Shown: positions 1 through 32,000 of the stretch, piece by piece
Layout: each line of letters opens with the position of its first letter
Position numbering within the stretch: the first letter of the stretch is position 1
Assembly: GCF_000007985.2 (NCBI RefSeq)
Contig: NC_002939.5
Location: 1,470,001-1,502,000 of the forward strand
From: Geobacter sulfurreducens PCA
GTDB taxonomy: Bacteria; Desulfobacterota; Desulfuromonadia; Geobacterales; Geobacteraceae
Length of the DNA: 32,000 nt
Reading direction: 5' to 3'
Position numbers and translations under genes: made by a program
Notes under the pieces: model-generated
Database searches by the model: none
Told to the model about the DNA's origin: nothing
The model's input: only the letters and a program-made list of their open reading frames with translations

Positions 1-1
1 G

Positions 2-331
2 GCCGCTCTCTGGACCGAGGTCTGCCTGGCATTCCCGGCCCTGGGGGCCCTCAAGGCGGGCTATGACGTCTACGCCGTGGAAGATGCCTCCGGCGGCACC
101 ACCCTGACCGCCCATAACGCTGCCATGCGCCGCGTCGAGCAGGCCGGCGCAGTCCCCGTGACCTCACTGCAGGTGCTCCTCGAATATCAACGCGACTGGG
201 CGCACAAGGAGACCTACAACGACGTCATCGCGGTGGTGAAGGAGCATTGCGGGGCATACGGCCAAGGCGTGGAATATGCCTACACGATGGTTCATGGGGC
301 GCCTCCCAGCAGGGGAGGCGCAGGACACTGA
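2..331 (+). CDS. isochorismatase-family cysteine hydrolase (YcaC-like), 5'-truncated by window edge
   Basis: The frame is open from position 2 (ALWTEVCLAFPALGALKAGYDVYAVEDASGGTT...) and continuous with listed ORF 77..331. The VCLAF...YDVYAVEDA stretch resembles the catalytic-Cys region of isochorismatase-like hydrolases. GC is high, like the neighbouring core genes. Confidence 0.6.
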   Translation, partial: AALWTEVCLAFPALGALKAGYDVYAVEDASGGTTLTAHNAAMRRVEQAGAVPVTSLQVLLEYQRDWAHKETYNDVIAVVKEHCGAYGQGVEYAYTMVHGAPPSRGGAGH

Positions 332-441
332 CATCATGGGAAACACAGCAACCGATAACGACCCCGTAACCGCCGCGGTCATGCCGGTTTTCACCCACAT
401 TCTCCGGCCGTGGCTGGGAAAGGACACCTAAGGGGGATATC

Positions 442-2253
442 ATGCGAGCACCTGACCTGATTCTGCATAACGGATCCATCACGACCCTCGATCCGTCCCT
501 GCCGCAGGTGTCCGCAGTAGCCATTACTGACGGACGGATTACCGCGGCAGGCGGCGAGGAACTCCTGGCCTCCGCGGGCCGGGACACGGTACGGATCGAC
601 CTGAAGGGGCGCCGGGCCATTCCCGGCCTCAACGACTCCCACATCCACGTGATCCGCGGAGGCCTCAACTTCACCATGGAACTGCGCTGGGACGGCGTTC
701 CGTCCCTGGCCCTGGCCCTGGAGATGCTCAGGGAGCAGGCCCGGAGAACCCCGCCGCCCCAGTGGGTGCGCGTGATCGGCGGCTGGACCGAGTTCCAGTT
801 CGTGGAGCGCCGGATGCCGACGCTCGACGAGATCAACAGGGTATCGCCCGATACGCCGGTGTTCGTGCTGCATCTCTATGATCGCGCCCTGGTCAACGGG
901 GCCGGCCTGAGAGCGCTCGGCTACACGAAAGACACCCCTGACCCGCCGGGAGGAGAGATCCAGCGGGACAGGGCGGGCAACCCGACCGGGCTCCTGATCG
1001 CGAAGCCAAATGCCCTGATCCTCTACGCCAGCCTGGCCAAGGGGCCGAAGCTCGGTTTCGACGATCAGGTCACATCGACCCGCCACTTCATGCGCGAGCT
1101 GAACCGCCTCGGCATCACCAGCTGCATCGACGCCGGCGGGGGCTTCCAGAACTACCCGGACGATTACCGGGTCATCGAGCATCTGGCCGAACGGGACGAG
1201 CTGACCCTGCGGATTGCCTACAACCTCTTCACCCAGCGGCCCAAAGAGGAATACGACGACTTTGCCCGCTGGATAACCATGACCGGGCCGGGAAAGGGCA
1301 GCGACGTCTACAAAATGAACGGCGCCGGCGAGATGCTGGTCTTTTCGGCCGCCGATTTCGAGGATTTCCTGGAACCGCGCCCCGATCTCATGCCGGCGAT
1401 GGAGGAGGAACTCAAGAAGGTGGTCGCCCTGCTGGTGGAGCACCGGTGGCCGTTCCGGCTCCACGCCACCTATGACGAGTCGATCTCCCGCTTCCTGGCC
1501 GTCTTCGAGGCGGTGGACCGGGAGATCCCGTTTCGGGGGCTGCGCTGGTTCTTCGACCATGCCGAGACCATCTCGAACCGGAATCTGGAGCGGGTCCGGC
1601 GCCTGGGCGGCGGCATTGCCATCCAGGACCGGATGGCGTTCCAGGGCGAGTACTTCGTGGCTCGCTACGGTGCCGAGGCAGCCAAGCGGACCCCGCCCAT
1701 CGCCCGGATGCTCGCCATGGGCATCCCGGTGGGAGCGGGCACCGACGCCACGCGGGTTTCCAGCTACAACCCCTGGCTTTCCCTCTACTGGCTGGTGAGC
1801 GGGAAGACCGTGGGCGGGCTGCCGCTGTATGACGACGCCAATCGGCTCGACCGGACCGCCGCCCTCAGGCTCTACACCGAGGGGAGCTCCTGGTTCTCCG
1901 GCGACAACGGCAGCAAAGGGGCGCTCATCGCGGGCCGGCACGCCGACCTGGCGGTGCTGTCGGCGGACTACTTCGCCGTTCCCGAGGCGCGGATCAAAGA
2001 CATCGAGTCCGTGCTGACCATCATGGGCGGGAAGATCGTTCACGCGAGCGACGAATTCGCCCCGCTGGCTCCGCCGCTGCCGCCGGTCAGCCCCGATTGG
2101 TCGCCGGTGGCTTCGTACGGCGGATACCACGGCAATGCCGCCGTTTCCACCGGCCTGCGGCGTGAGCCGTGCGTGTGCCACAGCCACAGCCCGGCATGGT
2201 CCGGCCCTGACCCCCGTTTCTGGGGGATCGGCTGTGACTGCTTCGCGTTCTGA
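442..2253 (+). CDS. metal-dependent amidohydrolase (Amidohydro_3 / YtcJ-like)
   Basis: 603-aa ORF. It has N-terminal ILHNGSITTLD and PGLNDSHIHV (HxH metal motif), a mid FDHAE motif, and C-terminal GRHADLAVLSADYF, all typical of the family. A GGGGGA RBS-like sequence lies upstream. Confidence 0.8.
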   Translation: MRAPDLILHNGSITTLDPSLPQVSAVAITDGRITAAGGEELLASAGRDTVRIDLKGRRAIPGLNDSHIHVIRGGLNFTMELRWDGVPSLALALEMLREQARRTPPPQWVRVIGGWTEFQFVERRMPTLDEINRVSPDTPVFVLHLYDRALVNGAGLRALGYTKDTPDPPGGEIQRDRAGNPTGLLIAKPNALILYASLAKGPKLGFDDQVTSTRHFMRELNRLGITSCIDAGGGFQNYPDDYRVIEHLAERDELTLRIAYNLFTQRPKEEYDDFARWITMTGPGKGSDVYKMNGAGEMLVFSAADFEDFLEPRPDLMPAMEEELKKVVALLVEHRWPFRLHATYDESISRFLAVFEAVDREIPFRGLRWFFDHAETISNRNLERVRRLGGGIAIQDRMAFQGEYFVARYGAEAAKRTPPIARMLAMGIPVGAGTDATRVSSYNPWLSLYWLVSGKTVGGLPLYDDANRLDRTAALRLYTEGSSWFSGDNGSKGALIAGRHADLAVLSADYFAVPEARIKDIESVLTIMGGKIVHASDEFAPLAPPLPPVSPDWSPVASYGGYHGNAAVSTGLRREPCVCHSHSPAWSGPDPRFWGIGCDCFAF

Positions 2254-2547
2254 GTCGGATCGCCGCCCGCGGTACCACGCACAGCGATCCACCGCTGGCG
2301 GGAATCGCTGCCGCCATCATGGCGATGCCCCGCCAGCGGCATCAGCGCAGAGCTGGTTCACTCTTCATCCCTGCCGCGAGTCCTTCTTCCGTGACGGGCC
2401 CTGCCTCGCCATCCACGGCCAGCGTCATCCCTTTCTTTCGCGCAGCATCTAAATTGCATCAATGTGTGCGACAATGTGCCTTAAAAAGTTTATTAGGTAA
2501 GTCGTAAAATAATCTCTTGATCTATCATCGGGTAATGTGTATTTATT

Positions 2548-2567
2548 GTCTATCGAGATTGTAGACT
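2548..2567. promoter_or_regulatory. candidate operator, site 1 (GTCTATCGAGATTGTAGACT) directly upstream of the Rrf2 gene
   Basis: This 20-mer matches the reverse complement of 3056..3075 at 16/20 positions, including a 9-nt perfect core GTCTATCGA. It sits in an AT-rich intergenic region. Confidence 0.4.
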
Positions 2568-2568
2568 T

Positions 2569-3030
2569 ATGATATCGAAAAAGACAAAATACGCGCTCAA
2601 GGCGATGCTTTACCTGGCCCGGGAGCGGGACAAGGGCCCGATCCTCATTGCCGACCTGGCGCGGGACGAGCGGATTCCCAAGAAGTTCCTGGAGCTGATC
2701 CTGCTGGCCCTCAAGAACGCGGGGGTGCTCCAGAGCAAGAAGGGGAAGGGGGGCGGCTACTACCTCGCCCAGTCCCCGCGGGAGATCAGCATGGGCCGGA
2801 TCATCCGCATCCTGGAGGGCCCCCTGGCCCCGGTCCAGTGCGTGAGCGAGACCTCCTACTCCCGGTGCGAGGAGTGCGACGACGAGTGGAGCTGCGGCAT
2901 TCGGCTCGTCATGAAGGATGTGCGCGACGCCATGGCCACGATCCTCGACGGGGCCACCCTGGCCGATGTGCTGGAGCGGGTGGAGCGGGAAAAGCAGAAG
3001 AAGGACGGAGTGCTTTTTTACACGATCTGA
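2569..3030 (+). CDS. Rrf2-family transcriptional regulator
   Basis: The MISKKTKYALKAMLYLA N-terminal wHTH signature is typical of Rrf2/IscR/CymR proteins. A C-terminal Cys cluster (CVSETSYSRCEECDDEWSC) could bind an Fe-S cluster. The gene lies directly upstream of sulfate uptake genes. Confidence 0.85.
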   Translation: MISKKTKYALKAMLYLARERDKGPILIADLARDERIPKKFLELILLALKNAGVLQSKKGKGGGYYLAQSPREISMGRIIRILEGPLAPVQCVSETSYSRCEECDDEWSCGIRLVMKDVRDAMATILDGATLADVLERVEREKQKKDGVLFYTI

Positions 3031-3055
3031 ACGGGGCGTTTTTTTATACTTTATT

Positions 3056-3075
3056 AGACTACTAAGTCGATAGAC
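3056..3075. promoter_or_regulatory. candidate operator, site 2 (reverse complement GTCTATCGACTTAGTAGTCT) upstream of sbp
   Basis: It shares a 16/20 match with site 1. TAGACTA occurs twice here (3055-3061 and 3071-3077). The site is 23 nt upstream of the sbp start. Confidence 0.4.
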
Positions 3076-3097
3076 TAAAAACCAAAAGGAGCCGACC

Positions 3098-4111
3098 ATG
3101 AAACCGATCAAGACCATCGCAGCCGCAGCCGCAGCATTCCTCGCCCTTGCCGCACCCCTGGGGGCCCGCGCCGAGGTGAGCCTCCTCAACGTCTCCTACG
3201 ACCCGACCCGGGAGCTGTACCAGGACTACAACGCCGCCTTTGCCGCCCACTGGAAGGGGAAGGGCGGGGGGCCGGTCACGGTGAAACAGTCCCACGGCGG
3301 TTCGGGCAAACAGGCCCGGGCGGTCATCGACGGCCTGGAGGCCGATGTGGTTACCCTGGCACTGGCCTATGACATCGACGAAATCGCGGGAAAGGCGAAG
3401 CTGATCCCTGCCAACTGGCAGAAACGGCTGCCCCACAACAGCTCCCCCTACACCTCAACCATCGTGTTCCTGGTCCGCAAGGGGAACCCCAGGAACATCC
3501 GCGACTGGAACGACCTGGTCCGCCCCGACGTCAAGGTGATCACCCCCAATCCCAAAACCTCCGGCGGGGCCCGCTGGAACTACCTGGCCGCCTGGGGCTA
3601 CGCCCTGAAGCAGAAGGGGGGGAGCGAGGCAACGGCCCGCGACTTCGTGACCAGGCTCTACAAGAACGTGCCGGTGCTCGATTCCGGTGCCCGGGGCGCC
3701 ACCACCACCTTTGTCCAGCGCGGCCAGGGCGACGTGCTCCTGGCGTGGGAGAACGAGGCCTTCCTGGCCGTGAACGAACTGGGCAAGGACAAATTCCAAA
3801 TTGTGGTGCCGTCGGTCAGCATCCTGGCCGAGCCGCCGGTGACGGTGGTGGACAAGGTGGTCGACCGGAAAGGGACCCGCGCGGTGGCCGAAGCGTACCT
3901 GAAGTACCTCTACACCCCGGCCGGCCAGGAGATCGCGGCCAAGCACTACTACCGTCCCATCGACAAGAACGTGGCGGCCAAGTATGCCCCGGTCTTCCCG
4001 AAGGTGAAGCTCTTCACCATCGACGACACCTTCGGCGGCTGGCAGGCGGCCCAGAAGAAGCACTTCGCCGACGGCGGGGTGTTCGACCGGATCTACGGCC
4101 CGGGCAAGTAA
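3098..4111 (+). CDS. sbp: sulfate/thiosulfate ABC transporter substrate-binding protein
   Basis: Signal peptide [38 protein letters not shown] and [20 protein letters not shown] are typical of Sbp/CysP. An AAGGAG RBS is present. The gene is followed by cysTWA. Confidence 0.9.
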
Positions 4112-4184
4112 CGTGATGCAGGGGCTGCGCGATGGCGTAAAATCCGCAGCCCCTGCATTGGGATTATGCAAAGGACCAACCACC

Positions 4185-5018
4185 ATGGCGACAAGACCAA
4201 TCACGCGAACCACCGTCATTCCCGGCTTCGGCCCGGCCCTGGGCTACACGGTCTTCTACCTCTCCCTGGTCGTGCTCCTGCCGCTCTCGGCCCTGGCGGT
4301 GAAAACGGCCAGCCTCACCTGGGGGGAATTCCTCGCCACCGTGGCAGCCCCCCGGGTGCTGGCCTCCTACCGGGTCACCTTCGGCGCGGCCCTGGCCGCT
4401 GCCGGGGTCAACGCGGTCTTCGGTCTCTTGGTGGCCTGGGTGCTCGTGCGCTACCGCGTGCCGGGCAAGCGGCTGATCGACGCCCTGGTCGATCTCCCCT
4501 TCGCGCTCCCCACGGCCGTGGCCGGCATCACCCTGTCGTCGGTCTATGCCGCCAACGGCTGGATCGGCCGGTTCCTGGAGCCCCGGGGGATCGAGGTCGC
4601 CTTCACCCCGCTGGGGATCTTCGTGGCCATGACCTTCATCGGTCTCCCCTTTGTGGTGCGGACGGTGCAGCCGGTTCTGGAAGAGCTGGAAGAGGAGATC
4701 GAGGAGGCCGCCGCCTGCCTGGGCGCTACCCGCTGGCAGACCTTCCGCAGGGTCCTGTTCCCGGAGCTGTTCCCGGCGGCGCTGACCGGCTTTGCCCTGG
4801 CCTTTGCCCGGGGCGTGGGCGAGTACGGCTCCATCATCTTCATCGCCGGCAACATGCCGATGGTGTCCGAGATCACCCCGCTCCTGATCATCACCAAGCT
4901 GGAGCAGTACGACTATGCCGGCGCCACCGCCATCGCCACGGTGATGCTCCTGTTCTCGTTCCTGATGCTCCTGGCCGTGAACCTGCTCCAGAAGTGGAGC
5001 CGGCGCCACGCCGCCTGA
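4185..5018 (+). CDS. cysT: sulfate ABC transporter permease CysT
   Basis: Multi-TM protein with an EAA-loop ([24 protein letters not shown]). I prefer the ATG at 4185 (MATRPITR...) over the track start at 4113, which would abut the sbp stop. Confidence 0.85.
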
Positions 5019-5034
5019 CCCGGAGGACCCGACC

Positions 5035-5865
5035 ATGCCATCATCCATCCGCACCCGTACCGAACCGGCCCCGGTCCGCTGGGCGCTCACCGCCGGCGCG
5101 CTCCTGTTCCTCGGCCTCTTTCTCTTCGTGCCCCTGGCCGCGGTCTTTGCCCAGGCCCTGGAAAAGGGGTGGGGCGCCTACCTGGCCGCCATCCGCGAGC
5201 CCGACGCCCTGGCGGCGGTGAAGCTGACCCTCGTCACAGCCGCCATCAGCGTTCCCCTGAACCTGGTCTTCGGCGTGGTCGCGGCCTGGGCCATCGCCAA
5301 GTTCCAGTTCCGGGGCAAGCAGCTCCTGATCACCCTGATCGATCTGCCGTTTTCGGTGTCGCCGGTCATCTCGGGCCTGATCTACGTCCTGCTGTTCGGG
5401 CTCCAGGGATGGCTCGGCCCCTGGCTCCAGGACCACGACGCGAAGATCATCTTCGCCGTGCCCGGCATCGTCCTGGCCACGGTCTTCGTCACCTTCCCCT
5501 TCGTGGCCCGGGAGCTGATCCCGCTCATGGAGGCCCAGGGCACGGACGAGGAAGAGGCGGCCATCACCCTGGGGGCGAACGGCTTCCAGACCTTTTGGCG
5601 GGTGACCCTCCCCAACATCAAGTGGGGGCTCCTTTACGGGGTGATCCTGTGCAACGCCCGGGCAATGGGCGAGTTCGGCGCGGTCTCGGTGGTTTCCGGC
5701 CATATCCGGGGCGAGACCAACACCATCCCCCTCCACGTGGAGATCCTCTACAACGAGTACAACTACGCCGCCGCCTTTGCCGTGGCCTCGCTCCTGGCCC
5801 TGCTGGCCCTGGTCACCCTGGTCCTGAAGAGCGTGGTCGAGTGGCGGATGCGCGCCGACGCCTGA
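5035..5865 (+). CDS. cysW: sulfate ABC transporter permease CysW
   Basis: Multi-TM protein with an EAA-loop ([23 protein letters not shown]). Its position between cysT and cysA fits. Confidence 0.85.
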
Positions 5866-5899
5866 CCCGGACGCCGCAGCGAAATAAAGGAACCAAGAC

Positions 5900-6931
5900 A
5901 TGAGCATCGAGATCGCCAACGTCACCAAGCAGTTCGGCAGCTTCACCGCCCTGGACAACGTGAACCTGGCCGTCCCCTCCGGGGAGCTGACCGCCCTCCT
6001 GGGCCCCTCGGGCTCGGGCAAGACCACCCTGTTGCGGATCATCGCCGGCCTGGAGACGCCGGACGCCGGCTCGATCCGCTTCGACGGCGAGGAAACCACC
6101 GACCGCCACGTGCGGGAGCGTCAGGTCGGCTTCGTGTTCCAGCACTACGCCCTGTTCCGGCACATGACCGTGGAGGAGAACGTGGCCTTCGGCCTCACCG
6201 TGAAGCCGCGCCGGGAGAGGCGGCCGAAACAGGAGATCAGGGAGCGGGTTCACGAGCTCCTGCGCCTGGTGCAGCTTGAGGGGCTTGCCGCCCGCTTCCC
6301 GTCCCAGCTCTCCGGCGGCCAGCGCCAGCGGGTGGCCTTGGCCCGGGCCCTGGCCGTGGAACCCAAGGTGCTGCTCCTGGACGAGCCCTTCGGCGCTCTG
6401 GACGCCAAGGTGCGGGTGGAGCTGCGGCGCTGGCTGCGCCGGCTCCACGACGAGATCCACGTCACCAGCGTCTTCGTCACCCACGACCAGGAAGAGGCCC
6501 TGGAAGTGGCCGACCGGATCGTGGTCATGAACAGGGGGCGGATCGAGCAGGTGGGTACCCCGGCGGAGGTCTACGACCAGCCGGCCAATCCCTTTGTCTT
6601 CGACTTCCTGGGCAGCGTCAACCTCTTCCACTGCCGGGCCGAGCAGGGACAGGCGCGGGCCGCGTCCCCGGACCTGCCGGTGGGTTATGTGCGCTCCCAC
6701 GACATCGAGGTGGAGCGGAGCCAGACCGCCGACGCCGTGGAGGCCCAGGTGCGCCACATCCAGTCCGTGGGCCCGGCCGTGCGGGTAGAGCTCCTGGTGC
6801 GCGGCACCGGCAAGACCGTCGAGGCGGAACTCTCCCGCGACGGCGCCGAGCGCCTCGCCCTCAGCCCCGGCGAAACGGTCTATGCCCGGCCGCGCAGGAT
6901 TCAGACCTTTGTGGAGGATTATCAGATATGA
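5900..6931 (+). CDS. cysA: sulfate ABC transporter ATP-binding protein CysA
   Basis: Walker [13 protein letters not shown] signature [15 protein letters not shown], Walker B LLLDEPF, plus a C-terminal regulatory (TOBE-like) extension. Confidence 0.9.
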
Positions 6932-6968
6932 TGTTCTGCCCGGCGTTTCCGCACGGAGTTGCATAACC

Positions 6969-7763
6969 ATGTTCACCGACCAACAGATCGAGCGCTATTC
7001 CCGCCACATCATCCTGAAGGAGGTGGGGGGCAAGGGGCAGAAGAAGCTCCTGGACGGGAAGGTGATGGTGATCGGCGCCGGCGGGCTCGGGGCCCCCATC
7101 GCCCTCTACCTGGCCGCGGCCGGGGTCGGCACCATCGGCATTGCCGACGCCGACGTGGTGGACCTCTCCAACCTCCAGCGGCAGGTGATCCACTTCACCC
7201 CCGACGTGGGCAAGCCCAAGGTGGAATCGGCCCGGGAGAAGATGGAGGCCATCAACCCCGATGTGAGGGTGCGGACCTACCAGGAGTGGATCTCCGCCGC
7301 CAACATCGCCCGGATCATTGCCGACTACGACTTCGTCATCGACGGCACCGACAACTTCGCCGCCAAGTTCCTCGTCAACGACGCCTGCGTCCTGGCCGGC
7401 ACGCCGTACTCCCACGGCGGCATCCTCCAGTTCGACGGCCAGACCCTGACCGTGAAGCCGGGGGAATCCCCCTGCTACCGCTGCATCTTCCCGGCCCCGC
7501 CGCCAAAGGACGCCATCCCCACCTGCGCCCGGGCCGGGGTCATTGGCGTGCTCCCGGGCGTGCTCGGCACCATCCAGGCCACCGAGGCGATCAAGTACCT
7601 GCTCGGCCAGGGAGACCTCCTCACCGGCCGGCTCCTCACCTACAACGCCCTGCGGATGCGCTTCCGCGAAGTGCCGGTGAAGAAGAGCGCCCGGTGCCCG
7701 GTCTGCGGCGACAATCCCACCATCACGGAACTGGTGGACGAGCTCGACATCGAGACCTCCTGA
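6969..7763 (+). CDS. ThiF/MoeB/HesA-family E1-like adenylyltransferase
   Basis: MFTDQQIERYSRHIILKEVGG start, GAGGLGAP nucleotide loop, and Zn-type CxxC pairs (CYRC, CPVC). There is no rhodanese domain. I prefer the ATG at 6969 over the track start at 6882, which overlaps cysA. Confidence 0.8.
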   Translation: MFTDQQIERYSRHIILKEVGGKGQKKLLDGKVMVIGAGGLGAPIALYLAAAGVGTIGIADADVVDLSNLQRQVIHFTPDVGKPKVESAREKMEAINPDVRVRTYQEWISAANIARIIADYDFVIDGTDNFAAKFLVNDACVLAGTPYSHGGILQFDGQTLTVKPGESPCYRCIFPAPPPKDAIPTCARAGVIGVLPGVLGTIQATEAIKYLLGQGDLLTGRLLTYNALRMRFREVPVKKSARCPVCGDNPTITELVDELDIETS

Positions 7764-7833
7764 TGGATTGTATCTCTGTGATTTCCTCCATGTCTCTGTG
7801 GCGGATGTTCCGTTGTTGAAAAGGAAAAGATCA

Positions 7834-8802
7834 ATGTCCGAGGAGAAGAATACCGCCATCGACCTCAAGAACCTCAAGGCCGGCGGCTTCATCAAGGAGC
7901 GGGGTAAGGATCTCTTCACCGTGCGCCTGCGGGTCCCCGGCGGGCGGCTGCCCGTGGGGCGGCTCAAGAAGATCGCCGAGGTGGCCGAGAAATACGGCCA
8001 GGGGATGGTCCATCTCTCGGTGCGCCAGTCGGTGGAGCTGATCAACATCAACTTCAGGGACTTCGACGCCGTGGTGGCCGAGCTGGGGGAGGGGACCCAG
8101 AAGGTCGCCTCCTGCGGGGCCCGGGTGCGCGTGCCCACCGCCTGCGGCGGCTGCGAGTACAACCCCAACGGCCTGGTGGACACCCAAAAGTCGGCCCTTG
8201 AGGTGGATGAAAAGCTGTTCGGCATCCCCACCGGCCACCACAAGTTCAAGGTCGGCTTTGCCGGCTGCCCCTTTGACTGTCCCAAGTCCGCCACCAATGA
8301 CGTGGGCTTCCAGGGCGCGGTATGGCCTGTCCTCTCCGCGGACCACTGCATCGGCTGCGGCCTCTGCGCCAAATCATGCACCGAAGACGCCATTGCCATG
8401 GGAGACAACGGCAAGCCCCTCTTCATCCCCGCCAACTGCCTCTACTGCGGCGACTGCCTCAAGGTCTGCCCCACCGAGGCCTGGCGGGCGGGAAAAAAGG
8501 GCTACACTGTGCGGATCGGCGGCAAATGGGGCCGCCGCCCCCTGGTGGGCACCCTGTTCGCCGAGTTCCTGCCCGAAGACCAGGTGGTCGACTTCATCGC
8601 CGCGGTCCTGGGGTGGTACCAGGAAAAGGCTGAAGGCCAGGGCAGGATCAGGCTCGGCGACGTGATCCGCGCCCAGGGGCCCGAAGCCCTGCTCGCCCGC
8701 CTGCGGGAGCGCTTCCCCGCCTTCGTGGTCAACGCCACCATTGCCCCCCAGGCCATCGCCACCCAGGTCGGAAAGGAGAAACAGGCCCATGACAACCGTT
8801 GA
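7834..8802 (+). CDS. small nitrite/sulfite reductase-family protein with 2x[4Fe-4S] ferredoxin insert (assimilatory-type sulfite reductase-like)
   Basis: FTVRLRVPGGRL resembles the NiR/SiR ferredoxin-like half domain. Cys motifs CGGCEYN and CPFDCP are present. There are two CxxCxxCxxxCP motifs (CIGCGLCAKSC, CLYCGDCLKVCP). RBS AAGGAAAAG lies before the ATG at 7834. Confidence 0.7.
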   Translation: MSEEKNTAIDLKNLKAGGFIKERGKDLFTVRLRVPGGRLPVGRLKKIAEVAEKYGQGMVHLSVRQSVELININFRDFDAVVAELGEGTQKVASCGARVRVPTACGGCEYNPNGLVDTQKSALEVDEKLFGIPTGHHKFKVGFAGCPFDCPKSATNDVGFQGAVWPVLSADHCIGCGLCAKSCTEDAIAMGDNGKPLFIPANCLYCGDCLKVCPTEAWRAGKKGYTVRIGGKWGRRPLVGTLFAEFLPEDQVVDFIAAVLGWYQEKAEGQGRIRLGDVIRAQGPEALLARLRERFPAFVVNATIAPQAIATQVGKEKQAHDNR

Positions 8803-9013
8803 TCTGCGCGGGGTAACCTGCCCCACCAATTTCGTCAAAGCAAAGCTGGCGCTGGAAACGGTCGATACCGGCGCAGTGGTCGAATTCCTCCTGGACGACG
8901 GCGAGCCGGTGAAGAACGTCCCCCGCAGCCTCAAGGGCGAGGGGCACAAACTCCTTGGCCTCAAGGAGGCAGACGGCTGCTACGTCCTGACGGTGGGAAA
9001 GGGGGAGGAGTGA
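8789..9013 (+). CDS. TusA/SirA-family sulfur carrier (sulfurtransferase) protein
   Basis: 74 aa. MTTVDLRGVTCPTNFVKAKLAL carries the conserved Cys-Pro of the TusA family. The start overlaps the preceding gene by 14 nt (8789-8802), which suggests translational coupling. Confidence 0.7.
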   Translation: MTTVDLRGVTCPTNFVKAKLALETVDTGAVVEFLLDDGEPVKNVPRSLKGEGHKLLGLKEADGCYVLTVGKGEE

Positions 9014-9309
9014 GGCGCCGAGCTTGTTTCACGGCGTGAGACGGTCGGCATGCGCCGGGTGTTTGGAAGGGATCGGACGGAGCGTCTGGTCCCTTTTCGT
9101 TTTTGCCTGCTAGGGAGGGGAAGCGGGCGCACTGGCGTTTTGTCAGGATTTCCCTGGGTTGACCTTTGGTTGGGAATGGTTTATGAGCAGGGGTGCGTAG
9201 AGGCACGGTGGTCACGGTGTGGCCCGGTCAACGCAAGCCGGGTGGGCATGTCGTTCCGGATGTTGTTCACGGTGCGGATTCGGCAATCATGGGTTTGTGC
9301 CGGCGGCAA

Positions 9310-9345
9310 ACAGGTGCTATTATCTGGTCTTATAAACGCACCTGT
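9310..9345. promoter_or_regulatory. inverted repeat ACAGGTGC-N20-GCACCTGT upstream of phd/parE (candidate operator/promoter)
   Basis: The 8-bp perfect arms are at 9310-9317 and 9338-9345. They bracket TATTATCTGGTCTTATAAAC (AT-rich, -10-like TATAAA). The repeat ends 11 nt before the ATG at 9357. Confidence 0.4.
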
Positions 9346-9356
9346 TGGGAGGCCGT

Positions 9357-9632
9357 ATGACCACGAACACAAAGTTTTCCGAGGACATCGTCCCGCTCTC
9401 CGATTTGAAGATCAATCCGGGCCGTGTTGTCAGCCAGGTGGACAAAACCCACCGGCCGGTGCTTCTGACAAGCCGGGGCCGGGGTGTCGCCGTTGTGCAA
9501 TCCGTCAGGGATTTCGAGGCCGATGCCGAGGAGCGGGCATTTCTGAAGGCGGTCGTTCAGGGACTCGTTGATATCGAGGAGGGGCGGACCGTGAGTCTGG
9601 CCGACGCCAGGAAGCGTCTCGGGCTGGACTGA
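9357..9632 (+). CDS. type II antitoxin, Phd/YefM family
   Basis: 91 aa. IVPLSDLKINPGRVVSQVDKTHRPVLLTSRGRGVAVVQSV is a typical Phd/YefM N-domain. A GGGAGG RBS is present. A ParE-like gene follows 4 nt downstream. Confidence 0.8.
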   Translation: MTTNTKFSEDIVPLSDLKINPGRVVSQVDKTHRPVLLTSRGRGVAVVQSVRDFEADAEERAFLKAVVQGLVDIEEGRTVSLADARKRLGLD

Positions 9633-9636
9633 ATCC

Positions 9637-9948
9637 ATGGCGCCCAGGTCAAGCATTGAATTTGCCGAGTCGGCTGTTGCCGATCTGGCGGACATCATCG
9701 CCTGGTATGCCGACCAGCAGGTACCCGAGGTGGGGAAGCGCCTGGTCGGGGAGGTTGTCGCCCAGGTGGAGCGGCTCGCCGATTTCCCCGAAAGTGGACG
9801 GATCGTGCCGGAGTTCGAGCTTGCCAATCTGCGTGAGATTATTCATCCGCCGTTTCGGATTGTTTATCGGGTCGATGCTGCCCGCATCCGGATTGTCCGT
9901 GTCTGGCGGAGTGAGCGGTTGATGAAGGTGGTGGAAGGGAGTGAATGA
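9637..9948 (+). CDS. parE: type II toxin, ParE/RelE family
   Basis: 103 aa. IEFAESAVADLADIIAWY ... FPESGRIVPEF ... REIIHPPFRIVYRVDAARIRIVRVWRSERL is a typical ParE pattern. Confidence 0.8.
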   Translation: MAPRSSIEFAESAVADLADIIAWYADQQVPEVGKRLVGEVVAQVERLADFPESGRIVPEFELANLREIIHPPFRIVYRVDAARIRIVRVWRSERLMKVVEGSE

Positions 9949-10032
9949 AGGTGGCGGGGCCCTGGAGGCGAATGTTTGCTGAGCGGGGTTGGGAATACAA
10001 CTTTGAATTGGATTTTGTACGGTGCAAATTAG

Positions 10033-10046
10033 GAAAATCAATCTTT
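10033..10046. repeat. 14-bp direct repeat GAAAATCAATCTTT, left flank of IS
   Basis: An identical 14-mer occurs at 11398-11411, immediately outside the two IS termini. Confidence 0.7.
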
Positions 10047-10111
10047 TATGGCGGCCCCGGTTTTCTTGGACACGAAAATGAGGTAAATCTAGGTGTTCAA
10101 GGAGGTCGTCA

Positions 10112-10474
10112 ATGGAAAAGGATGTCAGTGTCTCCGGTGCGGCGGAAGGAGAGCGTAGCTCGACTGGAGCAGCACCGGAAGTCAAACGTTGGAGCGCCAA
10201 CCGCAAAAAGGAGGTTGTCCTGCGGTTGATGCGCGGTGAACCAATCGATGCCTTGTCCCGTGAGTTGGGCATCGAAATCTATCGCCTGGAAGAGTGGCAT
10301 CAGAAAGCACTCCAGGGGATAGAATCTGCTCTCAAGGCTCGTGAAGGTGATCCGTTGGCAGCGGAACTCGATGCAGCCTTCAAGCGCATCGGTGAGATCA
10401 CCATGGAAAACGAGCTACTGCGGGAGAAAGCGAGGCGTGCCCACCCTTTGGCCCAGAGGAGATCGAAGAAATGA
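10112..10474 (+). CDS. IS3-family transposase OrfA (HTH plus coiled coil)
   Basis: 120 aa. RWSANRKKEVVLRLMRGEPIDALSRELGIEIYRLEEW looks like an HTH and is followed by a leucine-zipper-like helix. A GGAGG RBS is present. Confidence 0.75.
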   Translation: MEKDVSVSGAAEGERSSTGAAPEVKRWSANRKKEVVLRLMRGEPIDALSRELGIEIYRLEEWHQKALQGIESALKAREGDPLAAELDAAFKRIGEITMENELLREKARRAHPLAQRRSKK

Positions 10475-11361
10475 GTGCTACGATCTCCCCTGCCACCGGT
10501 AAAGCCTATGGCGTTCAGCGCGTCTGCCTTGCCTGGGGAGTGCCCCGCTCGTCGTTCTATAGCCGTGCAGGCAGAAAAACATTGCCTGCTGTACTGCTCA
10601 AGCGTGGTCCAAAAACACCGCTCTCTGACGACGAGGTACTTTCTCTCATCCGGACCGACCTGGAGACATCCCCCTTTGTCGGCGAAGGGCACCGTAAGGT
10701 CTGGGGACGACTACGCTTCGTCAAAGGGATAAAAGTCGGCCGCAAACGAGTGTTGCGTCTCATGCGGGAGAACAATCTGCTCTCCCCTCACCGGGTTGTT
10801 CAGGGACAGCCCAAGGACCACGCCGGCAAGATCATCACGGCGGCCCCCAACGTCATGTGGGGTACCGATGGCACCAAGATCTTCACCCTGGAAGAAGGGT
10901 GGTGCTGGTTGTTTACCGCCGTCGAGCATTGGAATGCCGAGTGCGTCGGTTGGCATGTGACCAAGAATGGCGACCGGTTTGCCGCATTGCAGCCGCTCGC
11001 CATGGGAATCAAGGCCCGTTTCGGCTCGGTCGGTGCCGCTGCTGCTCGAGGGTTGGCACTGAGGATGGATCACGGCAGCCAATACCTCTCAGAGCATTTC
11101 CAGAATCAGATCAAGTTCTGGGGAATTGCCCCAAGTTTCTCATTTGTTGCCGAACCGCAGACCAACGGGGTGACGGAACGGTTTAATCGGACTATCAAAG
11201 AGCAGGTCATCTATGGCCGCCATTACCGCACAATCGAAGAAGTAAGGATGGCAGTAGCTGACTTCATGGATCGTTACAACCGGCTGTGGCTGGTTGAAAA
11301 GCTCGGGTTCAGAAGCCCACGACAGGCTTTCGAGGAGTATCAACTCAAGAAGGCTGCGTGA
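10471..11361 (+). CDS. IS3-family transposase OrfB (DDE integrase core, rve)
   Basis: 296 aa. WGTDGTKI (first D), LRMDHGSQY (second D) and PQTNGVTERFNRTIKEQ (E) match the rve catalytic triad context. There is an ATGA overlap with orfA. Confidence 0.85.
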   Translation: MSATISPATGKAYGVQRVCLAWGVPRSSFYSRAGRKTLPAVLLKRGPKTPLSDDEVLSLIRTDLETSPFVGEGHRKVWGRLRFVKGIKVGRKRVLRLMRENNLLSPHRVVQGQPKDHAGKIITAAPNVMWGTDGTKIFTLEEGWCWLFTAVEHWNAECVGWHVTKNGDRFAALQPLAMGIKARFGSVGAAAARGLALRMDHGSQYLSEHFQNQIKFWGIAPSFSFVAEPQTNGVTERFNRTIKEQVIYGRHYRTIEEVRMAVADFMDRYNRLWLVEKLGFRSPRQAFEEYQLKKAA

Positions 11362-11397
11362 CTCTTATCTTGTGTCCAGGGTACCGGGCGCGCTACA

Positions 11398-11411
11398 GAA
11401 AATCAATCTTT
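11398..11411. repeat. 14-bp direct repeat GAAAATCAATCTTT, right flank of IS
   Basis: Identical to 10033-10046. It lies 12 nt upstream of the MazG-like GTG start. Confidence 0.7.
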
Positions 11412-11423
11412 CCAGGGGATTAA

Positions 11424-11780
11424 GTGGAAAAAACAATACGTGAATTAACAGTGAGAGTTCGGGAGTTTTGCGAAGCACGAGATTGGGATCAATTCCATGG
11501 CCCAAAGGATCTTGCTATAGGGGTCATTACAGAGGCTTCGGAACTCTTAGAGCATTTCCGCTTTCAGTCTGATGAACAGGCGTTGGCATTGTTGAATGAC
11601 CCTAAAATTAAAGAGGAGATCGAAGATGAGCTTGCCGATGTCCTATTCTTCCTGCTCCGTTTCTCGCAGTTGTTCGATGTTGACCTGACCAAGGCCCTGC
11701 TGAGGAAGATCGAGAAGAGCGAAAAGAAATATCCCGTAGAAAAGGCAAAAGGGAAGAATACGAAGTACACGAAGCTGTAG
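11424..11780 (+). CDS. MazG-like nucleoside triphosphate pyrophosphohydrolase (all-alpha NTP-PPase)
   Basis: 118 aa with a GTG start. EASELLEHF and EEIEDELADVLFFLLRF form the ExxE...ExxD metal-binding pattern of MazG-type enzymes. GC is lower than in the flanking genes. Confidence 0.75.
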   Translation: MEKTIRELTVRVREFCEARDWDQFHGPKDLAIGVITEASELLEHFRFQSDEQALALLNDPKIKEEIEDELADVLFFLLRFSQLFDVDLTKALLRKIEKSEKKYPVEKAKGKNTKYTKL

Positions 11781-11809
11781 GCCGATATCCGCGTTCACAG
11801 GGGCCAGCA

Positions 11810-14212
11810 TTGATCGTTTATTCCGCCACAAAAGCCAGGTTCAAAGAAGATGTCATGACCAATGACATCGGCGGCATCATCTTCAACGCCTTCCAGAATG
11901 CAACGGGGCGAAGTACCGGCAGGGCCGAAATCGAATCGTGGATGCACTCGCTGCAGTATATGGACCGAGTTCTCAGCGACGATGAAATCCCCCACGACGC
12001 CGGCGTCGCCATCGAGTACCACCTCCCTCAAACCTCCAAGCGTATCGACTTCATCCTAACCGGCCGGGACAGGGACCGGCGCGAGTCGGCCATTCTCGTT
12101 GAACTTAAGCAGTGGCAGAAGGCGGAGCTGACCCAGAGTGACGCCATCGTTATTACCCGCTTCAAGCACGGCACCGCCGAAACCCTTCACCCCTCCTACC
12201 AAGCCTGGTCTTACAAGCGCCTCCTTGAAGACTTCAACCAGACCGTACAAGAAGAACATATCGGTCTCTACCCCTGCGCCTACCTGCATAACTACGAAGA
12301 CGACGGGGTAATTACCCATCCGTTTTACAGCGACCATATCAAGCGGGCACCGATTTTCCTCAAGCCCGATGCCCTGAAACTGCAGCAGTTCATCAAGACT
12401 CACGTCAAATTCGGCGATACGACCCGGATTATGTACCGGATCGAGCACGGCAAGATCAAGCCGTCCAAGAACCTGGCCGATGAGCTTGCTTCAATGCTCA
12501 AGGGCAACCGGGAATTCGTCCTGATCGACGACCAGAAAGTGGTGTTCGAGAAGGCGAAACGGTTGGCAGAGCAGGCATCGGAGCACACCAAAAAGGTCCT
12601 GATCGTCGAGGGAGGGCCGGGCACTGGTAAGTCGGTTCTAGCGATTAACCTCCTGGTGGCGCTTACCGGCAAGGATCATGTCGTCCAGTACGTCACCCGC
12701 AACTCGGCCCCTCGGCTCGTCTACGAGGCCAAGCTTACCGGCCACTTCCGGAAAACTCATATTTCCAACATGTTATCCGGTTCCGGCTCGTATCACGCGA
12801 CTCCACCCAACACGTTCGGTTGCCTCATCGTGGACGAGGCGCACCGGTTGAACGAGAAGTCCGGAATGTTCAGCCACCTGGGGGAGAACCAGATCAAGGA
12901 GATCATCAGCGCCAGCAGGCTGAGTGTCTTCTTCATCGACGAAGACCAGAAGGTGACCCTGAAGGACATAGGCGACAAGGAGGCGATCCGCACCTGGGCG
13001 GAGAAGCTAGGTGCCGAAGTCGTGGAGATGAGCCTGGAGTCACAGTTTCGCTGCAATGGCTCTAACGGTTACCTGGCGTGGCTCGACAATACACTGCAGA
13101 TTCGGGAGACGGCCAACGAGACGCTGGATACCCGTGAGTACGACTTCCGCATTGTTGATAGCCCATCCGAACTGCACGGCCTGATCAAGGACAAGAACAA
13201 GATAAGTAACAAGGCACGTATGGTGGCAGGCTACTGCTGGGACTGGACCAGCAAGAAGAATCCTCATTTGAAGGACATTGTCATTGGCGACTACCGGGCG
13301 ACTTGGAACCTGGAGACAGACGGCCAGGCGTGGATCATAAAGCCCGACTCCGTCAGCGAGGTGGGGTGCATTCATACCTGCCAGGGGCTGGAGGTGGACT
13401 ACATCGGCGTCATCGTCGGGCCGGATTTGGTCGTCCGCGACGGCAGTGTGCTGACCCGGCCGGCCGAGCGGTCGAGAATGGACAAGTCGATCCAGGGGTG
13501 GAAGAAGCTGCTCAAGGATGATCCCGAAGGTGGCGCGGCGCGGCTAGACGCCATCATCAAGAACACCTACCGAACCCTCATGACGCGCGGCCAGAAGGGA
13601 TGCTACGTCTACTTCACAGACGAGGAGACACGCCGGTACTCCGCCGAACGGCTGCAGATCGGGCCGGCAGCAGAGCAGGTTGCCGAGAAACCGGTGCTGC
13701 CTGCAGACGAAGAAGCAGTGGTCCTGCCGTTCCGCCTTCTGGGGCCAGAGCAAGCGCGGCCATACGAGAACTGCGTACCGCTCTACGACTTCAAGATCGC
13801 CGCCGGCGGCTTCAGTGACGAGCAACAGGTGGATGATTGCGACTGGGTTGAACTGCCGGAAGAATTCCGTCCAAGGAAAGGGCTGTTTGTGGCCCAAGTG
13901 GTGGGTGAGTCGATGAACCGGCGCATCCCGAACGGGGCCTGGTGCCTCTTCCGCATCGCCTCGGCCGGCTCACGGAACGGCAAGGTCGTCCTCGCCTCGC
14001 ACCGGGAGATAGCCGATAACGATACCGGCGGACACTACACCGTCAAGATTTACGAGAGCACGAAGGAGAGTTTTTCTGATGGGACGTGGCGGCATGCGTC
14101 GATCATCCTGCGGCCGGACAGTGCCTTGCCTGGGTATGAGCCGATTGTGTTGAGCGAGGAGCAGGCGGAGGATTTGCGGGTGATTGGGGAGTTGGTGGCG
14201 GTGCTGGGGTGA
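11810..14212 (+). CDS. DUF2075-type (Schlafen-helicase/Nhi-like) nuclease-ATPase fused to a C-terminal LexA-like S24 peptidase domain
   Basis: 800 aa with a TTG start. N-terminal PD-(D/E)xK-like residues E69, D80, E98-x-K100 (IEYHL..RIDFILTG..ILVELKQW). Walker A VEGGPGTGKS and Walker B LIVDEAHRL. Family C-terminal motifs HTCQGLEVDYIGVIVG and YRTLMTRGQKGCYVYF. Residues about 655-790 align by eye to the LexA C-domain (IAAGG, GESM with S701, TVKIY with K746). Confidence 0.75.
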   Translation: MIVYSATKARFKEDVMTNDIGGIIFNAFQNATGRSTGRAEIESWMHSLQYMDRVLSDDEIPHDAGVAIEYHLPQTSKRIDFILTGRDRDRRESAILVELKQWQKAELTQSDAIVITRFKHGTAETLHPSYQAWSYKRLLEDFNQTVQEEHIGLYPCAYLHNYEDDGVITHPFYSDHIKRAPIFLKPDALKLQQFIKTHVKFGDTTRIMYRIEHGKIKPSKNLADELASMLKGNREFVLIDDQKVVFEKAKRLAEQASEHTKKVLIVEGGPGTGKSVLAINLLVALTGKDHVVQYVTRNSAPRLVYEAKLTGHFRKTHISNMLSGSGSYHATPPNTFGCLIVDEAHRLNEKSGMFSHLGENQIKEIISASRLSVFFIDEDQKVTLKDIGDKEAIRTWAEKLGAEVVEMSLESQFRCNGSNGYLAWLDNTLQIRETANETLDTREYDFRIVDSPSELHGLIKDKNKISNKARMVAGYCWDWTSKKNPHLKDIVIGDYRATWNLETDGQAWIIKPDSVSEVGCIHTCQGLEVDYIGVIVGPDLVVRDGSVLTRPAERSRMDKSIQGWKKLLKDDPEGGAARLDAIIKNTYRTLMTRGQKGCYVYFTDEETRRYSAERLQIGPAAEQVAEKPVLPADEEAVVLPFRLLGPEQARPYENCVPLYDFKIAAGGFSDEQQVDDCDWVELPEEFRPRKGLFVAQVVGESMNRRIPNGAWCLFRIASAGSRNGKVVLASHREIADNDTGGHYTVKIYESTKESFSDGTWRHASIILRPDSALPGYEPIVLSEEQAEDLRVIGELVAVLG

Positions 14213-14234
14213 TCTTACGGCGGATTGAGGTTCA

Positions 14235-17200
14235 ATGCGTTTAGCTCACGGCATATACGAAGCACTTCTCGATGAAGCTTTGCAGGAGGCCCTAGCCCTG
14301 CGGCCGGAACTGCGACGCGTTTTCAGCAAGATCGATCAGGAGGAGCAGCCGGCCCTCTATGCCGCCTTTGTCGCCCGGGTACTGGAGCAGGCGCTGCGAG
14401 AGGAGTCGGACCAGGAAAAGCGCCTCGCACTCTGCAACCGGATTCTTGGCTCCGTGGCTGCTGAGCCGGGTAGGGGGCATCTGGAAAAGCGCCGTCTGAT
14501 CCCGGAACAGAAGCCGCTCCTCTTGGAAATCACCCCGCCCAACTACAACCAATCCGGGCTCCCCCGGCCCCATACCTCTCTTGCACAAAGCAGTCTCTTT
14601 ACCGGAGCAGATGGTCATCTCCAGCTTGTCCATGAGTTGCTGGCTGAACTACGCTCCGCCGACGGGGTGGATATCCTCGTATCCTTCATCAAGTGGTCCG
14701 GTCTGCGGCTCCTCATGCCGGCTTTTGAAGATCTGCGTGACCGACAGGTCCCGGTGCGGCTGATCACCACCTCCTACATGGGGGCGTCCGATGCCCCGGC
14801 GGTGGAGTGGCTGGCTGGTCTCCCCAACGTGCAGGTCCGAGTCTCCTACGACACCGAGCGGACCCGGCTCCACGCCAAGGCCTATCACTTCCGGCGGCAG
14901 AGCGGCTTCTCCACCGCCTACATCGGCTCAGCCAACATGTCCCAGGCGGCGATTACCAGCGGGCTGGAGTGGAACCTGAAAGTCACCGCCCAGGACATGC
15001 CTCACGTGCTGGAGAAGTTCAGCGTCGAGTTCGAGACTTACTGGAACAGCCGGGAATTCGTCCCCTTCGATCCGGCCCGGCCGGAGCAGTTTCGCAGCGC
15101 CCTGGCCCGCGCCAAGAACAAGGAGATCAGCGGTCCGGCGGTCTTTTTCGATCTTACCCCCCACCCGTTTCAGGAGCGGATTCTGGAAGCGCTGGAGCGG
15201 GAGCGCAGCGCCCACGACCGCTGGCGCAATCTGGTCATCGCCGCCACCGGCACCGGTAAGACCGTGGTAGCGGCCTTTGATTTCAAGCGCTTCTATGAGC
15301 AGAAACAGAAGCAGGCAAAGCTCCTTTTCCTGGCCCACCGGCAGGAGATTCTCCAGCAGGCACTCGGCACCTTCCGCAACATCCTGCGGGACCAGAATTT
15401 CGGCGAACTGCAGGTCGGGCCCTATGACGCCACCCGTCTGGAGCACCTCTTCTGCTCCGTCGGTATGCTCACCTCCCGCCGCCTCTGGGAGCAGGTCGGC
15501 CCGGACTTCTACGACTACATCGTCATCGACGAAGCCCACCACGGCACGGCCGGCAGCTACCGTCCCATCTTCAACCACTTCTCCCCGCAGATACTGCTGG
15601 GACTCACCGCCACCCCGGAACGGATGGACGGCGATAACGTGGCCGCCGATTTTGGCAACCGCTTTGCCGCCGAGATCCGCCTCCCTGAAGCGCTGGAGGA
15701 GAAGCTCCTCTGCCCCTTCCACTACTTCGGCATTGCCGACCCCATCGCCATCAACGGCGATCAGTTCTGGCGCAATGGCAAGTACGATGCCGCGGCTCTG
15801 GAGAACGTCTATGTCCTCGATACGGCCAACGCCCGTAAGCGGGTGGCGGCGATCATTGAGGCTCTGAAGCGCTACGAGCCGGACGTAGCGAGCCTCAAGG
15901 GGATCGGTTTTTGCGTCACCATCCGCCATGCCGAGTACATGGCCGAGCAGTTCAGCCAGCGCGGCATCCCGTCAGCCCCCTTTGTCTCCGGCATCGACTC
16001 CGACCAGTGCGCCGACCTCCTGGCCCGGCTGAGAAACGGCCAGCTCACCTTCCTCTTCACCGTGGACAAGCTGAGTGAAGGGGTGGACGTGCCGGAGATC
16101 AACACCGTCCTCTTTCTGCGCCCCACCGAGAGCCTGACGGTCTTTCTCCAGCAGCTCGGCCGCGGCCTGCGCCATGCCCCGGAGAAGGAGTGCCTCACCG
16201 TCCTCGACTTTGTCGGTCAGGCCCACCGCCGCTACCGCATCGACACCAAGCTGAAAGCACTCCTCCCCCGGCACCGCTTCGCCATCGACAAGGAAGTGGA
16301 GCAAGATTTCCCCCATCTGCCGGCCGGCTGCGCCATCCAGCTTGACCGCCTCTCCCGCCAGTATGTGCTGGACAATATCCGGGAGAACTTCGGCCGTCTG
16401 GCGGTGCAGGTGCCGGACCGGCTCCAGACCTTTACCAGCGAGACCGGGCAGGAGCTGACCTTTGGCAACTTCATCCGCTACCACGATTACGAGCCGGAGG
16501 TGCTGCTGGCCAAGGAGTCGTGGAGCGAGTGGAAAGCCAAGGCCCAACTGGCGCCGATTCCGGTCGATCCCGATCTGGCGCGGCTGAAGAAAGCCCTGCT
16601 CCGGGCGGCCTTCATCAATGGCCCACGGGAAGCAGAGCTGCTGCGGCAACTGCTGGCCATGCTTGCCGCCGGGCAGGTGATCGAGGCGCTGGCTCTGGCC
16701 GGTTCATCGGCCATGCTGCTCTATTACCGCATCTGGGGGGATAGGGCGGAGAAGGTGGGGATTGCCTCGCTGGCAGAGGCCTTCCAACGGCTAGCCGCCA
16801 ACCCGAGCATCTGCGCCGATTTGGACGAGATTTTGGCCTGGTCGTTGGATACCACCGAAGTTGCCGGGATTGCCCCGGAGCTGCCGTATCGTGTGCCGCT
16901 GGAGTTGCACGCCCAGTATGGCATTCGTGAGGTTCAGGCCGCCTTTGGCCGTGCGACGCTGGAGAGCAGCGGCCAGACCGGGGTCGGGGTGATGCACTTT
17001 GCCGAGCAGAAGACCTATGCCCTGTTGGTGACCTTCCAGAAGACGGAAAAGGAGTTCTCCCCCAGCACCATGTATGCGGATTACCCCATCAGCCGGGAGC
17101 TGCTGCACTGGGAGTCCCAGGCCAACACCGCCCAGCATCACACCGACGGGCAGAACCTGATTCATCATCAGGAGCGGGGCTACACGGTTCTGGTATTTGC

Positions 17201-17360
17201 CCGTGGGAAGAAAAAGCGGAACGGGGTTACAGTGCCGTTCACTTACCTGGGGCCGGTGGATATGGTGAGTTATGAGAGCGAGCGGCCGATTAAGATGGTC
17301 TGGCGGCTCAGGTATGCGATGCCGGTGGAGATGTTTGAGGATAATCGGCGGGGTGGGTGA
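14235..17360 (+). CDS. PLD-family nuclease domain + SF2 (ResIII/DEAH) helicase + DUF3427-like C-terminal domain
   Basis: 1041 aa. HKD motif RLHAKAYHF...YIGSANMS. Helicase motifs I ATGTGKT, II VIDEAHH, III LTATP and VI QQLGRGLRH. The C-terminal 200 aa (YGIREVQAAFG...YALLVTFQK...YADYPIS...LHWESQ...VLVFAR) matches my recollection of DUF3427. Confidence 0.75.
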   Translation: MRLAHGIYEALLDEALQEALALRPELRRVFSKIDQEEQPALYAAFVARVLEQALREESDQEKRLALCNRILGSVAAEPGRGHLEKRRLIPEQKPLLLEITPPNYNQSGLPRPHTSLAQSSLFTGADGHLQLVHELLAELRSADGVDILVSFIKWSGLRLLMPAFEDLRDRQVPVRLITTSYMGASDAPAVEWLAGLPNVQVRVSYDTERTRLHAKAYHFRRQSGFSTAYIGSANMSQAAITSGLEWNLKVTAQDMPHVLEKFSVEFETYWNSREFVPFDPARPEQFRSALARAKNKEISGPAVFFDLTPHPFQERILEALERERSAHDRWRNLVIAATGTGKTVVAAFDFKRFYEQKQKQAKLLFLAHRQEILQQALGTFRNILRDQNFGELQVGPYDATRLEHLFCSVGMLTSRRLWEQVGPDFYDYIVIDEAHHGTAGSYRPIFNHFSPQILLGLTATPERMDGDNVAADFGNRFAAEIRLPEALEEKLLCPFHYFGIADPIAINGDQFWRNGKYDAAALENVYVLDTANARKRVAAIIEALKRYEPDVASLKGIGFCVTIRHAEYMAEQFSQRGIPSAPFVSGIDSDQCADLLARLRNGQLTFLFTVDKLSEGVDVPEINTVLFLRPTESLTVFLQQLGRGLRHAPEKECLTVLDFVGQAHRRYRIDTKLKALLPRHRFAIDKEVEQDFPHLPAGCAIQLDRLSRQYVLDNIRENFGRLAVQVPDRLQTFTSETGQELTFGNFIRYHDYEPEVLLAKESWSEWKAKAQLAPIPVDPDLARLKKALLRAAFINGPREAELLRQLLAMLAAGQVIEALALAGSSAMLLYYRIWGDRAEKVGIASLAEAFQRLAANPSICADLDEILAWSLDTTEVAGIAPELPYRVPLELHAQYGIREVQAAFGRATLESSGQTGVGVMHFAEQKTYALLVTFQKTEKEFSPSTMYADYPISRELLHWESQANTAQHHTDGQNLIHHQERGYTVLVFARGKKKRNGVTVPFTYLGPVDMVSYESERPIKMVWRLRYAMPVEMFEDNRRGG

Positions 17361-17419
17361 TTCTTGGGGCTGACAAGATAATCACTACTTCCAGACTTGT
17401 ATACAGGGGATCTAATAGC

Positions 17420-19183
17420 ATGGATGTCTTAACTGACAATGAGTTTTACCAGCACTACCTTCAGAATTCACAGCACATGATGTGGTTTTTAGGGGCAGGA
17501 ACGTCTCGTTCTGCTGGTTTGCCTACTGCTAGCGATATCATTTGGGATCTTAAACATCGATATTACTGCTTACATGAAAATCAGGATTATCAAAAACATG
17601 ACATCAATAATCATGCAATAAAAAGCAAAATCCAAAGTTATATGGATAGCAAGGGATTTCCTTTACAGTGGAGTCCAGAAGAATACTCATTTTATTTTGA
17701 ATTGGTCTTCCGCGATGATTACGAGGCGCAACGAAAGTACCTTTTAGAAGCCCTTGCCAGCAGAAAGGTGTCTCTGAATATCGGTCACCGAGTTCTTGCT
17801 GCCCTACTTGAGATGAACCAGACCAAAGTTGTTTTCACAACCAACTTTGATGATGTCATAGAAACCGCCTTCTCAGATATTAGTGGCAAGCATTTGTCTG
17901 TTTATCACCTTGAAGGATCCTATGCCGCCTTATCTGCATTGAATACCGAAGCCTTTCCCATTTACGCCAAGATTCATGGCGACTTCCGTTATCAAAAAAT
18001 AAAAAATCTTACCCCAGATCTGCAGACCAATGATCGCGAAATACATAAATGCTTTCTTGCTGCAGCTATCAGGTTCGGTCTTGTTGTATCAGGCTATAGT
18101 GGTCGTGATGAAAACGTTATGACTATGCTTCGGGCTGCAATCGATCAGAACAATGCATTCCCGCATGGGCTCTACTGGACCGTACCCTCTATTTCTAAGT
18201 CGGAGCCAGCCGTTCAGGATTTGATCACTTACGCACAAGGCAAAGGTGTTCGCGCCTATCTGGTGGAAACCGGTACATTTGATGAAATGCTCTCAAAGAT
18301 TTGGCGACAGGTGAAAGACAAACCTGCTGCCATCGATGCCAAAGTACGAACAGCCCGAGTTTGTCCCGTTTCCATACCACTACCCGGCCCCGGCAAATCC
18401 TTTCCGGCCTTGCGTACCAACGCTCTACCAGTGGTCACTCAATCCATCCGATGCGGAGTTGTAACGTTGGCTAGTCCTATAACCTTCTCCGAGCTGAAGG
18501 AAAGGATAAGTCAGAAATCGCCAAAAGCACTCCTGACGTACACGGAAAAGGTATTGTTTTTGGGTGGAGAGCCAGAAATCAGAAAGATTTTTTCAAATGA
18601 CGAGATCAATTCCATCGGTCAATACTATATTGATGAGATAGCTCAAAGCGTTGCCGCCTCTACTTTCTTGAAATCCTTTGTTGAGGAGGCAATTCTCACT
18701 GCGTTATTGCGCGAGAAACCCATTCTGCACCGTGTCCGGCATAGAACACATTATGCAGTTATACCGAATGCCTCAGCAAAAGATGACAGATTTTTGGATT
18801 TAAGAAAGGCAGTGGGGTTCAAAGGAGATCTTGGGTACATTACCGGAAACGTTACAAATGCAAAAGAATTGAGTTGGGCTGAAGCCGTGTCGATTCGTCT
18901 TGAAGAACGAGGGGGCAAGCTCTGGATCATGCTAAAACCGGAAATTTGGATAAAGCCATTGGATAGGCGAGAAGAGGCCACGGATTTCATTCGAAGTCGA
19001 AGACGTTATCGATTCAATCAATGTTCATATCAGATCCTCGATGCCTGGATCAAAATACTGTTCGGTTCAATCGGAGGTGGCGGTACGGTAAATATATCTT
19101 GTTTCCCTGATGCAGAGTTTAAAGCCGAGTTCGAGATCGGAACACGCACTGCCTTTAGTCTGGGGGTGGGATATGGCCGATAA
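17420..19183 (+). CDS. SIR2-APAZ protein (NADase partner of short pAgo; SPARSA type)
   Basis: 587 aa from the ATG at 17420, with AGGGGA as RBS. SIR2 Rossmann motifs [19 protein letters not shown] (N142) and KIHGD (H186). The long C-terminal half is consistent with APAZ. It overlaps the downstream Argonaute gene by 11 nt. GC drops sharply relative to the upstream helicase. Confidence 0.85.
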
Positions 19184-20594
19184 TCTTTCGCAGCTTGCGG
19201 CACATTCAACCATTCCAGAGCCCTTGCTTCTCTTCAAAGACAACCGTACAGACACACATCCTCTTCGTGGGCTCTCACAGTATGGGCCTTATAGCGCCTG
19301 TTTTAACCTTCCAGGTCAAGTTAGGCTAGCATACCTTGCCCCCACAGAGCATATGCGCAAGCTGGATGCCATTGTACGCGAGTTGCAGAACCCAGCTACG
19401 CCGAAGGAAGCGACGAACTATTATGTGGAGTATGGAGGATTTGAGAAAGTCTTCAAGGTGCCACTAGTTATGCCGCAGGAACATCTGAGATGTTTAGCCC
19501 TGGATGAATGTCATGGTGTTGCGGCAAATGGCAACGGACTCGCTCTTGCAGATAAGATTGTTCAGTCGATGTCTGGTCTTTTTCGACAAAAACATGCGTT
19601 TGATGTTCTGTTAGTGTATTTGCCTGCCAGCTGGAAGAAGTGTTTTGAGTATGATGGATTTGACCTGCATGACCGAATAAAGGCGAAAGTTGCTCCGCTC
19701 AATTTGCCTATTCAAATCATCAACGACACTGCGCTAACGAGACAATGCCGCGCCAATGTCATGTGGGGTGTCAGCGTTGCCCTGTATGCTAAAGCAGGCG
19801 GAATACCGTGGAAGCTGGCGGACTGGGATAAAGACGAAGCTTATATCGGACTCAGTTATGCCATCAAGAAAAATGCTGAAGGACAAGAATATACAACGTG
19901 CTGCAGCCAGGTCTTTGATCCGGATGGAACCGGCTTTGAATTTGTAGCCTACGACACGCGCGAATTTATTACCGATCGTAAAGGCAACCCGTATCTCAGC
20001 TACCAGGAAATGCAATCCGTTCTTTCAAAAAGCCTTCACCTTTATCAGAGCAGCCATAACGGACGAATGCCACGAAAAATTTTCATTCACAAAACTACGC
20101 ACTTCACTGAAGATGAAATACAGGGGGCATTCGATTCTTTCAGCAGTTCGACAGAGATCGAACTCGTGCAGATTATTCAGAGCACAAACTGGTATGGATT
20201 GAAAGTTGACGGTAAAAAGGGAGATAAACCTGTAGCTCCAGCATCATACCCAGTAGATAGAGGTTTGTATCAACCGCTGACAGAATCAGAATGCTTGCTC
20301 TGGACTCAAGGTAGCGTTATGGGGGTGAATCAACAAAATCCGGGTCAACCGGTGTTCAAGGAAGCGGCTCTTACTCCTCTACCGAACCCGATCATGTTGC
20401 GTCGTTTTTCAGGCAATGGAGGCTGGCATGCTACCTGTTCAAGCATTCTTGCGCTGACGAAGGTTGACTGGAACAATAATACGCTCTACAAAAAGTTACC
20501 AGTCACTCTCGTTTATTCACAAGTTTTCGCAGATGTTGTGAAGCAGACACCGGAAATTGTTAACGAAATATATGATTATCGGTTTTTTATGTAA
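19173..20594 (+). CDS. short prokaryotic Argonaute (MID-PIWI only, predicted catalytically inactive)
   Basis: 473 aa. PIWI-like [17 protein letters not shown] sits where active Agos carry G-x-D. The size is too small for N/PAZ domains. The ATG at 19173 lies inside the 3' end of the SIR2-APAZ gene. Confidence 0.85.
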
Positions 20595-20650
20595 TGTTTG
20601 ATCTTAACTTAAGACCAGCACATCGAGTAATACTCTAATAGGCAAAATAT

Positions 20651-21832
20651 ATGGATTTAATCGAAATAGCTGATGTAAGAGAATGGCTAAGCCAATTTAG
20701 TGAAGCAGACATCCCAATTGCTATATCGATGTTAAGATCATTGAATCTAGTTTCTCATAATGCGTTTAGTGCCGGGATTGAAAATAGCATTAAAACTATC
20801 GTTAAAAAACATGGGAAAGCCGCGGTTTTTCCAGTTAAACGTGCGTTGGTTAAGAAAGTGCCTGGAAAAGACTATCGGCATCTTTATCAGAGTGCAGATG
20901 CGATTGGTTACTTACTCACAAACCTTGAAAGAAGTATGCCTAGGAGCATTTCTGTAGAGCCAACGCACGCCAGCATGAAGGCCGAGAAGGTAAAACATAT
21001 AGTTTTTATTGATGATTTAATAGGTACTGGGAAGCGAGTTAATAGCTTTTGGCAAGAATGGGCTAACAAAAGTTATAAGAGTTGGTTGTCTTTCAGGTAT
21101 TGCGAGTTATACATCTTGAGTTATGCAGCATCTAGAAGCGGGATTGAGTATTTATTAAATGAAATACCATATCTTAAACCTGAGAATATACTTACATCAA
21201 TATCACTGCCTAGAGTCAGTCCACTTGCCAATGATGAAATGAAAAGAATTTGTAACTACTATGGGGAAAAAACCGCAAAGTCAGTAGTGAAGTTCGGTTA
21301 TGGTAACCAGATGTTAAATGTAATTTTTCAGCATGCTTGTCCTAATAATGCACCCTCCATCTTATGGTCTCCCGGAAAACAGTGGAAGGCTTTATTTCCG
21401 AACAGATCCATTCCAGCATCCTTTCATAAGGTGTTTGGTGGAACCTTTCCATTTAAAATAGCTGATTCGTTATGGGATATTCATCAGCCTCGGCTAGCAC
21501 TGGAGATTCTCGATCGTCTAGAATCAGGAAGAATACAACGGGAAACTGTTGAACTGTTAACAGTCCTGGGTTTTCTGGCGAGAGGTGTTGGCCTTATAAG
21601 AATATATGAATGTACCCTCTTGGAGAAATCTAGGGTCGACGAAGCCATTTTGATATTGAAGCAGGTGGGACTTGTAACAAAGAATTTTGAGATTACCAGT
21701 TTTGGTAAAGAAGTTCTTAATCGATTTAAGGCAACAGATAAACGGAAATATGAGCTTGTCTGCGACCAATTATTGTACTACCCTCATCAATTTAAGGGGC
21801 TCCAGAGAAAATCTAGTGAAGGCCCAACCTGA
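20651..21832 (+). CDS. phosphoribosyltransferase-like (PRTase) protein with C-terminal winged-helix-like domain; candidate retron effector
   Basis: 393 aa. KHIVFIDDLIGTGKRV (D121 D122 ... T126 G127) matches the PRPP-binding loop pattern (hydrophobic4-DD-xx-TG). The C-terminal LEILDRLESGRIQRETVELLTVLGFLARG...ILILKQVGLVTKNFEITSFGKEVL looks wHTH-like. GC is very low. Confidence 0.6.
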   Translation: MDLIEIADVREWLSQFSEADIPIAISMLRSLNLVSHNAFSAGIENSIKTIVKKHGKAAVFPVKRALVKKVPGKDYRHLYQSADAIGYLLTNLERSMPRSISVEPTHASMKAEKVKHIVFIDDLIGTGKRVNSFWQEWANKSYKSWLSFRYCELYILSYAASRSGIEYLLNEIPYLKPENILTSISLPRVSPLANDEMKRICNYYGEKTAKSVVKFGYGNQMLNVIFQHACPNNAPSILWSPGKQWKALFPNRSIPASFHKVFGGTFPFKIADSLWDIHQPRLALEILDRLESGRIQRETVELLTVLGFLARGVGLIRIYECTLLEKSRVDEAILILKQVGLVTKNFEITSFGKEVLNRFKATDKRKYELVCDQLLYYPHQFKGLQRKSSEGPT

Positions 21833-21990
21833 GTGTTGGGTACGAGTAGGCAGCGGATTCCGCGAGCCATTGGAATAGCACATGAATGAACAAGGATATT
21901 AATGGCAAACGCTTACGTTCGTATGCCTTACTACGTTCGCCATTAATGTCCTCGCTTCGCGAGGTTGAAGTAGATGAGTATCTGGAGCCC
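21797..21990 (+). ncRNA. candidate retron msr-msd non-coding RNA
   Basis: A perfect 10-bp inverted repeat, GGGCTCCAGA (21797-21806) and TCTGGAGCCC (21981-21990), brackets the PRTase-RT intergenic region. Inside are a 6-bp hairpin (21823-21840) and a long stem (21893-21911 pairing 21934-21952, one mismatch and one G:T wobble). An alternative 6-bp hairpin is at 21950-21964. The exact ends and the branching G are not determinable by eye. Confidence 0.55.
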
Positions 21991-23116
21991 GCTTTTATTT
22001 AATGCTGAAGGAAAGAAACAAGGGTATGATTGCCGTTATCTCCACAAGTTAACTGACCAAGGGAATAAACTCTCAGACAGTGGTTTGCCTGTAATTTTCA
22101 CGCTCGCTCACCTGTGTGCGATGGCAGGTGTTTCCTTTTCTCTCATTCACTCCTGTGTGTCCAGGAAATACGACCCATATAGAAGCTTTACAATTAAAAA
22201 GAGGTCGGGAGGGTATCGCCAAATTGTGGTGCCTGAACCTGAGTTAATGCATCTCCAGAGATGGATTAATGAGTTTATATTGAAGCGGGCAAAGGTGCAT
22301 TCTTGTGCTGCTGCATATATTTCAGGCTCCGATATAAAAATGAATGCTTCAAAGCATCTCGGTGCAAACTGGCTAATAAAGTTAGATATACAGAGATTTT
22401 TCGAGTCTATATCAGAACTGCAAGTTTATTATATCTTCCATAGACTTGGGTATCCAAAATTATTGTCGTTTGAAATGGCCAGAATCTGTACCAGAGTAGA
22501 CACCCAAAGCAATAGACATTTTAGACCAAGATGGAATAACAGAATCCATCACTTCGAAATCCTTGAGTACTGTGATTCTAGGGTTGGTTATTTACCACAA
22601 GGTGCTCCTACTAGTCCGAGTTTGTCCAATTTAACCTGCCGAAAACTTGATAAAGAAATTTACGACCTTAGTTGCCGTTCTGATTGCCGATATACTAGAT
22701 ATGCAGATGACTTCGCCTTTTCTTTTATAGATCTTGATAGGGAAAAAGCCTCAAATTTTGTAAATCAAGTCAGTCGAATCATATCATCTTACGGTTTTAG
22801 AAAGAATGCTCGAAAAACAAAGATCATACCCCCTGGATCAAAAAAAATTATTACCGGGCTTGTTTTGGGTAATGGGAAAGTGCATCTTCAGAAAGAATTA
22901 AAGGATTACATAAGACAAAATATATACTTTGCAACTAAATATGGTGTAGATGAACACTGTAAAAAACGTGGATTCGTCTCAATAGATGGATTTTATAATC
23001 ATCTGGAAGGAATTGTTAATTTTGCACTATTTATTGAACCAGATTTTGGAGAAAAAGCCTTTGAGGAGTTTCGTGCAATTAAGTGGCCATCTTTAATAGT
23101 GGGGCTTCATGCTTAG
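21974..23116 (+). CDS. retron-type reverse transcriptase
   Basis: 380 aa. RT motifs: FTIKKRSGGYRQIVVP (motifs 1/2), KLDIQRFFESI (motif A), LPQGAPTSPSLSNL (motif B), YTRYADDFAFS (YADD, motif C). Retron-associated signatures: NASKH (NAxxH, residues 124-128) and IITGLVL (VTG-like, residues 292-295). GAGG RBS lies 9 nt upstream. Confidence 0.85.
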   Translation: MSIWSPLLFNAEGKKQGYDCRYLHKLTDQGNKLSDSGLPVIFTLAHLCAMAGVSFSLIHSCVSRKYDPYRSFTIKKRSGGYRQIVVPEPELMHLQRWINEFILKRAKVHSCAAAYISGSDIKMNASKHLGANWLIKLDIQRFFESISELQVYYIFHRLGYPKLLSFEMARICTRVDTQSNRHFRPRWNNRIHHFEILEYCDSRVGYLPQGAPTSPSLSNLTCRKLDKEIYDLSCRSDCRYTRYADDFAFSFIDLDREKASNFVNQVSRIISSYGFRKNARKTKIIPPGSKKIITGLVLGNGKVHLQKELKDYIRQNIYFATKYGVDEHCKKRGFVSIDGFYNHLEGIVNFALFIEPDFGEKAFEEFRAIKWPSLIVGLHA

Positions 23117-23167
23117 AACAAGTGGTCGTGTCGCAACCATTTACAAGTTCATAATATTTTGAGAACC

Positions 23168-24148
23168 ATGACCTTTCTCCCCACCTCCCTCAAATTCTTC
23201 TCCTCCCTCTCCCGCGCCTCCGGCGCAGTCTGGACCGAGGCCACCAAGCGCAAGGCGCCGCACAAGCCGCTGCTGCTCCTGGCGGTGCTGGATCTGGTTC
23301 ATCGCGGTGTCATCACTACGCCGTTCATCGCCGTCAGTGGCGATCTGGTGGAGCTGAACGAGCTGTTCAACCTCTACTGGCGGCGGATCATCCCTCTCGG
23401 TCAGACCAGCAGCATCGCCTTCCCCTTCTCCCGACTCGCCCGCGAACCGTTCTGGGAGCTGGTCCCCCAGCCGGGGAAAAACATCACCGATGCGGTAATC
23501 AACAACACCTCCTCCGTCAGCTACCTGCGCAAGTACGCCCTGGGGGCGAAGCTGGACGACGGGCTGTTCCGGGTCATGGCGAGCGGGGAGGGGCGGGAGG
23601 CACTGCGGGAAGCGCTGCTCCTTTCCTGCTTCTCGCCCGAGGCGTCGGCGCAGCTGCGGGAGCAGTCGATCATCAACCGAGAGGCGTTCGACTACAGCCG
23701 ACTGCTGGAGGAACAGGCCCACCTGCCGCTGGTGAAGGAGATCGTCGAGGCGGACAACTACCGGCCCACGGTGCGGGACCAGGCCTTCCGCAAGGTGGTG
23801 ACCTCGGCCTACGACCACCGCTGCGCCCTGTGCGGCATCCGCATCGTCACCCCCGACGGCCACACGGTGGTGGAGGCAGCCCACATCGTGCCGTGGAGCA
23901 GAAGCCAAAACGACGACATCCGCAACGGCATGGCCCTCTGCAGAACCTGTCACTGGGGCTTCGACGAGGGGATGCTCGGCGTCTCTGACAACTACACCGT
24001 CATCACCTCCCGCTCCATCGGCATCGACCCCAACTTCCCCGGCCTGCTCCAGACCCTCTCCGGCCGTGGCATCATCCCGCCGGCCGACCCGGATAAATTC
24101 CCGGCCCGCGAGTATTTGGCCGAGCATCGCCGGGCGTGGCGGCTGTAA
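23168..24148 (+). CDS. HNH endonuclease with uncharacterised N-terminal DNA-reading-like domain (type IV restriction-like)
   Basis: The C-terminal HNH/Zn motif is DHRCALCG...EAAHIVPW...IRNGMALCRTCHWGFDEG. The N-terminal 200 aa begin KAPHKPLLLLAVLDLV...IAFPFSRLAREPFWEL. GC returns to about core level. I prefer the ATG at 23168 over the TTG at 23159. Confidence 0.7.
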   Translation: MTFLPTSLKFFSSLSRASGAVWTEATKRKAPHKPLLLLAVLDLVHRGVITTPFIAVSGDLVELNELFNLYWRRIIPLGQTSSIAFPFSRLAREPFWELVPQPGKNITDAVINNTSSVSYLRKYALGAKLDDGLFRVMASGEGREALREALLLSCFSPEASAQLREQSIINREAFDYSRLLEEQAHLPLVKEIVEADNYRPTVRDQAFRKVVTSAYDHRCALCGIRIVTPDGHTVVEAAHIVPWSRSQNDDIRNGMALCRTCHWGFDEGMLGVSDNYTVITSRSIGIDPNFPGLLQTLSGRGIIPPADPDKFPAREYLAEHRRAWRL

Positions 24149-24202
24149 CGTACGTCATGAAGGTCGAAAACATATTCAGATACGAATCAGAAGTGAGGAG
24201 AT

Positions 24203-25249
24203 ATGGCACGACAACGAACTAGCCCAATGGAAGAAATGATTTTGGTTGCCACCAAGCTCCCCTGGTGGGCGTGCCTGCTGCTGGCACTTGTGTCGTACGC
24301 CGTGCTTCACGTGATGGCAATGCGGCCTGTAATGCCTGCTACGGTTGTCCCCGGCCAGATGGGTGACGCCGTGGCACGGGGGCTCATTACGACTCTGGCC
24401 ATGTTTGGACAGTACGTGATGCCATTTGCGTTTGCTCTGGCTGCCCTGCTGTCGGCCGTTAATGAATATCGGAATAAAAAGAGCGGTACTTTCGTCCCTA
24501 ATCATCTTGATGTAGCGCCACCTTCCAGGAAAAGAGTGTCAACAGAAGCTAGCGTTCCAATGCCCACATCCGGTAATTCCGGAAAGATGAACCGGGATTT
24601 CGATCATATGCTTCCTGGTGGTGAGGAAGAACTAGCAATTGAGAATCCGCAACCTGTCCCATTGCCGCAGCAGTGGGGCATGTCTGTCATTCAAATGATG
24701 GAGTGGAAGCGTTTTGAAATTGTCACCCGGGAATTTCTGAAGATGACAGGATATGATGCCCATGAAACGAAGGTGGGCGCTGATGGCGGAGTGGATATTA
24801 GGGTCACAAAGCCCAGTAACGATACTTTCCAGGGTATTGTGCAGTGCAAAGCTTGGAATTCGTATCGGGTTGGGGTAAAGCCAGTGCGCGAGCTTTATGG
24901 TGTCATGGCCGCCGAAAAGGCGACGGCTGGTATGGTTATCACATCCGGTACCTTTACTGCGGAAGCGGAAGAATTTGCTAAAGGGAAGGTCAAACTAATT
25001 TCTGGCGTGAATTTTCTTGAGCTTATTCGAAAATTGCCACCGGAGAAACAACAAAGGCTTCTGGATATTGCATTGGAAGGGGATTATCAAACGCCAACGT
25101 GCCCACAGTGTGACCTGAAAATGACACTGCGCGAAAATAAGTCGGGGAAAAATCCAGGGTCAAAATTCTGGGGATGTGTCCGGTATCCCCACTGTCGGCA
25201 AACGCTCGTATATACCGGGAACGGAAGCCGGGTCAGGCTTCCAAGTTGA
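24203..25249 (+). CDS. membrane-anchored Mrr-like restriction endonuclease with C-terminal topoisomerase-type zinc ribbon
   Basis: Two N-terminal hydrophobic helices (LPWWACLLLALVSYAVLHVMA; MFGQYVMPFAFALAALLSAV). Mrr_cat-like core WKRFEIVTREFL...GADGGVDIRV...GIVQCKAW. C-terminal CPQCD...FWGCVRYPHCRQT. GAGGAG RBS. Confidence 0.75.
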   Translation: MARQRTSPMEEMILVATKLPWWACLLLALVSYAVLHVMAMRPVMPATVVPGQMGDAVARGLITTLAMFGQYVMPFAFALAALLSAVNEYRNKKSGTFVPNHLDVAPPSRKRVSTEASVPMPTSGNSGKMNRDFDHMLPGGEEELAIENPQPVPLPQQWGMSVIQMMEWKRFEIVTREFLKMTGYDAHETKVGADGGVDIRVTKPSNDTFQGIVQCKAWNSYRVGVKPVRELYGVMAAEKATAGMVITSGTFTAEAEEFAKGKVKLISGVNFLELIRKLPPEKQQRLLDIALEGDYQTPTCPQCDLKMTLRENKSGKNPGSKFWGCVRYPHCRQTLVYTGNGSRVRLPS

Positions 25250-25528
25250 TAAGATTATTGCTCCCAGAACTCGGCAACCTCCTTCAGGATGCTCTCCGAA
25301 ACCAGCTCCGTTGCATCGGAGTCGAACCAGGCGCGGCTGGCAGGCGCGGCTGGGGTCGGACCAAACTAATAGCTCGAAATTATAAAGTTATTCCGATAAT
25401 CAAGGCGCATTATCGGCCTTAGAAGCACATTTTTGCCGTGAAAAGTGAGGCTTTTAGAAATGGCACGGGCAAATCGGTATCACAAGGGGAGGGATGAAAT
25501 AGTCATGCAAAAATAGCTTATAGTTGCC

Positions 25529-25557
25529 TAGTATGTCCAAAAATAATGGACATACTA
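25529..25557. promoter_or_regulatory. palindrome TAGTATGTCC-N9-GGACATACTA (candidate AbiEi operator, copy 1)
   Basis: Perfect 10-bp arms lie about 47 nt upstream of the truncated abiEi start. An identical element is at 25890-25918. Confidence 0.5.
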
Positions 25558-25603
25558 TGTTGTAAATTGTTATATTGTTGCCATCACACCGGAGATGGTG
25601 ATC

Positions 25604-25747
25604 ATGACGAACGCCCTGTTGCTCAAAAGCATCCCCTATGAGGAGTTTGACTACCAGACCCTGCTGGATGCCGTTCATGGGTATGCCCGGCCACGGATGA
25701 AGGAGGCGCGGCTGGGGTCGGACCAAGCTAATAAGTCGAAATTATAA
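25604..25747 (+). pseudogene. truncated duplicate of abiEi 5' end (33 native codons then junction-derived tail)
   Basis: MTNALLLKSIPYEEFDYQTLLDAVHGYARPRMK is identical to the AbiEi N-terminus except A/V at one position. It then reads EARLGSDQANKSKL-stop across the duplication junction. Confidence 0.7.
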
Positions 25748-25889
25748 AGTTATTCCGATAATCAAGGCGCATTATCGGCCTTAGAAGCACATTTTTGCCG
25801 TGAAAAGTGAGGCTGTTAGAAATGGCACGGGCAAATCGGTATCACAAGGGAGGGATGAAATGGTCATGCAAAAATAGCTTATAGTTGCA

Positions 25890-25918
25890 TAGTATGTCCA
25901 AAAATAATGGACATACTA
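25890..25918. promoter_or_regulatory. palindrome TAGTATGTCC-N9-GGACATACTA (candidate AbiEi operator, copy 2)
   Basis: Perfect 10-bp arms lie about 47 nt upstream of the abiEi ATG at 25965. AbiEi-family antitoxins are known autorepressors that bind inverted repeats. Confidence 0.5.
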
Positions 25919-25964
25919 TGTTGTAAATTGTTATATTGTTGCCATCACACCGGAGATGGTGATC

Positions 25965-26618
25965 ATGACGAACGCCCTGTTGCTCAAAAGCATCCCCTAT
26001 GAGGAGTTTGACTACCAGACCCTGCTGGATGTCGTTCATGGGTATGCCCGGCCACGGATGAAGATTTCCGCGATGCTGGCAAAGGGCGATATCATCCGGG
26101 TCAAGAAGGGGCTCTACATCCTCGGCGAACCTCTGCGCCGTCGGCCTTTCTGCCGGGAACTGCTCGCCAATCTCGTCTATGGCCCATCCTATATTTCTCT
26201 TGAATACGCCTTGCACTATCACGGCCTGACCCCGGAGCGGGTCGAGGCGGTGACTTCGGTTACCTGCGGGCGGTCACGGACCTTCGCTACCCCGGTCGGC
26301 ACCTTTTCCTATCGAATGATCCCGCTGGAAGCCTTTCGCACCGGCATGGACCGCGTTGAGTTGGATGATGGCCGCTCCTTCCTCGTGGCCATTCCGGAAA
26401 AGGCGCTGGCCGACCGGATCGTTGCCGACCGGGGCGCCGGCATCTCCACCCAGAAAGAGCTGCACGAGTACCTGCTGTCCAGCCTGCGCATCGATCCCGG
26501 CGGTCTCCGTGAACTCGATCCGGTCCGTGTTGCGGAGATCGCCCGTGCGTACCGCTCCCGCAGAGTAAAACTATTGGCCGATCTGATCAGCCGCCTGCAC
26601 AGAAGAGGGGGACGATGA
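25965..26618 (+). CDS. abiEi: type IV toxin-antitoxin system antitoxin AbiEi
   Basis: KGDIIRVKKGLYILG and YGPSYISLEYALHYHGLTPE are typical of AbiEi. It overlaps the abiEii start by 4 nt. An alternative ATG is at 25956. Confidence 0.8.
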   Translation: MTNALLLKSIPYEEFDYQTLLDVVHGYARPRMKISAMLAKGDIIRVKKGLYILGEPLRRRPFCRELLANLVYGPSYISLEYALHYHGLTPERVEAVTSVTCGRSRTFATPVGTFSYRMIPLEAFRTGMDRVELDDGRSFLVAIPEKALADRIVADRGAGISTQKELHEYLLSSLRIDPGGLRELDPVRVAEIARAYRSRRVKLLADLISRLHRRGGR

Positions 26619-27490
26619 TGCACGAGGCCGTGGCCCGCATGCTTGCCAAATACGAACCAAAGAGCGTTGACGACTCGGTCAGGGCTCTGCGGGAGATTAT
26701 CCAGGAGGTGGCGCTGCTCGGACTCTGGCGGTCGAAGTTTTTCGAGCATGCCGCGTTTTACGGCGGCACTGCTCTGCGTATCCTGTACGGACTCGACCGG
26801 TTCTCCGAGAATCTGGATTTTTCGCTGCTGGAACCGTCGCCTGATTTCAATCTTGCGCGTTATACGGCATCACTTGAGGAGGAATTGTCGGCCTTCGGCT
26901 TCAACGTCCGGGTGGAGATGGTCGGCAAGGCCGTGGAATCGGCGGTTCAGTCTGCGTTTCTCAAAGCCAACACCCGTAACGAACTCCTGGTCATCGAGAC
27001 CGGTGGAGAGCTTGCCGGTCAGGTTGCCGCCGGCCAGGTGCTGAAGGTGAAGATCGAGGTGGATACGGACCCGCCGACCGGGTTTACCACCTCGACCCGT
27101 TATCTGCTGCAACCGATACCCTTTGCCGTTCGGAGCTATTCGCTCCCGGACCTGTTTGCCGGCAAGATGCATGCGCTCCTCTTCCGCAGGTGGAAAAACC
27201 GGGTCAAGGGGCGCGACTGGTATGATTTCGTCTGGTATGCTGCCAACCATCCGCAGCTTAATCTTGCCCACCTCGAGCAGCGGATGCGCCAGACCGGCCA
27301 TTGGAGCGGGGATCTGCCACTTTCTGCTGCCGCGTTCAGAGAGTTGCTGTCCGATAGCATCGACCGGCTTGATGTCGATCAGGCACGCAACGACGTGGCA
27401 CCGTTCGTCAAGGATCAACAGGCGCTCGCTCTCTGGTCCCATGACTTTTTCCGGGATGTTGCGAGACGCGTTCAGACTGATGAAGGATGA
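26615..27490 (+). CDS. abiEii: AbiEii/AbiGii-family nucleotidyltransferase toxin
   Basis: 291 aa. FYGGTALRILYGLDRFSENLDFSL (NTase G-x-a-l plus D-x-D context), LPDLFAGKMHALLFR and GRDWYDF are typical of the family. Confidence 0.85.
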   Translation: MMHEAVARMLAKYEPKSVDDSVRALREIIQEVALLGLWRSKFFEHAAFYGGTALRILYGLDRFSENLDFSLLEPSPDFNLARYTASLEEELSAFGFNVRVEMVGKAVESAVQSAFLKANTRNELLVIETGGELAGQVAAGQVLKVKIEVDTDPPTGFTTSTRYLLQPIPFAVRSYSLPDLFAGKMHALLFRRWKNRVKGRDWYDFVWYAANHPQLNLAHLEQRMRQTGHWSGDLPLSAAAFRELLSDSIDRLDVDQARNDVAPFVKDQQALALWSHDFFRDVARRVQTDEG

Positions 27491-27601
27491 ACTCGGCAAT
27501 CTCAAGGAGTGAAGGACATACCCGGCGAATCAAGACCGAACGCAACGGTTGCTGACGCCGGGAGAAGTATCTGGTCGAGTATCGCAGAGAATGGCGGTTA
27601 T

Positions 27602-27658
27602 GACCCCCCTCAATCCCCCCTATTCCATAGGGGGGAAGCGAACGACGAGAGCAGGGGG
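27602..27658. repeat. 57-bp direct repeat, copy 1, containing a 9-bp-stem hairpin CCCCCCTAT-TCC-ATAGGGGGG
   Basis: GACCCCCCTCAATCCCCCCTATTCCATAGGGGGGAAGCGAACG is identical to 28008-28050. The following 14 nt carry 2 mismatches. The hairpin is at 27615-27635. Confidence 0.85.
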
Positions 27659-27667
27659 GTGGTGTCC

Positions 27668-28036
27668 ATGAAAACCTACACCAAGGCTTTGATACCGCGT
27701 GCACGGGACATGCGCTCGAACATGACGGAGCCGGAAAAGCGGATGTGGTATCAGTGTTTGAAGCACCTGCCGCTACGTTTCCGCCGTCAACGCCCTGTTG
27801 GTCCCTACATTGTCGATTTCTACTGCGCCGAGCTGAAACTGGTCATCGAAATTGACGGTGCCAGTCATGCCACCGACGAAGGGATTGTGTACGATGCGGG
27901 ACGGACGGCTTTTCTTGAAGGGCTTGGCTTGCGGGTTATTCGATTCGGAAATCATGAAGTCATGAACAACATTGAAGGCGTATTCGAGAGCTTGCAAAAA
28001 GAAGTGCGACCCCCCTCAATCCCCCCTATTCCATAG
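27668..28036 (+). CDS. DUF559 (Vsr-like) endonuclease domain protein
   Basis: RARDMRSNMTEPEKRMWYQCL...FRRQRPVGPYIVDFYC...LVIEIDGASH...RTAFLEGLGLRVIRF is the classic DUF559 pattern. I prefer the ATG at 27668. The last ~9 codons are encoded by repeat copy 2. Confidence 0.8.
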   Translation: MKTYTKALIPRARDMRSNMTEPEKRMWYQCLKHLPLRFRRQRPVGPYIVDFYCAELKLVIEIDGASHATDEGIVYDAGRTAFLEGLGLRVIRFGNHEVMNNIEGVFESLQKEVRPPSIPPIP

Positions 28037-28064
28037 GGGGGAAGCGAACGGCGAGAGCAGGGAG
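28008..28064. repeat. 57-bp direct repeat, copy 2 (hairpin 28021-28041), followed by a second C/G-run hairpin at 28071-28093
   Basis: See copy 1. The extra hairpin is TCCCCCTTGT-GCA-ACAGGGGGGA (10 pairs including one G:T). Confidence 0.85.
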
Positions 28065-28225
28065 GCAAAATCCCCCTTGTGCAACAGGGGGGACGGCGAG
28101 CGAAGCGAAGCAGGGGGGTCTCGACACACCATCCTGCCGGCCGACGAGAACGCATACGGTGCCGCAAGTGAGCATTTTGTCCGGCAGCCGGCTTGTTTCA
28201 GCAGCTTGTCGCCATGATTCGTCAG

Positions 28226-29278
28226 TTACGAAGATTTACCACCTGCAAATCCCCCCTGACTCCCCGCCACATGCCCCCGGTACATCGCATAATTCGCCTT
28301 GAGAATGTCGCTGATCGGCAATTCGTACGGACAGCGCGCGATGCATGCCCCGCATTCGGTGCAGAGGGGCACCGTTTCCATGGCTTTGCTGCAGAATTCC
28401 GCCGCAACGGCCGGCGACATGCGCGAGGCAACGATCGGGTAGCCCATGGCCGGGGTGATCATCACCCCCTGGGGGCAGGGCTGGCAGTATTCGCAGCGGC
28501 GGCAGAACCGTTTGCCCAGTTCGCGGCGGTACTGTTCCATGATTGCCAGGTCCTGCTCGGTGACGACGTTGTCGCGTTCGTAAAATGAAAGGACTTCGTC
28601 CACCTGGGCGCAGGACTCGAATCCCGGGATCGGGAAGATGCCGTCGTGGCTGCGGAGGTAGGTAAAGGCCACGGCGGCATTGTCGATCACGCCGCCCCCG
28701 AACGGTTTCATGCAGATGAAGGCCATGCCCGCGTCGCGGGCCGCGCCGAGCAGTTCATCCTTGGCCCCTTCCTCGATCAGGTTGAAGGGGAACTGGATCG
28801 TGTCGAACAGGCCGGTGCGGACCAGCTTGAGGGCCATCTCCAGGTTATGGGAGGTGACCCCCACGTGCCTGACCTTGCCGGCGGCCTTGGCGGCCATGGC
28901 CGCTTCCAGCGCGCCCGACGGGCCCGTGACCTCGGCCCAGTCCTTTTCCTGGGCGATCTGGTGCAGCTGGTAGAGGTCCAGGTAATCGGTGCCCAGCTTC
29001 CGGAGGCTGTTCTCCACGTGGCCGGTTACGCCCTCGGCGCTCCGCAGCAGGCTCTTGGTGGCGATGACCAGCTTGTGGCGGATGCCGGCAAAGGCGATCC
29101 CCATCTTCTCTTCGCTGTCGCGATAGGCGTTGGCCGTGTCGAAGAAGGTGATCCCCCGGTCGAAGGCGTGCCGGAGGACCCGGACCGCTTCGTCCTGGGG
29201 CAGGCGGATGATGGGGATGCAGCCGAAGCCGCATTCCGAAACGGTCAGCCCGGTCGAACCGAGCGGCAGGTATTTCAT
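28226..29278 (-). CDS. aldo/keto reductase with C-terminal 4Fe-4S cluster-binding domain
   Basis: MKYLPLGSTGLTVSECGFGCIPI...FFDTANAYRDSEE is an AKR pattern. The C-terminus has CRRCEYCQPCP and CTECGACIARCP. I prefer the ATG at 29278 (GAGGTG RBS) over the track start at 29344. Confidence 0.8.
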   Translation of the reverse strand: MKYLPLGSTGLTVSECGFGCIPIIRLPQDEAVRVLRHAFDRGITFFDTANAYRDSEEKMGIAFAGIRHKLVIATKSLLRSAEGVTGHVENSLRKLGTDYLDLYQLHQIAQEKDWAEVTGPSGALEAAMAAKAAGKVRHVGVTSHNLEMALKLVRTGLFDTIQFPFNLIEEGAKDELLGAARDAGMAFICMKPFGGGVIDNAAVAFTYLRSHDGIFPIPGFESCAQVDEVLSFYERDNVVTEQDLAIMEQYRRELGKRFCRRCEYCQPCPQGVMITPAMGYPIVASRMSPAVAAEFCSKAMETVPLCTECGACIARCPYELPISDILKANYAMYRGHVAGSQGGFAGGKSS

Positions 29279-29438
29279 CGGGTCACCTCGAACTAAGGAC
29301 CAGGTTTGTGCAACAGGTGGCGAGGAGGGCTGAACGCCCGGCACCCGCGAGCGGGGAAGCGAGGCGCGCCTGTTGGCACGTTGAGTTGTTGGGCAGGCGG
29401 CAACCGGCCCTGCGGTAGTTTCGCGTGCGGTTCACGGC

Positions 29439-30536
29439 TCAGTCCTTCGGCAGATAGGCCGGTGTATTGTGCGGCGCGGCCCGGACATACTGGGCGGGCC
29501 AGGGGGACTGATGCCCCAACTCCCGGGCCGCCCTGAGGGGCCAGTAGGGATCGCGCAGCAGCTCCCGGGCCAGCAGCACCAGGTCGGCCTGGCCGGAGCG
29601 GATGATGTGGTCCGCCTGGGCCGGTGCCGTGATCTGGCCCACCGACCCGGTCCTGCCGCCGGTCTCCCGCCTGATCCGCTCGGCAAACTGGGTCTGGTAG
29701 CCGGCGCCCAGGGGAATCCGGGCATGGGGGGCGCTGCCGCCGGACGAGCAGTCGATCAGATCGACCCCCAGCGGCAGGAGCCGGCGCACCAGTTCCACCG
29801 ACTGCTCGATGTCCCAGCCCCCGTCGACCCAGTCGGTGGCCGAGATCCTGACCCAGAGCGGCAGGTGCTCGGGCCAGACTTCCCTGACCGCGGTAACGAC
29901 GGTCCGGAGCAGCCGGGTGCGGTTTTCGAAGCTGCCGCCGTACTGGTCGGTGCGCTGGTTGCTGAGGGGCGAGAGGAACTGGTGCAGCAGGTAGCCGTGG
30001 GCCGCGTGGATCTCGGCGATCTGGAACCCGGCCAGCAGGGAGCGGCGGGCCGCGTCCACGAAGGCCGCCGTGATGGCGTCGATCTCCCCGGTGCTCAGTT
30101 CCTGCGGTACGATGCACCCCTCGTCAAAGGGGATGGGGCTGGGGGCCACGATGGGCCAGCCTCCTTCGGCCCCGGACAGGGTGGCGGTCCGCTGTTCCCA
30201 CGGGGCCGGGGTGCTCGCCTTGCGGCCGGCATGGGCCAGCTGAATGCCGGCGGTGCTGCCGCGCTGGGTGATGAAGTGGACGATGCGGGCCAGAAATTCG
30301 ATGTGCTCGTCGCGCCAGATGCCGAGGTCCCGGGGACTGATCCGCCCCTGGGGGGTGACGGCGGTGGCCTCGGTCAGCACCAGGCCGGCGCCGCCGGCCG
30401 CGCGGCTGCCCAGGTGGACCAGGTGCCAGTCGTTGGCAAAGCCGTCTTCGCTGGAATACATGCACATGGGGGATACGGCGATGCGGTTGGGCAGGGTCAG
30501 GCTGCGTATGGTCAAGGGTTCGAAGAGATGTGACAT
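29439..30536 (-). CDS. NADH:flavin oxidoreductase, Old Yellow Enzyme family (YqjM/NamA-like)
   Basis: MSHLFEPLTIRSLTLPNRIAVSPMCMYS and HAAHGYLLHQFLSPLSNQRTDQYGGS are canonical OYE motifs. AAGGAGG RBS lies before the ATG at 30536. Confidence 0.85.
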   Translation of the reverse strand: MSHLFEPLTIRSLTLPNRIAVSPMCMYSSEDGFANDWHLVHLGSRAAGGAGLVLTEATAVTPQGRISPRDLGIWRDEHIEFLARIVHFITQRGSTAGIQLAHAGRKASTPAPWEQRTATLSGAEGGWPIVAPSPIPFDEGCIVPQELSTGEIDAITAAFVDAARRSLLAGFQIAEIHAAHGYLLHQFLSPLSNQRTDQYGGSFENRTRLLRTVVTAVREVWPEHLPLWVRISATDWVDGGWDIEQSVELVRRLLPLGVDLIDCSSGGSAPHARIPLGAGYQTQFAERIRRETGGRTGSVGQITAPAQADHIIRSGQADLVLLARELLRDPYWPLRAARELGHQSPWPAQYVRAAPHNTPAYLPKD

Positions 30537-30638
30537 GGCGTGCCTCCTTGGCTGGTGGTTCATGGGTCCGGTGCCCTGGTTACAGCATAGCACCGAATTC
30601 ACCGTTGCGAACCGGGAGCTGCCCCGGCAGGAATGGCG

Positions 30639-31499
30639 CTACTCCAGCACCCGGAATACCGCCGCGAAATCCTCGTCGGCATGGCCAGCGGCGCGGGCGC
30701 GCTTGAAACTCTCGTTGGCCGTGGCCGCGCCGTGGAGCGGCTGGCCGAGCCGGTCGCCCAGCTCGACGGCCAGGCGCAGGTCCTTCTGCATGTGCTTGAG
30801 GGGGAAGCTGGTCGGGAATTCACCGCTCAGGAGCATCTGCCCCTTGCCCTTGAACATGGGGTTGGCCATTGCCCCGGCATCGAGCACCTCCAGCAGCTGG
30901 CCGCCGTCGAGGCCGCAGTTCCGGCCCAGGGCCATCCCTTCGCCCAGGGCCGTCATCATCTGGCCCATGATCATGTTGACCACCAGCTTCATCCGCGCCC
31001 CCTGGCCCACCTCGCCCAGGTGGAGGCATTTCTTGCCCAGTGCGGCAAAGGCCGGCCCGGCGTCGGTAAAGAGGCTCTGGTCGCCCGCGGCCAGGATGAT
31101 CAGGGTGCCGTCCTCGGCCGGCTTTTTGGTGCCCGAGACCGGGGCTTCCAGGAACCGTCCCCCCCGCGCGGTCACAGCCGCGCCGATGGCGGTGCTGGTT
31201 TCGTCGTCCACCGTGGACATGTCGATGTAGCCGCGGCCGCCGCCGATCCCCTCCAGCACCCCGTTGGCCCCGAAGCAGACCTCCCTCGCCGCGGCCGGGT
31301 CGGCCAGCATGGCAATGGTGATGTCGCAGGCGGCGCAGACCTCAGCGGGGCTCGATGCCTGCCGGGCGCCCAGGGCGACCAGGGGGGCGCACTTGGCGGG
31401 ATTGCGGTTCCAGACGGTAACGTCGAATCCAGCCCGCACCAGGTTGGCCGCCATGGGGCCTCCCATGATGCCGAGCCCGAGAAAGCCGTATGTTGTCAT
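30639..31499 (-). CDS. NAD(P)-dependent beta-hydroxyacid dehydrogenase (3-hydroxyisobutyrate dehydrogenase family; glyoxylate/succinic semialdehyde reductase-like)
   Basis: GFLGLGIMGGPMAANL is a Rossmann motif. The pattern includes VSGTKKPAEDGTL and a conserved catalytic-Lys context (KLVVNM). Confidence 0.8.
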   Translation of the reverse strand: MTTYGFLGLGIMGGPMAANLVRAGFDVTVWNRNPAKCAPLVALGARQASSPAEVCAACDITIAMLADPAAAREVCFGANGVLEGIGGGRGYIDMSTVDDETSTAIGAAVTARGGRFLEAPVSGTKKPAEDGTLIILAAGDQSLFTDAGPAFAALGKKCLHLGEVGQGARMKLVVNMIMGQMMTALGEGMALGRNCGLDGGQLLEVLDAGAMANPMFKGKGQMLLSGEFPTSFPLKHMQKDLRLAVELGDRLGQPLHGAATANESFKRARAAGHADEDFAAVFRVLE

Positions 31500-31583
31500 C
31501 TGCTGCTCCTTTCCAATCTGGTGTGTTCGTGGTGGTTGCTGGTATGAGGATAGTCCCGACCGGCGTCGAGTTCAAGAGCGGTT

Positions 31584-31667
31584 CCTGCCGAAATAGTGCC
31601 TGATCCTGTCGACGGCCGGAAAATATCCCCGGTTTCAGGCTGAAGTCTGCTACGTTATTTCGGCAGG
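31584..31667. other. 84-nt nested inverted-repeat structure in the intergenic region upstream of the dehydrogenase gene
   Basis: Outer perfect 12-bp arms CCTGCCGAAATA (31584-31595) and TATTTCGGCAGG (31656-31667). Inner 6-bp arms GCCTGA (31598-31603) and TCAGGC (31635-31640). Innermost pairing CCGG (31616-31619) with CCGG (31629-31632). Confidence 0.5.
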
Positions 31668-31864
31668 GCGGAATTCTTTGCGATGACGGCGAGAGGTGGC
31701 GACTATAGACAGCAGGATGGTGAAGATGATGCAGCGGGAGCGGTTGGCCGGGTTGATCGGGGCGCTGGCGGCGACGGAAAGGGGCGTCCACTCGCTGCCG
31801 GAGGAGTAAGCGTGGCGGGGCAGGGGGGCGGTTGTCCGCCCGGGACGGCTGCGGGAGGCAGGCC

Positions 31865-31899
31865 GGCGGATGCGGAGCGGGAGTGCCGCCGCATCCGCC
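31865..31899 (-). terminator. GC-rich hairpin 13 nt downstream of the MCP stop (terminator-like, no U tract)
   Basis: An 11-bp perfect stem GGCGGATGCGG / CCGCATCCGCC with a 13-nt loop. The lack of a T/U run lowers confidence for intrinsic termination. Confidence 0.4.
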
Positions 31900-31911
31900 G
31901 GGCCGTTGCGA

Positions 31912-32000
31912 TCATGCGATCCTGAAGTTCCCCACCACGTTCTGGAGCTGATGGGCCTGCTGGGCCAGCTGGGCCGCGGCGGCGGAGACCTCCTCGGCGC
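31912..32000 (-). CDS. methyl-accepting chemotaxis protein, C-terminal end (5' part outside window)
   Basis: The minus-strand frame reads ...AEEVSAAAAQLAQQAHQLQNVVGNFRIA-stop. This is typical of the C-terminal signalling-domain helix of MCPs. Confidence 0.6.
   Translation of the reverse strand, partial: AEEVSAAAAQLAQQAHQLQNVVGNFRIA

What the first reader, a model, noticed from the sequence alone, without database searches (positions are those of the whole stretch)
11424..17360. Tightly packed MazG / DUF2075-S24 / PLD-helicase-DUF3427 trio: candidate undescribed three-gene defence operon
Three same-strand genes are separated by only 29 nt (11781-11809) and 22 nt (14213-14234):
- a MazG-like NTP pyrophosphohydrolase
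- an 800-aa DUF2075 nuclease-ATPase of the Schlafen-helicase/Nhi-like kind, carrying a LexA-type peptidase domain
- a 1041-aa PLD-nuclease/SF2-helicase/DUF3427 protein

Each component type is individually enriched in defence islands. I do not recognise this combination as a named system. A plausible logic would combine two nucleic-acid-sensing or -degrading motors with a nucleotide-pool or alarmone hydrolase.

The block sits among validated defence-system types, with TA pairs upstream and SPARSA immediately downstream.
Basis: partly seen in the sequence, partly recalled or inferred. Interest (0 to 1): 0.8.

Follow-up and report, generated by a model that had tools for sequence, protein, structure and literature searches.

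The report
Two-gene cassette beside a restriction enzyme
The proposed three-gene defence operon is really a widely conserved, apparently undescribed two-gene cassette (a dCTP-pyrophosphatase-like enzyme plus a nuclease-helicase with a LexA-type self-cleaving tail) that here happens to lie next to an already known stand-alone restriction enzyme of the SauUSI type.

Summary
The three ORFs, their 29- and 22-nt gaps and their domains are confirmed in Geobacter sulfurreducens. The three-gene reading is not supported.

**Gene 3 (14235-17360)** is a full-length SauUSI-family Type IV restriction enzyme (PADLOC mREase_IV E 1e-199; PDB 7CLG E 3.5e-82). Only 8 of 80 loci holding homologues of the 800-aa protein have one within 10 kb, in mixed orientations. 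None of 36 informative loci of its own close homologues has a complete DUF2075 gene.

**Genes 1 and 2** form a real conserved pair. A MazG/DCTPP1-like gene is adjacent on the same strand in 63 of 80 loci across many bacterial phyla, and on archaeal and Bacillota plasmids.

The 800-aa protein has:
- an invariant D/ExK nuclease-like N-domain;
- a DUF2075 SF1 helicase;
- in a sub-branch, a complete LexA-like module (Ala-Gly site, Ser/Lys dyad).

Its flanks change from genome to genome and are rich in defence genes. No library or paper searched describes the pair.

The best reading is a candidate two-gene, Nhi/AbiO-like defence module with a putative RecA*-responsive switch, next to an independent Type IV enzyme in a mosaic island. 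The mechanism is inferred, not shown.

The parts
11424..11780 (+). MazG-like / DCTPP1 (RS21-C6)-like all-alpha NTP pyrophosphatase, 118 aa. First gene of the conserved pair.
   Evidence: Pfam PF12643 E 2.3e-12. Full-length match to dCTP pyrophosphatase 1 structures 2A3Q/6SQW, E 3e-19. E37, E40, E43, E69 and D72 are invariant in 61/61 partner genes. Adjacent to the DUF2075 gene in 63/80 loci.
11810..14212 (+). 800-aa nuclease-like / DUF2075 SF1 helicase / LexA-type S24 protein. Second gene of the conserved pair.
   Evidence: Pfam PF09848 E 3.1e-106 and PF00717 E 6.1e-6. Full-length homologues at 52-89% identity in many phyla. 5,921 representative clusters at E<=1e-3.
11810..12574 (+). N-terminal domain (aa 1-255), a putative PD-(D/E)xK-type nuclease with E69, D80, E98 and K100.
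   Evidence: E69, D80, E98 and K100 are 80/80 invariant. Sub-threshold Pfam NERD hits in two homologues. AlphaFold model pLDDT 91.8. Foldseek finds no significant match, but several of the best-ranked hits are PD-(D/E)xK nucleases.
12590..13621 (+). DUF2075 / Schlafen-group-3-type SF1 helicase-ATPase core (aa 261-604). Walker A is GGPGTGKS (aa 268-275); Walker B is DEAH (aa 342-345).
   Evidence: Pfam PF09848 covers 261-604. In Walker A, G268-K274 are 80/80 conserved (residue 275 is Ser in 66, Thr in 14); Walker B D342, E343, A344, H345 are 80/80.
13760..14209 (+). LexA-like S24 autoprotease module (aa 651-800). Predicted cleavage site Ala665-Gly666 (nt 13802-13807), Ser701 (13910-13912), Lys746 (14045-14047). 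A poorly conserved linker (aa 605-650) precedes it.
   Evidence: A profile of this region hits only LexA structures (12/12, best E 0.0055). AAG aligns on LexA A84-G85 and GESM on the Ser119 motif. S701 74/74, K746 73/74, A665 71/74 and G666 70/74. The module is absent from about 6/80 homologues and from most of the wider family.
14235..17360 (+). SauUSI-family Type IV (modification-dependent, ATP-dependent) restriction enzyme: PLD nuclease, SF2 translocase and DUF3427/SRA-like reader. An independent system, not part of the pair.
   Evidence: PADLOC mREase_IV PDLC03659 E 1.2e-199, covering 16-936 of 945. PDB 7CLG (SauUSI) E 3.5e-82 in two stretches. HxK at 213-215, motif I ATGTGKT at 337, DEAH at 432, QQLGRGLR at 639. 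Close homologues are not linked to DUF2075.
10112..11361 (+). IS3-family insertion sequence (orfA 10112-10474, orfB integrase-core 10471-11361), directly upstream of mazG. Context only.
   Evidence: Pfam rve, rve_3 and HTH_21 on orfB. It ends 62 nt before mazG. Short-read contigs L001 and L002 break here.
17357..23116 (+). Low-GC inserted block holding SPARSA (SIR2-APAZ plus short pAgo) and a type III-A retron (PRTase plus RT). Context only.
   Evidence: PADLOC Aga_SIR2 2.2e-209, pAgo_I 2.3e-193, PRTase_III-A 9.8e-90 and RT_III-A 1.6e-165. Per-gene GC 0.39-0.47 (SIR2-APAZ, pAgo, PRTase), against 0.58-0.63 for DUF2075-S24 and the SauUSI-like gene. DNA similarity to L010 stops at the SauUSI-like stop codon.
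23159..24148 (+). HNH_2 endonuclease, homologous to the gene that sits directly upstream of mazG in Geomesophilobacter. A recurrent optional neighbour of the pair.
   Evidence: tblastn 69% identity to the L010 HNH_2 gene. Pfam HNH_2 E 2.1e-12. HNH_2 genes lie near the pair in 7/80 loci.

Best explanation
The 5.9-kb block holds two separate units that were brought together in a mosaic defence island.

**Unit A, genes 1 and 2 (11424-14212).** This is a conserved, horizontally mobile two-gene cassette.
- The 800-aa protein has the Nhi/AbiO layout: an N-terminal PD-(D/E)xK-like nuclease followed by a DUF2075 SF1 helicase.
- In this sub-branch it also carries a complete LexA C-terminal module: an Ala-Gly cleavage site and a Ser/Lys dyad.
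- Its partner is a catalytically intact DCTPP1-like NTP pyrophosphatase.

Inferred mechanism for Unit A, with my probabilities:
1. The cassette is an anti-phage or anti-MGE module (about 0.6).
2. The helicase engages ssDNA or replication intermediates and the nuclease degrades them, as in Nhi (about 0.4).
3. RecA*-ssDNA filaments formed during infection or DNA damage trigger self-cleavage at A665-G666. This removes the dimerising S24 domain and leaves a protein equivalent to the natural S24-less homologues, so it switches activity on (about 0.25). The opposite polarity, destruction of the enzyme during the host SOS response, is about 0.15.
4. The MazG-like enzyme hydrolyses dCTP or 5-modified dCTP, so that precursors are removed while templates are attacked (about 0.25).

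**Unit B, gene 3 (14235-17360).** This is a self-sufficient SauUSI-type Type IV restriction enzyme. Its DUF3427/SRA-like domain reads modified cytosine, its SF2 ATPase translocates along DNA, and its PLD dimer cuts.

Co-transcription of the two units is possible, but it does not make them one system.
For: Shown:
- A MazG-like gene is adjacent on the same strand in 63 of 80 species-level loci (about 63 of 76 informative). Gaps are mostly -4 to +110 nt.
- It is the only conserved neighbour in an all-against-all neighbour census.
- The pair is annotated side by side on haloarchaeal (Halalkalicoccus) and Priestia plasmids. On a Marivirga plasmid the pyrophosphohydrolase is annotated directly upstream of a largely unannotated DUF2075 match. 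A Microcystis phage record has the same layout.
- In the closest relatives (85-88% identity) the downstream gene is Fic, RhuM, an integrase, HNH_2 or an unknown protein. It is SauUSI-like only in L010.
- A SauUSI-like gene lies within 10 kb in 8 of 80 loci, in mixed orientations. Those copies are only 35-40% identical to the window's, apart from L010.
- None of 36 loci of 55-92%-identical SauUSI-like genes has a complete DUF2075 gene.
- Two loci keep an intact SauUSI-like gene beside a decayed scar of the S24 3' end.
- Gene 3 matches PADLOC mREase_IV at E 1e-199 and 7CLG at E 3.5e-82. SauUSI works as a single protein.
- Motif conservation: E69, D80, E98, K100 and the Walker A/B core residues (G268-K274; D342, E343, H345) are 80/80. 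S701, K746, A665 and G666 are 70-74 of 74.
- A profile of the S24 region hits only LexA structures, with the cleavage site and the Ser motif in register.
- MazG metal-binding residues are 61/61, with a full-length match to DCTPP1.
- The flanks of the pair match many PADLOC defence families.

From the literature:
- Nhi and AbiO share the nuclease plus SF1B/DUF2075 layout and defend as single genes.
- ssDNA binding to the SLFN11 helicase domain activates that protein.
- MazG-like enzymes are predicted NTP-targeting effectors in some defence systems.
Against: - No experiment supports any activity of the pair.
- About 13 informative loci, many from Verrucomicrobiota, keep DUF2075-S24 without MazG. 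MazG may therefore be dispensable.
- The same MazG subfamily (up to 81% identity) occurs in 49 viral contigs with no DUF2075 nearby.
- Co-evolution of the two genes is weak once close relatives are removed (r = 0.18).
- The nuclease assignment of the N-domain is only suggestive. Foldseek's best E is about 0.1 and the NERD hits are below threshold.
- The LexA profile hits are weak (E 0.0055-0.6).
- SauUSI-type enzymes are the commonest single defence family right next to the pair (5-6 of 116 flanking proteins). When present, 7 of 8 lie within 3 kb. Some functional affinity therefore cannot be excluded.
- The trio is conserved as a block in one other genus, L010.
Confidence: 0.72

Rival explanations
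1. This is an obligate three-gene system. MazG, DUF2075-S24 and the PLD-helicase-DUF3427 protein work together as one operon-encoded defence machine.
For: - Same strand, gaps of 29 and 22 nt, and no terminator-like site between the genes.
- The block is conserved at 79% DNA identity in Geomesophilobacter.
- The arrangement DUF2075-S24 followed by a SauUSI-like gene recurs in a verrucomicrobial MAG and a Marinobacter MAG (L031, L063).
Against: - 72 of 80 loci lack the third gene within 10 kb. Five of the eight that have one do not share the window's layout: four are on the other strand and one is 6.7 kb away.
- Among the nearest relatives, L003-L007 and L015 (68-88% identity) lack it; of this group only L010 has it.
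- None of 36 informative loci links it in the reverse direction.
- Intact SauUSI-like genes persist after loss of DUF2075-S24.
- The family prototype is active alone.
- SPARSA is packed equally tightly against gene 3.
Confidence: 0.04
2. The units are independent but thematically cooperating. The pair, the SauUSI-like enzyme and the HNH_2 and Mrr nucleases would form a facultative toolkit against phages with modified cytosine. MazG would destroy modified dCTP while the Type IV enzymes cut modified DNA.
For: - Type IV-like nucleases lie near the pair in 13 of 80 loci (SauUSI-like 8, HNH_2 7, Mrr 5).
- mREase_IV is the most frequent PADLOC family among immediate flanks.
- 7 of 8 SauUSI-like neighbours lie within 3 kb.
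- HNH_2 overlaps mazG by 4 nt in L039 and L106.
- The window itself carries HNH_2 and Mrr genes.
- A published note records DUF3427 enzymes adjacent to DUF2075 NTPases.
- DCTPP1 prefers 5-modified dCTP (my own knowledge, not tested here).
- An analogous NTP-PPase/HNH/DUF2075 row occurs on a B. cereus plasmid.
Against: - I computed no background rate. Type IV enzymes are common island residents, and Fic is just as frequent (9 of 80).
- The neighbouring SauUSI-like genes belong to divergent clades, not to a dedicated pair-associated clade.
- The B. cereus proteins are not detectably orthologous.
- The substrate of this MazG is unknown.
Confidence: 0.15
3. DUF2075-S24 is a stand-alone Nhi/AbiO-like single-gene defence. 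The MazG-like gene is a frequent but functionally separate passenger, for example a nucleotide-pool sanitiser common on mobile elements.
For: - Nhi, Nhi-like and AbiO act as single genes.
- About 13 loci lack MazG.
- The MazG subfamily is abundant in viral contigs without DUF2075.
- Co-evolution at depth is weak.
- mazG differs in GC3 from its neighbour in the window.
Against: - 63 of 80 adjacencies occur across phyla and in two domains of life, always on the same strand. The MazG-like gene is usually upstream, with 4-nt overlaps or gaps under 30 nt.
- It is the only conserved neighbour while everything else varies.
- DUF2075-linked MazGs are each other's nearest relatives in 59 of 61 cases.
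Confidence: 0.15
4. The pair is not an immune system at all. It would be an SOS or DNA-repair (or mobile-element maintenance) module: a damage-regulated helicase-nuclease plus a house-cleaning NTP pyrophosphatase.
For: - LexA-type S24 modules are classically SOS-linked, and MazG/DCTPP1 enzymes are house-cleaning enzymes (established knowledge).
- No defence library recognises the pair.
Against: - The distribution is patchy, with 85-88% identity across distant taxa.
- Flanks are variable and dominated by defence or mobile-element genes: Fic, AbiE, Mrr, HNH, SauUSI-like, RhuM, integrases and many PADLOC families.
- The architecture is shared with the validated defence proteins Nhi and AbiO.
Confidence: 0.12

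Closest known systems
SauUSI (Staphylococcus aureus Type IV restriction enzyme; PDB 7CLG)
   Same: Gene 3 has the same collinear architecture: N-terminal PLD nuclease with HxK and GSxN, SF2 ATPase motifs I, II and VI, and a C-terminal DUF3427/SRA-like reader. It matches 7CLG at E 3.5e-82 and the PADLOC mREase_IV model end to end. Like SauUSI, it occurs without fixed partner genes.
   Different: About 90 aa longer at the N-terminus. In this clade the PLD motif is HAKAYHF[K/H/R] and lacks the acidic residue of SauUSI's H-x-K-x4-E. Target specificity is untested.
Nhi (S. epidermidis SERP2475), Nhi-like (Millman 2022) and lactococcal AbiO
   Same: An N-terminal restriction-endonuclease-like domain followed by a DUF2075/SLFN-group-3 SF1(B) helicase, located in defence islands and on plasmids. 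Weak PADLOC hits to the AbiO and Nhi models over the P-loop part.
   Different: Only 36-bit partial matches to the Nhi and AbiO models. The N-domain has no significant sequence or fold match. It carries an extra LexA-type S24 module and has a conserved MazG-like partner gene. Neither feature appears in the papers I found.
LexA / UmuD / lambda CI family (peptidase S24, RecA*-stimulated self-cleavage)
   Same: The Ala-Gly site lies 36 residues before the catalytic Ser (35 in LexA). The GxSM Ser motif and the TVK Lys motif are present. A profile of the region retrieves only LexA structures.
   Different: The DNA-binding HTH domain is replaced by a 650-aa nuclease-helicase. Self-cleavage and RecA dependence are untested.
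DCTPP1 / RS21-C6 (MazG-like all-alpha dCTP pyrophosphatase)
   Same: Full-length, ungapped alignment at E 3e-19. The ExxE...ExxD metal-binding acidic residues and the FHxP(K/R) motif are conserved.
   Different: A prokaryotic 118-aa protein encoded in an operon with a helicase-nuclease. Its substrate is unknown. Close relatives also occur alone in phage genomes.
Human SLFN11 (group 3 Schlafen)
   Same: Shares the DUF2075-type helicase domain. That domain binds ssDNA and couples replication stress to an effector nuclease.
   Different: There is no Schlafen RNase core here. The N-terminal domain is a different, DNA-nuclease-like fold, and the stress link would come through a LexA-like module.
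dNTP-depleting defences (dCTP deaminase, dGTPase, PUA-Calcineurin-CE-HAD systems with rare MazG-like variants)
   Same: A nucleotide-triphosphate-hydrolysing enzyme placed in a defence context. A MazG-like domain has been predicted as an NTP-targeting effector.
   Different: Here the MazG-like protein is a separate small protein paired with a helicase-nuclease. No PUA or HAD partners are present.

Membership tests
SauUSI-family Type IV restriction enzyme (gene 3) | N-terminal PLD-family nuclease with HxK catalytic motif | tested here: met
   PLDc_2 E 6.5e-9 and RE_NgoFVII PLD E 3.1e-7. H213-A-K215 and GSAN are present and aligned to the SauUSI HAK motif. The acidic residue four positions after K is not conserved in this clade.
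   ResIII E 2.3e-33 and Helicase_C E 6.6e-12. ATGTGKT at 337, DEAH at 432 and QQLGRGLR at 639.
SauUSI-family Type IV restriction enzyme (gene 3) | C-terminal DUF3427 / SRA-like target-recognition domain | tested here: met
   DUF3427 E 9.6e-23 over aa 843-1035. A second aligned stretch to 7CLG covers residues 832-918.
SauUSI-family Type IV restriction enzyme (gene 3) | Collinear full-length match to a family model | tested here: met
   PADLOC PDLC03659 mREase_IV E 1.2e-199, covering protein 111-1034 and profile 16-936 of 945.
SauUSI-family Type IV restriction enzyme (gene 3) | Acts as a single polypeptide with no obligatory partner genes | tested here: met
   None of 36 informative loci of close homologues has a complete DUF2075 gene, and 1 of 80 has a MazG-like gene. 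Intact genes sit next to decayed S24 scars. The prototype is active alone.
SauUSI-family Type IV restriction enzyme (gene 3) | ATP-dependent cleavage of 5mC/5hmC-modified DNA | not testable with these tools
   Needs biochemistry or restriction assays.
Nhi / Nhi-like / AbiO nuclease-helicase defence proteins (gene 2) | DUF2075 (SLFN group 3-type) SF1 helicase domain with intact Walker A and B | tested here: met
   PF09848 E 3.1e-106. Walker A core (G268-K274) and DEAH are 80/80.
Nhi / Nhi-like / AbiO nuclease-helicase defence proteins (gene 2) | N-terminal PD-(D/E)xK nuclease domain | tested here: inconclusive
   E69, D80, E98-x-K100 are invariant. NERD hits at 18-20 bits fall below the 22.1 cut-off. 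In the high-confidence model, several of the best-ranked Foldseek hits are PD-(D/E)xK nucleases, but all have E >= 0.1 and TM <= 0.31.
Nhi / Nhi-like / AbiO nuclease-helicase defence proteins (gene 2) | Full-length match to the family's detection models | tested here: not met
   PADLOC Nhi (E 9.6e-10) and AbiO (E 7.2e-10) match only aa 234-416. PDC-S41 matches only aa 407-602. No NCBIfam anti-phage model matches.
Nhi / Nhi-like / AbiO nuclease-helicase defence proteins (gene 2) | Single-gene system | tested here: not met
   A MazG-like partner is conserved in 63/80 loci.
Nhi / Nhi-like / AbiO nuclease-helicase defence proteins (gene 2) | Protects against phage | not testable with these tools
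   Only genomic context is available.
LexA-type S24 self-cleaving module (C-terminus of gene 2) | Ser-Lys catalytic dyad | tested here: met
   S701 (GESM) is 74/74 and K746 (TVK) is 73/74. Pfam S24 scores 26.4 bits against a cut-off of 23.3.
LexA-type S24 self-cleaving module (C-terminus of gene 2) | Ala-Gly (or Cys-Gly) scissile bond about 35 residues upstream of the Ser | tested here: met
   A665 is 71/74 and G666 is 70/74, 36 residues before S701. The site aligns on LexA A84-G85.
LexA-type S24 self-cleaving module (C-terminus of gene 2) | RecA*-stimulated or alkaline self-cleavage | not testable with these tools
   Requires protein work.
LexA-type S24 self-cleaving module (C-terminus of gene 2) | N-terminal HTH DNA-binding domain (repressor function) | tested here: not met
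   The N-terminal 650 aa are the nuclease-like domain and the helicase. This is therefore not a LexA/CI repressor, only its cleavage module.
MazG-like / DCTPP1 all-alpha NTP pyrophosphatase (gene 1) | Family model above threshold and ExxE...ExxD metal-binding motif | tested here: met
   PF12643 scores 47.4 bits against a cut-off of 27. E37, E40, E69 and D72 align with the acidic residues of DCTPP1 and are 61/61 conserved.
MazG-like / DCTPP1 all-alpha NTP pyrophosphatase (gene 1) | dCTP / 5-modified-dCTP substrate preference | not testable with these tools
   Needs enzyme assays.
   All three genes occur in the window's arrangement in only 2 of 80 loci (L010, L063); L031 has that arrangement but lacks MazG. 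A SauUSI-like gene lies within 10 kb in 8 of 80. The reverse test gives 0 of 36.

The most novel reading that the evidence does not exclude
The MazG/DCTPP1-like plus nuclease-DUF2075-helicase-S24 cassette would be a new, widespread two-gene anti-phage system. In it, a LexA-type self-cleavage switch reads RecA*-coated ssDNA made during phage replication. The switch licenses a Schlafen-type helicase-nuclease, while the partner enzyme strips (modified) dCTP. This would be a bacterial counterpart of ssDNA-triggered SLFN11 immunity, possibly cooperating with neighbouring Type IV nucleases against cytosine-modified phages.
Probability: 0.2. Interest if true: 0.8.

Novelty: new variant of a known kind. 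Interest (0 to 1): 0.55.

Why it matters
- **Annotation.** Tight spacing in defence islands is not evidence of a shared system. One third of the proposed "new system" is an already characterised Type IV restriction enzyme.
- **Discovery.** The analysis isolates a conserved two-gene cassette. Current defence libraries and the searched literature do not describe it.
- **Testable biology.** The fusion of a Schlafen-type helicase-nuclease to a complete LexA cleavage module gives a directly testable hypothesis for how a nuclease-helicase immune protein could sense infection or DNA damage through RecA*-ssDNA. How Nhi-, AbiO- and Hna-type proteins are activated is still an open question.
- **Nucleotide metabolism.** The DCTPP1-like partner offers a possible new link between nucleotide-pool editing and nucleic-acid degradation in immunity.

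Tried and rejected
- **Full-length AlphaFold model.** With a 14-sequence alignment it gave pLDDT 43.5, so I discarded it. I re-did the N-domain alone with 121 sequences and reached pLDDT 91.8.
- **Foldseek of the N-domain against the PDB.** No significant match. Only a qualitative enrichment of PD-(D/E)xK nucleases among the top hits.
- **Sequence and profile searches of gene 2 and its N-domain against the PDB.** Nothing useful.
- **Promoter, terminator and LexA-box scans around mazG.** No more sites than in shuffled sequence, no LexA box, and upstream regions not alignable between relatives. The IS3 insertion has replaced the native upstream DNA in the window.
- **Profile search for divergent MazG in the MazG-less loci.** None found. 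Small upstream ORFs there have no Pfam match.
- **Mirror-tree test.** Significant overall (r = 0.58, 0 of 999 permutations), but driven by close relatives (r = 0.18 without them). I do not use it as strong evidence.
- **Scans of viral contigs.** MazG-like genes are common there without DUF2075, and DUF2075 relatives are nearly absent.
- **Is the B. cereus NTP-PPase/HNH/DUF2075 row the same system?** The proteins are not detectably orthologous, so I kept it only as an analogy.
- **Procedural errors.** One PADLOC batch call failed on a size limit and was repeated with fewer sequences. In one search I scanned the wrong strand at 23141-24127, which I corrected.
- **Not resolved.** I could not obtain the Nhi-like (Millman) sequence, so direct membership in that family remains untested.

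Full report
**Observation.** The window comes from Geobacter sulfurreducens: the 800-aa protein is 100% identical to a protein of that species. Three same-strand ORFs lie exactly where reported. They are 11424-11780 (118 aa), 11810-14212 (800 aa) and 14235-17360 (1041 aa), separated by 29 and 22 nt. Pfam confirms MazG-like for gene 1, SLFN-g3_helicase/DUF2075 plus Peptidase_S24 for gene 2, and PLDc_2/ResIII/Helicase_C/DUF3427 for gene 3. The block sits in a mosaic island of roughly 9.3-28 kb that contains:
- Phd/ParE;
- an IS3-family element that ends 62 nt before mazG;
- the three genes;
- SPARSA;
- a type III-A retron (PRTase plus RT);
- an HNH_2 endonuclease;
- Mrr;
- AbiEii;
- DUF559.

Tight spacing does not discriminate here. 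The SIR2-APAZ ORF overlaps the stop codon of gene 3 by 4 nt although GC3 drops from 0.80 to 0.43, and mazG (GC3 0.54) differs from its neighbours (0.77 and 0.80). Promoter-like and terminator-like sites are no more frequent than in shuffled sequence.

**Gene 3 is a known, self-contained enzyme.** It matches the PADLOC Type IV model PDLC03659 end to end (E 1.2e-199). It also matches PDB 7CLG (E 3.5e-82) in two stretches that cover the PLD, ATPase and C-terminal reader parts. 7CLG is the SauUSI structure. SauUSI is a homodimeric enzyme built from a PLD nuclease, a translocating SF2 ATPase and an SRA-like reader, and it cuts 5mC/5hmC DNA on its own. HxK (213-215), GSAN, motif I, DEAH and motif VI are all present. 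The acidic residue of SauUSI's H-x-K-x4-E is not conserved in this clade.

**Synteny test starting from gene 2.** An alignment of diverse homologues retrieved 80 loci from one-genome-per-species records at 52-88% identity. They come from Desulfuromonadota, Gamma-, Beta- and Alphaproteobacteria, Verrucomicrobiota, Kiritimatiellota, Elusimicrobiota, Acidobacteriota, candidate-phyla-radiation lineages and others.
- A MazG-like gene lies directly beside the DUF2075 gene on the same strand in 63 of 80 loci. It is upstream in most and downstream in a Halomonas-group clade, with gaps mostly from -4 to +110 nt.
- Four of the remaining loci lack enough flank. About 13 truly lack it even by profile search, and many of these are Verrucomicrobiota.
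- In an all-against-all census of neighbours, MazG is the only conserved one.
- A SauUSI-like gene lies within 10 kb in 8 of 80 loci. It is directly downstream on the same strand in only 3 (L010, L031, L063). Elsewhere it is on the other strand or kilobases away.
- That frequency is similar to Fic (9), HNH_2 (7), Mrr (5) and RhuM (5).
- In the closest relatives (85-88% identity, each with MazG) the downstream gene is Fic, RhuM, an integrase, HNH_2 or an unknown protein. Only Geomesophilobacter (L010) shares the trio, as a block with 79% DNA identity that ends exactly at the SauUSI-like stop codon.

**Synteny test starting from gene 3.** Eighty metagenomic loci carry SauUSI-like genes 55-95% identical to the window's. 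Of the 36 with at least 2.5 kb upstream, none has a complete DUF2075 gene, and one of the 80 has a MazG-like gene. Two loci (L085, L129) keep an intact SauUSI-like gene preceded by a decayed 50-150-nt scar of the S24 3' end. So this lineage once sat downstream of a DUF2075-S24 gene and has been maintained without it. The SauUSI-like genes found near the pair in other phyla are only 35-40% identical to the window's. The window's nearest relatives are stand-alone, so no dedicated pair-associated clade exists.

**The pair.**
- *Extent.* The annotated combination "nucleotide pyrophosphohydrolase + DUF2075 protein" also occurs on a haloarchaeal plasmid and a Priestia plasmid. On a Marivirga plasmid the pyrophosphohydrolase is annotated and the DUF2075 match lies directly downstream, largely unannotated. 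A record named Microcystis phage Mwe-JY31 has the same layout. In all of these the DUF2075 protein is about 615 aa and lacks S24.
- *Family size.* An exhaustive search gives 5,921 representative clusters (924 at E <= 1e-30). Most full-length representatives are 615-650 aa, and a minority of about 800 aa carry S24. S24 is therefore an add-on in one sub-branch.
- *MazG-like partner.* It aligns over its full length, without gaps, to dCTP pyrophosphatase 1 (E 3e-19). E37, E40, E43, E69 and D72 are invariant in 61 of 61 partners.
- *Limits on exclusivity.* The MazG subfamily is not exclusive to the pair. Forty-nine viral contigs carry relatives with no DUF2075 nearby. DUF2075-linked MazGs are nevertheless each other's nearest relatives in 59 of 61 cases. 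Divergences of the two genes correlate (r = 0.58; 0 of 999 permutations reach this), but only weakly once close pairs are removed (r = 0.18).

**Anatomy of the 800-aa protein.**
- *aa 1-255.* This is a conserved domain with E69, D80, E98-x-K100 invariant in 80 of 80 homologues. A 121-sequence alignment gave a confident model (pLDDT 91.8). Foldseek found nothing significant, but several of the best-ranked hits are PD-(D/E)xK nucleases: ACE1/Cas4-family, Card1, EndoMS, Can2, EcoO109I and MspJI. Two homologues give sub-threshold NERD hits over the same stretch. I treat "nuclease" as likely but unproven.
- *aa 261-604.* This is the DUF2075 SF1 helicase with an invariant Walker A core (G268-K274) and Walker B DEAH.
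- *aa 605-650.* This is a poorly conserved linker.
- *aa 651-800.* This is a complete LexA C-terminal module. A profile of the region hits only LexA structures (12 of 12, best E 0.0055). The family's AAG aligns on LexA Ala84-Gly85 and GESM on the Ser119 motif. Ser701, Lys746 and Ala665-Gly666 are conserved in 70-74 of the 74 S24-bearing homologues. The cleavage site lies 36 residues before the Ser, against 35 in LexA.

**Context argues for defence.** The genes that flank the pair change from genome to genome. They include Fic/SoFic, AbiEi/AbiEii, Mrr, HNH, SauUSI-like, RhuM and integrases. Among 116 nearest flanking proteins, 251 PADLOC families are hit, led by mREase_IV (5-6 proteins), HNH (5) and SoFic (4). 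Identities of 85-88% between Geobacter and MAGs labelled Gammaproteobacteria indicate horizontal transfer, or possibly mis-binning.

**How it most likely works.**
- *Shown.* Two units exist. Catalytic motifs are intact and conserved. The cassette is mobile and lies in defence islands.
- *Inferred for Unit B.* It restricts DNA carrying modified cytosine in the way SauUSI does.
- *Inferred for Unit A, by analogy with Nhi.* Nhi is a PD-(D/E)xK nuclease plus SF1B DUF2075 helicase that degrades phage replication intermediates, with SSB-linked escape. By analogy the helicase would load on ssDNA or replication intermediates and the N-domain would cut.
- *The LexA module.* It suggests that RecA*-ssDNA filaments trigger self-cleavage at A665-G666. 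The natural S24-less homologues correspond to the predicted cleavage product, so I favour S24 as a removable latch, meaning activation.
- *The alternative polarity.* The new C-terminus would end in ...K-I-A-A, which resembles LexA's ...V-A-A. From my own recollection that sequence is a ClpXP degron. Destruction of the enzyme during the host SOS response is therefore a live alternative.
- *The DCTPP1-like partner.* It most plausibly hydrolyses dCTP or modified dCTP. MazG-like enzymes have been predicted as NTP-targeting effectors in other defence systems. Its absence from about 13 loci shows that it is not indispensable everywhere.

**Comparison with the known, and novelty.**
- Gene 3 is already known, as a new member of the SauUSI family.
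- Gene 2 works like Nhi, Nhi-like and AbiO but fails their detection models. It gives only 36-bit matches over the P-loop part and no NCBIfam anti-phage hit.
- Gene 2 also differs from those proteins by its S24 module and its conserved partner gene.
- Ten full-text searches found no paper that links DUF2075 with MazG, a pyrophosphohydrolase or LexA. The recent bacterial-Schlafen papers concern the RNase domain, not this helicase.
- One paper notes DUF3427 enzymes beside DUF2075 NTPases, which keeps a weak functional affinity between the two units on the table.
- I could not test the DefenseFinder Nhi-like model or the Nhi-like sequence.

**Verdict.** The "trio" is a pair plus an independent, known enzyme. 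The pair is a new variant of the Nhi/AbiO kind, and its mechanism is inferred only. Interest is moderate (0.55). The LexA-switch idea would be notable if it proved true.

Noticed in passing
window 10112-11361: An IS3-family element (orfA 10112-10474 overlapping orfB/rve 10471-11361) ends 62 nt upstream of mazG. It has replaced whatever native promoter region the pair had. Short-read contigs carrying the same genes break at this point.
   Followed up: partly
window 17357-23116: A low-GC block (per-gene GC 0.39-0.47 for SIR2-APAZ, pAgo and PRTase) holds SPARSA and a type III-A retron (PRTase 20651-21832, RT 21974-23116; PADLOC E 9.8e-90 and 1.6e-165). DNA similarity to Geomesophilobacter stops exactly at the SauUSI-like stop codon, so the block looks like an insertion between the SauUSI-like and HNH_2 genes. 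I did not look for the retron's msr/msd RNA.
   Followed up: partly
window 23159-24148 (+): An HNH_2 endonuclease is 69% identical to the gene that sits directly upstream of mazG in Geomesophilobacter (L010 4545-5522). The same gene set is therefore arranged in a different order in the two genomes. Its N-terminal 200 aa have no Pfam match.
   Followed up: partly
L039 1767-3049; L106 9157-10448; L031 8511-9494; L015 3376-4293: HNH_2-type endonucleases recur next to the pair (7/80 loci). In L039 and L106 the HNH_2 gene overlaps mazG by 4 nt. L106 has SauUSI-like, HNH_2 and MazG genes but no DUF2075. This may be an optional third partner, or a MazG-HNH module in its own right.
   Followed up: partly
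L218 (B. cereus plasmid NZ_CP095378) 1202-4794: The same-strand row is NTP pyrophosphohydrolase, HNH endonuclease, then DUF2075 helicase, in a distant DUF2075 subfamily. The MazG and HNH proteins are not detectably orthologous to the window's, so the arrangement is analogous and possibly convergent.
   Followed up: partly
L085 160-307; L129 5897-5949: Decayed remnants of the 3' end of a DUF2075-S24 gene lie immediately upstream of intact SauUSI-like genes. These are scars of a former adjacency. Only 2 of 64 informative loci show them.
   Followed up: yes
L167 (Microcystis phage Mwe-JY31, PP438423) 4657-6863: A record deposited as a 22-kb phage genome carries the MazG-like plus S24-less DUF2075 pair (59% identity). 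This may be a defence cassette carried by a phage or satellite, or a mis-assigned host fragment.
   Followed up: no
L003, L005 (MAGs labelled Gammaproteobacteria / Chromatiales): The DUF2075-S24 and MazG proteins are 82-88% identical to the Geobacter ones. This indicates recent horizontal transfer between classes, or binning errors.
   Followed up: no
window 24203-28036: Further island residents: Mrr-type nuclease with a Zn-ribbon (24203-25249), a probable AbiEi (25956-26618, no Pfam hit) with AbiEii (26615-27490), and a DUF559 Vsr-like endonuclease (27509-28036).
   Followed up: partly
window 14871-14894 (aa 213-220 of gene 3) and homologues in L083-L162: The PLD motif of this SauUSI-like clade reads HAKAYHF followed by K, H or R, instead of the acidic residue in SauUSI's H-x-K-x4-E.
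   Followed up: partly
L056 16816-17142: A second MazG-like gene lies about 4 kb downstream of the pair in a Polaromonas MAG, in addition to the adjacent one.
   Followed up: no

What the first reader, a model, noticed from the sequence alone, without database searches (positions are those of the whole stretch)
13772..14212. LexA-like S24 autopeptidase domain with an apparent Ala-Gly cleavage site, fused to the C-terminus of the DUF2075 nuclease-helicase
Residues about 655-790 align by eye with the LexA C-terminal domain:
- DFKIAAGGF matches LexA VAAGEP, where the A-G cleavage bond lies. Here that is A665-G666, codons 13802-13807.
- VVGESMNRRIPNGAWCLF matches VSGMSMKDIGIMDGDLLAV. The nucleophile is S701, codon 13910-13912.
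- NGKVVLAS...YTVKIY matches NGQVVVARIDDEVTVKRL. The general base is K746, codon 14045-14047.
- IILRPDS...YEPIVL matches VELLPENSEFKPIVV.

Both catalytic residues are intact. Self-cleavage at the A-G bond would sever the S24 domain from the ATPase/nuclease body. Such cleavage might be stimulated by RecA-ssDNA filaments or by a phage cue. That would make a built-in proteolytic switch on a defence effector. I do not know of an S24 domain fused directly to an effector of this family.
Basis: partly seen in the sequence, partly recalled or inferred. Interest (0 to 1): 0.75.

Follow-up and report, generated by a model that had tools for sequence, protein, structure and literature searches.

The report
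Self-cleaving LexA-like module on restriction enzymes
The last 160 residues of a Geobacter nuclease-helicase defence protein form an intact LexA-type self-cleaving domain, and the same portable domain is attached to many unrelated restriction enzymes, which suggests an undescribed DNA-damage-sensing switch for bacterial immunity.

Summary
The ORF at 11810-14212 (800 aa, Geobacter sulfurreducens) has three parts: a PD-(D/E)xK-type N-terminal domain, a DUF2075/Schlafen-type ATPase, and a C-terminal Peptidase_S24 domain.

- **Domain identity:** Pfam scores it above the gathering threshold. The AlphaFold model has pLDDT 85.7. The top 31 Foldseek hits are all LexA, lambda CI or UmuD.
- **Catalytic residues:** S701, K746 and the A664-A665-G666 cleavage motif align with LexA S119, K156 and A83-A84-G85. 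They are 95-99% conserved in 150 cluster representatives. Three RecA-filament contact determinants are also conserved.

- **Portable module:** It sits at the C-terminus of type I HsdR, type III Res, type ISP, MmeI-like, XhoI, LlaJI, DUF3427, SNF2, YprA/MZB and GHKL enzymes, across many phyla.
- **Accessory and shuffled:** Close HsdR relatives exist with and without it, and modules from different hosts interleave.
- **Conserved partner:** DUF2075-S24 genes almost always follow a DCTPP1-like MazG gene (61 of 67 loci).

I found no publication describing any of this.

My best reading is RecA*-stimulated self-cleavage that exposes a ...AA-COOH degron and removes the enzyme during DNA damage, giving built-in restriction alleviation. 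Cleavage, trigger and direction are all inferred.

The parts
11424..11780 (+). MazG-like all-alpha NTP pyrophosphatase (118 aa), a DCTPP1/RS21-C6 homologue. It is the conserved upstream operon partner of the DUF2075-S24 gene.
   Evidence: Pfam MazG-like E 2.3e-12. PDB DCTPP1 2a3q/6sqw E 3e-19. Immediately upstream on the same strand in 61 of 67 DUF2075-S24 loci, with a gap of 5-220 nt.
11810..14212 (+). Whole gene (TTG start, 800 aa plus stop): nuclease, DUF2075 ATPase and S24 autopeptidase.
   Evidence: ORF list. A 100% identical protein occurs in Geobacter sulfurreducens, and more than 100 clusters of 70-89% identity have the same length and Pfam architecture.
11810..12559 (+). N-terminal domain (residues 1-250) with a PD-(D/E)xK-type signature: E69, D80, E98-x-K100. 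Predicted nuclease.
   Evidence: These residues are at least 95% conserved in 64 full-length homologues of 39-88% identity. The secondary structure is alpha-beta-beta-beta-alpha around the motif in a moderate-confidence part of the full-length model. No Pfam or PDB sequence hit. The fold assignment is therefore an inference.
12590..13621 (+). DUF2075 / Schlafen group-3 SF1-type helicase/ATPase domain (residues 261-604). Walker A is GGPGTGKS (268-275). Walker B is DEAH (342-345).
   Evidence: Pfam PF09848 E 3.1e-106, full-length match 1-354/354. Motifs conserved. Weak-model Foldseek hits to RecD2, Dda, Dna2 and SLFN11.
13625..13723 (+). Poorly conserved linker (residues 606-638) between the enzyme body and the S24 module.
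   Evidence: Mean column conservation is 0.34, against 0.66-0.74 for the three domains. Low pLDDT.
13724..14209 (+). Portable S24 (LexA/UmuD/CI-type) autopeptidase module (residues 639-800). It begins at the conserved LPFR strand and includes the cleavage-site region and the catalytic core.
   Evidence: Pfam PF00717 above the gathering score. AF2 pLDDT 85.7. Top 31 Foldseek hits are LexA, CI or UmuD. The module boundary is shared with the HsdR, Res and type ISP fusions.
13802..13807 (+). Predicted scissile bond A665-G666, within K-I-A664-A665-G666-G-F-S.
   Evidence: Aligns with LexA A84-G85. A665 is conserved in 138/140, G666 in 133/140 and A664 in 136/140 representatives. It lies in the only low-confidence loop of the model, C-terminal-fragment residues 35-43. 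That fits a mobile cleavage-site region.
13910..13912 (+). S701, predicted nucleophile (G-E-S-M motif).
   Evidence: Aligns with LexA S119. Conserved in 147/148 representatives.
14045..14047 (+). K746, predicted general base (Y-T-V-K motif).
   Evidence: Aligns with LexA K156. Conserved in 144/147 representatives.
13886..13888 (+). F693, the equivalent of LexA F111. In LexA this is a wall of the hydrophobic pocket that receives RecA L2-loop F203.
   Evidence: Equivalence. Conserved in 147/147 representatives. The role of F111 comes from PMC9926225.
14015..14038 (+). Acidic loop D736-x-D738-T-G-G-x-Y743 preceding the Lys strand. It is the equivalent of the LexA D150-E152 acidic patch and V153, which contact RecA*.
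   Evidence: D736 in 144/149, D/E738 in 141/149 and Y/F743 in 137/147 representatives. Mean net charge of the loop is -2.4. The determinants are defined in PMC9926225. The loop has a 5-residue insertion relative to LexA.

Best explanation
Residues 639-800 form a catalytically competent LexA/UmuD-type S24 autopeptidase. It has been recruited as a portable C-terminal regulatory module for DNA-cutting defence enzymes.

The proposed chain of events is as follows.
1. The flexible cleavage-site loop carrying A665-G666 docks into the S701/K746 active site. As in LexA, UmuD and lambda CI, this is most likely stimulated by RecA-ssDNA filaments.
2. Intramolecular cleavage severs the ~15-kDa S24 domain (666-800) from the ~75-kDa nuclease-ATPase body (1-665).
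3. The body then ends in ...K-I-A-A-COOH. This resembles the ssrA tag (LAA) and the latent ClpXP degron that LexA exposes (VAA).
4. The enzyme is therefore degraded or otherwise switched off while the cell repairs its DNA.

This would be a built-in form of restriction alleviation. It would protect unmodified or ssDNA-containing host repair intermediates from the cell's own nucleases.

What is shown here: S24 fold, intact dyad and site, strong conservation, portability across enzyme families, and the accessory nature of the module. What is inferred: that cleavage happens, that RecA* is the trigger, and that the consequence is down-regulation.

My rough step probabilities are: competent autopeptidase 0.9; cleaves in vivo 0.75; RecA*-stimulated 0.55; net effect is inactivation 0.4-0.45.
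For: **S24 identity and catalytic integrity:**

**Selection:** The S24 region is the most conserved part of the protein (0.74, against 0.71 for the ATPase, 0.66 for the nuclease and 0.34 for the linker).

**RecA*-contact determinants.** They are defined by cryo-EM for LexA, UmuD and CI (PMC9926225) and are conserved here. F693 is 147/147, Y/F743 is 137/147, D736 is 144/149 and D/E738 is 141/149.

**Portability.** The same subfamily (50-71% identical modules) sits at the C-terminus of many enzymes:
- complete type I HsdR
- type III Res
- type ISP
- MmeI-like type IIG
- XhoI
- LlaJI
- an McrBC component
- PLD
- DUF3427
- SNF2
- YprA/MZB
- GHKL

For 28 of 62 classified modules, the nearest relative is on a different host enzyme.

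**Accessory nature.** HsdR bodies that are 70-76% identical occur without the module (~1020 aa) and with it (~1200 aa). HsdR-S24 genes lie in ordinary hsdM-hsdS-hsdR operons. Methylation-guarded enzymes do not need an activating cue. A generic inactivating degron explains one module serving many unrelated enzymes better than a generic autoinhibitor does.

**Degron logic.**
- P3-P1 is [A/V/I/L]-A-A in about 96% of representatives.
- LexA-like proteins carry latent ClpXP C-degrons directly next to the cleavage site (PMC5742171, citing Neher 2003 and Niu 2010).
- Proteolytic, damage-induced restriction alleviation of HsdR by ClpXP is an established phenomenon (PMC12707154; PMC4231737 and PMC11109961 listed).
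Against: - There is no experiment. Cleavage, trigger and outcome are all inferred.
- The cleavage loop is the one low-confidence part of the model, so docking into the active site is not shown.
- The LexA L113 equivalent is Ala or Cys here. The acidic patch sits in a loop with a 5-residue insertion. RecA* binding geometry may therefore differ.
- An A-A C-terminus is required for LexA-type cleavage anyway, so its conservation does not by itself prove a degron.
- Type ISP fusions carry a further conserved ~140-200-aa tail after the S24 domain. That fits 'cleavable tether releasing something' at least as well as a degron.
- Negative feedback would weaken defence exactly when restriction of phage DNA generates RecA* signal.
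- Some LexA-like proteins cleave without RecA (IrvR, PMC7101444, abstract).
- The full-length model was too poor (pLDDT 57.9) to say whether the S24 domain contacts the enzyme body.
Confidence: 0.45

Rival explanations
1. Activation switch. The S24 module holds the enzyme inactive by autoinhibition, dimerisation or tethering. Cleavage licenses the nuclease. The trigger would be RecA filaments formed on phage ssDNA or replication intermediates, or on damaged DNA, so that RecA* serves as an infection cue.
For: - The same structural evidence for a competent, probably RecA*-responsive autopeptidase applies.
- Several hosts of the module have no methyltransferase partner: DUF2075/Nhi-like, YprA/MZB, SNF2, GHKL and Schlafen AlbA_2. 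They need some non-self cue.
- UmuD is a precedent for S24 cleavage that activates (own knowledge).
- Type ISP fusions have an extra tail domain beyond the S24 domain that cleavage would release.
Against: - The module is also on classical methylation-guarded enzymes: type I, III, ISP, IIG, XhoI and LlaJI. These must act on incoming DNA at once and need no activation.
- Near-identical HsdR bodies function without the module.
- One small domain is unlikely to autoinhibit about a dozen unrelated catalytic architectures through specific contacts.
Confidence: 0.25
2. RecA-independent autocleavage. The module self-cleaves in response to another cue. Candidates are a conformational state of the attached motor (such as stalled translocation), pH or redox, or a phage protein. 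It would work as a timer or fuse rather than an SOS sensor.
For: - RecA-independent cleavage exists in the family (IrvR; PMC7101444, abstract).
- The acidic loop has an insertion relative to LexA, and the L113 equivalent is small.
- Nearly all hosts are ATP-driven DNA motors.
Against: - F693, Y743 and the acidic loop match the determinants shared by three RecA*-dependent substrates.
- The module also occurs on non-motor enzymes such as XhoI and LlaJI.
Confidence: 0.15
3. Non-proteolytic role. The domain serves as a dimerisation or RecA-filament-docking module that brings two enzyme heads together or recruits them to ssDNA, without being cleaved. Alternatively it acts as a protease in trans on another protein.
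For: - LexA, UmuD and CI C-terminal domains dimerise (own knowledge; dimers in the complexes of PMC9926225).
- Many host enzymes act as dimers or need two heads (own knowledge).
Against: - Near-invariance of the nucleophile, the general base and, above all, the substrate A-A-G motif would not be maintained for a purely structural role. The figures are 147/148, 144/147 and 133-138/140.
- The cleavage-site strand is part of the same polypeptide and of the module in every host.
Confidence: 0.1

Closest known systems
LexA (SOS repressor; MEROPS/Pfam Peptidase S24)
   Same: Same fold. Same Ser-Lys dyad (S119/K156 match S701/K746). Same V/I-A-A|G cleavage motif. The F111 and acidic-patch RecA* determinants are conserved. 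A latent -AA C-terminus is exposed on cleavage.
   Different: There is no N-terminal winged-HTH DNA-binding domain. The part released is a 665-residue nuclease-ATPase, not a repressor domain. The acidic loop is 5 residues longer. An extra conserved N-terminal strand (LPFR) belongs to the module. Sequence identity is only about 22-27%.
UmuD / UmuD' (polymerase V manager) and lambda CI-type phage repressors
   Same: They are S24 autopeptidases whose RecA*-stimulated cleavage changes the activity of a partner or attached domain. The aromatic residue at K-3 (UmuD F94, CI F189) matches Y743 here.
   Different: UmuD is a small standalone protein that cleaves in trans within a dimer. CI has an HTH domain. 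Neither is fused to an enzyme.
Nhi (Bari 2022) and Nhi-like (Millman 2022) anti-phage nuclease-helicases
   Same: The body has an N-terminal predicted nuclease plus DUF2075. It sits in a defence island.
   Different: Described Nhi and Nhi-like proteins have no S24 domain and no MazG partner. The PADLOC Nhi and AbiO models match only the ATPase N-lobe at E ~1e-9. The best PADLOC match is the candidate PDC-S41, which is also partial. Defence activity of this protein is untested.
ClpXP-dependent restriction alleviation of type IA/IB HsdR (EcoKI)
   Same: This is proteolytic removal of the restriction subunit in response to DNA damage or unmodified host sites. It is the functional analogue of the proposed mechanism. 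The module is fused to bona fide HsdR subunits.
   Different: In EcoKI the protease recognises translocating HsdR directly and no autopeptidase domain is involved. Here the damage sensor would be built into the enzyme. This is an analogy in function, not homology.
DNA-damage-responsive transcriptional control of defence systems (CapH/CapP of CBASS; WYL regulators such as BrxR and DriD)
   Same: These couple an immune system's activity to DNA-damage or ssDNA signals (own knowledge; DriD abstracts).
   Different: They act on transcription through separate regulator proteins. CapP is a metallopeptidase and WYL proteins are ligand-binding. Here the sensor would be post-translational and in cis.

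Membership tests
Peptidase S24 (LexA/UmuD/CI autopeptidase domain) | Profile match above the curated threshold | tested here: met
   PF00717 scores 26.4 bits (whole protein) and 31.6 bits (C-terminal 170 aa) against a gathering score of 23.3. It is flagged in most homologues.
Peptidase S24 (LexA/UmuD/CI autopeptidase domain) | LexA C-terminal-domain beta fold | tested here: met
   AF2 pLDDT 85.7 and pTM 0.81. Foldseek ranks 1-31 are all LexA, CI or UmuD with probability 1.0, followed by the related S26 signal peptidases.
Peptidase S24 (LexA/UmuD/CI autopeptidase domain) | Ser nucleophile and Lys general base at the canonical positions | tested here: met
   S701 aligns with S119 and K746 with K156. 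They are conserved in 147/148 and 144/147 representatives.
Peptidase S24 (LexA/UmuD/CI autopeptidase domain) | Ala-Gly (or Cys-Gly) scissile bond in a loop N-terminal to the catalytic core | tested here: met
   A664-A665-G666 aligns with LexA A83-A84-G85. Conserved in 136/140, 138/140 and 133/140 representatives. It lies in a flexible loop.
Peptidase S24 (LexA/UmuD/CI autopeptidase domain) | Demonstrated self-cleavage (alkaline pH or RecA*-stimulated) | not testable with these tools
   This needs purified protein. Predicted fragments are 1-665 and 666-800.
Peptidase S24 (LexA/UmuD/CI autopeptidase domain) | RecA*-contact determinants: a hydrophobic pocket for RecA F203 and an acidic patch before the Lys strand | tested here: inconclusive
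   F693 (= F111) is invariant. Y/F743 (= V153/F94/F189), D736 and D/E738 are conserved (determinants). The L113 equivalent is Ala or Cys, and the loop carries a 5-residue insertion.
LexA / CI-type transcriptional repressor | N-terminal (winged) helix-turn-helix DNA-binding domain upstream of the S24 domain | tested here: not met
   Residues 1-604 are a nuclease-like domain plus the DUF2075 ATPase. There is no HTH family hit. This is therefore not a LexA or CI repressor, despite some automatic 'LexA' labels in JGI.
DUF2075 / Schlafen group-3 helicase (PF09848) | Full-length profile match with intact Walker A and B motifs | tested here: met
   E 3.1e-106, covering 1-354/354. GGPGTGKS and DEAH are at least 95% conserved.
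Nhi / Nhi-like anti-phage defence | N-terminal nuclease plus DUF2075 architecture | tested here: met
   Conserved E69/D80/E98-x-K100 motif plus PF09848. The architecture is as defined in Millman 2022. The nuclease fold itself is only inferred.
Nhi / Nhi-like anti-phage defence | Match to the family's HMM over its length | tested here: not met
   PADLOC Nhi E 9.6e-10 and AbiO E 7.2e-10 cover only residues ~234-416. PDC-S41 at E 4.2e-14 is also partial.
Nhi / Nhi-like anti-phage defence | Demonstrated protection against phage | not testable with these tools
   There is only contextual support. The gene lies in a dense defence island holding a type IV REase, SIR2, retron-like RT/PRTase, Mrr, AbiE and DUF559.

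The most novel reading that the evidence does not exclude
A single, horizontally shuffled LexA-type autopeptidase cassette is a general, previously unrecognised regulator of prokaryotic DNA restriction. It is bolted onto the C-terminus of type I, III, ISP, IIG, II and IV restriction enzymes and of Nhi-like, YprA, SNF2 and GHKL defence ATPases. There it senses RecA-ssDNA filaments and destroys (or licenses) the enzyme in cis. This would wire innate immunity directly and post-translationally to the SOS signal, and would give a genetically encoded, portable 'restriction alleviation' device.
Probability: 0.35. Interest if true: 0.85.

Novelty: new variant of a known kind. Interest (0 to 1): 0.72.

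Why it matters
All characterised S24 autopeptidases control transcription factors or UmuD. An S24 domain that controls nucleases in cis would be a new functional class for a textbook family.

If cleavage is RecA*-dependent, it gives a direct, transcription-independent link between the SOS signal and restriction or defence activity. That bears on two long-standing questions. One is how cells avoid autoimmunity from their own restriction enzymes during DNA repair, where only the ClpXP route for type IA/IB enzymes is understood. The other is how methylation-independent nuclease-helicases such as Nhi-like proteins are kept in check.

The module is small (about 160 aa), portable across unrelated enzymes and self-contained. 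It could therefore also serve as an engineering part: a damage-triggered protein off-switch or degron.

The hypothesis can be tested at once with one purified protein and three point mutants. The host, Geobacter sulfurreducens, is a genetically tractable model organism.

Tried and rejected
- **Sequence-only comparison with solved structures was nearly blind.** phmmer of the C-terminus against PDB gave only LexA at E ~0.6. The subfamily profile gave nothing at E ≤ 0.01. Pfam, hhalign and Foldseek settled the identity instead.
- **The apparently standalone S24 proteins are not a separate family.** The one I examined (P0138) is the tail of a fragmented DUF2075 gene (L007). Most of the others are on very short contigs, so I rejected the idea.
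- **The downstream type IV REase (14235-17360) is not an operon partner.** Homologous loci have different downstream genes. The conserved partner is the upstream MazG-like gene.
- **Full-length AlphaFold gave a poor model.** With the only permitted, shallow alignment the mean pLDDT was 57.9. Foldseek on it returned only SF1B helicases and SLFN11. I drew no conclusion on S24-body contacts or on the nuclease fold.
- **The enzyme body has no solved sequence relative.** A PDB sequence search of residues 1-630 found nothing. PHROGs and NCBIfam found nothing useful on the N-terminal domain.
- **The promoter and terminator scan of 11300-14400 found nothing above shuffled expectation**. There are no tRNAs in the window.
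- **Plasmid and phage collections were nearly empty of the module.** It occurs in one 1.8-Mb Halomonas replicon and in no phage record.
- **Nine literature searches and five targeted paper look-ups found no description** of an S24 domain on DUF2075, Nhi or restriction enzymes, or of a MazG-DUF2075 pairing. The library lacks most subscription-journal papers, so absence is not proof.
Full report
**1. The observation**

The window carries an 800-codon ORF at 11810-14212 on the + strand. Its product is identical to a Geobacter sulfurreducens protein. It has more than 100 cluster-level homologues of 70-89% identity and the same length.
- A665-G666 = 13802-13807
- S701 = 13910-13912
- K746 = 14045-14047

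Several independent lines place the C-terminus in the S24 family.
- Pfam finds Peptidase_S24 (PF00717) at residues 657-750, above the gathering score. The scores are 26.4 bits in the whole protein and 31.6 bits (E 1.5e-7) on the C-terminal 170 residues, against a cut-off of 23.3.
- PHROGs matches the repressor family phrog_4.
- An AlphaFold2 model of residues 631-800, built on 38 homologues, is confident (mean pLDDT 85.7, pTM 0.81). Only the loop around the proposed scissile bond has low confidence.
- Foldseek against the PDB returns LexA, lambda CI and UmuD at ranks 1-31. The related S26 signal peptidases follow.
A664-A665-G666 falls on A83-A84-G85, S701 on S119 and K746 on K156.

**2. Conservation**

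I analysed the best 150 of 1,658 cluster representatives found by an exhaustive search with the C-terminal 170 residues. Conservation at the key positions is as follows:

| Position | Conserved in |
|---|---|
| S701 (nucleophile) | 147/148 |
| K746 (general base) | 144/147 |
| A665 | 138/140 |
| G666 | 133/140 |
| A664 | 136/140 |

I also aligned 64 full-length DUF2075-S24 proteins of 39-88% identity. Mean column conservation by region is:

| Region | Mean conservation |
|---|---|
| S24 region | 0.74 |
| ATPase | 0.71 |
| N-terminal domain | 0.66 |
| Linker 606-638 | 0.34 |

A decaying or purely structural domain would not keep its nucleophile, its base and its own substrate site.

**3. The rest of the protein**

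Residues 261-604 match DUF2075/SLFN-g3_helicase end to end (E 3e-106). The Walker A (GGPGTGKS) and Walker B (DEAH) motifs are conserved.

Residues 1-250 have no family hit. They do carry a conserved E69, D80, E98-x-K100 signature in an alpha-beta-beta-beta-alpha setting, as in PD-(D/E)xK nucleases. Millman et al. 2022 called this architecture 'Nhi-like'. However, the PADLOC Nhi, AbiO and PDC-S41 models match only partially. I therefore call it Nhi-like in architecture, not a demonstrated Nhi member.

The full-length AlphaFold model was poor (pLDDT 57.9). I draw no inter-domain conclusions from it.

**4. Surroundings**

An IS3-family transposase lies at 10112-11361. It is followed by a 118-aa MazG-like gene at 11424-11780. 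The DUF2075-S24 gene starts 30 nt after that gene's stop.

The MazG-like protein is a clear homologue of dCTP pyrophosphatase 1 (PDB 2a3q/6sqw, E 3e-19). In 61 of 67 DUF2075-S24 loci from many phyla, a MazG-like gene lies immediately upstream on the same strand. This holds even where the DUF2075 body is only ~35% identical. The conserved unit is therefore a two-gene cassette. The held library has no paper that mentions MazG and DUF2075 together.

The downstream gene is a PLD-helicase-DUF3427 type IV restriction enzyme (PADLOC mREase_IV, E 1e-199). It is not conserved next to homologues and is a separate system.

Further downstream lie a SIR2-like gene, a PRTase-CE effector with a reverse transcriptase, an Mrr-type nuclease, AbiEii and a DUF559 endonuclease. 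This is a dense defence island.

**5. The main new result: the S24 domain is a portable module**

Searching with the C-terminal 170 residues alone finds the same subfamily, with modules 50-70% identical, at the C-terminus of many otherwise unrelated enzymes. The hosts are:
- complete type I HsdR subunits (HSDR_N + SWI2_SNF2 + T1R_D3 + T1RH-like_C)
- type III Res
- type ISP enzymes
- MmeI-like type IIG enzymes
- XhoI and LlaJI type II endonucleases
- an McrBC component
- PLD nucleases
- DUF3427 helicases
- SNF2 ATPases
- YprA/MZB helicases (up to 1,969 aa)
- GHKL ATPases
- Schlafen AlbA_2 proteins
- GIY-YIG variants of DUF2075

The module always starts at a conserved LPFR strand about 25 residues before the A-A-G site.

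Further properties of the module:
- **Distribution.** They lie in Thermodesulfobacteriota, Gamma- and Betaproteobacteria, Acidobacteriota, Verrucomicrobiota, Planctomycetota, Myxococcota, Chloroflexota and others.
- **Shuffling.** For 28 of 62 classified modules, the nearest S24 relative sits on a different class of enzyme. One example is an HsdR module and a type ISP module at 71% identity. This points to repeated domain shuffling.
- **Accessory nature.** Close relatives of one HsdR-S24 protein fall into two length classes. One is ~1,200 aa with PF00717. The other is ~1,020 aa without it, and is 70-76% identical over the HsdR body.
- **Normal operons.** HsdR-S24 genes sit in ordinary hsdM-hsdS-hsdR operons.
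- **Standalone copies.** The one apparently standalone S24 protein I examined (P0138) is the tail of a fragmented gene.
- **Plasmids and phages.** The module is almost absent from sequenced plasmids and absent from phage records.

**6. How it probably works**

Shown here: fold, dyad, site, conservation, portability and accessory status.

Inferred, step 1: the module self-cleaves at A665-G666.

Inferred, step 2: RecA-ssDNA filaments stimulate the cleavage. Cryo-EM structures of RecA* with LexA, UmuD and lambda CI define two shared determinants (PMC9926225). One is a hydrophobic pocket for RecA F203 (LexA F111/L113/V153). The other is an acidic patch just before the Lys strand (LexA D150-E152). 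The equivalents here are as follows:
- F693: 147/147
- Y/F743: 137/147
- D736: 144/149
- D/E738: 141/149

There are two caveats. The L113 equivalent is Ala or Cys. The acidic loop is five residues longer than in LexA. The test is therefore suggestive, not conclusive.

Inferred, step 3: the consequence. Cleavage would leave the enzyme body ending in [A/V/I/L]-A-A-COOH (KIAA here). LexA and other LexA-like proteins carry latent ClpXP C-degrons at exactly this position (PMC5742171). Damage-induced proteolysis of HsdR by ClpXP is the established mechanism of restriction alleviation for type IA/IB enzymes.

A portable, damage-triggered degron explains why one small domain serves a dozen unrelated catalytic architectures, including methylation-guarded enzymes that need no activating cue. 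A domain that would have to autoinhibit each of them specifically explains this less well. I therefore favour 'built-in restriction alleviation' with about 0.45 confidence for the whole chain.

**7. Rivals**

- **Activation by cleavage (0.25).** This remains attractive for the hosts without a methylase (DUF2075, YprA, SNF2, GHKL). It also suits type ISP fusions that carry an additional conserved tail after the S24 domain.
- **RecA-independent triggering (0.15).** It has precedent in IrvR (PMC7101444).
- **A purely structural or trans-acting role (0.10).** It fits poorly with the invariance of the in-cis substrate motif.

**8. Comparison with what is known, and novelty**

The domain is a member of the S24 family by profile, fold, dyad and site. 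It is not a LexA or CI repressor, because it has no HTH domain. Some automatic annotations call these proteins 'SOS-response transcriptional repressor LexA', and that label is misleading.

All characterised S24 autopeptidases regulate transcription factors or UmuD. I found no report of one fused to nucleases or restriction enzymes. I checked nine searches and several targeted readings, including a 2025 review of restriction-modification biology and recent surveys of YprA, BREX and McrBC systems. The library does not cover most subscription journals, so prior description cannot be excluded.

I classify the finding as a new variant of a known kind: a known switch in a new and apparently general role. 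I score interest at 0.72. It is directly testable with one purified protein and three point mutants.

Noticed in passing
window 11424-11780 (+); loci L001-L088: A MazG-like gene lies immediately upstream of the DUF2075-S24 gene in 61 of 67 loci across phyla. It is a homologue of dCTP pyrophosphatase 1 (DCTPP1/RS21-C6, E 3e-19). This makes a conserved two-gene cassette that no paper in the library mentions. A pyrophosphatase for (modified) dCTP paired with a nuclease-helicase suggests nucleotide-pool sanitising or depletion as part of the defence.
   Followed up: partly
proteins P0354 (964-1166), P0381 (455-651), P0366 (194-392): Type ISP-S24 fusions carry an extra conserved ~140-200-aa tail after the S24 domain. 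The tails are 47-55% identical to each other, have no Pfam hit, and contain two repeats of an 'AIRELxxxLG[FY]xRTG' motif. In these proteins the S24 domain is internal, so cleavage would release S24 plus tail.
   Followed up: partly
window 10112-11361 (+): An IS3-family insertion sequence ends 62 nt before the MazG-like start codon. It consists of OrfA (weak HTH_Tnp_1) and OrfB (rve integrase core, E 6e-14). It may have displaced or replaced the native promoter of the cassette.
   Followed up: partly
window 14235-17360 (+): This is a PLD-helicase-DUF3427 type IV methyl-directed restriction enzyme (PADLOC mREase_IV, E 1e-199). Here it has no S24 domain, but the same enzyme family carries the S24 module elsewhere (P0269).
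   Followed up: partly
window 17357-19183 and 19110-20594 (+): A SIR2_2-domain protein (608 aa) has a listed start that overlaps the stop of the type IV REase by 4 nt. G+C drops from ~0.65 to ~0.47 at about position 17000, which suggests a separately acquired block. The following 494-aa ORF has no Pfam hit.
   Followed up: no
window 20651-23116 (+): A PRTase-CE plus wHTH effector (20651-21832) and a reverse transcriptase (21974-23116) lie in the lowest-G+C stretch of the window (~0.38-0.42). This looks like a retron-type system. I did not search for the non-coding RNA.
   Followed up: no
window 24203-28036 (+): Further defence-type genes: an Mrr_cat endonuclease with a Zn ribbon (24203-25249), the AbiEii toxin (26615-27490) preceded by a 220-aa ORF with no hit (probably AbiEi), and a DUF559/Vsr-like endonuclease (27509-28036).
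   Followed up: no
proteins P0089, P0128, P0146, P0163 and others: Automatic annotations label fragments or whole DUF2075-S24 proteins as 'SOS-response transcriptional repressor LexA' or 'phage repressor protein C with HTH and peptidase S24 domain'. There is no HTH domain, so these names are misleading.
   Followed up: yes
locus L033: One DUF2075-S24 locus is on a 2.9-kb contig binned to an uncultured Methanobacterium MAG. All other hits are bacterial, so this may be a binning artefact rather than an archaeal occurrence.
   Followed up: no

Follow-up and report, generated by a model that had tools for sequence, protein, structure and literature searches.

Two consecutive genes in a 32,000-nt stretch of Geobacter sulfurreducens PCA DNA (contig NC_002939.5, positions 1,470,001 to 1,502,000; hereafter the window) raise the question of what they encode and of how it relates to the systems already described. 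The first-pass annotation, made from the sequence alone, had read them as a SIR2-APAZ protein followed by a catalytically dead short Argonaute, i.e. an NAD+-depleting immune pair, and had suggested that they may be the pair already characterised from G. sulfurreducens, or one closely related to it.

Gene layout and translation starts

Two ATG-initiated open reading frames of the + strand, 17420-19183 (587 aa) and 19173-20594 (473 aa), overlap by 11 nt, at the coordinates originally proposed. Open reading frames of 587 and 473 codons are, we infer, far beyond what chance would give in DNA of 46% GC; the longest one on the opposite strand across the same interval does not exceed 93 aa. The elements of the gene pair are the following.

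17420..19183, + strand: sir2-apaz gene (GsSir2), 587 aa and stop; PDB 8in8_B identity, Pfam, PADLOC, NCBI
19173..20594, + strand: short pAgo gene (GsAgo), MID-PIWI only, 473 aa and stop; PDB 8in8_C identity, PADLOC, NCBI
19173..19183, + strand: overlap of the sir2-apaz stop region and the ago start (ATGGCCGATAA), 11 nt
17405..17410, + strand: putative Shine-Dalgarno-like AGGGGA, 9 nt 5' of the sir2-apaz ATG, presumed function
19162..19170, + strand: putative Shine-Dalgarno-like GGGGGTGGG, within the end of sir2-apaz and 2 nt 5' of the ago ATG, presumed function

In-frame upstream extensions are possible for both genes, from a GTG at 17357 for sir2-apaz (608 aa) and from an ATG at 19110 for ago (494 aa). 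The shorter forms are those that match exactly the crystallised or cryo-EM proteins. Some gene callers adopt the longer forms.

Identity of the pair

The Sir2-APAZ protein is identical at 587/587 residues to chain B of PDB entry 8IN8 ('Sir2 superfamily protein'), and the Ago protein at 473/473 residues to chain C ('Piwi domain protein'); by its own description, this structure is the G. sulfurreducens SIR2-APAZ/Ago-gRNA-DNA complex. At 100% identity and from end to end, both proteins also match those of seven more entries (8JKZ, 8JL0, 8K87, 8K88, 8Y7Z, 8Y80 and 8Y82), three of which, 8Y7Z, 8Y80 and 8Y82, represent SPARSA of G. sulfurreducens (PMC11452484). Exact-sequence look-ups returned G. 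sulfurreducens AAR34736.1 / Q74DF6, as well as WP_010942011.1, for Sir2-APAZ, and G. sulfurreducens AAR34737.1 / Q74DF5, as well as WP_010942012.1, for Ago. The 11-nt overlap is shared too, since an 11-bp gene overlap is given for GsSir2/Ago by Zaremba et al. (bioRxiv 10.1101/2021.12.14.472599), and no difference from the published system is found at the protein level.

We concluded that the pair is, almost certainly, the Geobacter sulfurreducens Sir2/Ago system (GsSir2/Ago, GsSPARSA), a defence module of two genes that acts by abortive infection; of the two options left by the first-pass annotation, it is the characterised pair itself. That annotation had regarded the class as already known; in fact the exact pair is, with function and structure published for identical proteins, and there is nothing new in it. 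G. sulfurreducens was missing from the results of a scan of GTDB representative genomes (top match at 79%), the stretch being possibly masked in that collection. NCBI has the exact G. sulfurreducens proteins, and this absence is not taken as a strain-specific one.

The Sir2-APAZ protein

The domains and key residues of the first protein are distributed as follows.

17420..18343, + strand: SIR2 NADase domain, residues 1-308, a range inferred from the published linker and APAZ limits
18344..18412, + strand: SIR2-APAZ linker, residues 309-331, limits from PMC10781750
18413..19180, + strand: APAZ domain, residues ~332-587 (331-587 in PMC10781750; PADLOC PNTD1-PNTD2 model to residue 580)
G25-A26-G27 of Sir2-APAZ, + strand: GAG NAD-binding loop, motif start at residue 25
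17843-17845, + strand: N142 codon; TTNFDD begins at residue 140
17975-17977, + strand: H186 codon; KIHGD begins at residue 184
18107-18109, + strand: D230 codon, Asp needed for NAD+ binding

A SIR2 plus APAZ fold in 17420-19183 is what the profile and structure searches found: besides 8in8_B, Pfam SIR2_2 matches residues 137-264 (E 1.5e-17) and the PADLOC class I model Aga_SIR2-PNTD1-PNTD2 matches residues 14-580 (E 2e-209). APAZ is the counterpart of the N-terminal lobe of long Agos and builds the nucleic-acid channel jointly with Ago. Mean identity to relatives is 63% for SIR2 versus 41% for APAZ, and across 50 sequences (GsSir2 and 49 relatives) no variation occurs at G25, A26, G27, A37, N142, H186 or D230. 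By experiment, N142 and H186 form the catalytic dyad, the N142A and H186A mutations abolishing NADase activity (PMC10781750; PMC11452484), while D230A abolishes both NAD+ binding and defence (Zaremba et al.).

The short Argonaute

The motifs quoted by the first-pass annotation, i.e. N142, H186 and KIHGD above and KAGGIPWKL and YIGLSYAI in GsAgo, were all found at the places given for them. In GsAgo, KAGGIPWKL begins at residue 207 and YIGLSYAI at residue 224, which makes the residue of interest S228. Two codons matter here.

19854-19856, + strand: GsAgo S228
20091-20093, + strand: GsAgo K307

The PADLOC class I model pAgo_I (457 positions) matches GsAgo residues 6-473 (E 1.9e-193), and a typical MID-PIWI fold is described for the solved GsAgo chain (PMC10781750; 2024 review). 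Pfam Piwi stayed below threshold over residues 173-308 (E 0.0027; 17.4 bits versus 28.9 required). The comparison of the GsAgo family with the PIWI domain of human Ago2, for which the query was a fragment 100% identical to hAgo2 589-859, was likewise non-significant (hhalign probability 0.4%, no hmmsearch match, non-significant alignment). Because of these two results, the MID-PIWI assignment for 19173-20594 rests on identity to the solved structure (8in8_C) and on the PADLOC models, not on Pfam.

It had also been claimed that YIGLSYAI stands where slicing Agos carry a catalytic Asp. The literature describes the PIWI domain of the identical protein as catalytically inactive (Zaremba et al.; 8IN8 complex work); the mapping to S228 could be computed only approximately, the Pfam Piwi profile coordinates placing hAgo2 D597 near GsAgo S228 and D669 at H306/K307. 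S228 and H306 or K307 would accordingly be expected at the two Asp positions of the DEDX catalytic tetrad. S228 and K307 are invariant among 26 family members.

Published function and mechanism

The function of GsSir2/Ago is described by Zaremba et al. The system defends against lambda-vir and SECphi27 phages as well as plasmids with a CloDF13 origin, and blocks pCDF transformation about 100-fold. GsSir2 and GsAgo form a stable heterodimer, in line with the obligate heterodimer suggested from the gene overlap, and NAD+ is bound 1:1. An RNA guide binds a single-stranded DNA target, and small RNAs with a 5'-AU end co-purify with the complex. NAD+ is converted to ADPR in vitro in a target-dependent manner and is depleted in cells; a C-terminal tag on Ago abolishes activity, as does D230A. 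The experiments that the first-pass annotation had called for, namely NAD+ depletion, the N142A and H186A mutants, co-purification and analysis of the bound small RNAs, are thus all published for identical proteins. Together with the PDB identity and the PADLOC models, this biochemistry bears out the reading as an NAD+-depleting SIR2-APAZ and dead short Ago pair.

According to the literature on the identical proteins, the mechanism runs as follows. The tightly coupled gene pair gives an obligate 1:1 heterodimer, in which Ago and APAZ load short RNAs that carry a 5' phosphate and start with 5'-AU. These guides are transcript-derived and enriched for plasmid origins of the ColE1 and CloDF13 types. 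A guide pairs with complementary single-stranded invader DNA, and the sensor loop of PIWI reads the duplex; Ago is a sensor only, with no cutting on its part. The SIR2 domain is then released or rearranged, H186 becoming aligned with N142, and NAD+ is hydrolysed to ADP-ribose and nicotinamide. The ensuing depletion kills or arrests the infected or transformed cell and so protects the population.

The published accounts disagree as to the form in which the complex becomes active: Cui et al. 2024 describe an assembly of four heterodimers, Wang et al. 2023 and Zhen et al. 2024 activation inside one. We favour the view that tetramerisation is needed for activation, because interface mutants lose activity: Y168A and other interface mutations disrupt both the tetramer and the NADase activity (Cui et al. 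2024, PMC11452484). The same study provides structures of the tetramer in the target-bound and the NAD+-bound state (8Y80, 8Y82). Mutants of the sensor loop are inactive as well (PMC11452484). The other view holds that the same system is activated inside a single heterodimer, where a duplex-driven closed-to-open transition frees SIR2 with no higher-order assembly. It draws on native PAGE, in which G. sulfurreducens SIR2-APAZ/Ago with a gRNA-DNA duplex gave no higher-order oligomers, and on the loss of SIR2 density upon target binding (Wang et al. 2023), and a monomeric SIR2 mechanism is described by Zhen et al. 2024 and in the 2024 review. Set against the tetrameric structures and the interface mutants, it appears to us rather unlikely, if far from negligible.

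Relatives and native genomic context

The loci of relatives that were examined number 64, and 51 relatives have a complete pair (Ago 46-79% identical). In all 51, ago immediately follows sir2-apaz; there is an overlap between them in 33 (of exactly 11 nt in 16) and a spacing of 0-20 nt in 17. The flanking genes differ from locus to locus. Some genomes carry the pair within type I R-M operons, others beside Hachiman. The relatives show that the pair is a self-contained two-gene cassette landing beside varying defence genes.

In the window, the pair is within a low-GC stretch (~17.4-23.1 kb) of a mosaic defence island of ~19 kb. Its neighbours there are a type IV restriction enzyme, a type III-A retron with a candidate msr-msd RNA, HNH and Mrr nucleases, and AbiE. 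The retron begins downstream of the pair: the PRTase start at 20651 is 56 nt past the ago stop (20594). It was recognised by PADLOC (RT_III-A, 1.6e-165; PRTase_III-A, 9.8e-90) and, for its accessory protein, by Pfam (PRTase-CE and wHTH-PRTase_assc). Judged from sequence, all parts of a type III-A retron appear to be present, i.e. RT, the PRTase-wHTH accessory protein and a putative msr-msd ncRNA bracketed by inverted repeats.

21797-21990: candidate retron ncRNA, with a 10-nt a1/a2-like repeat and a fold z of -4.5

A tblastn search of plasmids recovered relatives of the retron RT, and an equivalent repeat occupies the same place in 5/6 PRTase-RT loci on plasmids; no close relative of the retron RT was found in the scanned metagenome and viral contigs. 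Scanning the whole window with Rfam at gathering thresholds gave no match, and an E-value scan of 20500-23400 gave a spurious mir-335 match only, so that neither the candidate ncRNA nor the pair is assigned an RNA family. The tRNA scan found no tRNA in the window, hence no integration site linked to one, and the direct repeats around the low-GC insert amount to short pairs at chance level. Promoter and terminator scans of 14000-24500 yielded counts at or below shuffle expectation, which makes them inconclusive for transcription units; on the + strand, no promoter match was seen upstream of sir2 and no terminator-like site between ago and the retron.

This proximity raises the possibility that Sir2/Ago and the type III-A retron form a composite system, possibly co-transcribed, in which the retron RNA-DNA hybrid or the RT products would feed or modulate Ago sensing. 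The 56-nt gap with its lack of a terminator-like site, the shared low-GC stretch and the argument that SPARSA senses RNA/DNA duplexes while retrons would produce RNA-DNA hybrids all point that way. However, a PRTase lies beside the pair in 0/64 of the relatives' loci, and even a weak RT match was found in only 2. The GC content differs (~46% for the pair versus 38-42% for the retron), Sir2/Ago is sufficient by itself for defence in E. coli, and no further partner conserved in the operon was seen by Zaremba et al. Since pair and retron do not co-occur in relatives, we rejected the composite system as the main reading and consider it highly improbable; the two-gene cassette is retained.

Relation to known systems

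The fused SIR2-APAZ-pAgo proteins, such as PgSir2-Ago of Paraburkholderia graminis, share their domains and domain order with the pair, and the corresponding PADLOC models (PDLC02420, PDLC02384) match both proteins. They are single polypeptides, whereas two genes are found here, and for this pair the split PADLOC models score much higher (695 and 641 bits versus 261 and 333 for the fused ones). We take PgSir2-Ago and the other fused forms to be clade S1A. The short-pAgo clade of GsSir2/Ago is presumably S1B, the split form, in the sense of Koopal et al. 2022.

CcSir2/Ago of Caballeronia cordobensis is likewise split into adjacent genes and showed phage defence and pCDF interference in the study of Zaremba et al.; it is 68% (Ago) and 51% (Sir2-APAZ) identical to GsSir2/Ago, with an overlap of 8 bp instead of 11 bp. 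SPARTA (TIR-APAZ and short pAgo; PDB 8FEX, 8I87) also combines an inactive short pAgo with an APAZ-fused NADase, and in both SPARTA and SPARSA an RNA guide directs the sensing of ssDNA, NAD(P)+ is depleted and infection is abortive. GsAgo has detectable homology to the SPARTA Ago proteins (E 6e-22 to 1e-25). The SPARTA effector is TIR, in contrast to SIR2 here, and its activation by tetramerisation is undisputed.

ThsA (Thoeris) and DSR2 are, like GsSir2, SIR2-fold NADases with an Asn/His dyad, ThsA N112/H152 corresponding to GsSir2 N142/H186 (Zaremba et al.); the PADLOC ThsA model matches GsSir2 weakly (E 1.5e-5). The triggers differ: a signalling nucleotide for ThsA, the phage tail tube protein for DSR2 and the Argonaute-bound guide/target duplex for GsSir2/Ago. 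That the locus would be an ordinary NAD-dependent protein deacylase sirtuin beside an unrelated nuclease, as the older NCBI names ('SIR2 family protein' and 'nuclease PIN') and weak sub-threshold matches to NCBIfam CobB-type deacylases might suggest, has virtually no chance of being right and is ruled out by the published biochemistry (NAD+ hydrolysed to ADPR upon target recognition, with the ThsA Sir2 NADase as nearest structural relative; Zaremba et al.), by CobB-type scores that do not exceed 28.7 bits where the cut-offs are 221-320, and by the solved MID-PIWI fold of the partner (PMC10781750).

To conclude, GsSir2/Ago is the example on which SPARSA was founded experimentally. The published work on it comprises assays with phages and plasmids, sequencing of the guides, NADase biochemistry, mutants and no fewer than eight deposited structures, and what the window contributes beyond that is the native genomic context only. 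From assays that were all carried out in E. coli or in vitro, we infer that the pair has this role in Geobacter too.

Identity of the Sir2/Ago pair

The first-pass annotation had described two open reading frames sharing 11 nt (19173-19183, the end of sir2-apaz and the start of ago), and both were found at those coordinates, each running from an ATG to a stop codon:

17420-20594, + strand: Sir2/Ago pair
17420-19183, + strand: sir2-apaz, 587 aa
19173-20594, + strand: ago, 473 aa

All the motifs that it had quoted were at the expected residues, i.e. an 11-residue stretch at 25, TTNFDD at 140 (N142) and KIHGD at 184 (H186) in Sir2, and KAGGIPWKL at 207 and YIGLSYAI at 224 in Ago. Longer in-frame forms, starting at GTG 17357 for sir2-apaz (608 aa) and at ATG 19110 for ago (494 aa), are chosen by some gene callers. 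As read from the sequence, a purine-rich Shine-Dalgarno-like run precedes both shorter starts, and the shorter forms are the proteins that were expressed and structurally solved.

The guess that this might be the characterised Geobacter pair was right, since both products are 100% identical to PDB chains over their full length: the 587-aa protein to 8in8_B (587/587 positions) and to five other PDB entries, the 473-aa protein to 8in8_C (473/473) and to seven others. The 8IN8 entry is the G. sulfurreducens SIR2-APAZ/Ago-gRNA-DNA complex (PMC10474274), while 8Y7Z, 8Y80 and 8Y82 are G. sulfurreducens SPARSA in monomeric and tetrameric forms (PMC11452484). Exact-sequence look-ups returned the G. 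sulfurreducens records AAR34736.1/WP_010942011.1/Q74DF6 for Sir2-APAZ and AAR34737.1/WP_010942012.1/Q74DF5 for Ago. The family assignment, which had been left to be checked, was confirmed by the class I PADLOC models Aga_SIR2-PNTD1-PNTD2 (E 2e-209, residues 14-580 of the 587-aa protein) and pAgo_I (E 1.9e-193, residues 6-473 of the 473-aa protein); these split-gene models outscored by far the fused SIR2-APAZ-pAgo models. Pfam SIR2_2 matched the 587-aa protein. The Pfam Piwi score of GsAgo was below threshold (17.4 bits versus a cut-off of 28.9), as is usual in short pAgos.

The locus is the type example of SPARSA, beyond mere membership of the family. Published work already covers each check proposed in the first-pass annotation: assignment to a family, NAD+ assays in a heterologous host, the mutants N142A and H186A, co-purification, and sequencing of the small RNAs.

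Function and activation

According to Zaremba et al. (bioRxiv 10.1101/2021.12.14.472599), the GsSir2/Ago genes overlap by 11 bp and GsSir2 and GsAgo form an obligate heterodimer, which prefers RNA as guide and ssDNA as target. In E. coli it protects from lambda-vir and SECphi27 and lowers transformation by pCDF (CloDF13 origin) about 100-fold; the co-purified small RNAs begin with 5'-AU and are enriched for the origin regions of plasmids. NAD+ binds to Sir2 in a ratio of about 1:1 and is hydrolysed to ADPR when complementary ssDNA triggers the reaction, and activity is lost with D230A or with a bulky tag at the Ago C-terminus (same reference). NADase activity is also abolished by N142A and H186A (PMC10781750; PMC11452484), and the guide/target duplex is read by N272 and Y274 of the PIWI sensor loop (PMC11452484). 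That the pair functions inside Geobacter itself is what we infer.

The Argonaute had been called catalytically dead. This agrees with the literature, where the GsAgo PIWI domain is inactive and short pAgos lack the DEDX tetrad (Zaremba et al.; PMC10474274). The accompanying statement, that YIGLSYAI stands where slicing Agos carry a catalytic Asp, is plausible on an approximate profile mapping. A GsAgo family profile (26 sequences) gave no significant alignment with the human Ago2 PIWI domain; the Pfam Piwi profile was used as a common, only approximate, ruler, with an hAgo2 PIWI fragment confirmed against the PDB before use. GsAgo 173-308 falls on profile positions 22-156 (the sub-threshold match) and hAgo2 fragment positions 2-292 on 12-301. 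On this approximate scale the GsAgo KAGG (K207) and the hAgo2 KLGG are both at ~55-56, hAgo2 D669 is at ~154, beside GsAgo H306/K307, and hAgo2 D597 is ~5 positions past GsAgo S228, with a shorter loop between. The D597 position is consistent with FLGADV of hAgo2 being the counterpart of YIGLSY. All members of the GsAgo family share S228, H306 and K307.

How activation proceeds is disputed, and a 2024 review that preceded Cui et al. still termed its mechanism unclear. Assembly into a tetramer is the more likely route: Cui et al. obtained SPARSA tetramer structures and found interface mutants, e.g. Y168A, to be inactive, and in their model H186 is moved beside N142 in the tetramer only (PMC11452484). 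We keep as a rival an activation within the heterodimer, without higher-order assembly; Wang et al. saw no such assembly of the G. sulfurreducens SIR2-APAZ/Ago, but the tetramer structures and the inactive interface mutants go against it.

Relatives of the pair

Searching the GTDB representative genomes turned up 64 loci that encode an Ago relative (46-87% identity). G. sulfurreducens was absent among the matches, though NCBI holds the exact proteins from this species; either the stretch is masked in the GTDB collection or the representative genome is without the island. Among known systems, CcSir2/Ago of Caballeronia cordobensis is 68% (Ago) and 51% (Sir2-APAZ) identical to GsSir2/Ago, SPARTA Agos are distant homologues of GsAgo (E about 1e-22 to 1e-25), and ThsA is the SIR2 NADase without Ago nearest to GsSir2.

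Sir2-APAZ was directly 5' of Ago in all 51 loci with a complete pair, where Ago identity ranges from 46% to, in the best relative, 79%. An overlap of 1-11 nt is present in 33 of these loci (exactly 11 nt in 16, 8 nt in 11), and a gap of 0-20 nt in 17, with one outlier at 415 nt. The SIR2 half is better conserved than the APAZ half (mean identity 63% versus 41%); all 50 Sir2 sequences compared share G25, A26, G27, A37, N142, F143, D144, H186, G187, D188 and D230. Neither the PRTase nor the type IV restriction enzyme of the window was present in any of the 64 loci, which indicates that the conserved unit is the two-gene cassette; likewise, no conserved operon partner other than Sir2/Ago was found by Zaremba et al. 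(bioRxiv 10.1101/2021.12.14.472599).

In six relatives (L013, L014, L015, L023, L038 and L046) the cassette is nested in a type I restriction-modification operon, with hsdM and hsdS directly 5' and hsdR 0-2.4 kb 3'. In four others (L006, L007, L009 and L031) a Hachiman-like pair, a HamA-domain protein and a ~1190-aa DEAD-box helicase, lies directly 3' of Ago.

Genomic context

Sir2/Ago lies among the following genes:

10471-11361: IS3-type transposase (rve, HTH_21)
11424-11780, + strand: MazG-like small ORF, 5' of the Schlafen-type helicase
11810-14212, + strand: Schlafen-type (Schlafen-group-3) helicase with C-terminal S24 (LexA-like) peptidase domain, 800 aa
14235-17360, + strand: PLD nuclease + SF2 helicase + DUF3427, 1041 aa (PADLOC type IV methyl-directed restriction enzyme, 1.2e-199)
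20651-23116, + strand: complete type III-A retron, PRTase-wHTH then RT
20651-21832, + strand: PRTase-CE + wHTH protein (PADLOC PRTase_III-A, 9.8e-90)
21797-21990, + strand: candidate msr-msd ncRNA (inverted repeat and fold)
21974-23116, + strand: retron RT (PADLOC RT_III-A, 1.6e-165)
23159-24148, + strand: HNH nuclease
24203-25249, + strand: Mrr-type (Mrr_cat) nuclease with zinc ribbon
25956-26618, + strand: AbiEi (PADLOC 7e-67)
26615-27490, + strand: AbiEii (PADLOC 6e-113)
27509-28036, + strand: DUF559 protein

The island is bordered by housekeeping genes, with an amidohydrolase, an ABC transporter, ThiF and a sulfite reductase to its left and an aldo-keto reductase to its right. Its left edge is at ~9000-11400, with a strongly positive GC skew (about +0.2) at 9.0-10.5 kb; the ORFs 9050-9571 (+) and 9649-10272 (-) had no match in Pfam or PADLOC. 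The Schlafen-group-3/S24 protein had only weak PADLOC matches (PDC-S41, AbiO, Nhi), and together with the MazG-like ORF it may form an uncharacterised defence gene pair.

The candidate retron ncRNA runs from the 3' end of the PRTase ORF into the RT ORF, of which it covers the first 17 nt. A perfect 10-nt inverted repeat (GGGCTCCAGA / TCTGGAGCCC) encloses 174 nt, with a hairpin at 21893-21952 (19-nt arms) and a folding energy of -76.3 kcal/mol (z -4.5). No Rfam family matched it. Five of six plasmid PRTase-RT loci (L072-L076) have a perfect repeat of 10-21 nt at the equivalent position, and GGGCTC/GAGCCC is common to some of these. Co-transcription or coupling of the native Sir2/Ago with this retron would fit the 56-nt gap after ago, where no terminator-like site was found, but is very improbable because the two do not co-occur in relatives (type III-A retron linkage in 0 of 64 loci).

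Between 17000 and 23500, GC content drops to 38-48% at ~17.3-23.2 kb, versus 60-68% in the flanks. The type IV restriction enzyme gene, which stops 59 nt 5' of sir2, is host-like (~62-64%), unlike the Sir2/Ago genes. Neither direct repeats flanking the low-GC stretch nor a tRNA were found. In view of this drop, Sir2/Ago and the retron look like recently acquired DNA within a mosaic defence island (~9-28 kb), and the sub-steps in GC, ~46% for Sir2/Ago and ~38-42% for the retron, suggest that the two were acquired horizontally in separate events.

What the first reader, a model, noticed from the sequence alone, without database searches (positions are those of the whole stretch)
21797..21990. 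A perfect 10-bp inverted repeat brackets a hairpin-rich PRTase-RT intergenic region: putative a2/a1 arms of msr-msd
GGGCTCCAGA (21797-21806, inside the 3' end of the PRTase gene) is the exact reverse complement of TCTGGAGCCC (21981-21990, codons 3-6 of the RT). Retron ncRNAs are defined by such a2/a1 arms flanking msr and msd. A G follows the 5' arm at 21807 and is a possible branching guanosine.

Structures between the arms:
- a 6-bp hairpin CCCAAC-CTGAGT-GTTGGG (21823-21840) overlapping the PRTase stop codon
- a long stem in which 21893-21911 pairs with 21934-21952 (19 positions, one A:C mismatch, one G:T), msd-like
- an 8-nt direct repeat TACGTTCG (21914-21921 and 21932-21939) inside that stem region
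- an alternative small hairpin at 21950-21964

A 10-bp perfect inverted repeat in such a small region has a chance expectation well below 1% by rough estimate.
Basis: seen in the sequence. Interest (0 to 1): 0.7.

Follow-up and report, generated by a model that had tools for sequence, protein, structure and literature searches.

The report
Type III-A retron template RNA (msr-msd)

Summary
The interpretation, that these are the a2/a1 arms of a retron msr-msd, is supported.

- **Genes:** the flanking genes are a PRTase-CE+wHTH effector (20651-21832) and a retron reverse transcriptase (RT, 21974-23116). Both score best on the same PADLOC sub-models as Retron-Eco11, the characterised type III-A3 retron.
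- **RNA model:** a covariance model built only from nine homologous loci hits the window once, at 21790-21997 (+), with 110.8 bits and E 8e-32. It also finds the Eco11 ncRNA.
- **Covariation:** across 19 distinct sequences, 92% of cells pair, against 75% in shuffles and about 40% when partners are slid. Twenty of 32 pairs show changes on both sides.
- **Nucleotide constraint:** in the nearest diverged relative (RT 67% aa identical) the ncRNA is 89% identical in DNA and the flanking coding DNA 63-65%. It carries three compensatory changes.

- The 10-bp repeat is only the outer arm. A conserved inner arm, AUCUA 21811-15 with UAGAU 21971-75, follows.
- The invariant G21816 aligns with Eco11's mutationally tested branching G28. 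G21807 does not.
- By homology the msDNA is about 91 nt, the complement of 21879-21969.
- The TACGTTCG direct repeat is not conserved.

This is a new member of a known kind. Nothing was tested experimentally.

The parts
20651..21832 (+). Effector gene: PRTase-like domain fused to a winged-helix domain (393 aa). Carries the PRPP loop IVFIDDLIGTG, the retron motif Gx14PNNxP, and the C-terminal peptide YYPHQFKGL followed by 9 extra residues.
   Evidence: PADLOC PRTase_III-A model PDLC02933, E 1e-89. Pfam PRTase-CE plus wHTH-PRTase_assc. Motifs found by regex. The Eco11 effector scores best on the same sub-model.
21794..21994 (+). Retron ncRNA (msr-msd) from the first to the last paired base. It overlaps the last 39 nt of the effector gene and the first 21 nt of the RT gene.
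   Evidence: Leave-out model R1 gives its only hit in the window at 21790-21997 (+), 110.8 bits, E 7.7e-32. MFE z = -5.0.
21794..21806 (+). a2 outer arm, AAG+GGGCUCCAGA.
   Evidence: Helix 1 has 8 of 12 pairs with changes on both sides and 93% of cells paired. G21799-C21988 becomes A-U in L081.
21811..21815 (+). a2 inner arm, AUCUA.
   Evidence: RNAalifold predicts it without being told. Helix 2 has 97% of cells paired, with C-G/U-A and U-A/C-G exchanges. It corresponds to the end of Eco11's inner arm, UGUUUCAUUUA.
21816..21816 (+). Predicted branching guanosine, the G of the invariant UAG motif.
   Evidence: G in 20 of 20 aligned sequences (column 38). It aligns through R1 with Eco11 G2032, which is rG28. 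Mutating rG28 to C abolished Eco11 defence (PMC12746101). The branch itself was not tested here.
21823..21840 (+). msr stem-loop 1, CCCAAC-CUGAGU-GUUGGG, with the effector stop codon in the loop.
   Evidence: A21827-U21836 becomes U.G in L081, and the L081 stop codon TAA is also in the loop.
21849..21868 (+). msr stem-loop 2, GGC.GCGG-AUU-CCGC..GCC.
   Evidence: Helix 3 has 7 of 8 pairs with changes on both sides. RNAalifold also predicts it.
21869..21879 (+). Conserved single-stranded AUUGGAAUAGC. C21879 is the predicted last templated base, where reverse transcription stops.
   Evidence: The AGC is conserved in the alignments. In Eco11, counting the published 101-nt msdDNA back from dT1 at A2218 ends at C2118 of UUAGC. 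The assignment in the window is by homology.
21879..21969 (+). msd, the template for a predicted msDNA of about 91 nt that is the reverse complement of this stretch.
   Evidence: Boundaries come from homology to Eco11. As DNA, the complement of 21880-21970 folds into DSLa plus DSLb at -18.1 kcal/mol, z = -4.4.
21893..21952 (+). Long msd stem-loop (DSLb). The basal stem pairs 21893-21911 with 21934-21952 and the apex is variable.
   Evidence: I1. G21905-C21940 becomes C-G in L081, and G21904 becomes A, which gives A.C in RNA and T.G in cDNA. Most homologues with RT up to about 49% identical have a long hairpin here, though weak in several of the closest.
21950..21964 (+). Small hairpin (DSLa), CCUCGC-UUC-GCGAGG. 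Its 3' arm GAGG lies 9 nt before the RT AUG and looks like a Shine-Dalgarno sequence.
   Evidence: Helix 5 has 3 of 5 pairs with changes on both sides. Eco11 has a 13-nt DSLa at the same place.
21965..21970 (+). Conserved UUGAAG (family consensus UCAAAG). G21970 faces the branching G, and A21969 is the predicted first template base, giving dT1.
   Evidence: Columns 367-369 are A 20/20, A 19/20 and G 20/20. Eco11 has UCAAAG|UAAAUG at the same place, and its authors predict dT1.
21971..21975 (+). a1 inner arm, UAGAU. It overlaps the RT start codon at 21974-21976.
21981..21994 (+). a1 outer arm, UCUGGAGCCC(G)CUU, with G21991 bulged. It covers RT codons 3-7.
21974..23116 (+). Retron reverse transcriptase (380 aa) with the motifs NASKH (NAxxH), YADD and ITG (VTG).
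   Evidence: PADLOC RT_III-A model PDLC02944, E 1.6e-165. 41% identical to RT-Eco11. Motifs confirmed by regex.

Best explanation
Window 20651-23116 is a complete type III-A3-like retron, ordered effector, ncRNA, RT.

What the sequence and comparisons show:
- The ncRNA spans 21794-21994 and is embedded in the operon. It overlaps the end of the PRTase-wHTH effector gene and the start of the RT gene.
- Its ends pair in a two-part closing stem. A 4x5-nt internal loop and a conserved 5-bp inner arm follow.

What is inferred from retron biology and from homology to Retron-Eco11:
- The RT binds this fold and uses the 2'-OH of G21816, the invariant G just 3' of the inner arm, as primer.
- It copies the msd leftwards, starting at A21969 (or at G21970).
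- It passes through the small hairpin DSLa and the long stem-loop DSLb.
- It stops at C21879 in the conserved AAUAGC.
- The product is a branched msDNA of about 91 nt.

By analogy with Eco11 only, and not tested here: the msDNA-RT complex holds the PRTase effector inactive until a phage helicase disturbs the complex. The effector then depletes PRPP and aborts the infection.
For: Proteins:
- The effector matches PRTase_III-A at E 1e-89 and the RT matches RT_III-A at E 1.6e-165.
- Pfam finds PRTase-CE plus wHTH-PRTase_assc.
- The catalytic and retron-specific motifs are intact.
- Both Eco11 proteins score best on the same PADLOC sub-models, PDLC02933 and PDLC02944.
- RT identity to Eco11 is 41%.

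RNA:
- Model R1 was built from nine homologues, without the window or its two nearest relatives. It hits the window once, at 21790-21997 (+), 110.8 bits, E 7.7e-32.
- Across 90 sources R1 gave 20 hits. All lie next to an RT gene on loci that carry a PRTase-like effector where the upstream sequence is available, and none of the roughly 60 retron loci without a PRTase was hit.
- R1 finds the Eco11 ncRNA at 45.3 bits, E 1.6e-13.

Covariation:
- 92.3% of cells pair, against 74.6% in shuffles and 37-45% when partners are slid.
- 20 of 32 pairs have changes on both sides.
- The covariation score is 0.509 against 0.187, reached by 0 of 500 shuffles.

Other comparative evidence:
- RNAalifold on a plain MAFFT alignment recovers the outer arm, inner arm, msr hairpin and DSLa independently.
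- Twenty-five of 26 loci have an a2/a1 helix at the same codons but with different sequences.
- Against L081 (RT 67% aa identical), the ncRNA is 88.6% identical in DNA, and the flanking coding DNA is 65.3% and 62.6%. Three changes are compensatory and several fall in loops.

Eco11 anatomy matches element by element.
Against: - No experimental data exist for this locus: no msDNA, no mapped branch, no defence phenotype.
- Rfam 15 has no matching family.
- The msr portion folded alone is not significant, z = -1.75.
- The inner arm is only 5 bp here, against 11 bp in Eco11.
- The window has two msr stem-loops where Eco11 has three.
- The effector is only 28% identical to Eco11's over the PRTase domain.
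- The alignment used for the pair counts was fitted to the model's structure, which favours that structure.
- No convincing promoter or terminator was found.
- The msDNA start (dT1) in Eco11 is itself a prediction by its authors.
Confidence: 0.9

Rival explanations
1. It is the same retron ncRNA, but the branching guanosine is G21807, directly after the 10-bp repeat, and reverse transcription starts at A21980.
For: G21807 directly follows a perfect helix. A21980 would give dT1, which is the first base predicted for Eco11. The equivalent column is G in 16 of 20 sequences (column 24).
Against: - That column is not invariant: four sequences have another base there (A twice, T and C), including L088 (CA) and L006.
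- The inner arm beyond it covaries. If cDNA synthesis started outside it, that constraint would have no obvious reason.
- In Eco11 the published ncRNA primer and arm lengths (14 + 2 + 11 nt, then G28) place the tested branching G in UUUAG. R1 aligns that G with window G21816.
Confidence: 0.1
2. The inverted repeat and hairpins are a chance or coding-driven by-product of the two gene ends and have no RNA function.
For: The window holds 23 perfect inverted repeats of 10 bp or more, so the repeat alone proves little. Both arms lie in coding sequence.
Against: - The arms differ in sequence between loci yet stay complementary, which forces the two protein termini to change together.
- The ncRNA DNA is far more conserved than the flanking coding DNA, 88.6% against 63-65%.
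- The leave-out model gives E 8e-32.
- The placement arises in only 0.25% of shuffles.
Confidence: 0.01
3. The structure is mainly a translational or transcriptional control element between the two genes, for example an attenuator or a mask over the RT start codon, and not an msDNA template.
For: The RT start codon (21974-76) sits in the inner arm. A GAGG that looks like a Shine-Dalgarno sequence (21961-64) sits in the DSLa hairpin. Translation of the effector must unwind a2.
Against: No U-tract terminator is present. The full msr/msd anatomy, the invariant UAG and AAAG motifs, and the homology to a retron proven to make msDNA (Eco11) are explained by a template role. Control of RT translation may be an added consequence, not an alternative.
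Confidence: 0.04
4. The retron is a recently transferred but inactive remnant: the ncRNA is recognisable but no msDNA or defence is produced in this host.
For: The locus has 38-42% GC in a genome of about 66% GC. No promoter was recognised. In both complete E. coli genomes that carry Eco11, its PRTase gene is split by an IS3 element, so decay does occur in this family.
Against: Both ORFs are full length with intact catalytic motifs. All ncRNA helices are intact. The 97%-identical relative L082 has an identical ncRNA.
Confidence: 0.1

Closest known systems
Retron-Eco11 (type III-A3; Garcia-Rodriguez et al., NAR 2025, PMC12746101)
   Same: - Same gene order: PRTase-wHTH effector, ncRNA, RT.
- The ncRNA overlaps both genes.
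- a2 is encoded in the effector's C-terminal YYPxxLRxx peptide and a1 in RT codons 3-7.
- Two-part closing stem that ends in UAG, opposite AAAG|UA.
- DSLa hairpin followed by a long DSLb, and the conserved AGC at the RT stop.
- Same best PADLOC sub-models for both proteins.

   Different: - RT is only 41% identical and the PRTase domain 28%.
- The inner arm is 5 bp after a 4x5 internal loop, not 11 bp after two bulged A residues.
- There are two msr stem-loops, not three.
- The effector ORF runs 9 codons further, through the branching G, and stops in the loop of msr stem-loop 1.
- The RT has NAxxH and YADD where Eco11 has AAxxH and YSDD.
- The predicted msDNA is about 91 nt against 101 nt.
Type IIIA3 ncRNA class of Mestre et al. 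2020 (NAR 48:12632, PMC7736814)
   Same: It is associated with clade-9 retron RTs and fused PRTase+wHTH effectors (cluster 67_3). It has terminal inverted repeats, msr hairpins and a long msd stem-loop.
   Different: Their covariance models were not available here, so membership was tested with a model built here from homologous loci, not with theirs.
Retron-Eco1 / Ec86 (type II-A3, same RT clade 9)
   Same: From my own knowledge of the Ec86 sequence: the branching G lies in a UUAG context at the 3' end of a2, and the msd forms a long hairpin. From PMC12746101: the effector has two lobes with a C-terminal winged helix and a terminal peptide.
   Different: The effector is nucleoside deoxyribosyltransferase-like, not PRTase-like. 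The ncRNA lies upstream of the genes, not between effector and RT. No sequence similarity to the ncRNA was detected here, and Rfam gave no hit.
Type III-A1 and III-A2 retrons
   Same: PRTase-like effector and related RTs. PADLOC RT_III-A models also score for these, but lower.
   Different: In these types the winged-helix protein is a separate downstream gene (Mestre 2020). Here it is fused to the PRTase domain.

Membership tests
Retron (general) | Retron-type reverse transcriptase with YxDD plus the retron-specific NAxxH and VTG motifs | tested here: met
   RT_III-A E 1.6e-165. NASKH at residue 124, YADD at 243, ITG at 293.
Retron (general) | Adjacent ncRNA whose 5' and 3' ends pair (a2/a1) and enclose the msr hairpins and a long msd stem-loop | tested here: met
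   Covariation: 20 of 32 pairs with changes on both sides, and 0 of 500 shuffles reach the observed score.
Retron (general) | Conserved unpaired G directly 3' of a2 that serves as the branching primer | tested here: met
   An invariant G (20 of 20) at window 21816 follows the inner arm and aligns with Eco11 rG28. That it forms a 2'-5' branch is inferred, not shown.
Retron (general) | Production of branched msDNA with a 2'-5' RNA-DNA linkage | not testable with these tools
   Needs msDNA extraction, debranching or sequencing of the RT-made DNA.
Retron type III-A3 | Effector with an N-terminal PRTase-like domain (PRPP loop, Gx14PNNxP) fused to a C-terminal winged helix | tested here: met
   PDLC02933 E 1e-89. 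Pfam PRTase-CE plus wHTH-PRTase_assc. IVFIDDLIGTG and GYGNQMLNVIFQHACPNNAP.
Retron type III-A3 | Conserved C-terminal peptide YYPxxLRxx at the very end of the effector (cluster 67_3) | tested here: inconclusive
   YYPHQFKGL is present at residues 376-384, but with F and K in place of L and R, and it is followed by 9 more residues. The closest relatives L081 and L086-L090 share the extension.
Retron type III-A3 | ncRNA lies between effector and RT on the same strand and overlaps both genes | tested here: met
   The ncRNA 21794-21994 overlaps the effector end (21832) and the RT start (21974). Eco11 has the same layout.
Retron type III-A3 | ncRNA matches the family's sequence-and-structure profile | tested here: met
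   Leave-out model R1 gives the window 110.8 bits and E 7.7e-32, and the same model finds Eco11 at E 1.6e-13. The published IIIA3 model of Mestre et al. was not available.
Retron type III-A3 | RT belongs to clade 9 and groups with cluster 67_3-associated RTs | tested here: inconclusive
   No tree was built. Indirect support: the window RT and RT-Eco11 share the same best PADLOC RT sub-model, PDLC02944, and are 41% identical.
Retron type III-A3 | Anti-phage defence triggered by phage helicases, acting through PRPP depletion | not testable with these tools
   Known only for Eco11 and a few relatives (PMC12746101).
Rfam retron msr family | Match at the curated threshold | tested here: not met
   No Rfam 15 family reaches its gathering score in the window, and there is no retron-related match up to E 10 in 20400-23400. 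This retron ncRNA class appears not to be represented in Rfam.

The most novel reading that the evidence does not exclude
This locus may represent a distinct sub-lineage of III-A3 retrons, together with L081, L082 and, for most of these features, L015 and L086-L090.

Features of the sub-lineage:
- The effector ORF is translated through a2, the internal loop and the branching G, and stops inside msr stem-loop 1.
- The RT start codon sits in the inner arm, and its GAGG ribosome-binding site sits in the DSLa hairpin.

Possible consequences:
- Effector translation and ncRNA folding would be mutually exclusive on any one transcript.
- Ribosomes finishing the effector would unmask the RT start. This could set the ratio of effector, RT and msDNA.

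Separately, a sequence motif in the apical part of the msd loop (CUUAACG...CGG.GCCUCUCU) is conserved as far as Eco11. It could be a specific contact for the effector or RT, or a determinant for sensing the trigger. Published work does not explain it.
Probability: 0.25. Interest if true: 0.4.

Novelty: new member of a known kind. Interest (0 to 1): 0.22.

Why it matters
For annotation, this identifies a complete and apparently intact type III-A3-like retron and gives nucleotide-level predictions. These cover the arms, the branching G21816, an msDNA of about 91 nt, and the DSLa and DSLb stems. The locus could be tested directly or reused as an editing scaffold, since the DSLb stem is where donor sequences are inserted in Eco11.

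It also shows that the UAG / AAAG|UA / AGC landmarks of Eco11 hold across relatives with RTs only 35-49% identical. That helps to place branching sites in unannotated III-A retrons. It does not change what is known about how retrons work.

Tried and rejected
- Rfam at gathering and at permissive thresholds found nothing relevant. The best match was a chance hit of a miRNA model on the long stem.
- Megablast of the retron against complete E. coli genomes gave no match. Blastn of the Cronobacter homologue gave none either.
- A metagenome scan with the single RT protein found no confirmed relative.
- The genome-contig scan returned mostly distant RTs. Only about 25 of the 80 loci carry a PRTase.
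- RNAduplex on wide flanking windows over-extended the pairings and separated poorly from shifted controls. I replaced it with an ungapped helix search.
- MAFFT misaligned the Eco11 5' end, so I used the covariance-model alignment instead.
- The paper's supplementary files are not held. I reconstructed the Eco11 junction from two published primers and used it to find the locus.
- I considered the TACGTTCG direct repeat as a possible functional element and rejected it. The first copy is already changed in L081 and is absent from other relatives.
- I considered an ncRNA upstream of the effector, as in other retron types, and rejected it. Only 56 nt separate the effector from the pAgo gene, and model R1 gives no second hit.
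- The promoter and terminator scan was uninformative.
Full report
**1. The observation**

- GGGCTCCAGA 21797-21806 is the perfect reverse complement of TCTGGAGCCC 21981-21990.
- G follows at 21807.
- The hairpin 21823-21840 has the effector stop codon TGA (21830-32) in its loop.
- The 19-position stem pairs 21893-21911 with 21934-21952, with one U.G and one A.C.
- The direct repeat TACGTTCG occurs twice.
- The small hairpin lies at 21950-21964.

RNA 21790-22000 folds at -77.2 kcal/mol with z = -5.0. The repeat closes the fold and extends to 13 bp with G21991 bulged.

A perfect 10-bp inverted repeat is not rare in itself. The window has 23 with loops of 20-300 nt, against 9.5 expected from shuffles. 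One that joins the last 60 nt of one gene to the first 60 nt of the next arose in only 50 of 20,000 shuffles.

**2. The genes**
- ORF 20651-21832 matches PADLOC PRTase_III-A (PDLC02933, E 1e-89) and Pfam PRTase-CE plus wHTH-PRTase_assc.
- ORF 21974-23116 matches RT_III-A (PDLC02944, E 1.6e-165).
- The effector motifs are intact: PRPP loop IVFIDDLIGTG, Gx14PNNxP, and YYPHQFKGL.
- The RT motifs are intact: NASKH, YADD and ITG.

The literature describes exactly this layout. Mestre et al. 2020 defined type III-A retrons and a IIIA3 ncRNA class. Garcia-Rodriguez et al. 2025 characterised Retron-Eco11. Its ncRNA lies between effector and RT and overlaps both genes. It has a 14-bp outer arm and an 11-bp inner arm, branching G28, three msr stem-loops, and a 101-nt msdDNA with a 13-nt DSLa and a 69-nt DSLb.

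**3. Relatives**

The RT has thousands of homologues, but only two are close: one fragment at 97% and one protein at 67%. The rest are at 49% or below. I collected loci from the genome scan and from look-ups of individual proteins. All the closer ones have a PRTase-CE+wHTH gene directly upstream of the RT, with a gap of 120-220 nt (and the gene tables).

The 67% relative, L081, is the most telling.
- Between the arms its DNA is 88.6% identical to the window.
- The RT coding DNA downstream is 65.3% identical and the effector coding DNA upstream 62.6%.
- Three differences are compensatory: G21799-C21988 to A-U in the closing stem, A21827-U21836 to U.G in msr stem-loop 1, and G21905-C21940 to C-G in the long stem.
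- One difference gives an A.C mismatch in the RNA, which would be T.G in the cDNA.
- The remaining differences fall mainly in loops and other unpaired stretches, including the apex of the long stem.
- The first copy of the TACGTTCG repeat is already changed.

**4. Structure across the family**
- An ungapped helix search finds an a2/a1 helix at the same codons in 25 of 26 loci, and the sequences all differ.
- RNAalifold on a plain MAFFT alignment of 11 sequences predicts four elements: the outer arm, a second inner helix (window AUCUA 21811-15 with UAGAU 21971-75), an msr hairpin (21849-21868) and the small hairpin. Thirteen of its 26 pairs carry compensatory changes.

I then built covariance model R1 from nine homologues, leaving out the window and its two closest relatives.
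- R1 hits the window once on either strand, at 21790-21997 (+), 110.8 bits, E 7.7e-32.
- Across 90 sources it gives 20 hits. All lie next to an RT gene on loci that carry a PRTase-like effector where the upstream sequence is available, and none of the roughly 60 retron loci without a PRTase was hit.
- On the resulting alignment, 92.3% of cells pair, against 74.6% in shuffles and 37-45% when partners are slid.
- Twenty of 32 pairs show changes on both sides.
- The covariation score is 0.509 against 0.187, reached by 0 of 500 shuffles.
- This alignment is fitted to the model, which favours its structure. The RNAalifold result and the L081 comparison do not depend on it.

Most homologues also have a long hairpin with a stable base and a variable apex where the window has its 19-position stem. 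In several of the closest relatives the fold is weak or the MFE splits it into two hairpins. Folded as DNA, the predicted msDNA forms DSLa plus DSLb with z = -4.4.

**5. Direct link to Eco11 and the branching G**

Two primers printed in the Eco11 paper overlap at the effector stop codon. Together they give the junction CAACGTTGAGGAGGCCATAATGTTTCATTTAGCGTTAACAC. This string occurs in two complete E. coli genomes. In both, the PRTase gene is split by an IS3 element.

The Eco11 sequence reads as follows.
- Outer arm: GTTGAGGAGGCCAT, 14 nt.
- Bulge: AA, from the stop codon.
- Inner arm: TGTTTCATTTA, 11 nt.
- Then G, which is therefore G28 and lies in UUUAGC.
- On the other side the sequence is GGGGUCAAAG|UAAAUGAAACA|AUGGUCUCCUCAGC.

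Counting the published 101-nt msdDNA back from the A before that G ends exactly at the C of a conserved UUAGC. The count also reproduces the 13-nt DSLa.

R1 finds this ncRNA at 45.3 bits, E 1.6e-13, and aligns its UUUAG with the window's AUCUAG. In the 20-sequence alignment the G of UAG is invariant, as is the G of AAAG on the msd side.

From this I infer four things for the window.
- The branching G is G21816.
- G21970 faces it.
- Copying starts at A21969, or at G21970.
- Copying ends at C21879, which gives an msDNA of about 91 nt.

These are homology inferences. The Eco11 branch itself rests on a G-to-C mutant and a predicted dT1, not on a mapped linkage.

**6. How this member differs from Eco11**
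- The RT is 41% identical and the PRTase domain 28%. Both proteins still share Eco11's best PADLOC sub-models.
- The inner arm is 5 bp after a 4x5-nt internal loop, not 11 bp after two bulged A residues.
- There are two msr stem-loops, not three.
- The effector ORF runs nine codons beyond the YYPxxLRxx-like peptide, through the branching G, and stops in the loop of msr stem-loop 1. The closest relatives share this.

Because a2 and a1 are both coding, the last residues of the effector and residues 3-7 of the RT change together across loci. The RT start codon lies in the inner arm and a GAGG lies in DSLa. Folding of the ncRNA should therefore mask RT translation, and effector translation should unfold a2. 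This is an inference and was not tested.

**7. Verdict**

There are three corrections: an inner arm was missed, the branching G is probably G21816, and the direct repeat is incidental. The element is a new and fairly diverged member of a known kind, a type III-A3-like retron. It sits in a low-GC defence island of a high-GC genome. No experiment bears on this particular locus.

Noticed in passing
window 9500-27500: The retron sits in a defence island of about 18 kb inside a genome of about 66% GC. In order, the island holds:
- an rve transposase (10471-11361)
- a Schlafen-type helicase with an S24 peptidase domain (11810-14212)
- a type IV methyl-directed restriction enzyme (14235-17360)
- a SIR2-APAZ protein (17357-19183) and a short pAgo (19110-20594), together a SPARSA-type system
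- the retron
- an HNH protein (23159-24148)
- an Mrr_cat protein with a Zn ribbon (24203-25249)
- an AbiEi-like and AbiEii pair (25956-27490)

GC drops stepwise to 47% over SPARSA and 38-42% over the retron, which suggests separate acquisitions.
   Followed up: partly
window 25342-26063: A tandem duplication of about 361 bp (25342-25702 and 25704-26063, 97-99% identical). It repeats the upstream region and the first ~36 codons of the AbiEi-like gene and leaves a truncated extra copy of its 5' end.
   Followed up: partly
window 21912-21933 (apex of the msd stem-loop); same region in L015, L086-L090, L091: The apical part of the msd loop is variable in structure but carries a conserved sequence motif, roughly CUUAACG...CGG.GCCUCUCU. 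In the window it reads CUUACGUUCGUAUGCCUUACU and in Eco11 ...CGUGGUCUUUCU. The Eco11 paper reports that helicase binding does not depend on DSLb stem sequence, so the reason for this conservation is unexplained.
   Followed up: partly
L091 399-1561 and L092 398-1561 (E. coli PSS-15 and tcmA_3): In both complete E. coli genomes that carry Retron-Eco11, the PRTase effector gene is split by an IS3-family insertion, while the ncRNA and RT remain intact. This may reflect counter-selection against the toxic effector.
   Followed up: no
window 21794-21806 / 21981-21994, and the equivalent positions in 25 loci: Both arms of the closing stem are coding, so the last residues of the effector's C-terminal peptide and RT residues 3-7 change together across loci. 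For example, the window has KGLQ paired with IWSP and L087 has LGYQ paired with NWYP. The coupling between the two proteins is imposed by RNA pairing, not by protein contact.
   Followed up: partly
window 17357-19183 / 19110-20594: The listed SIR2-APAZ and pAgo ORFs overlap by 74 nt. This is probably because the mechanical ORF caller picked an upstream ATG for pAgo; PADLOC aligns pAgo from residue 27. pAgo ends only 56 nt before the retron effector starts, with no recognisable terminator in the scanned part of that region (from 20300).
   Followed up: no
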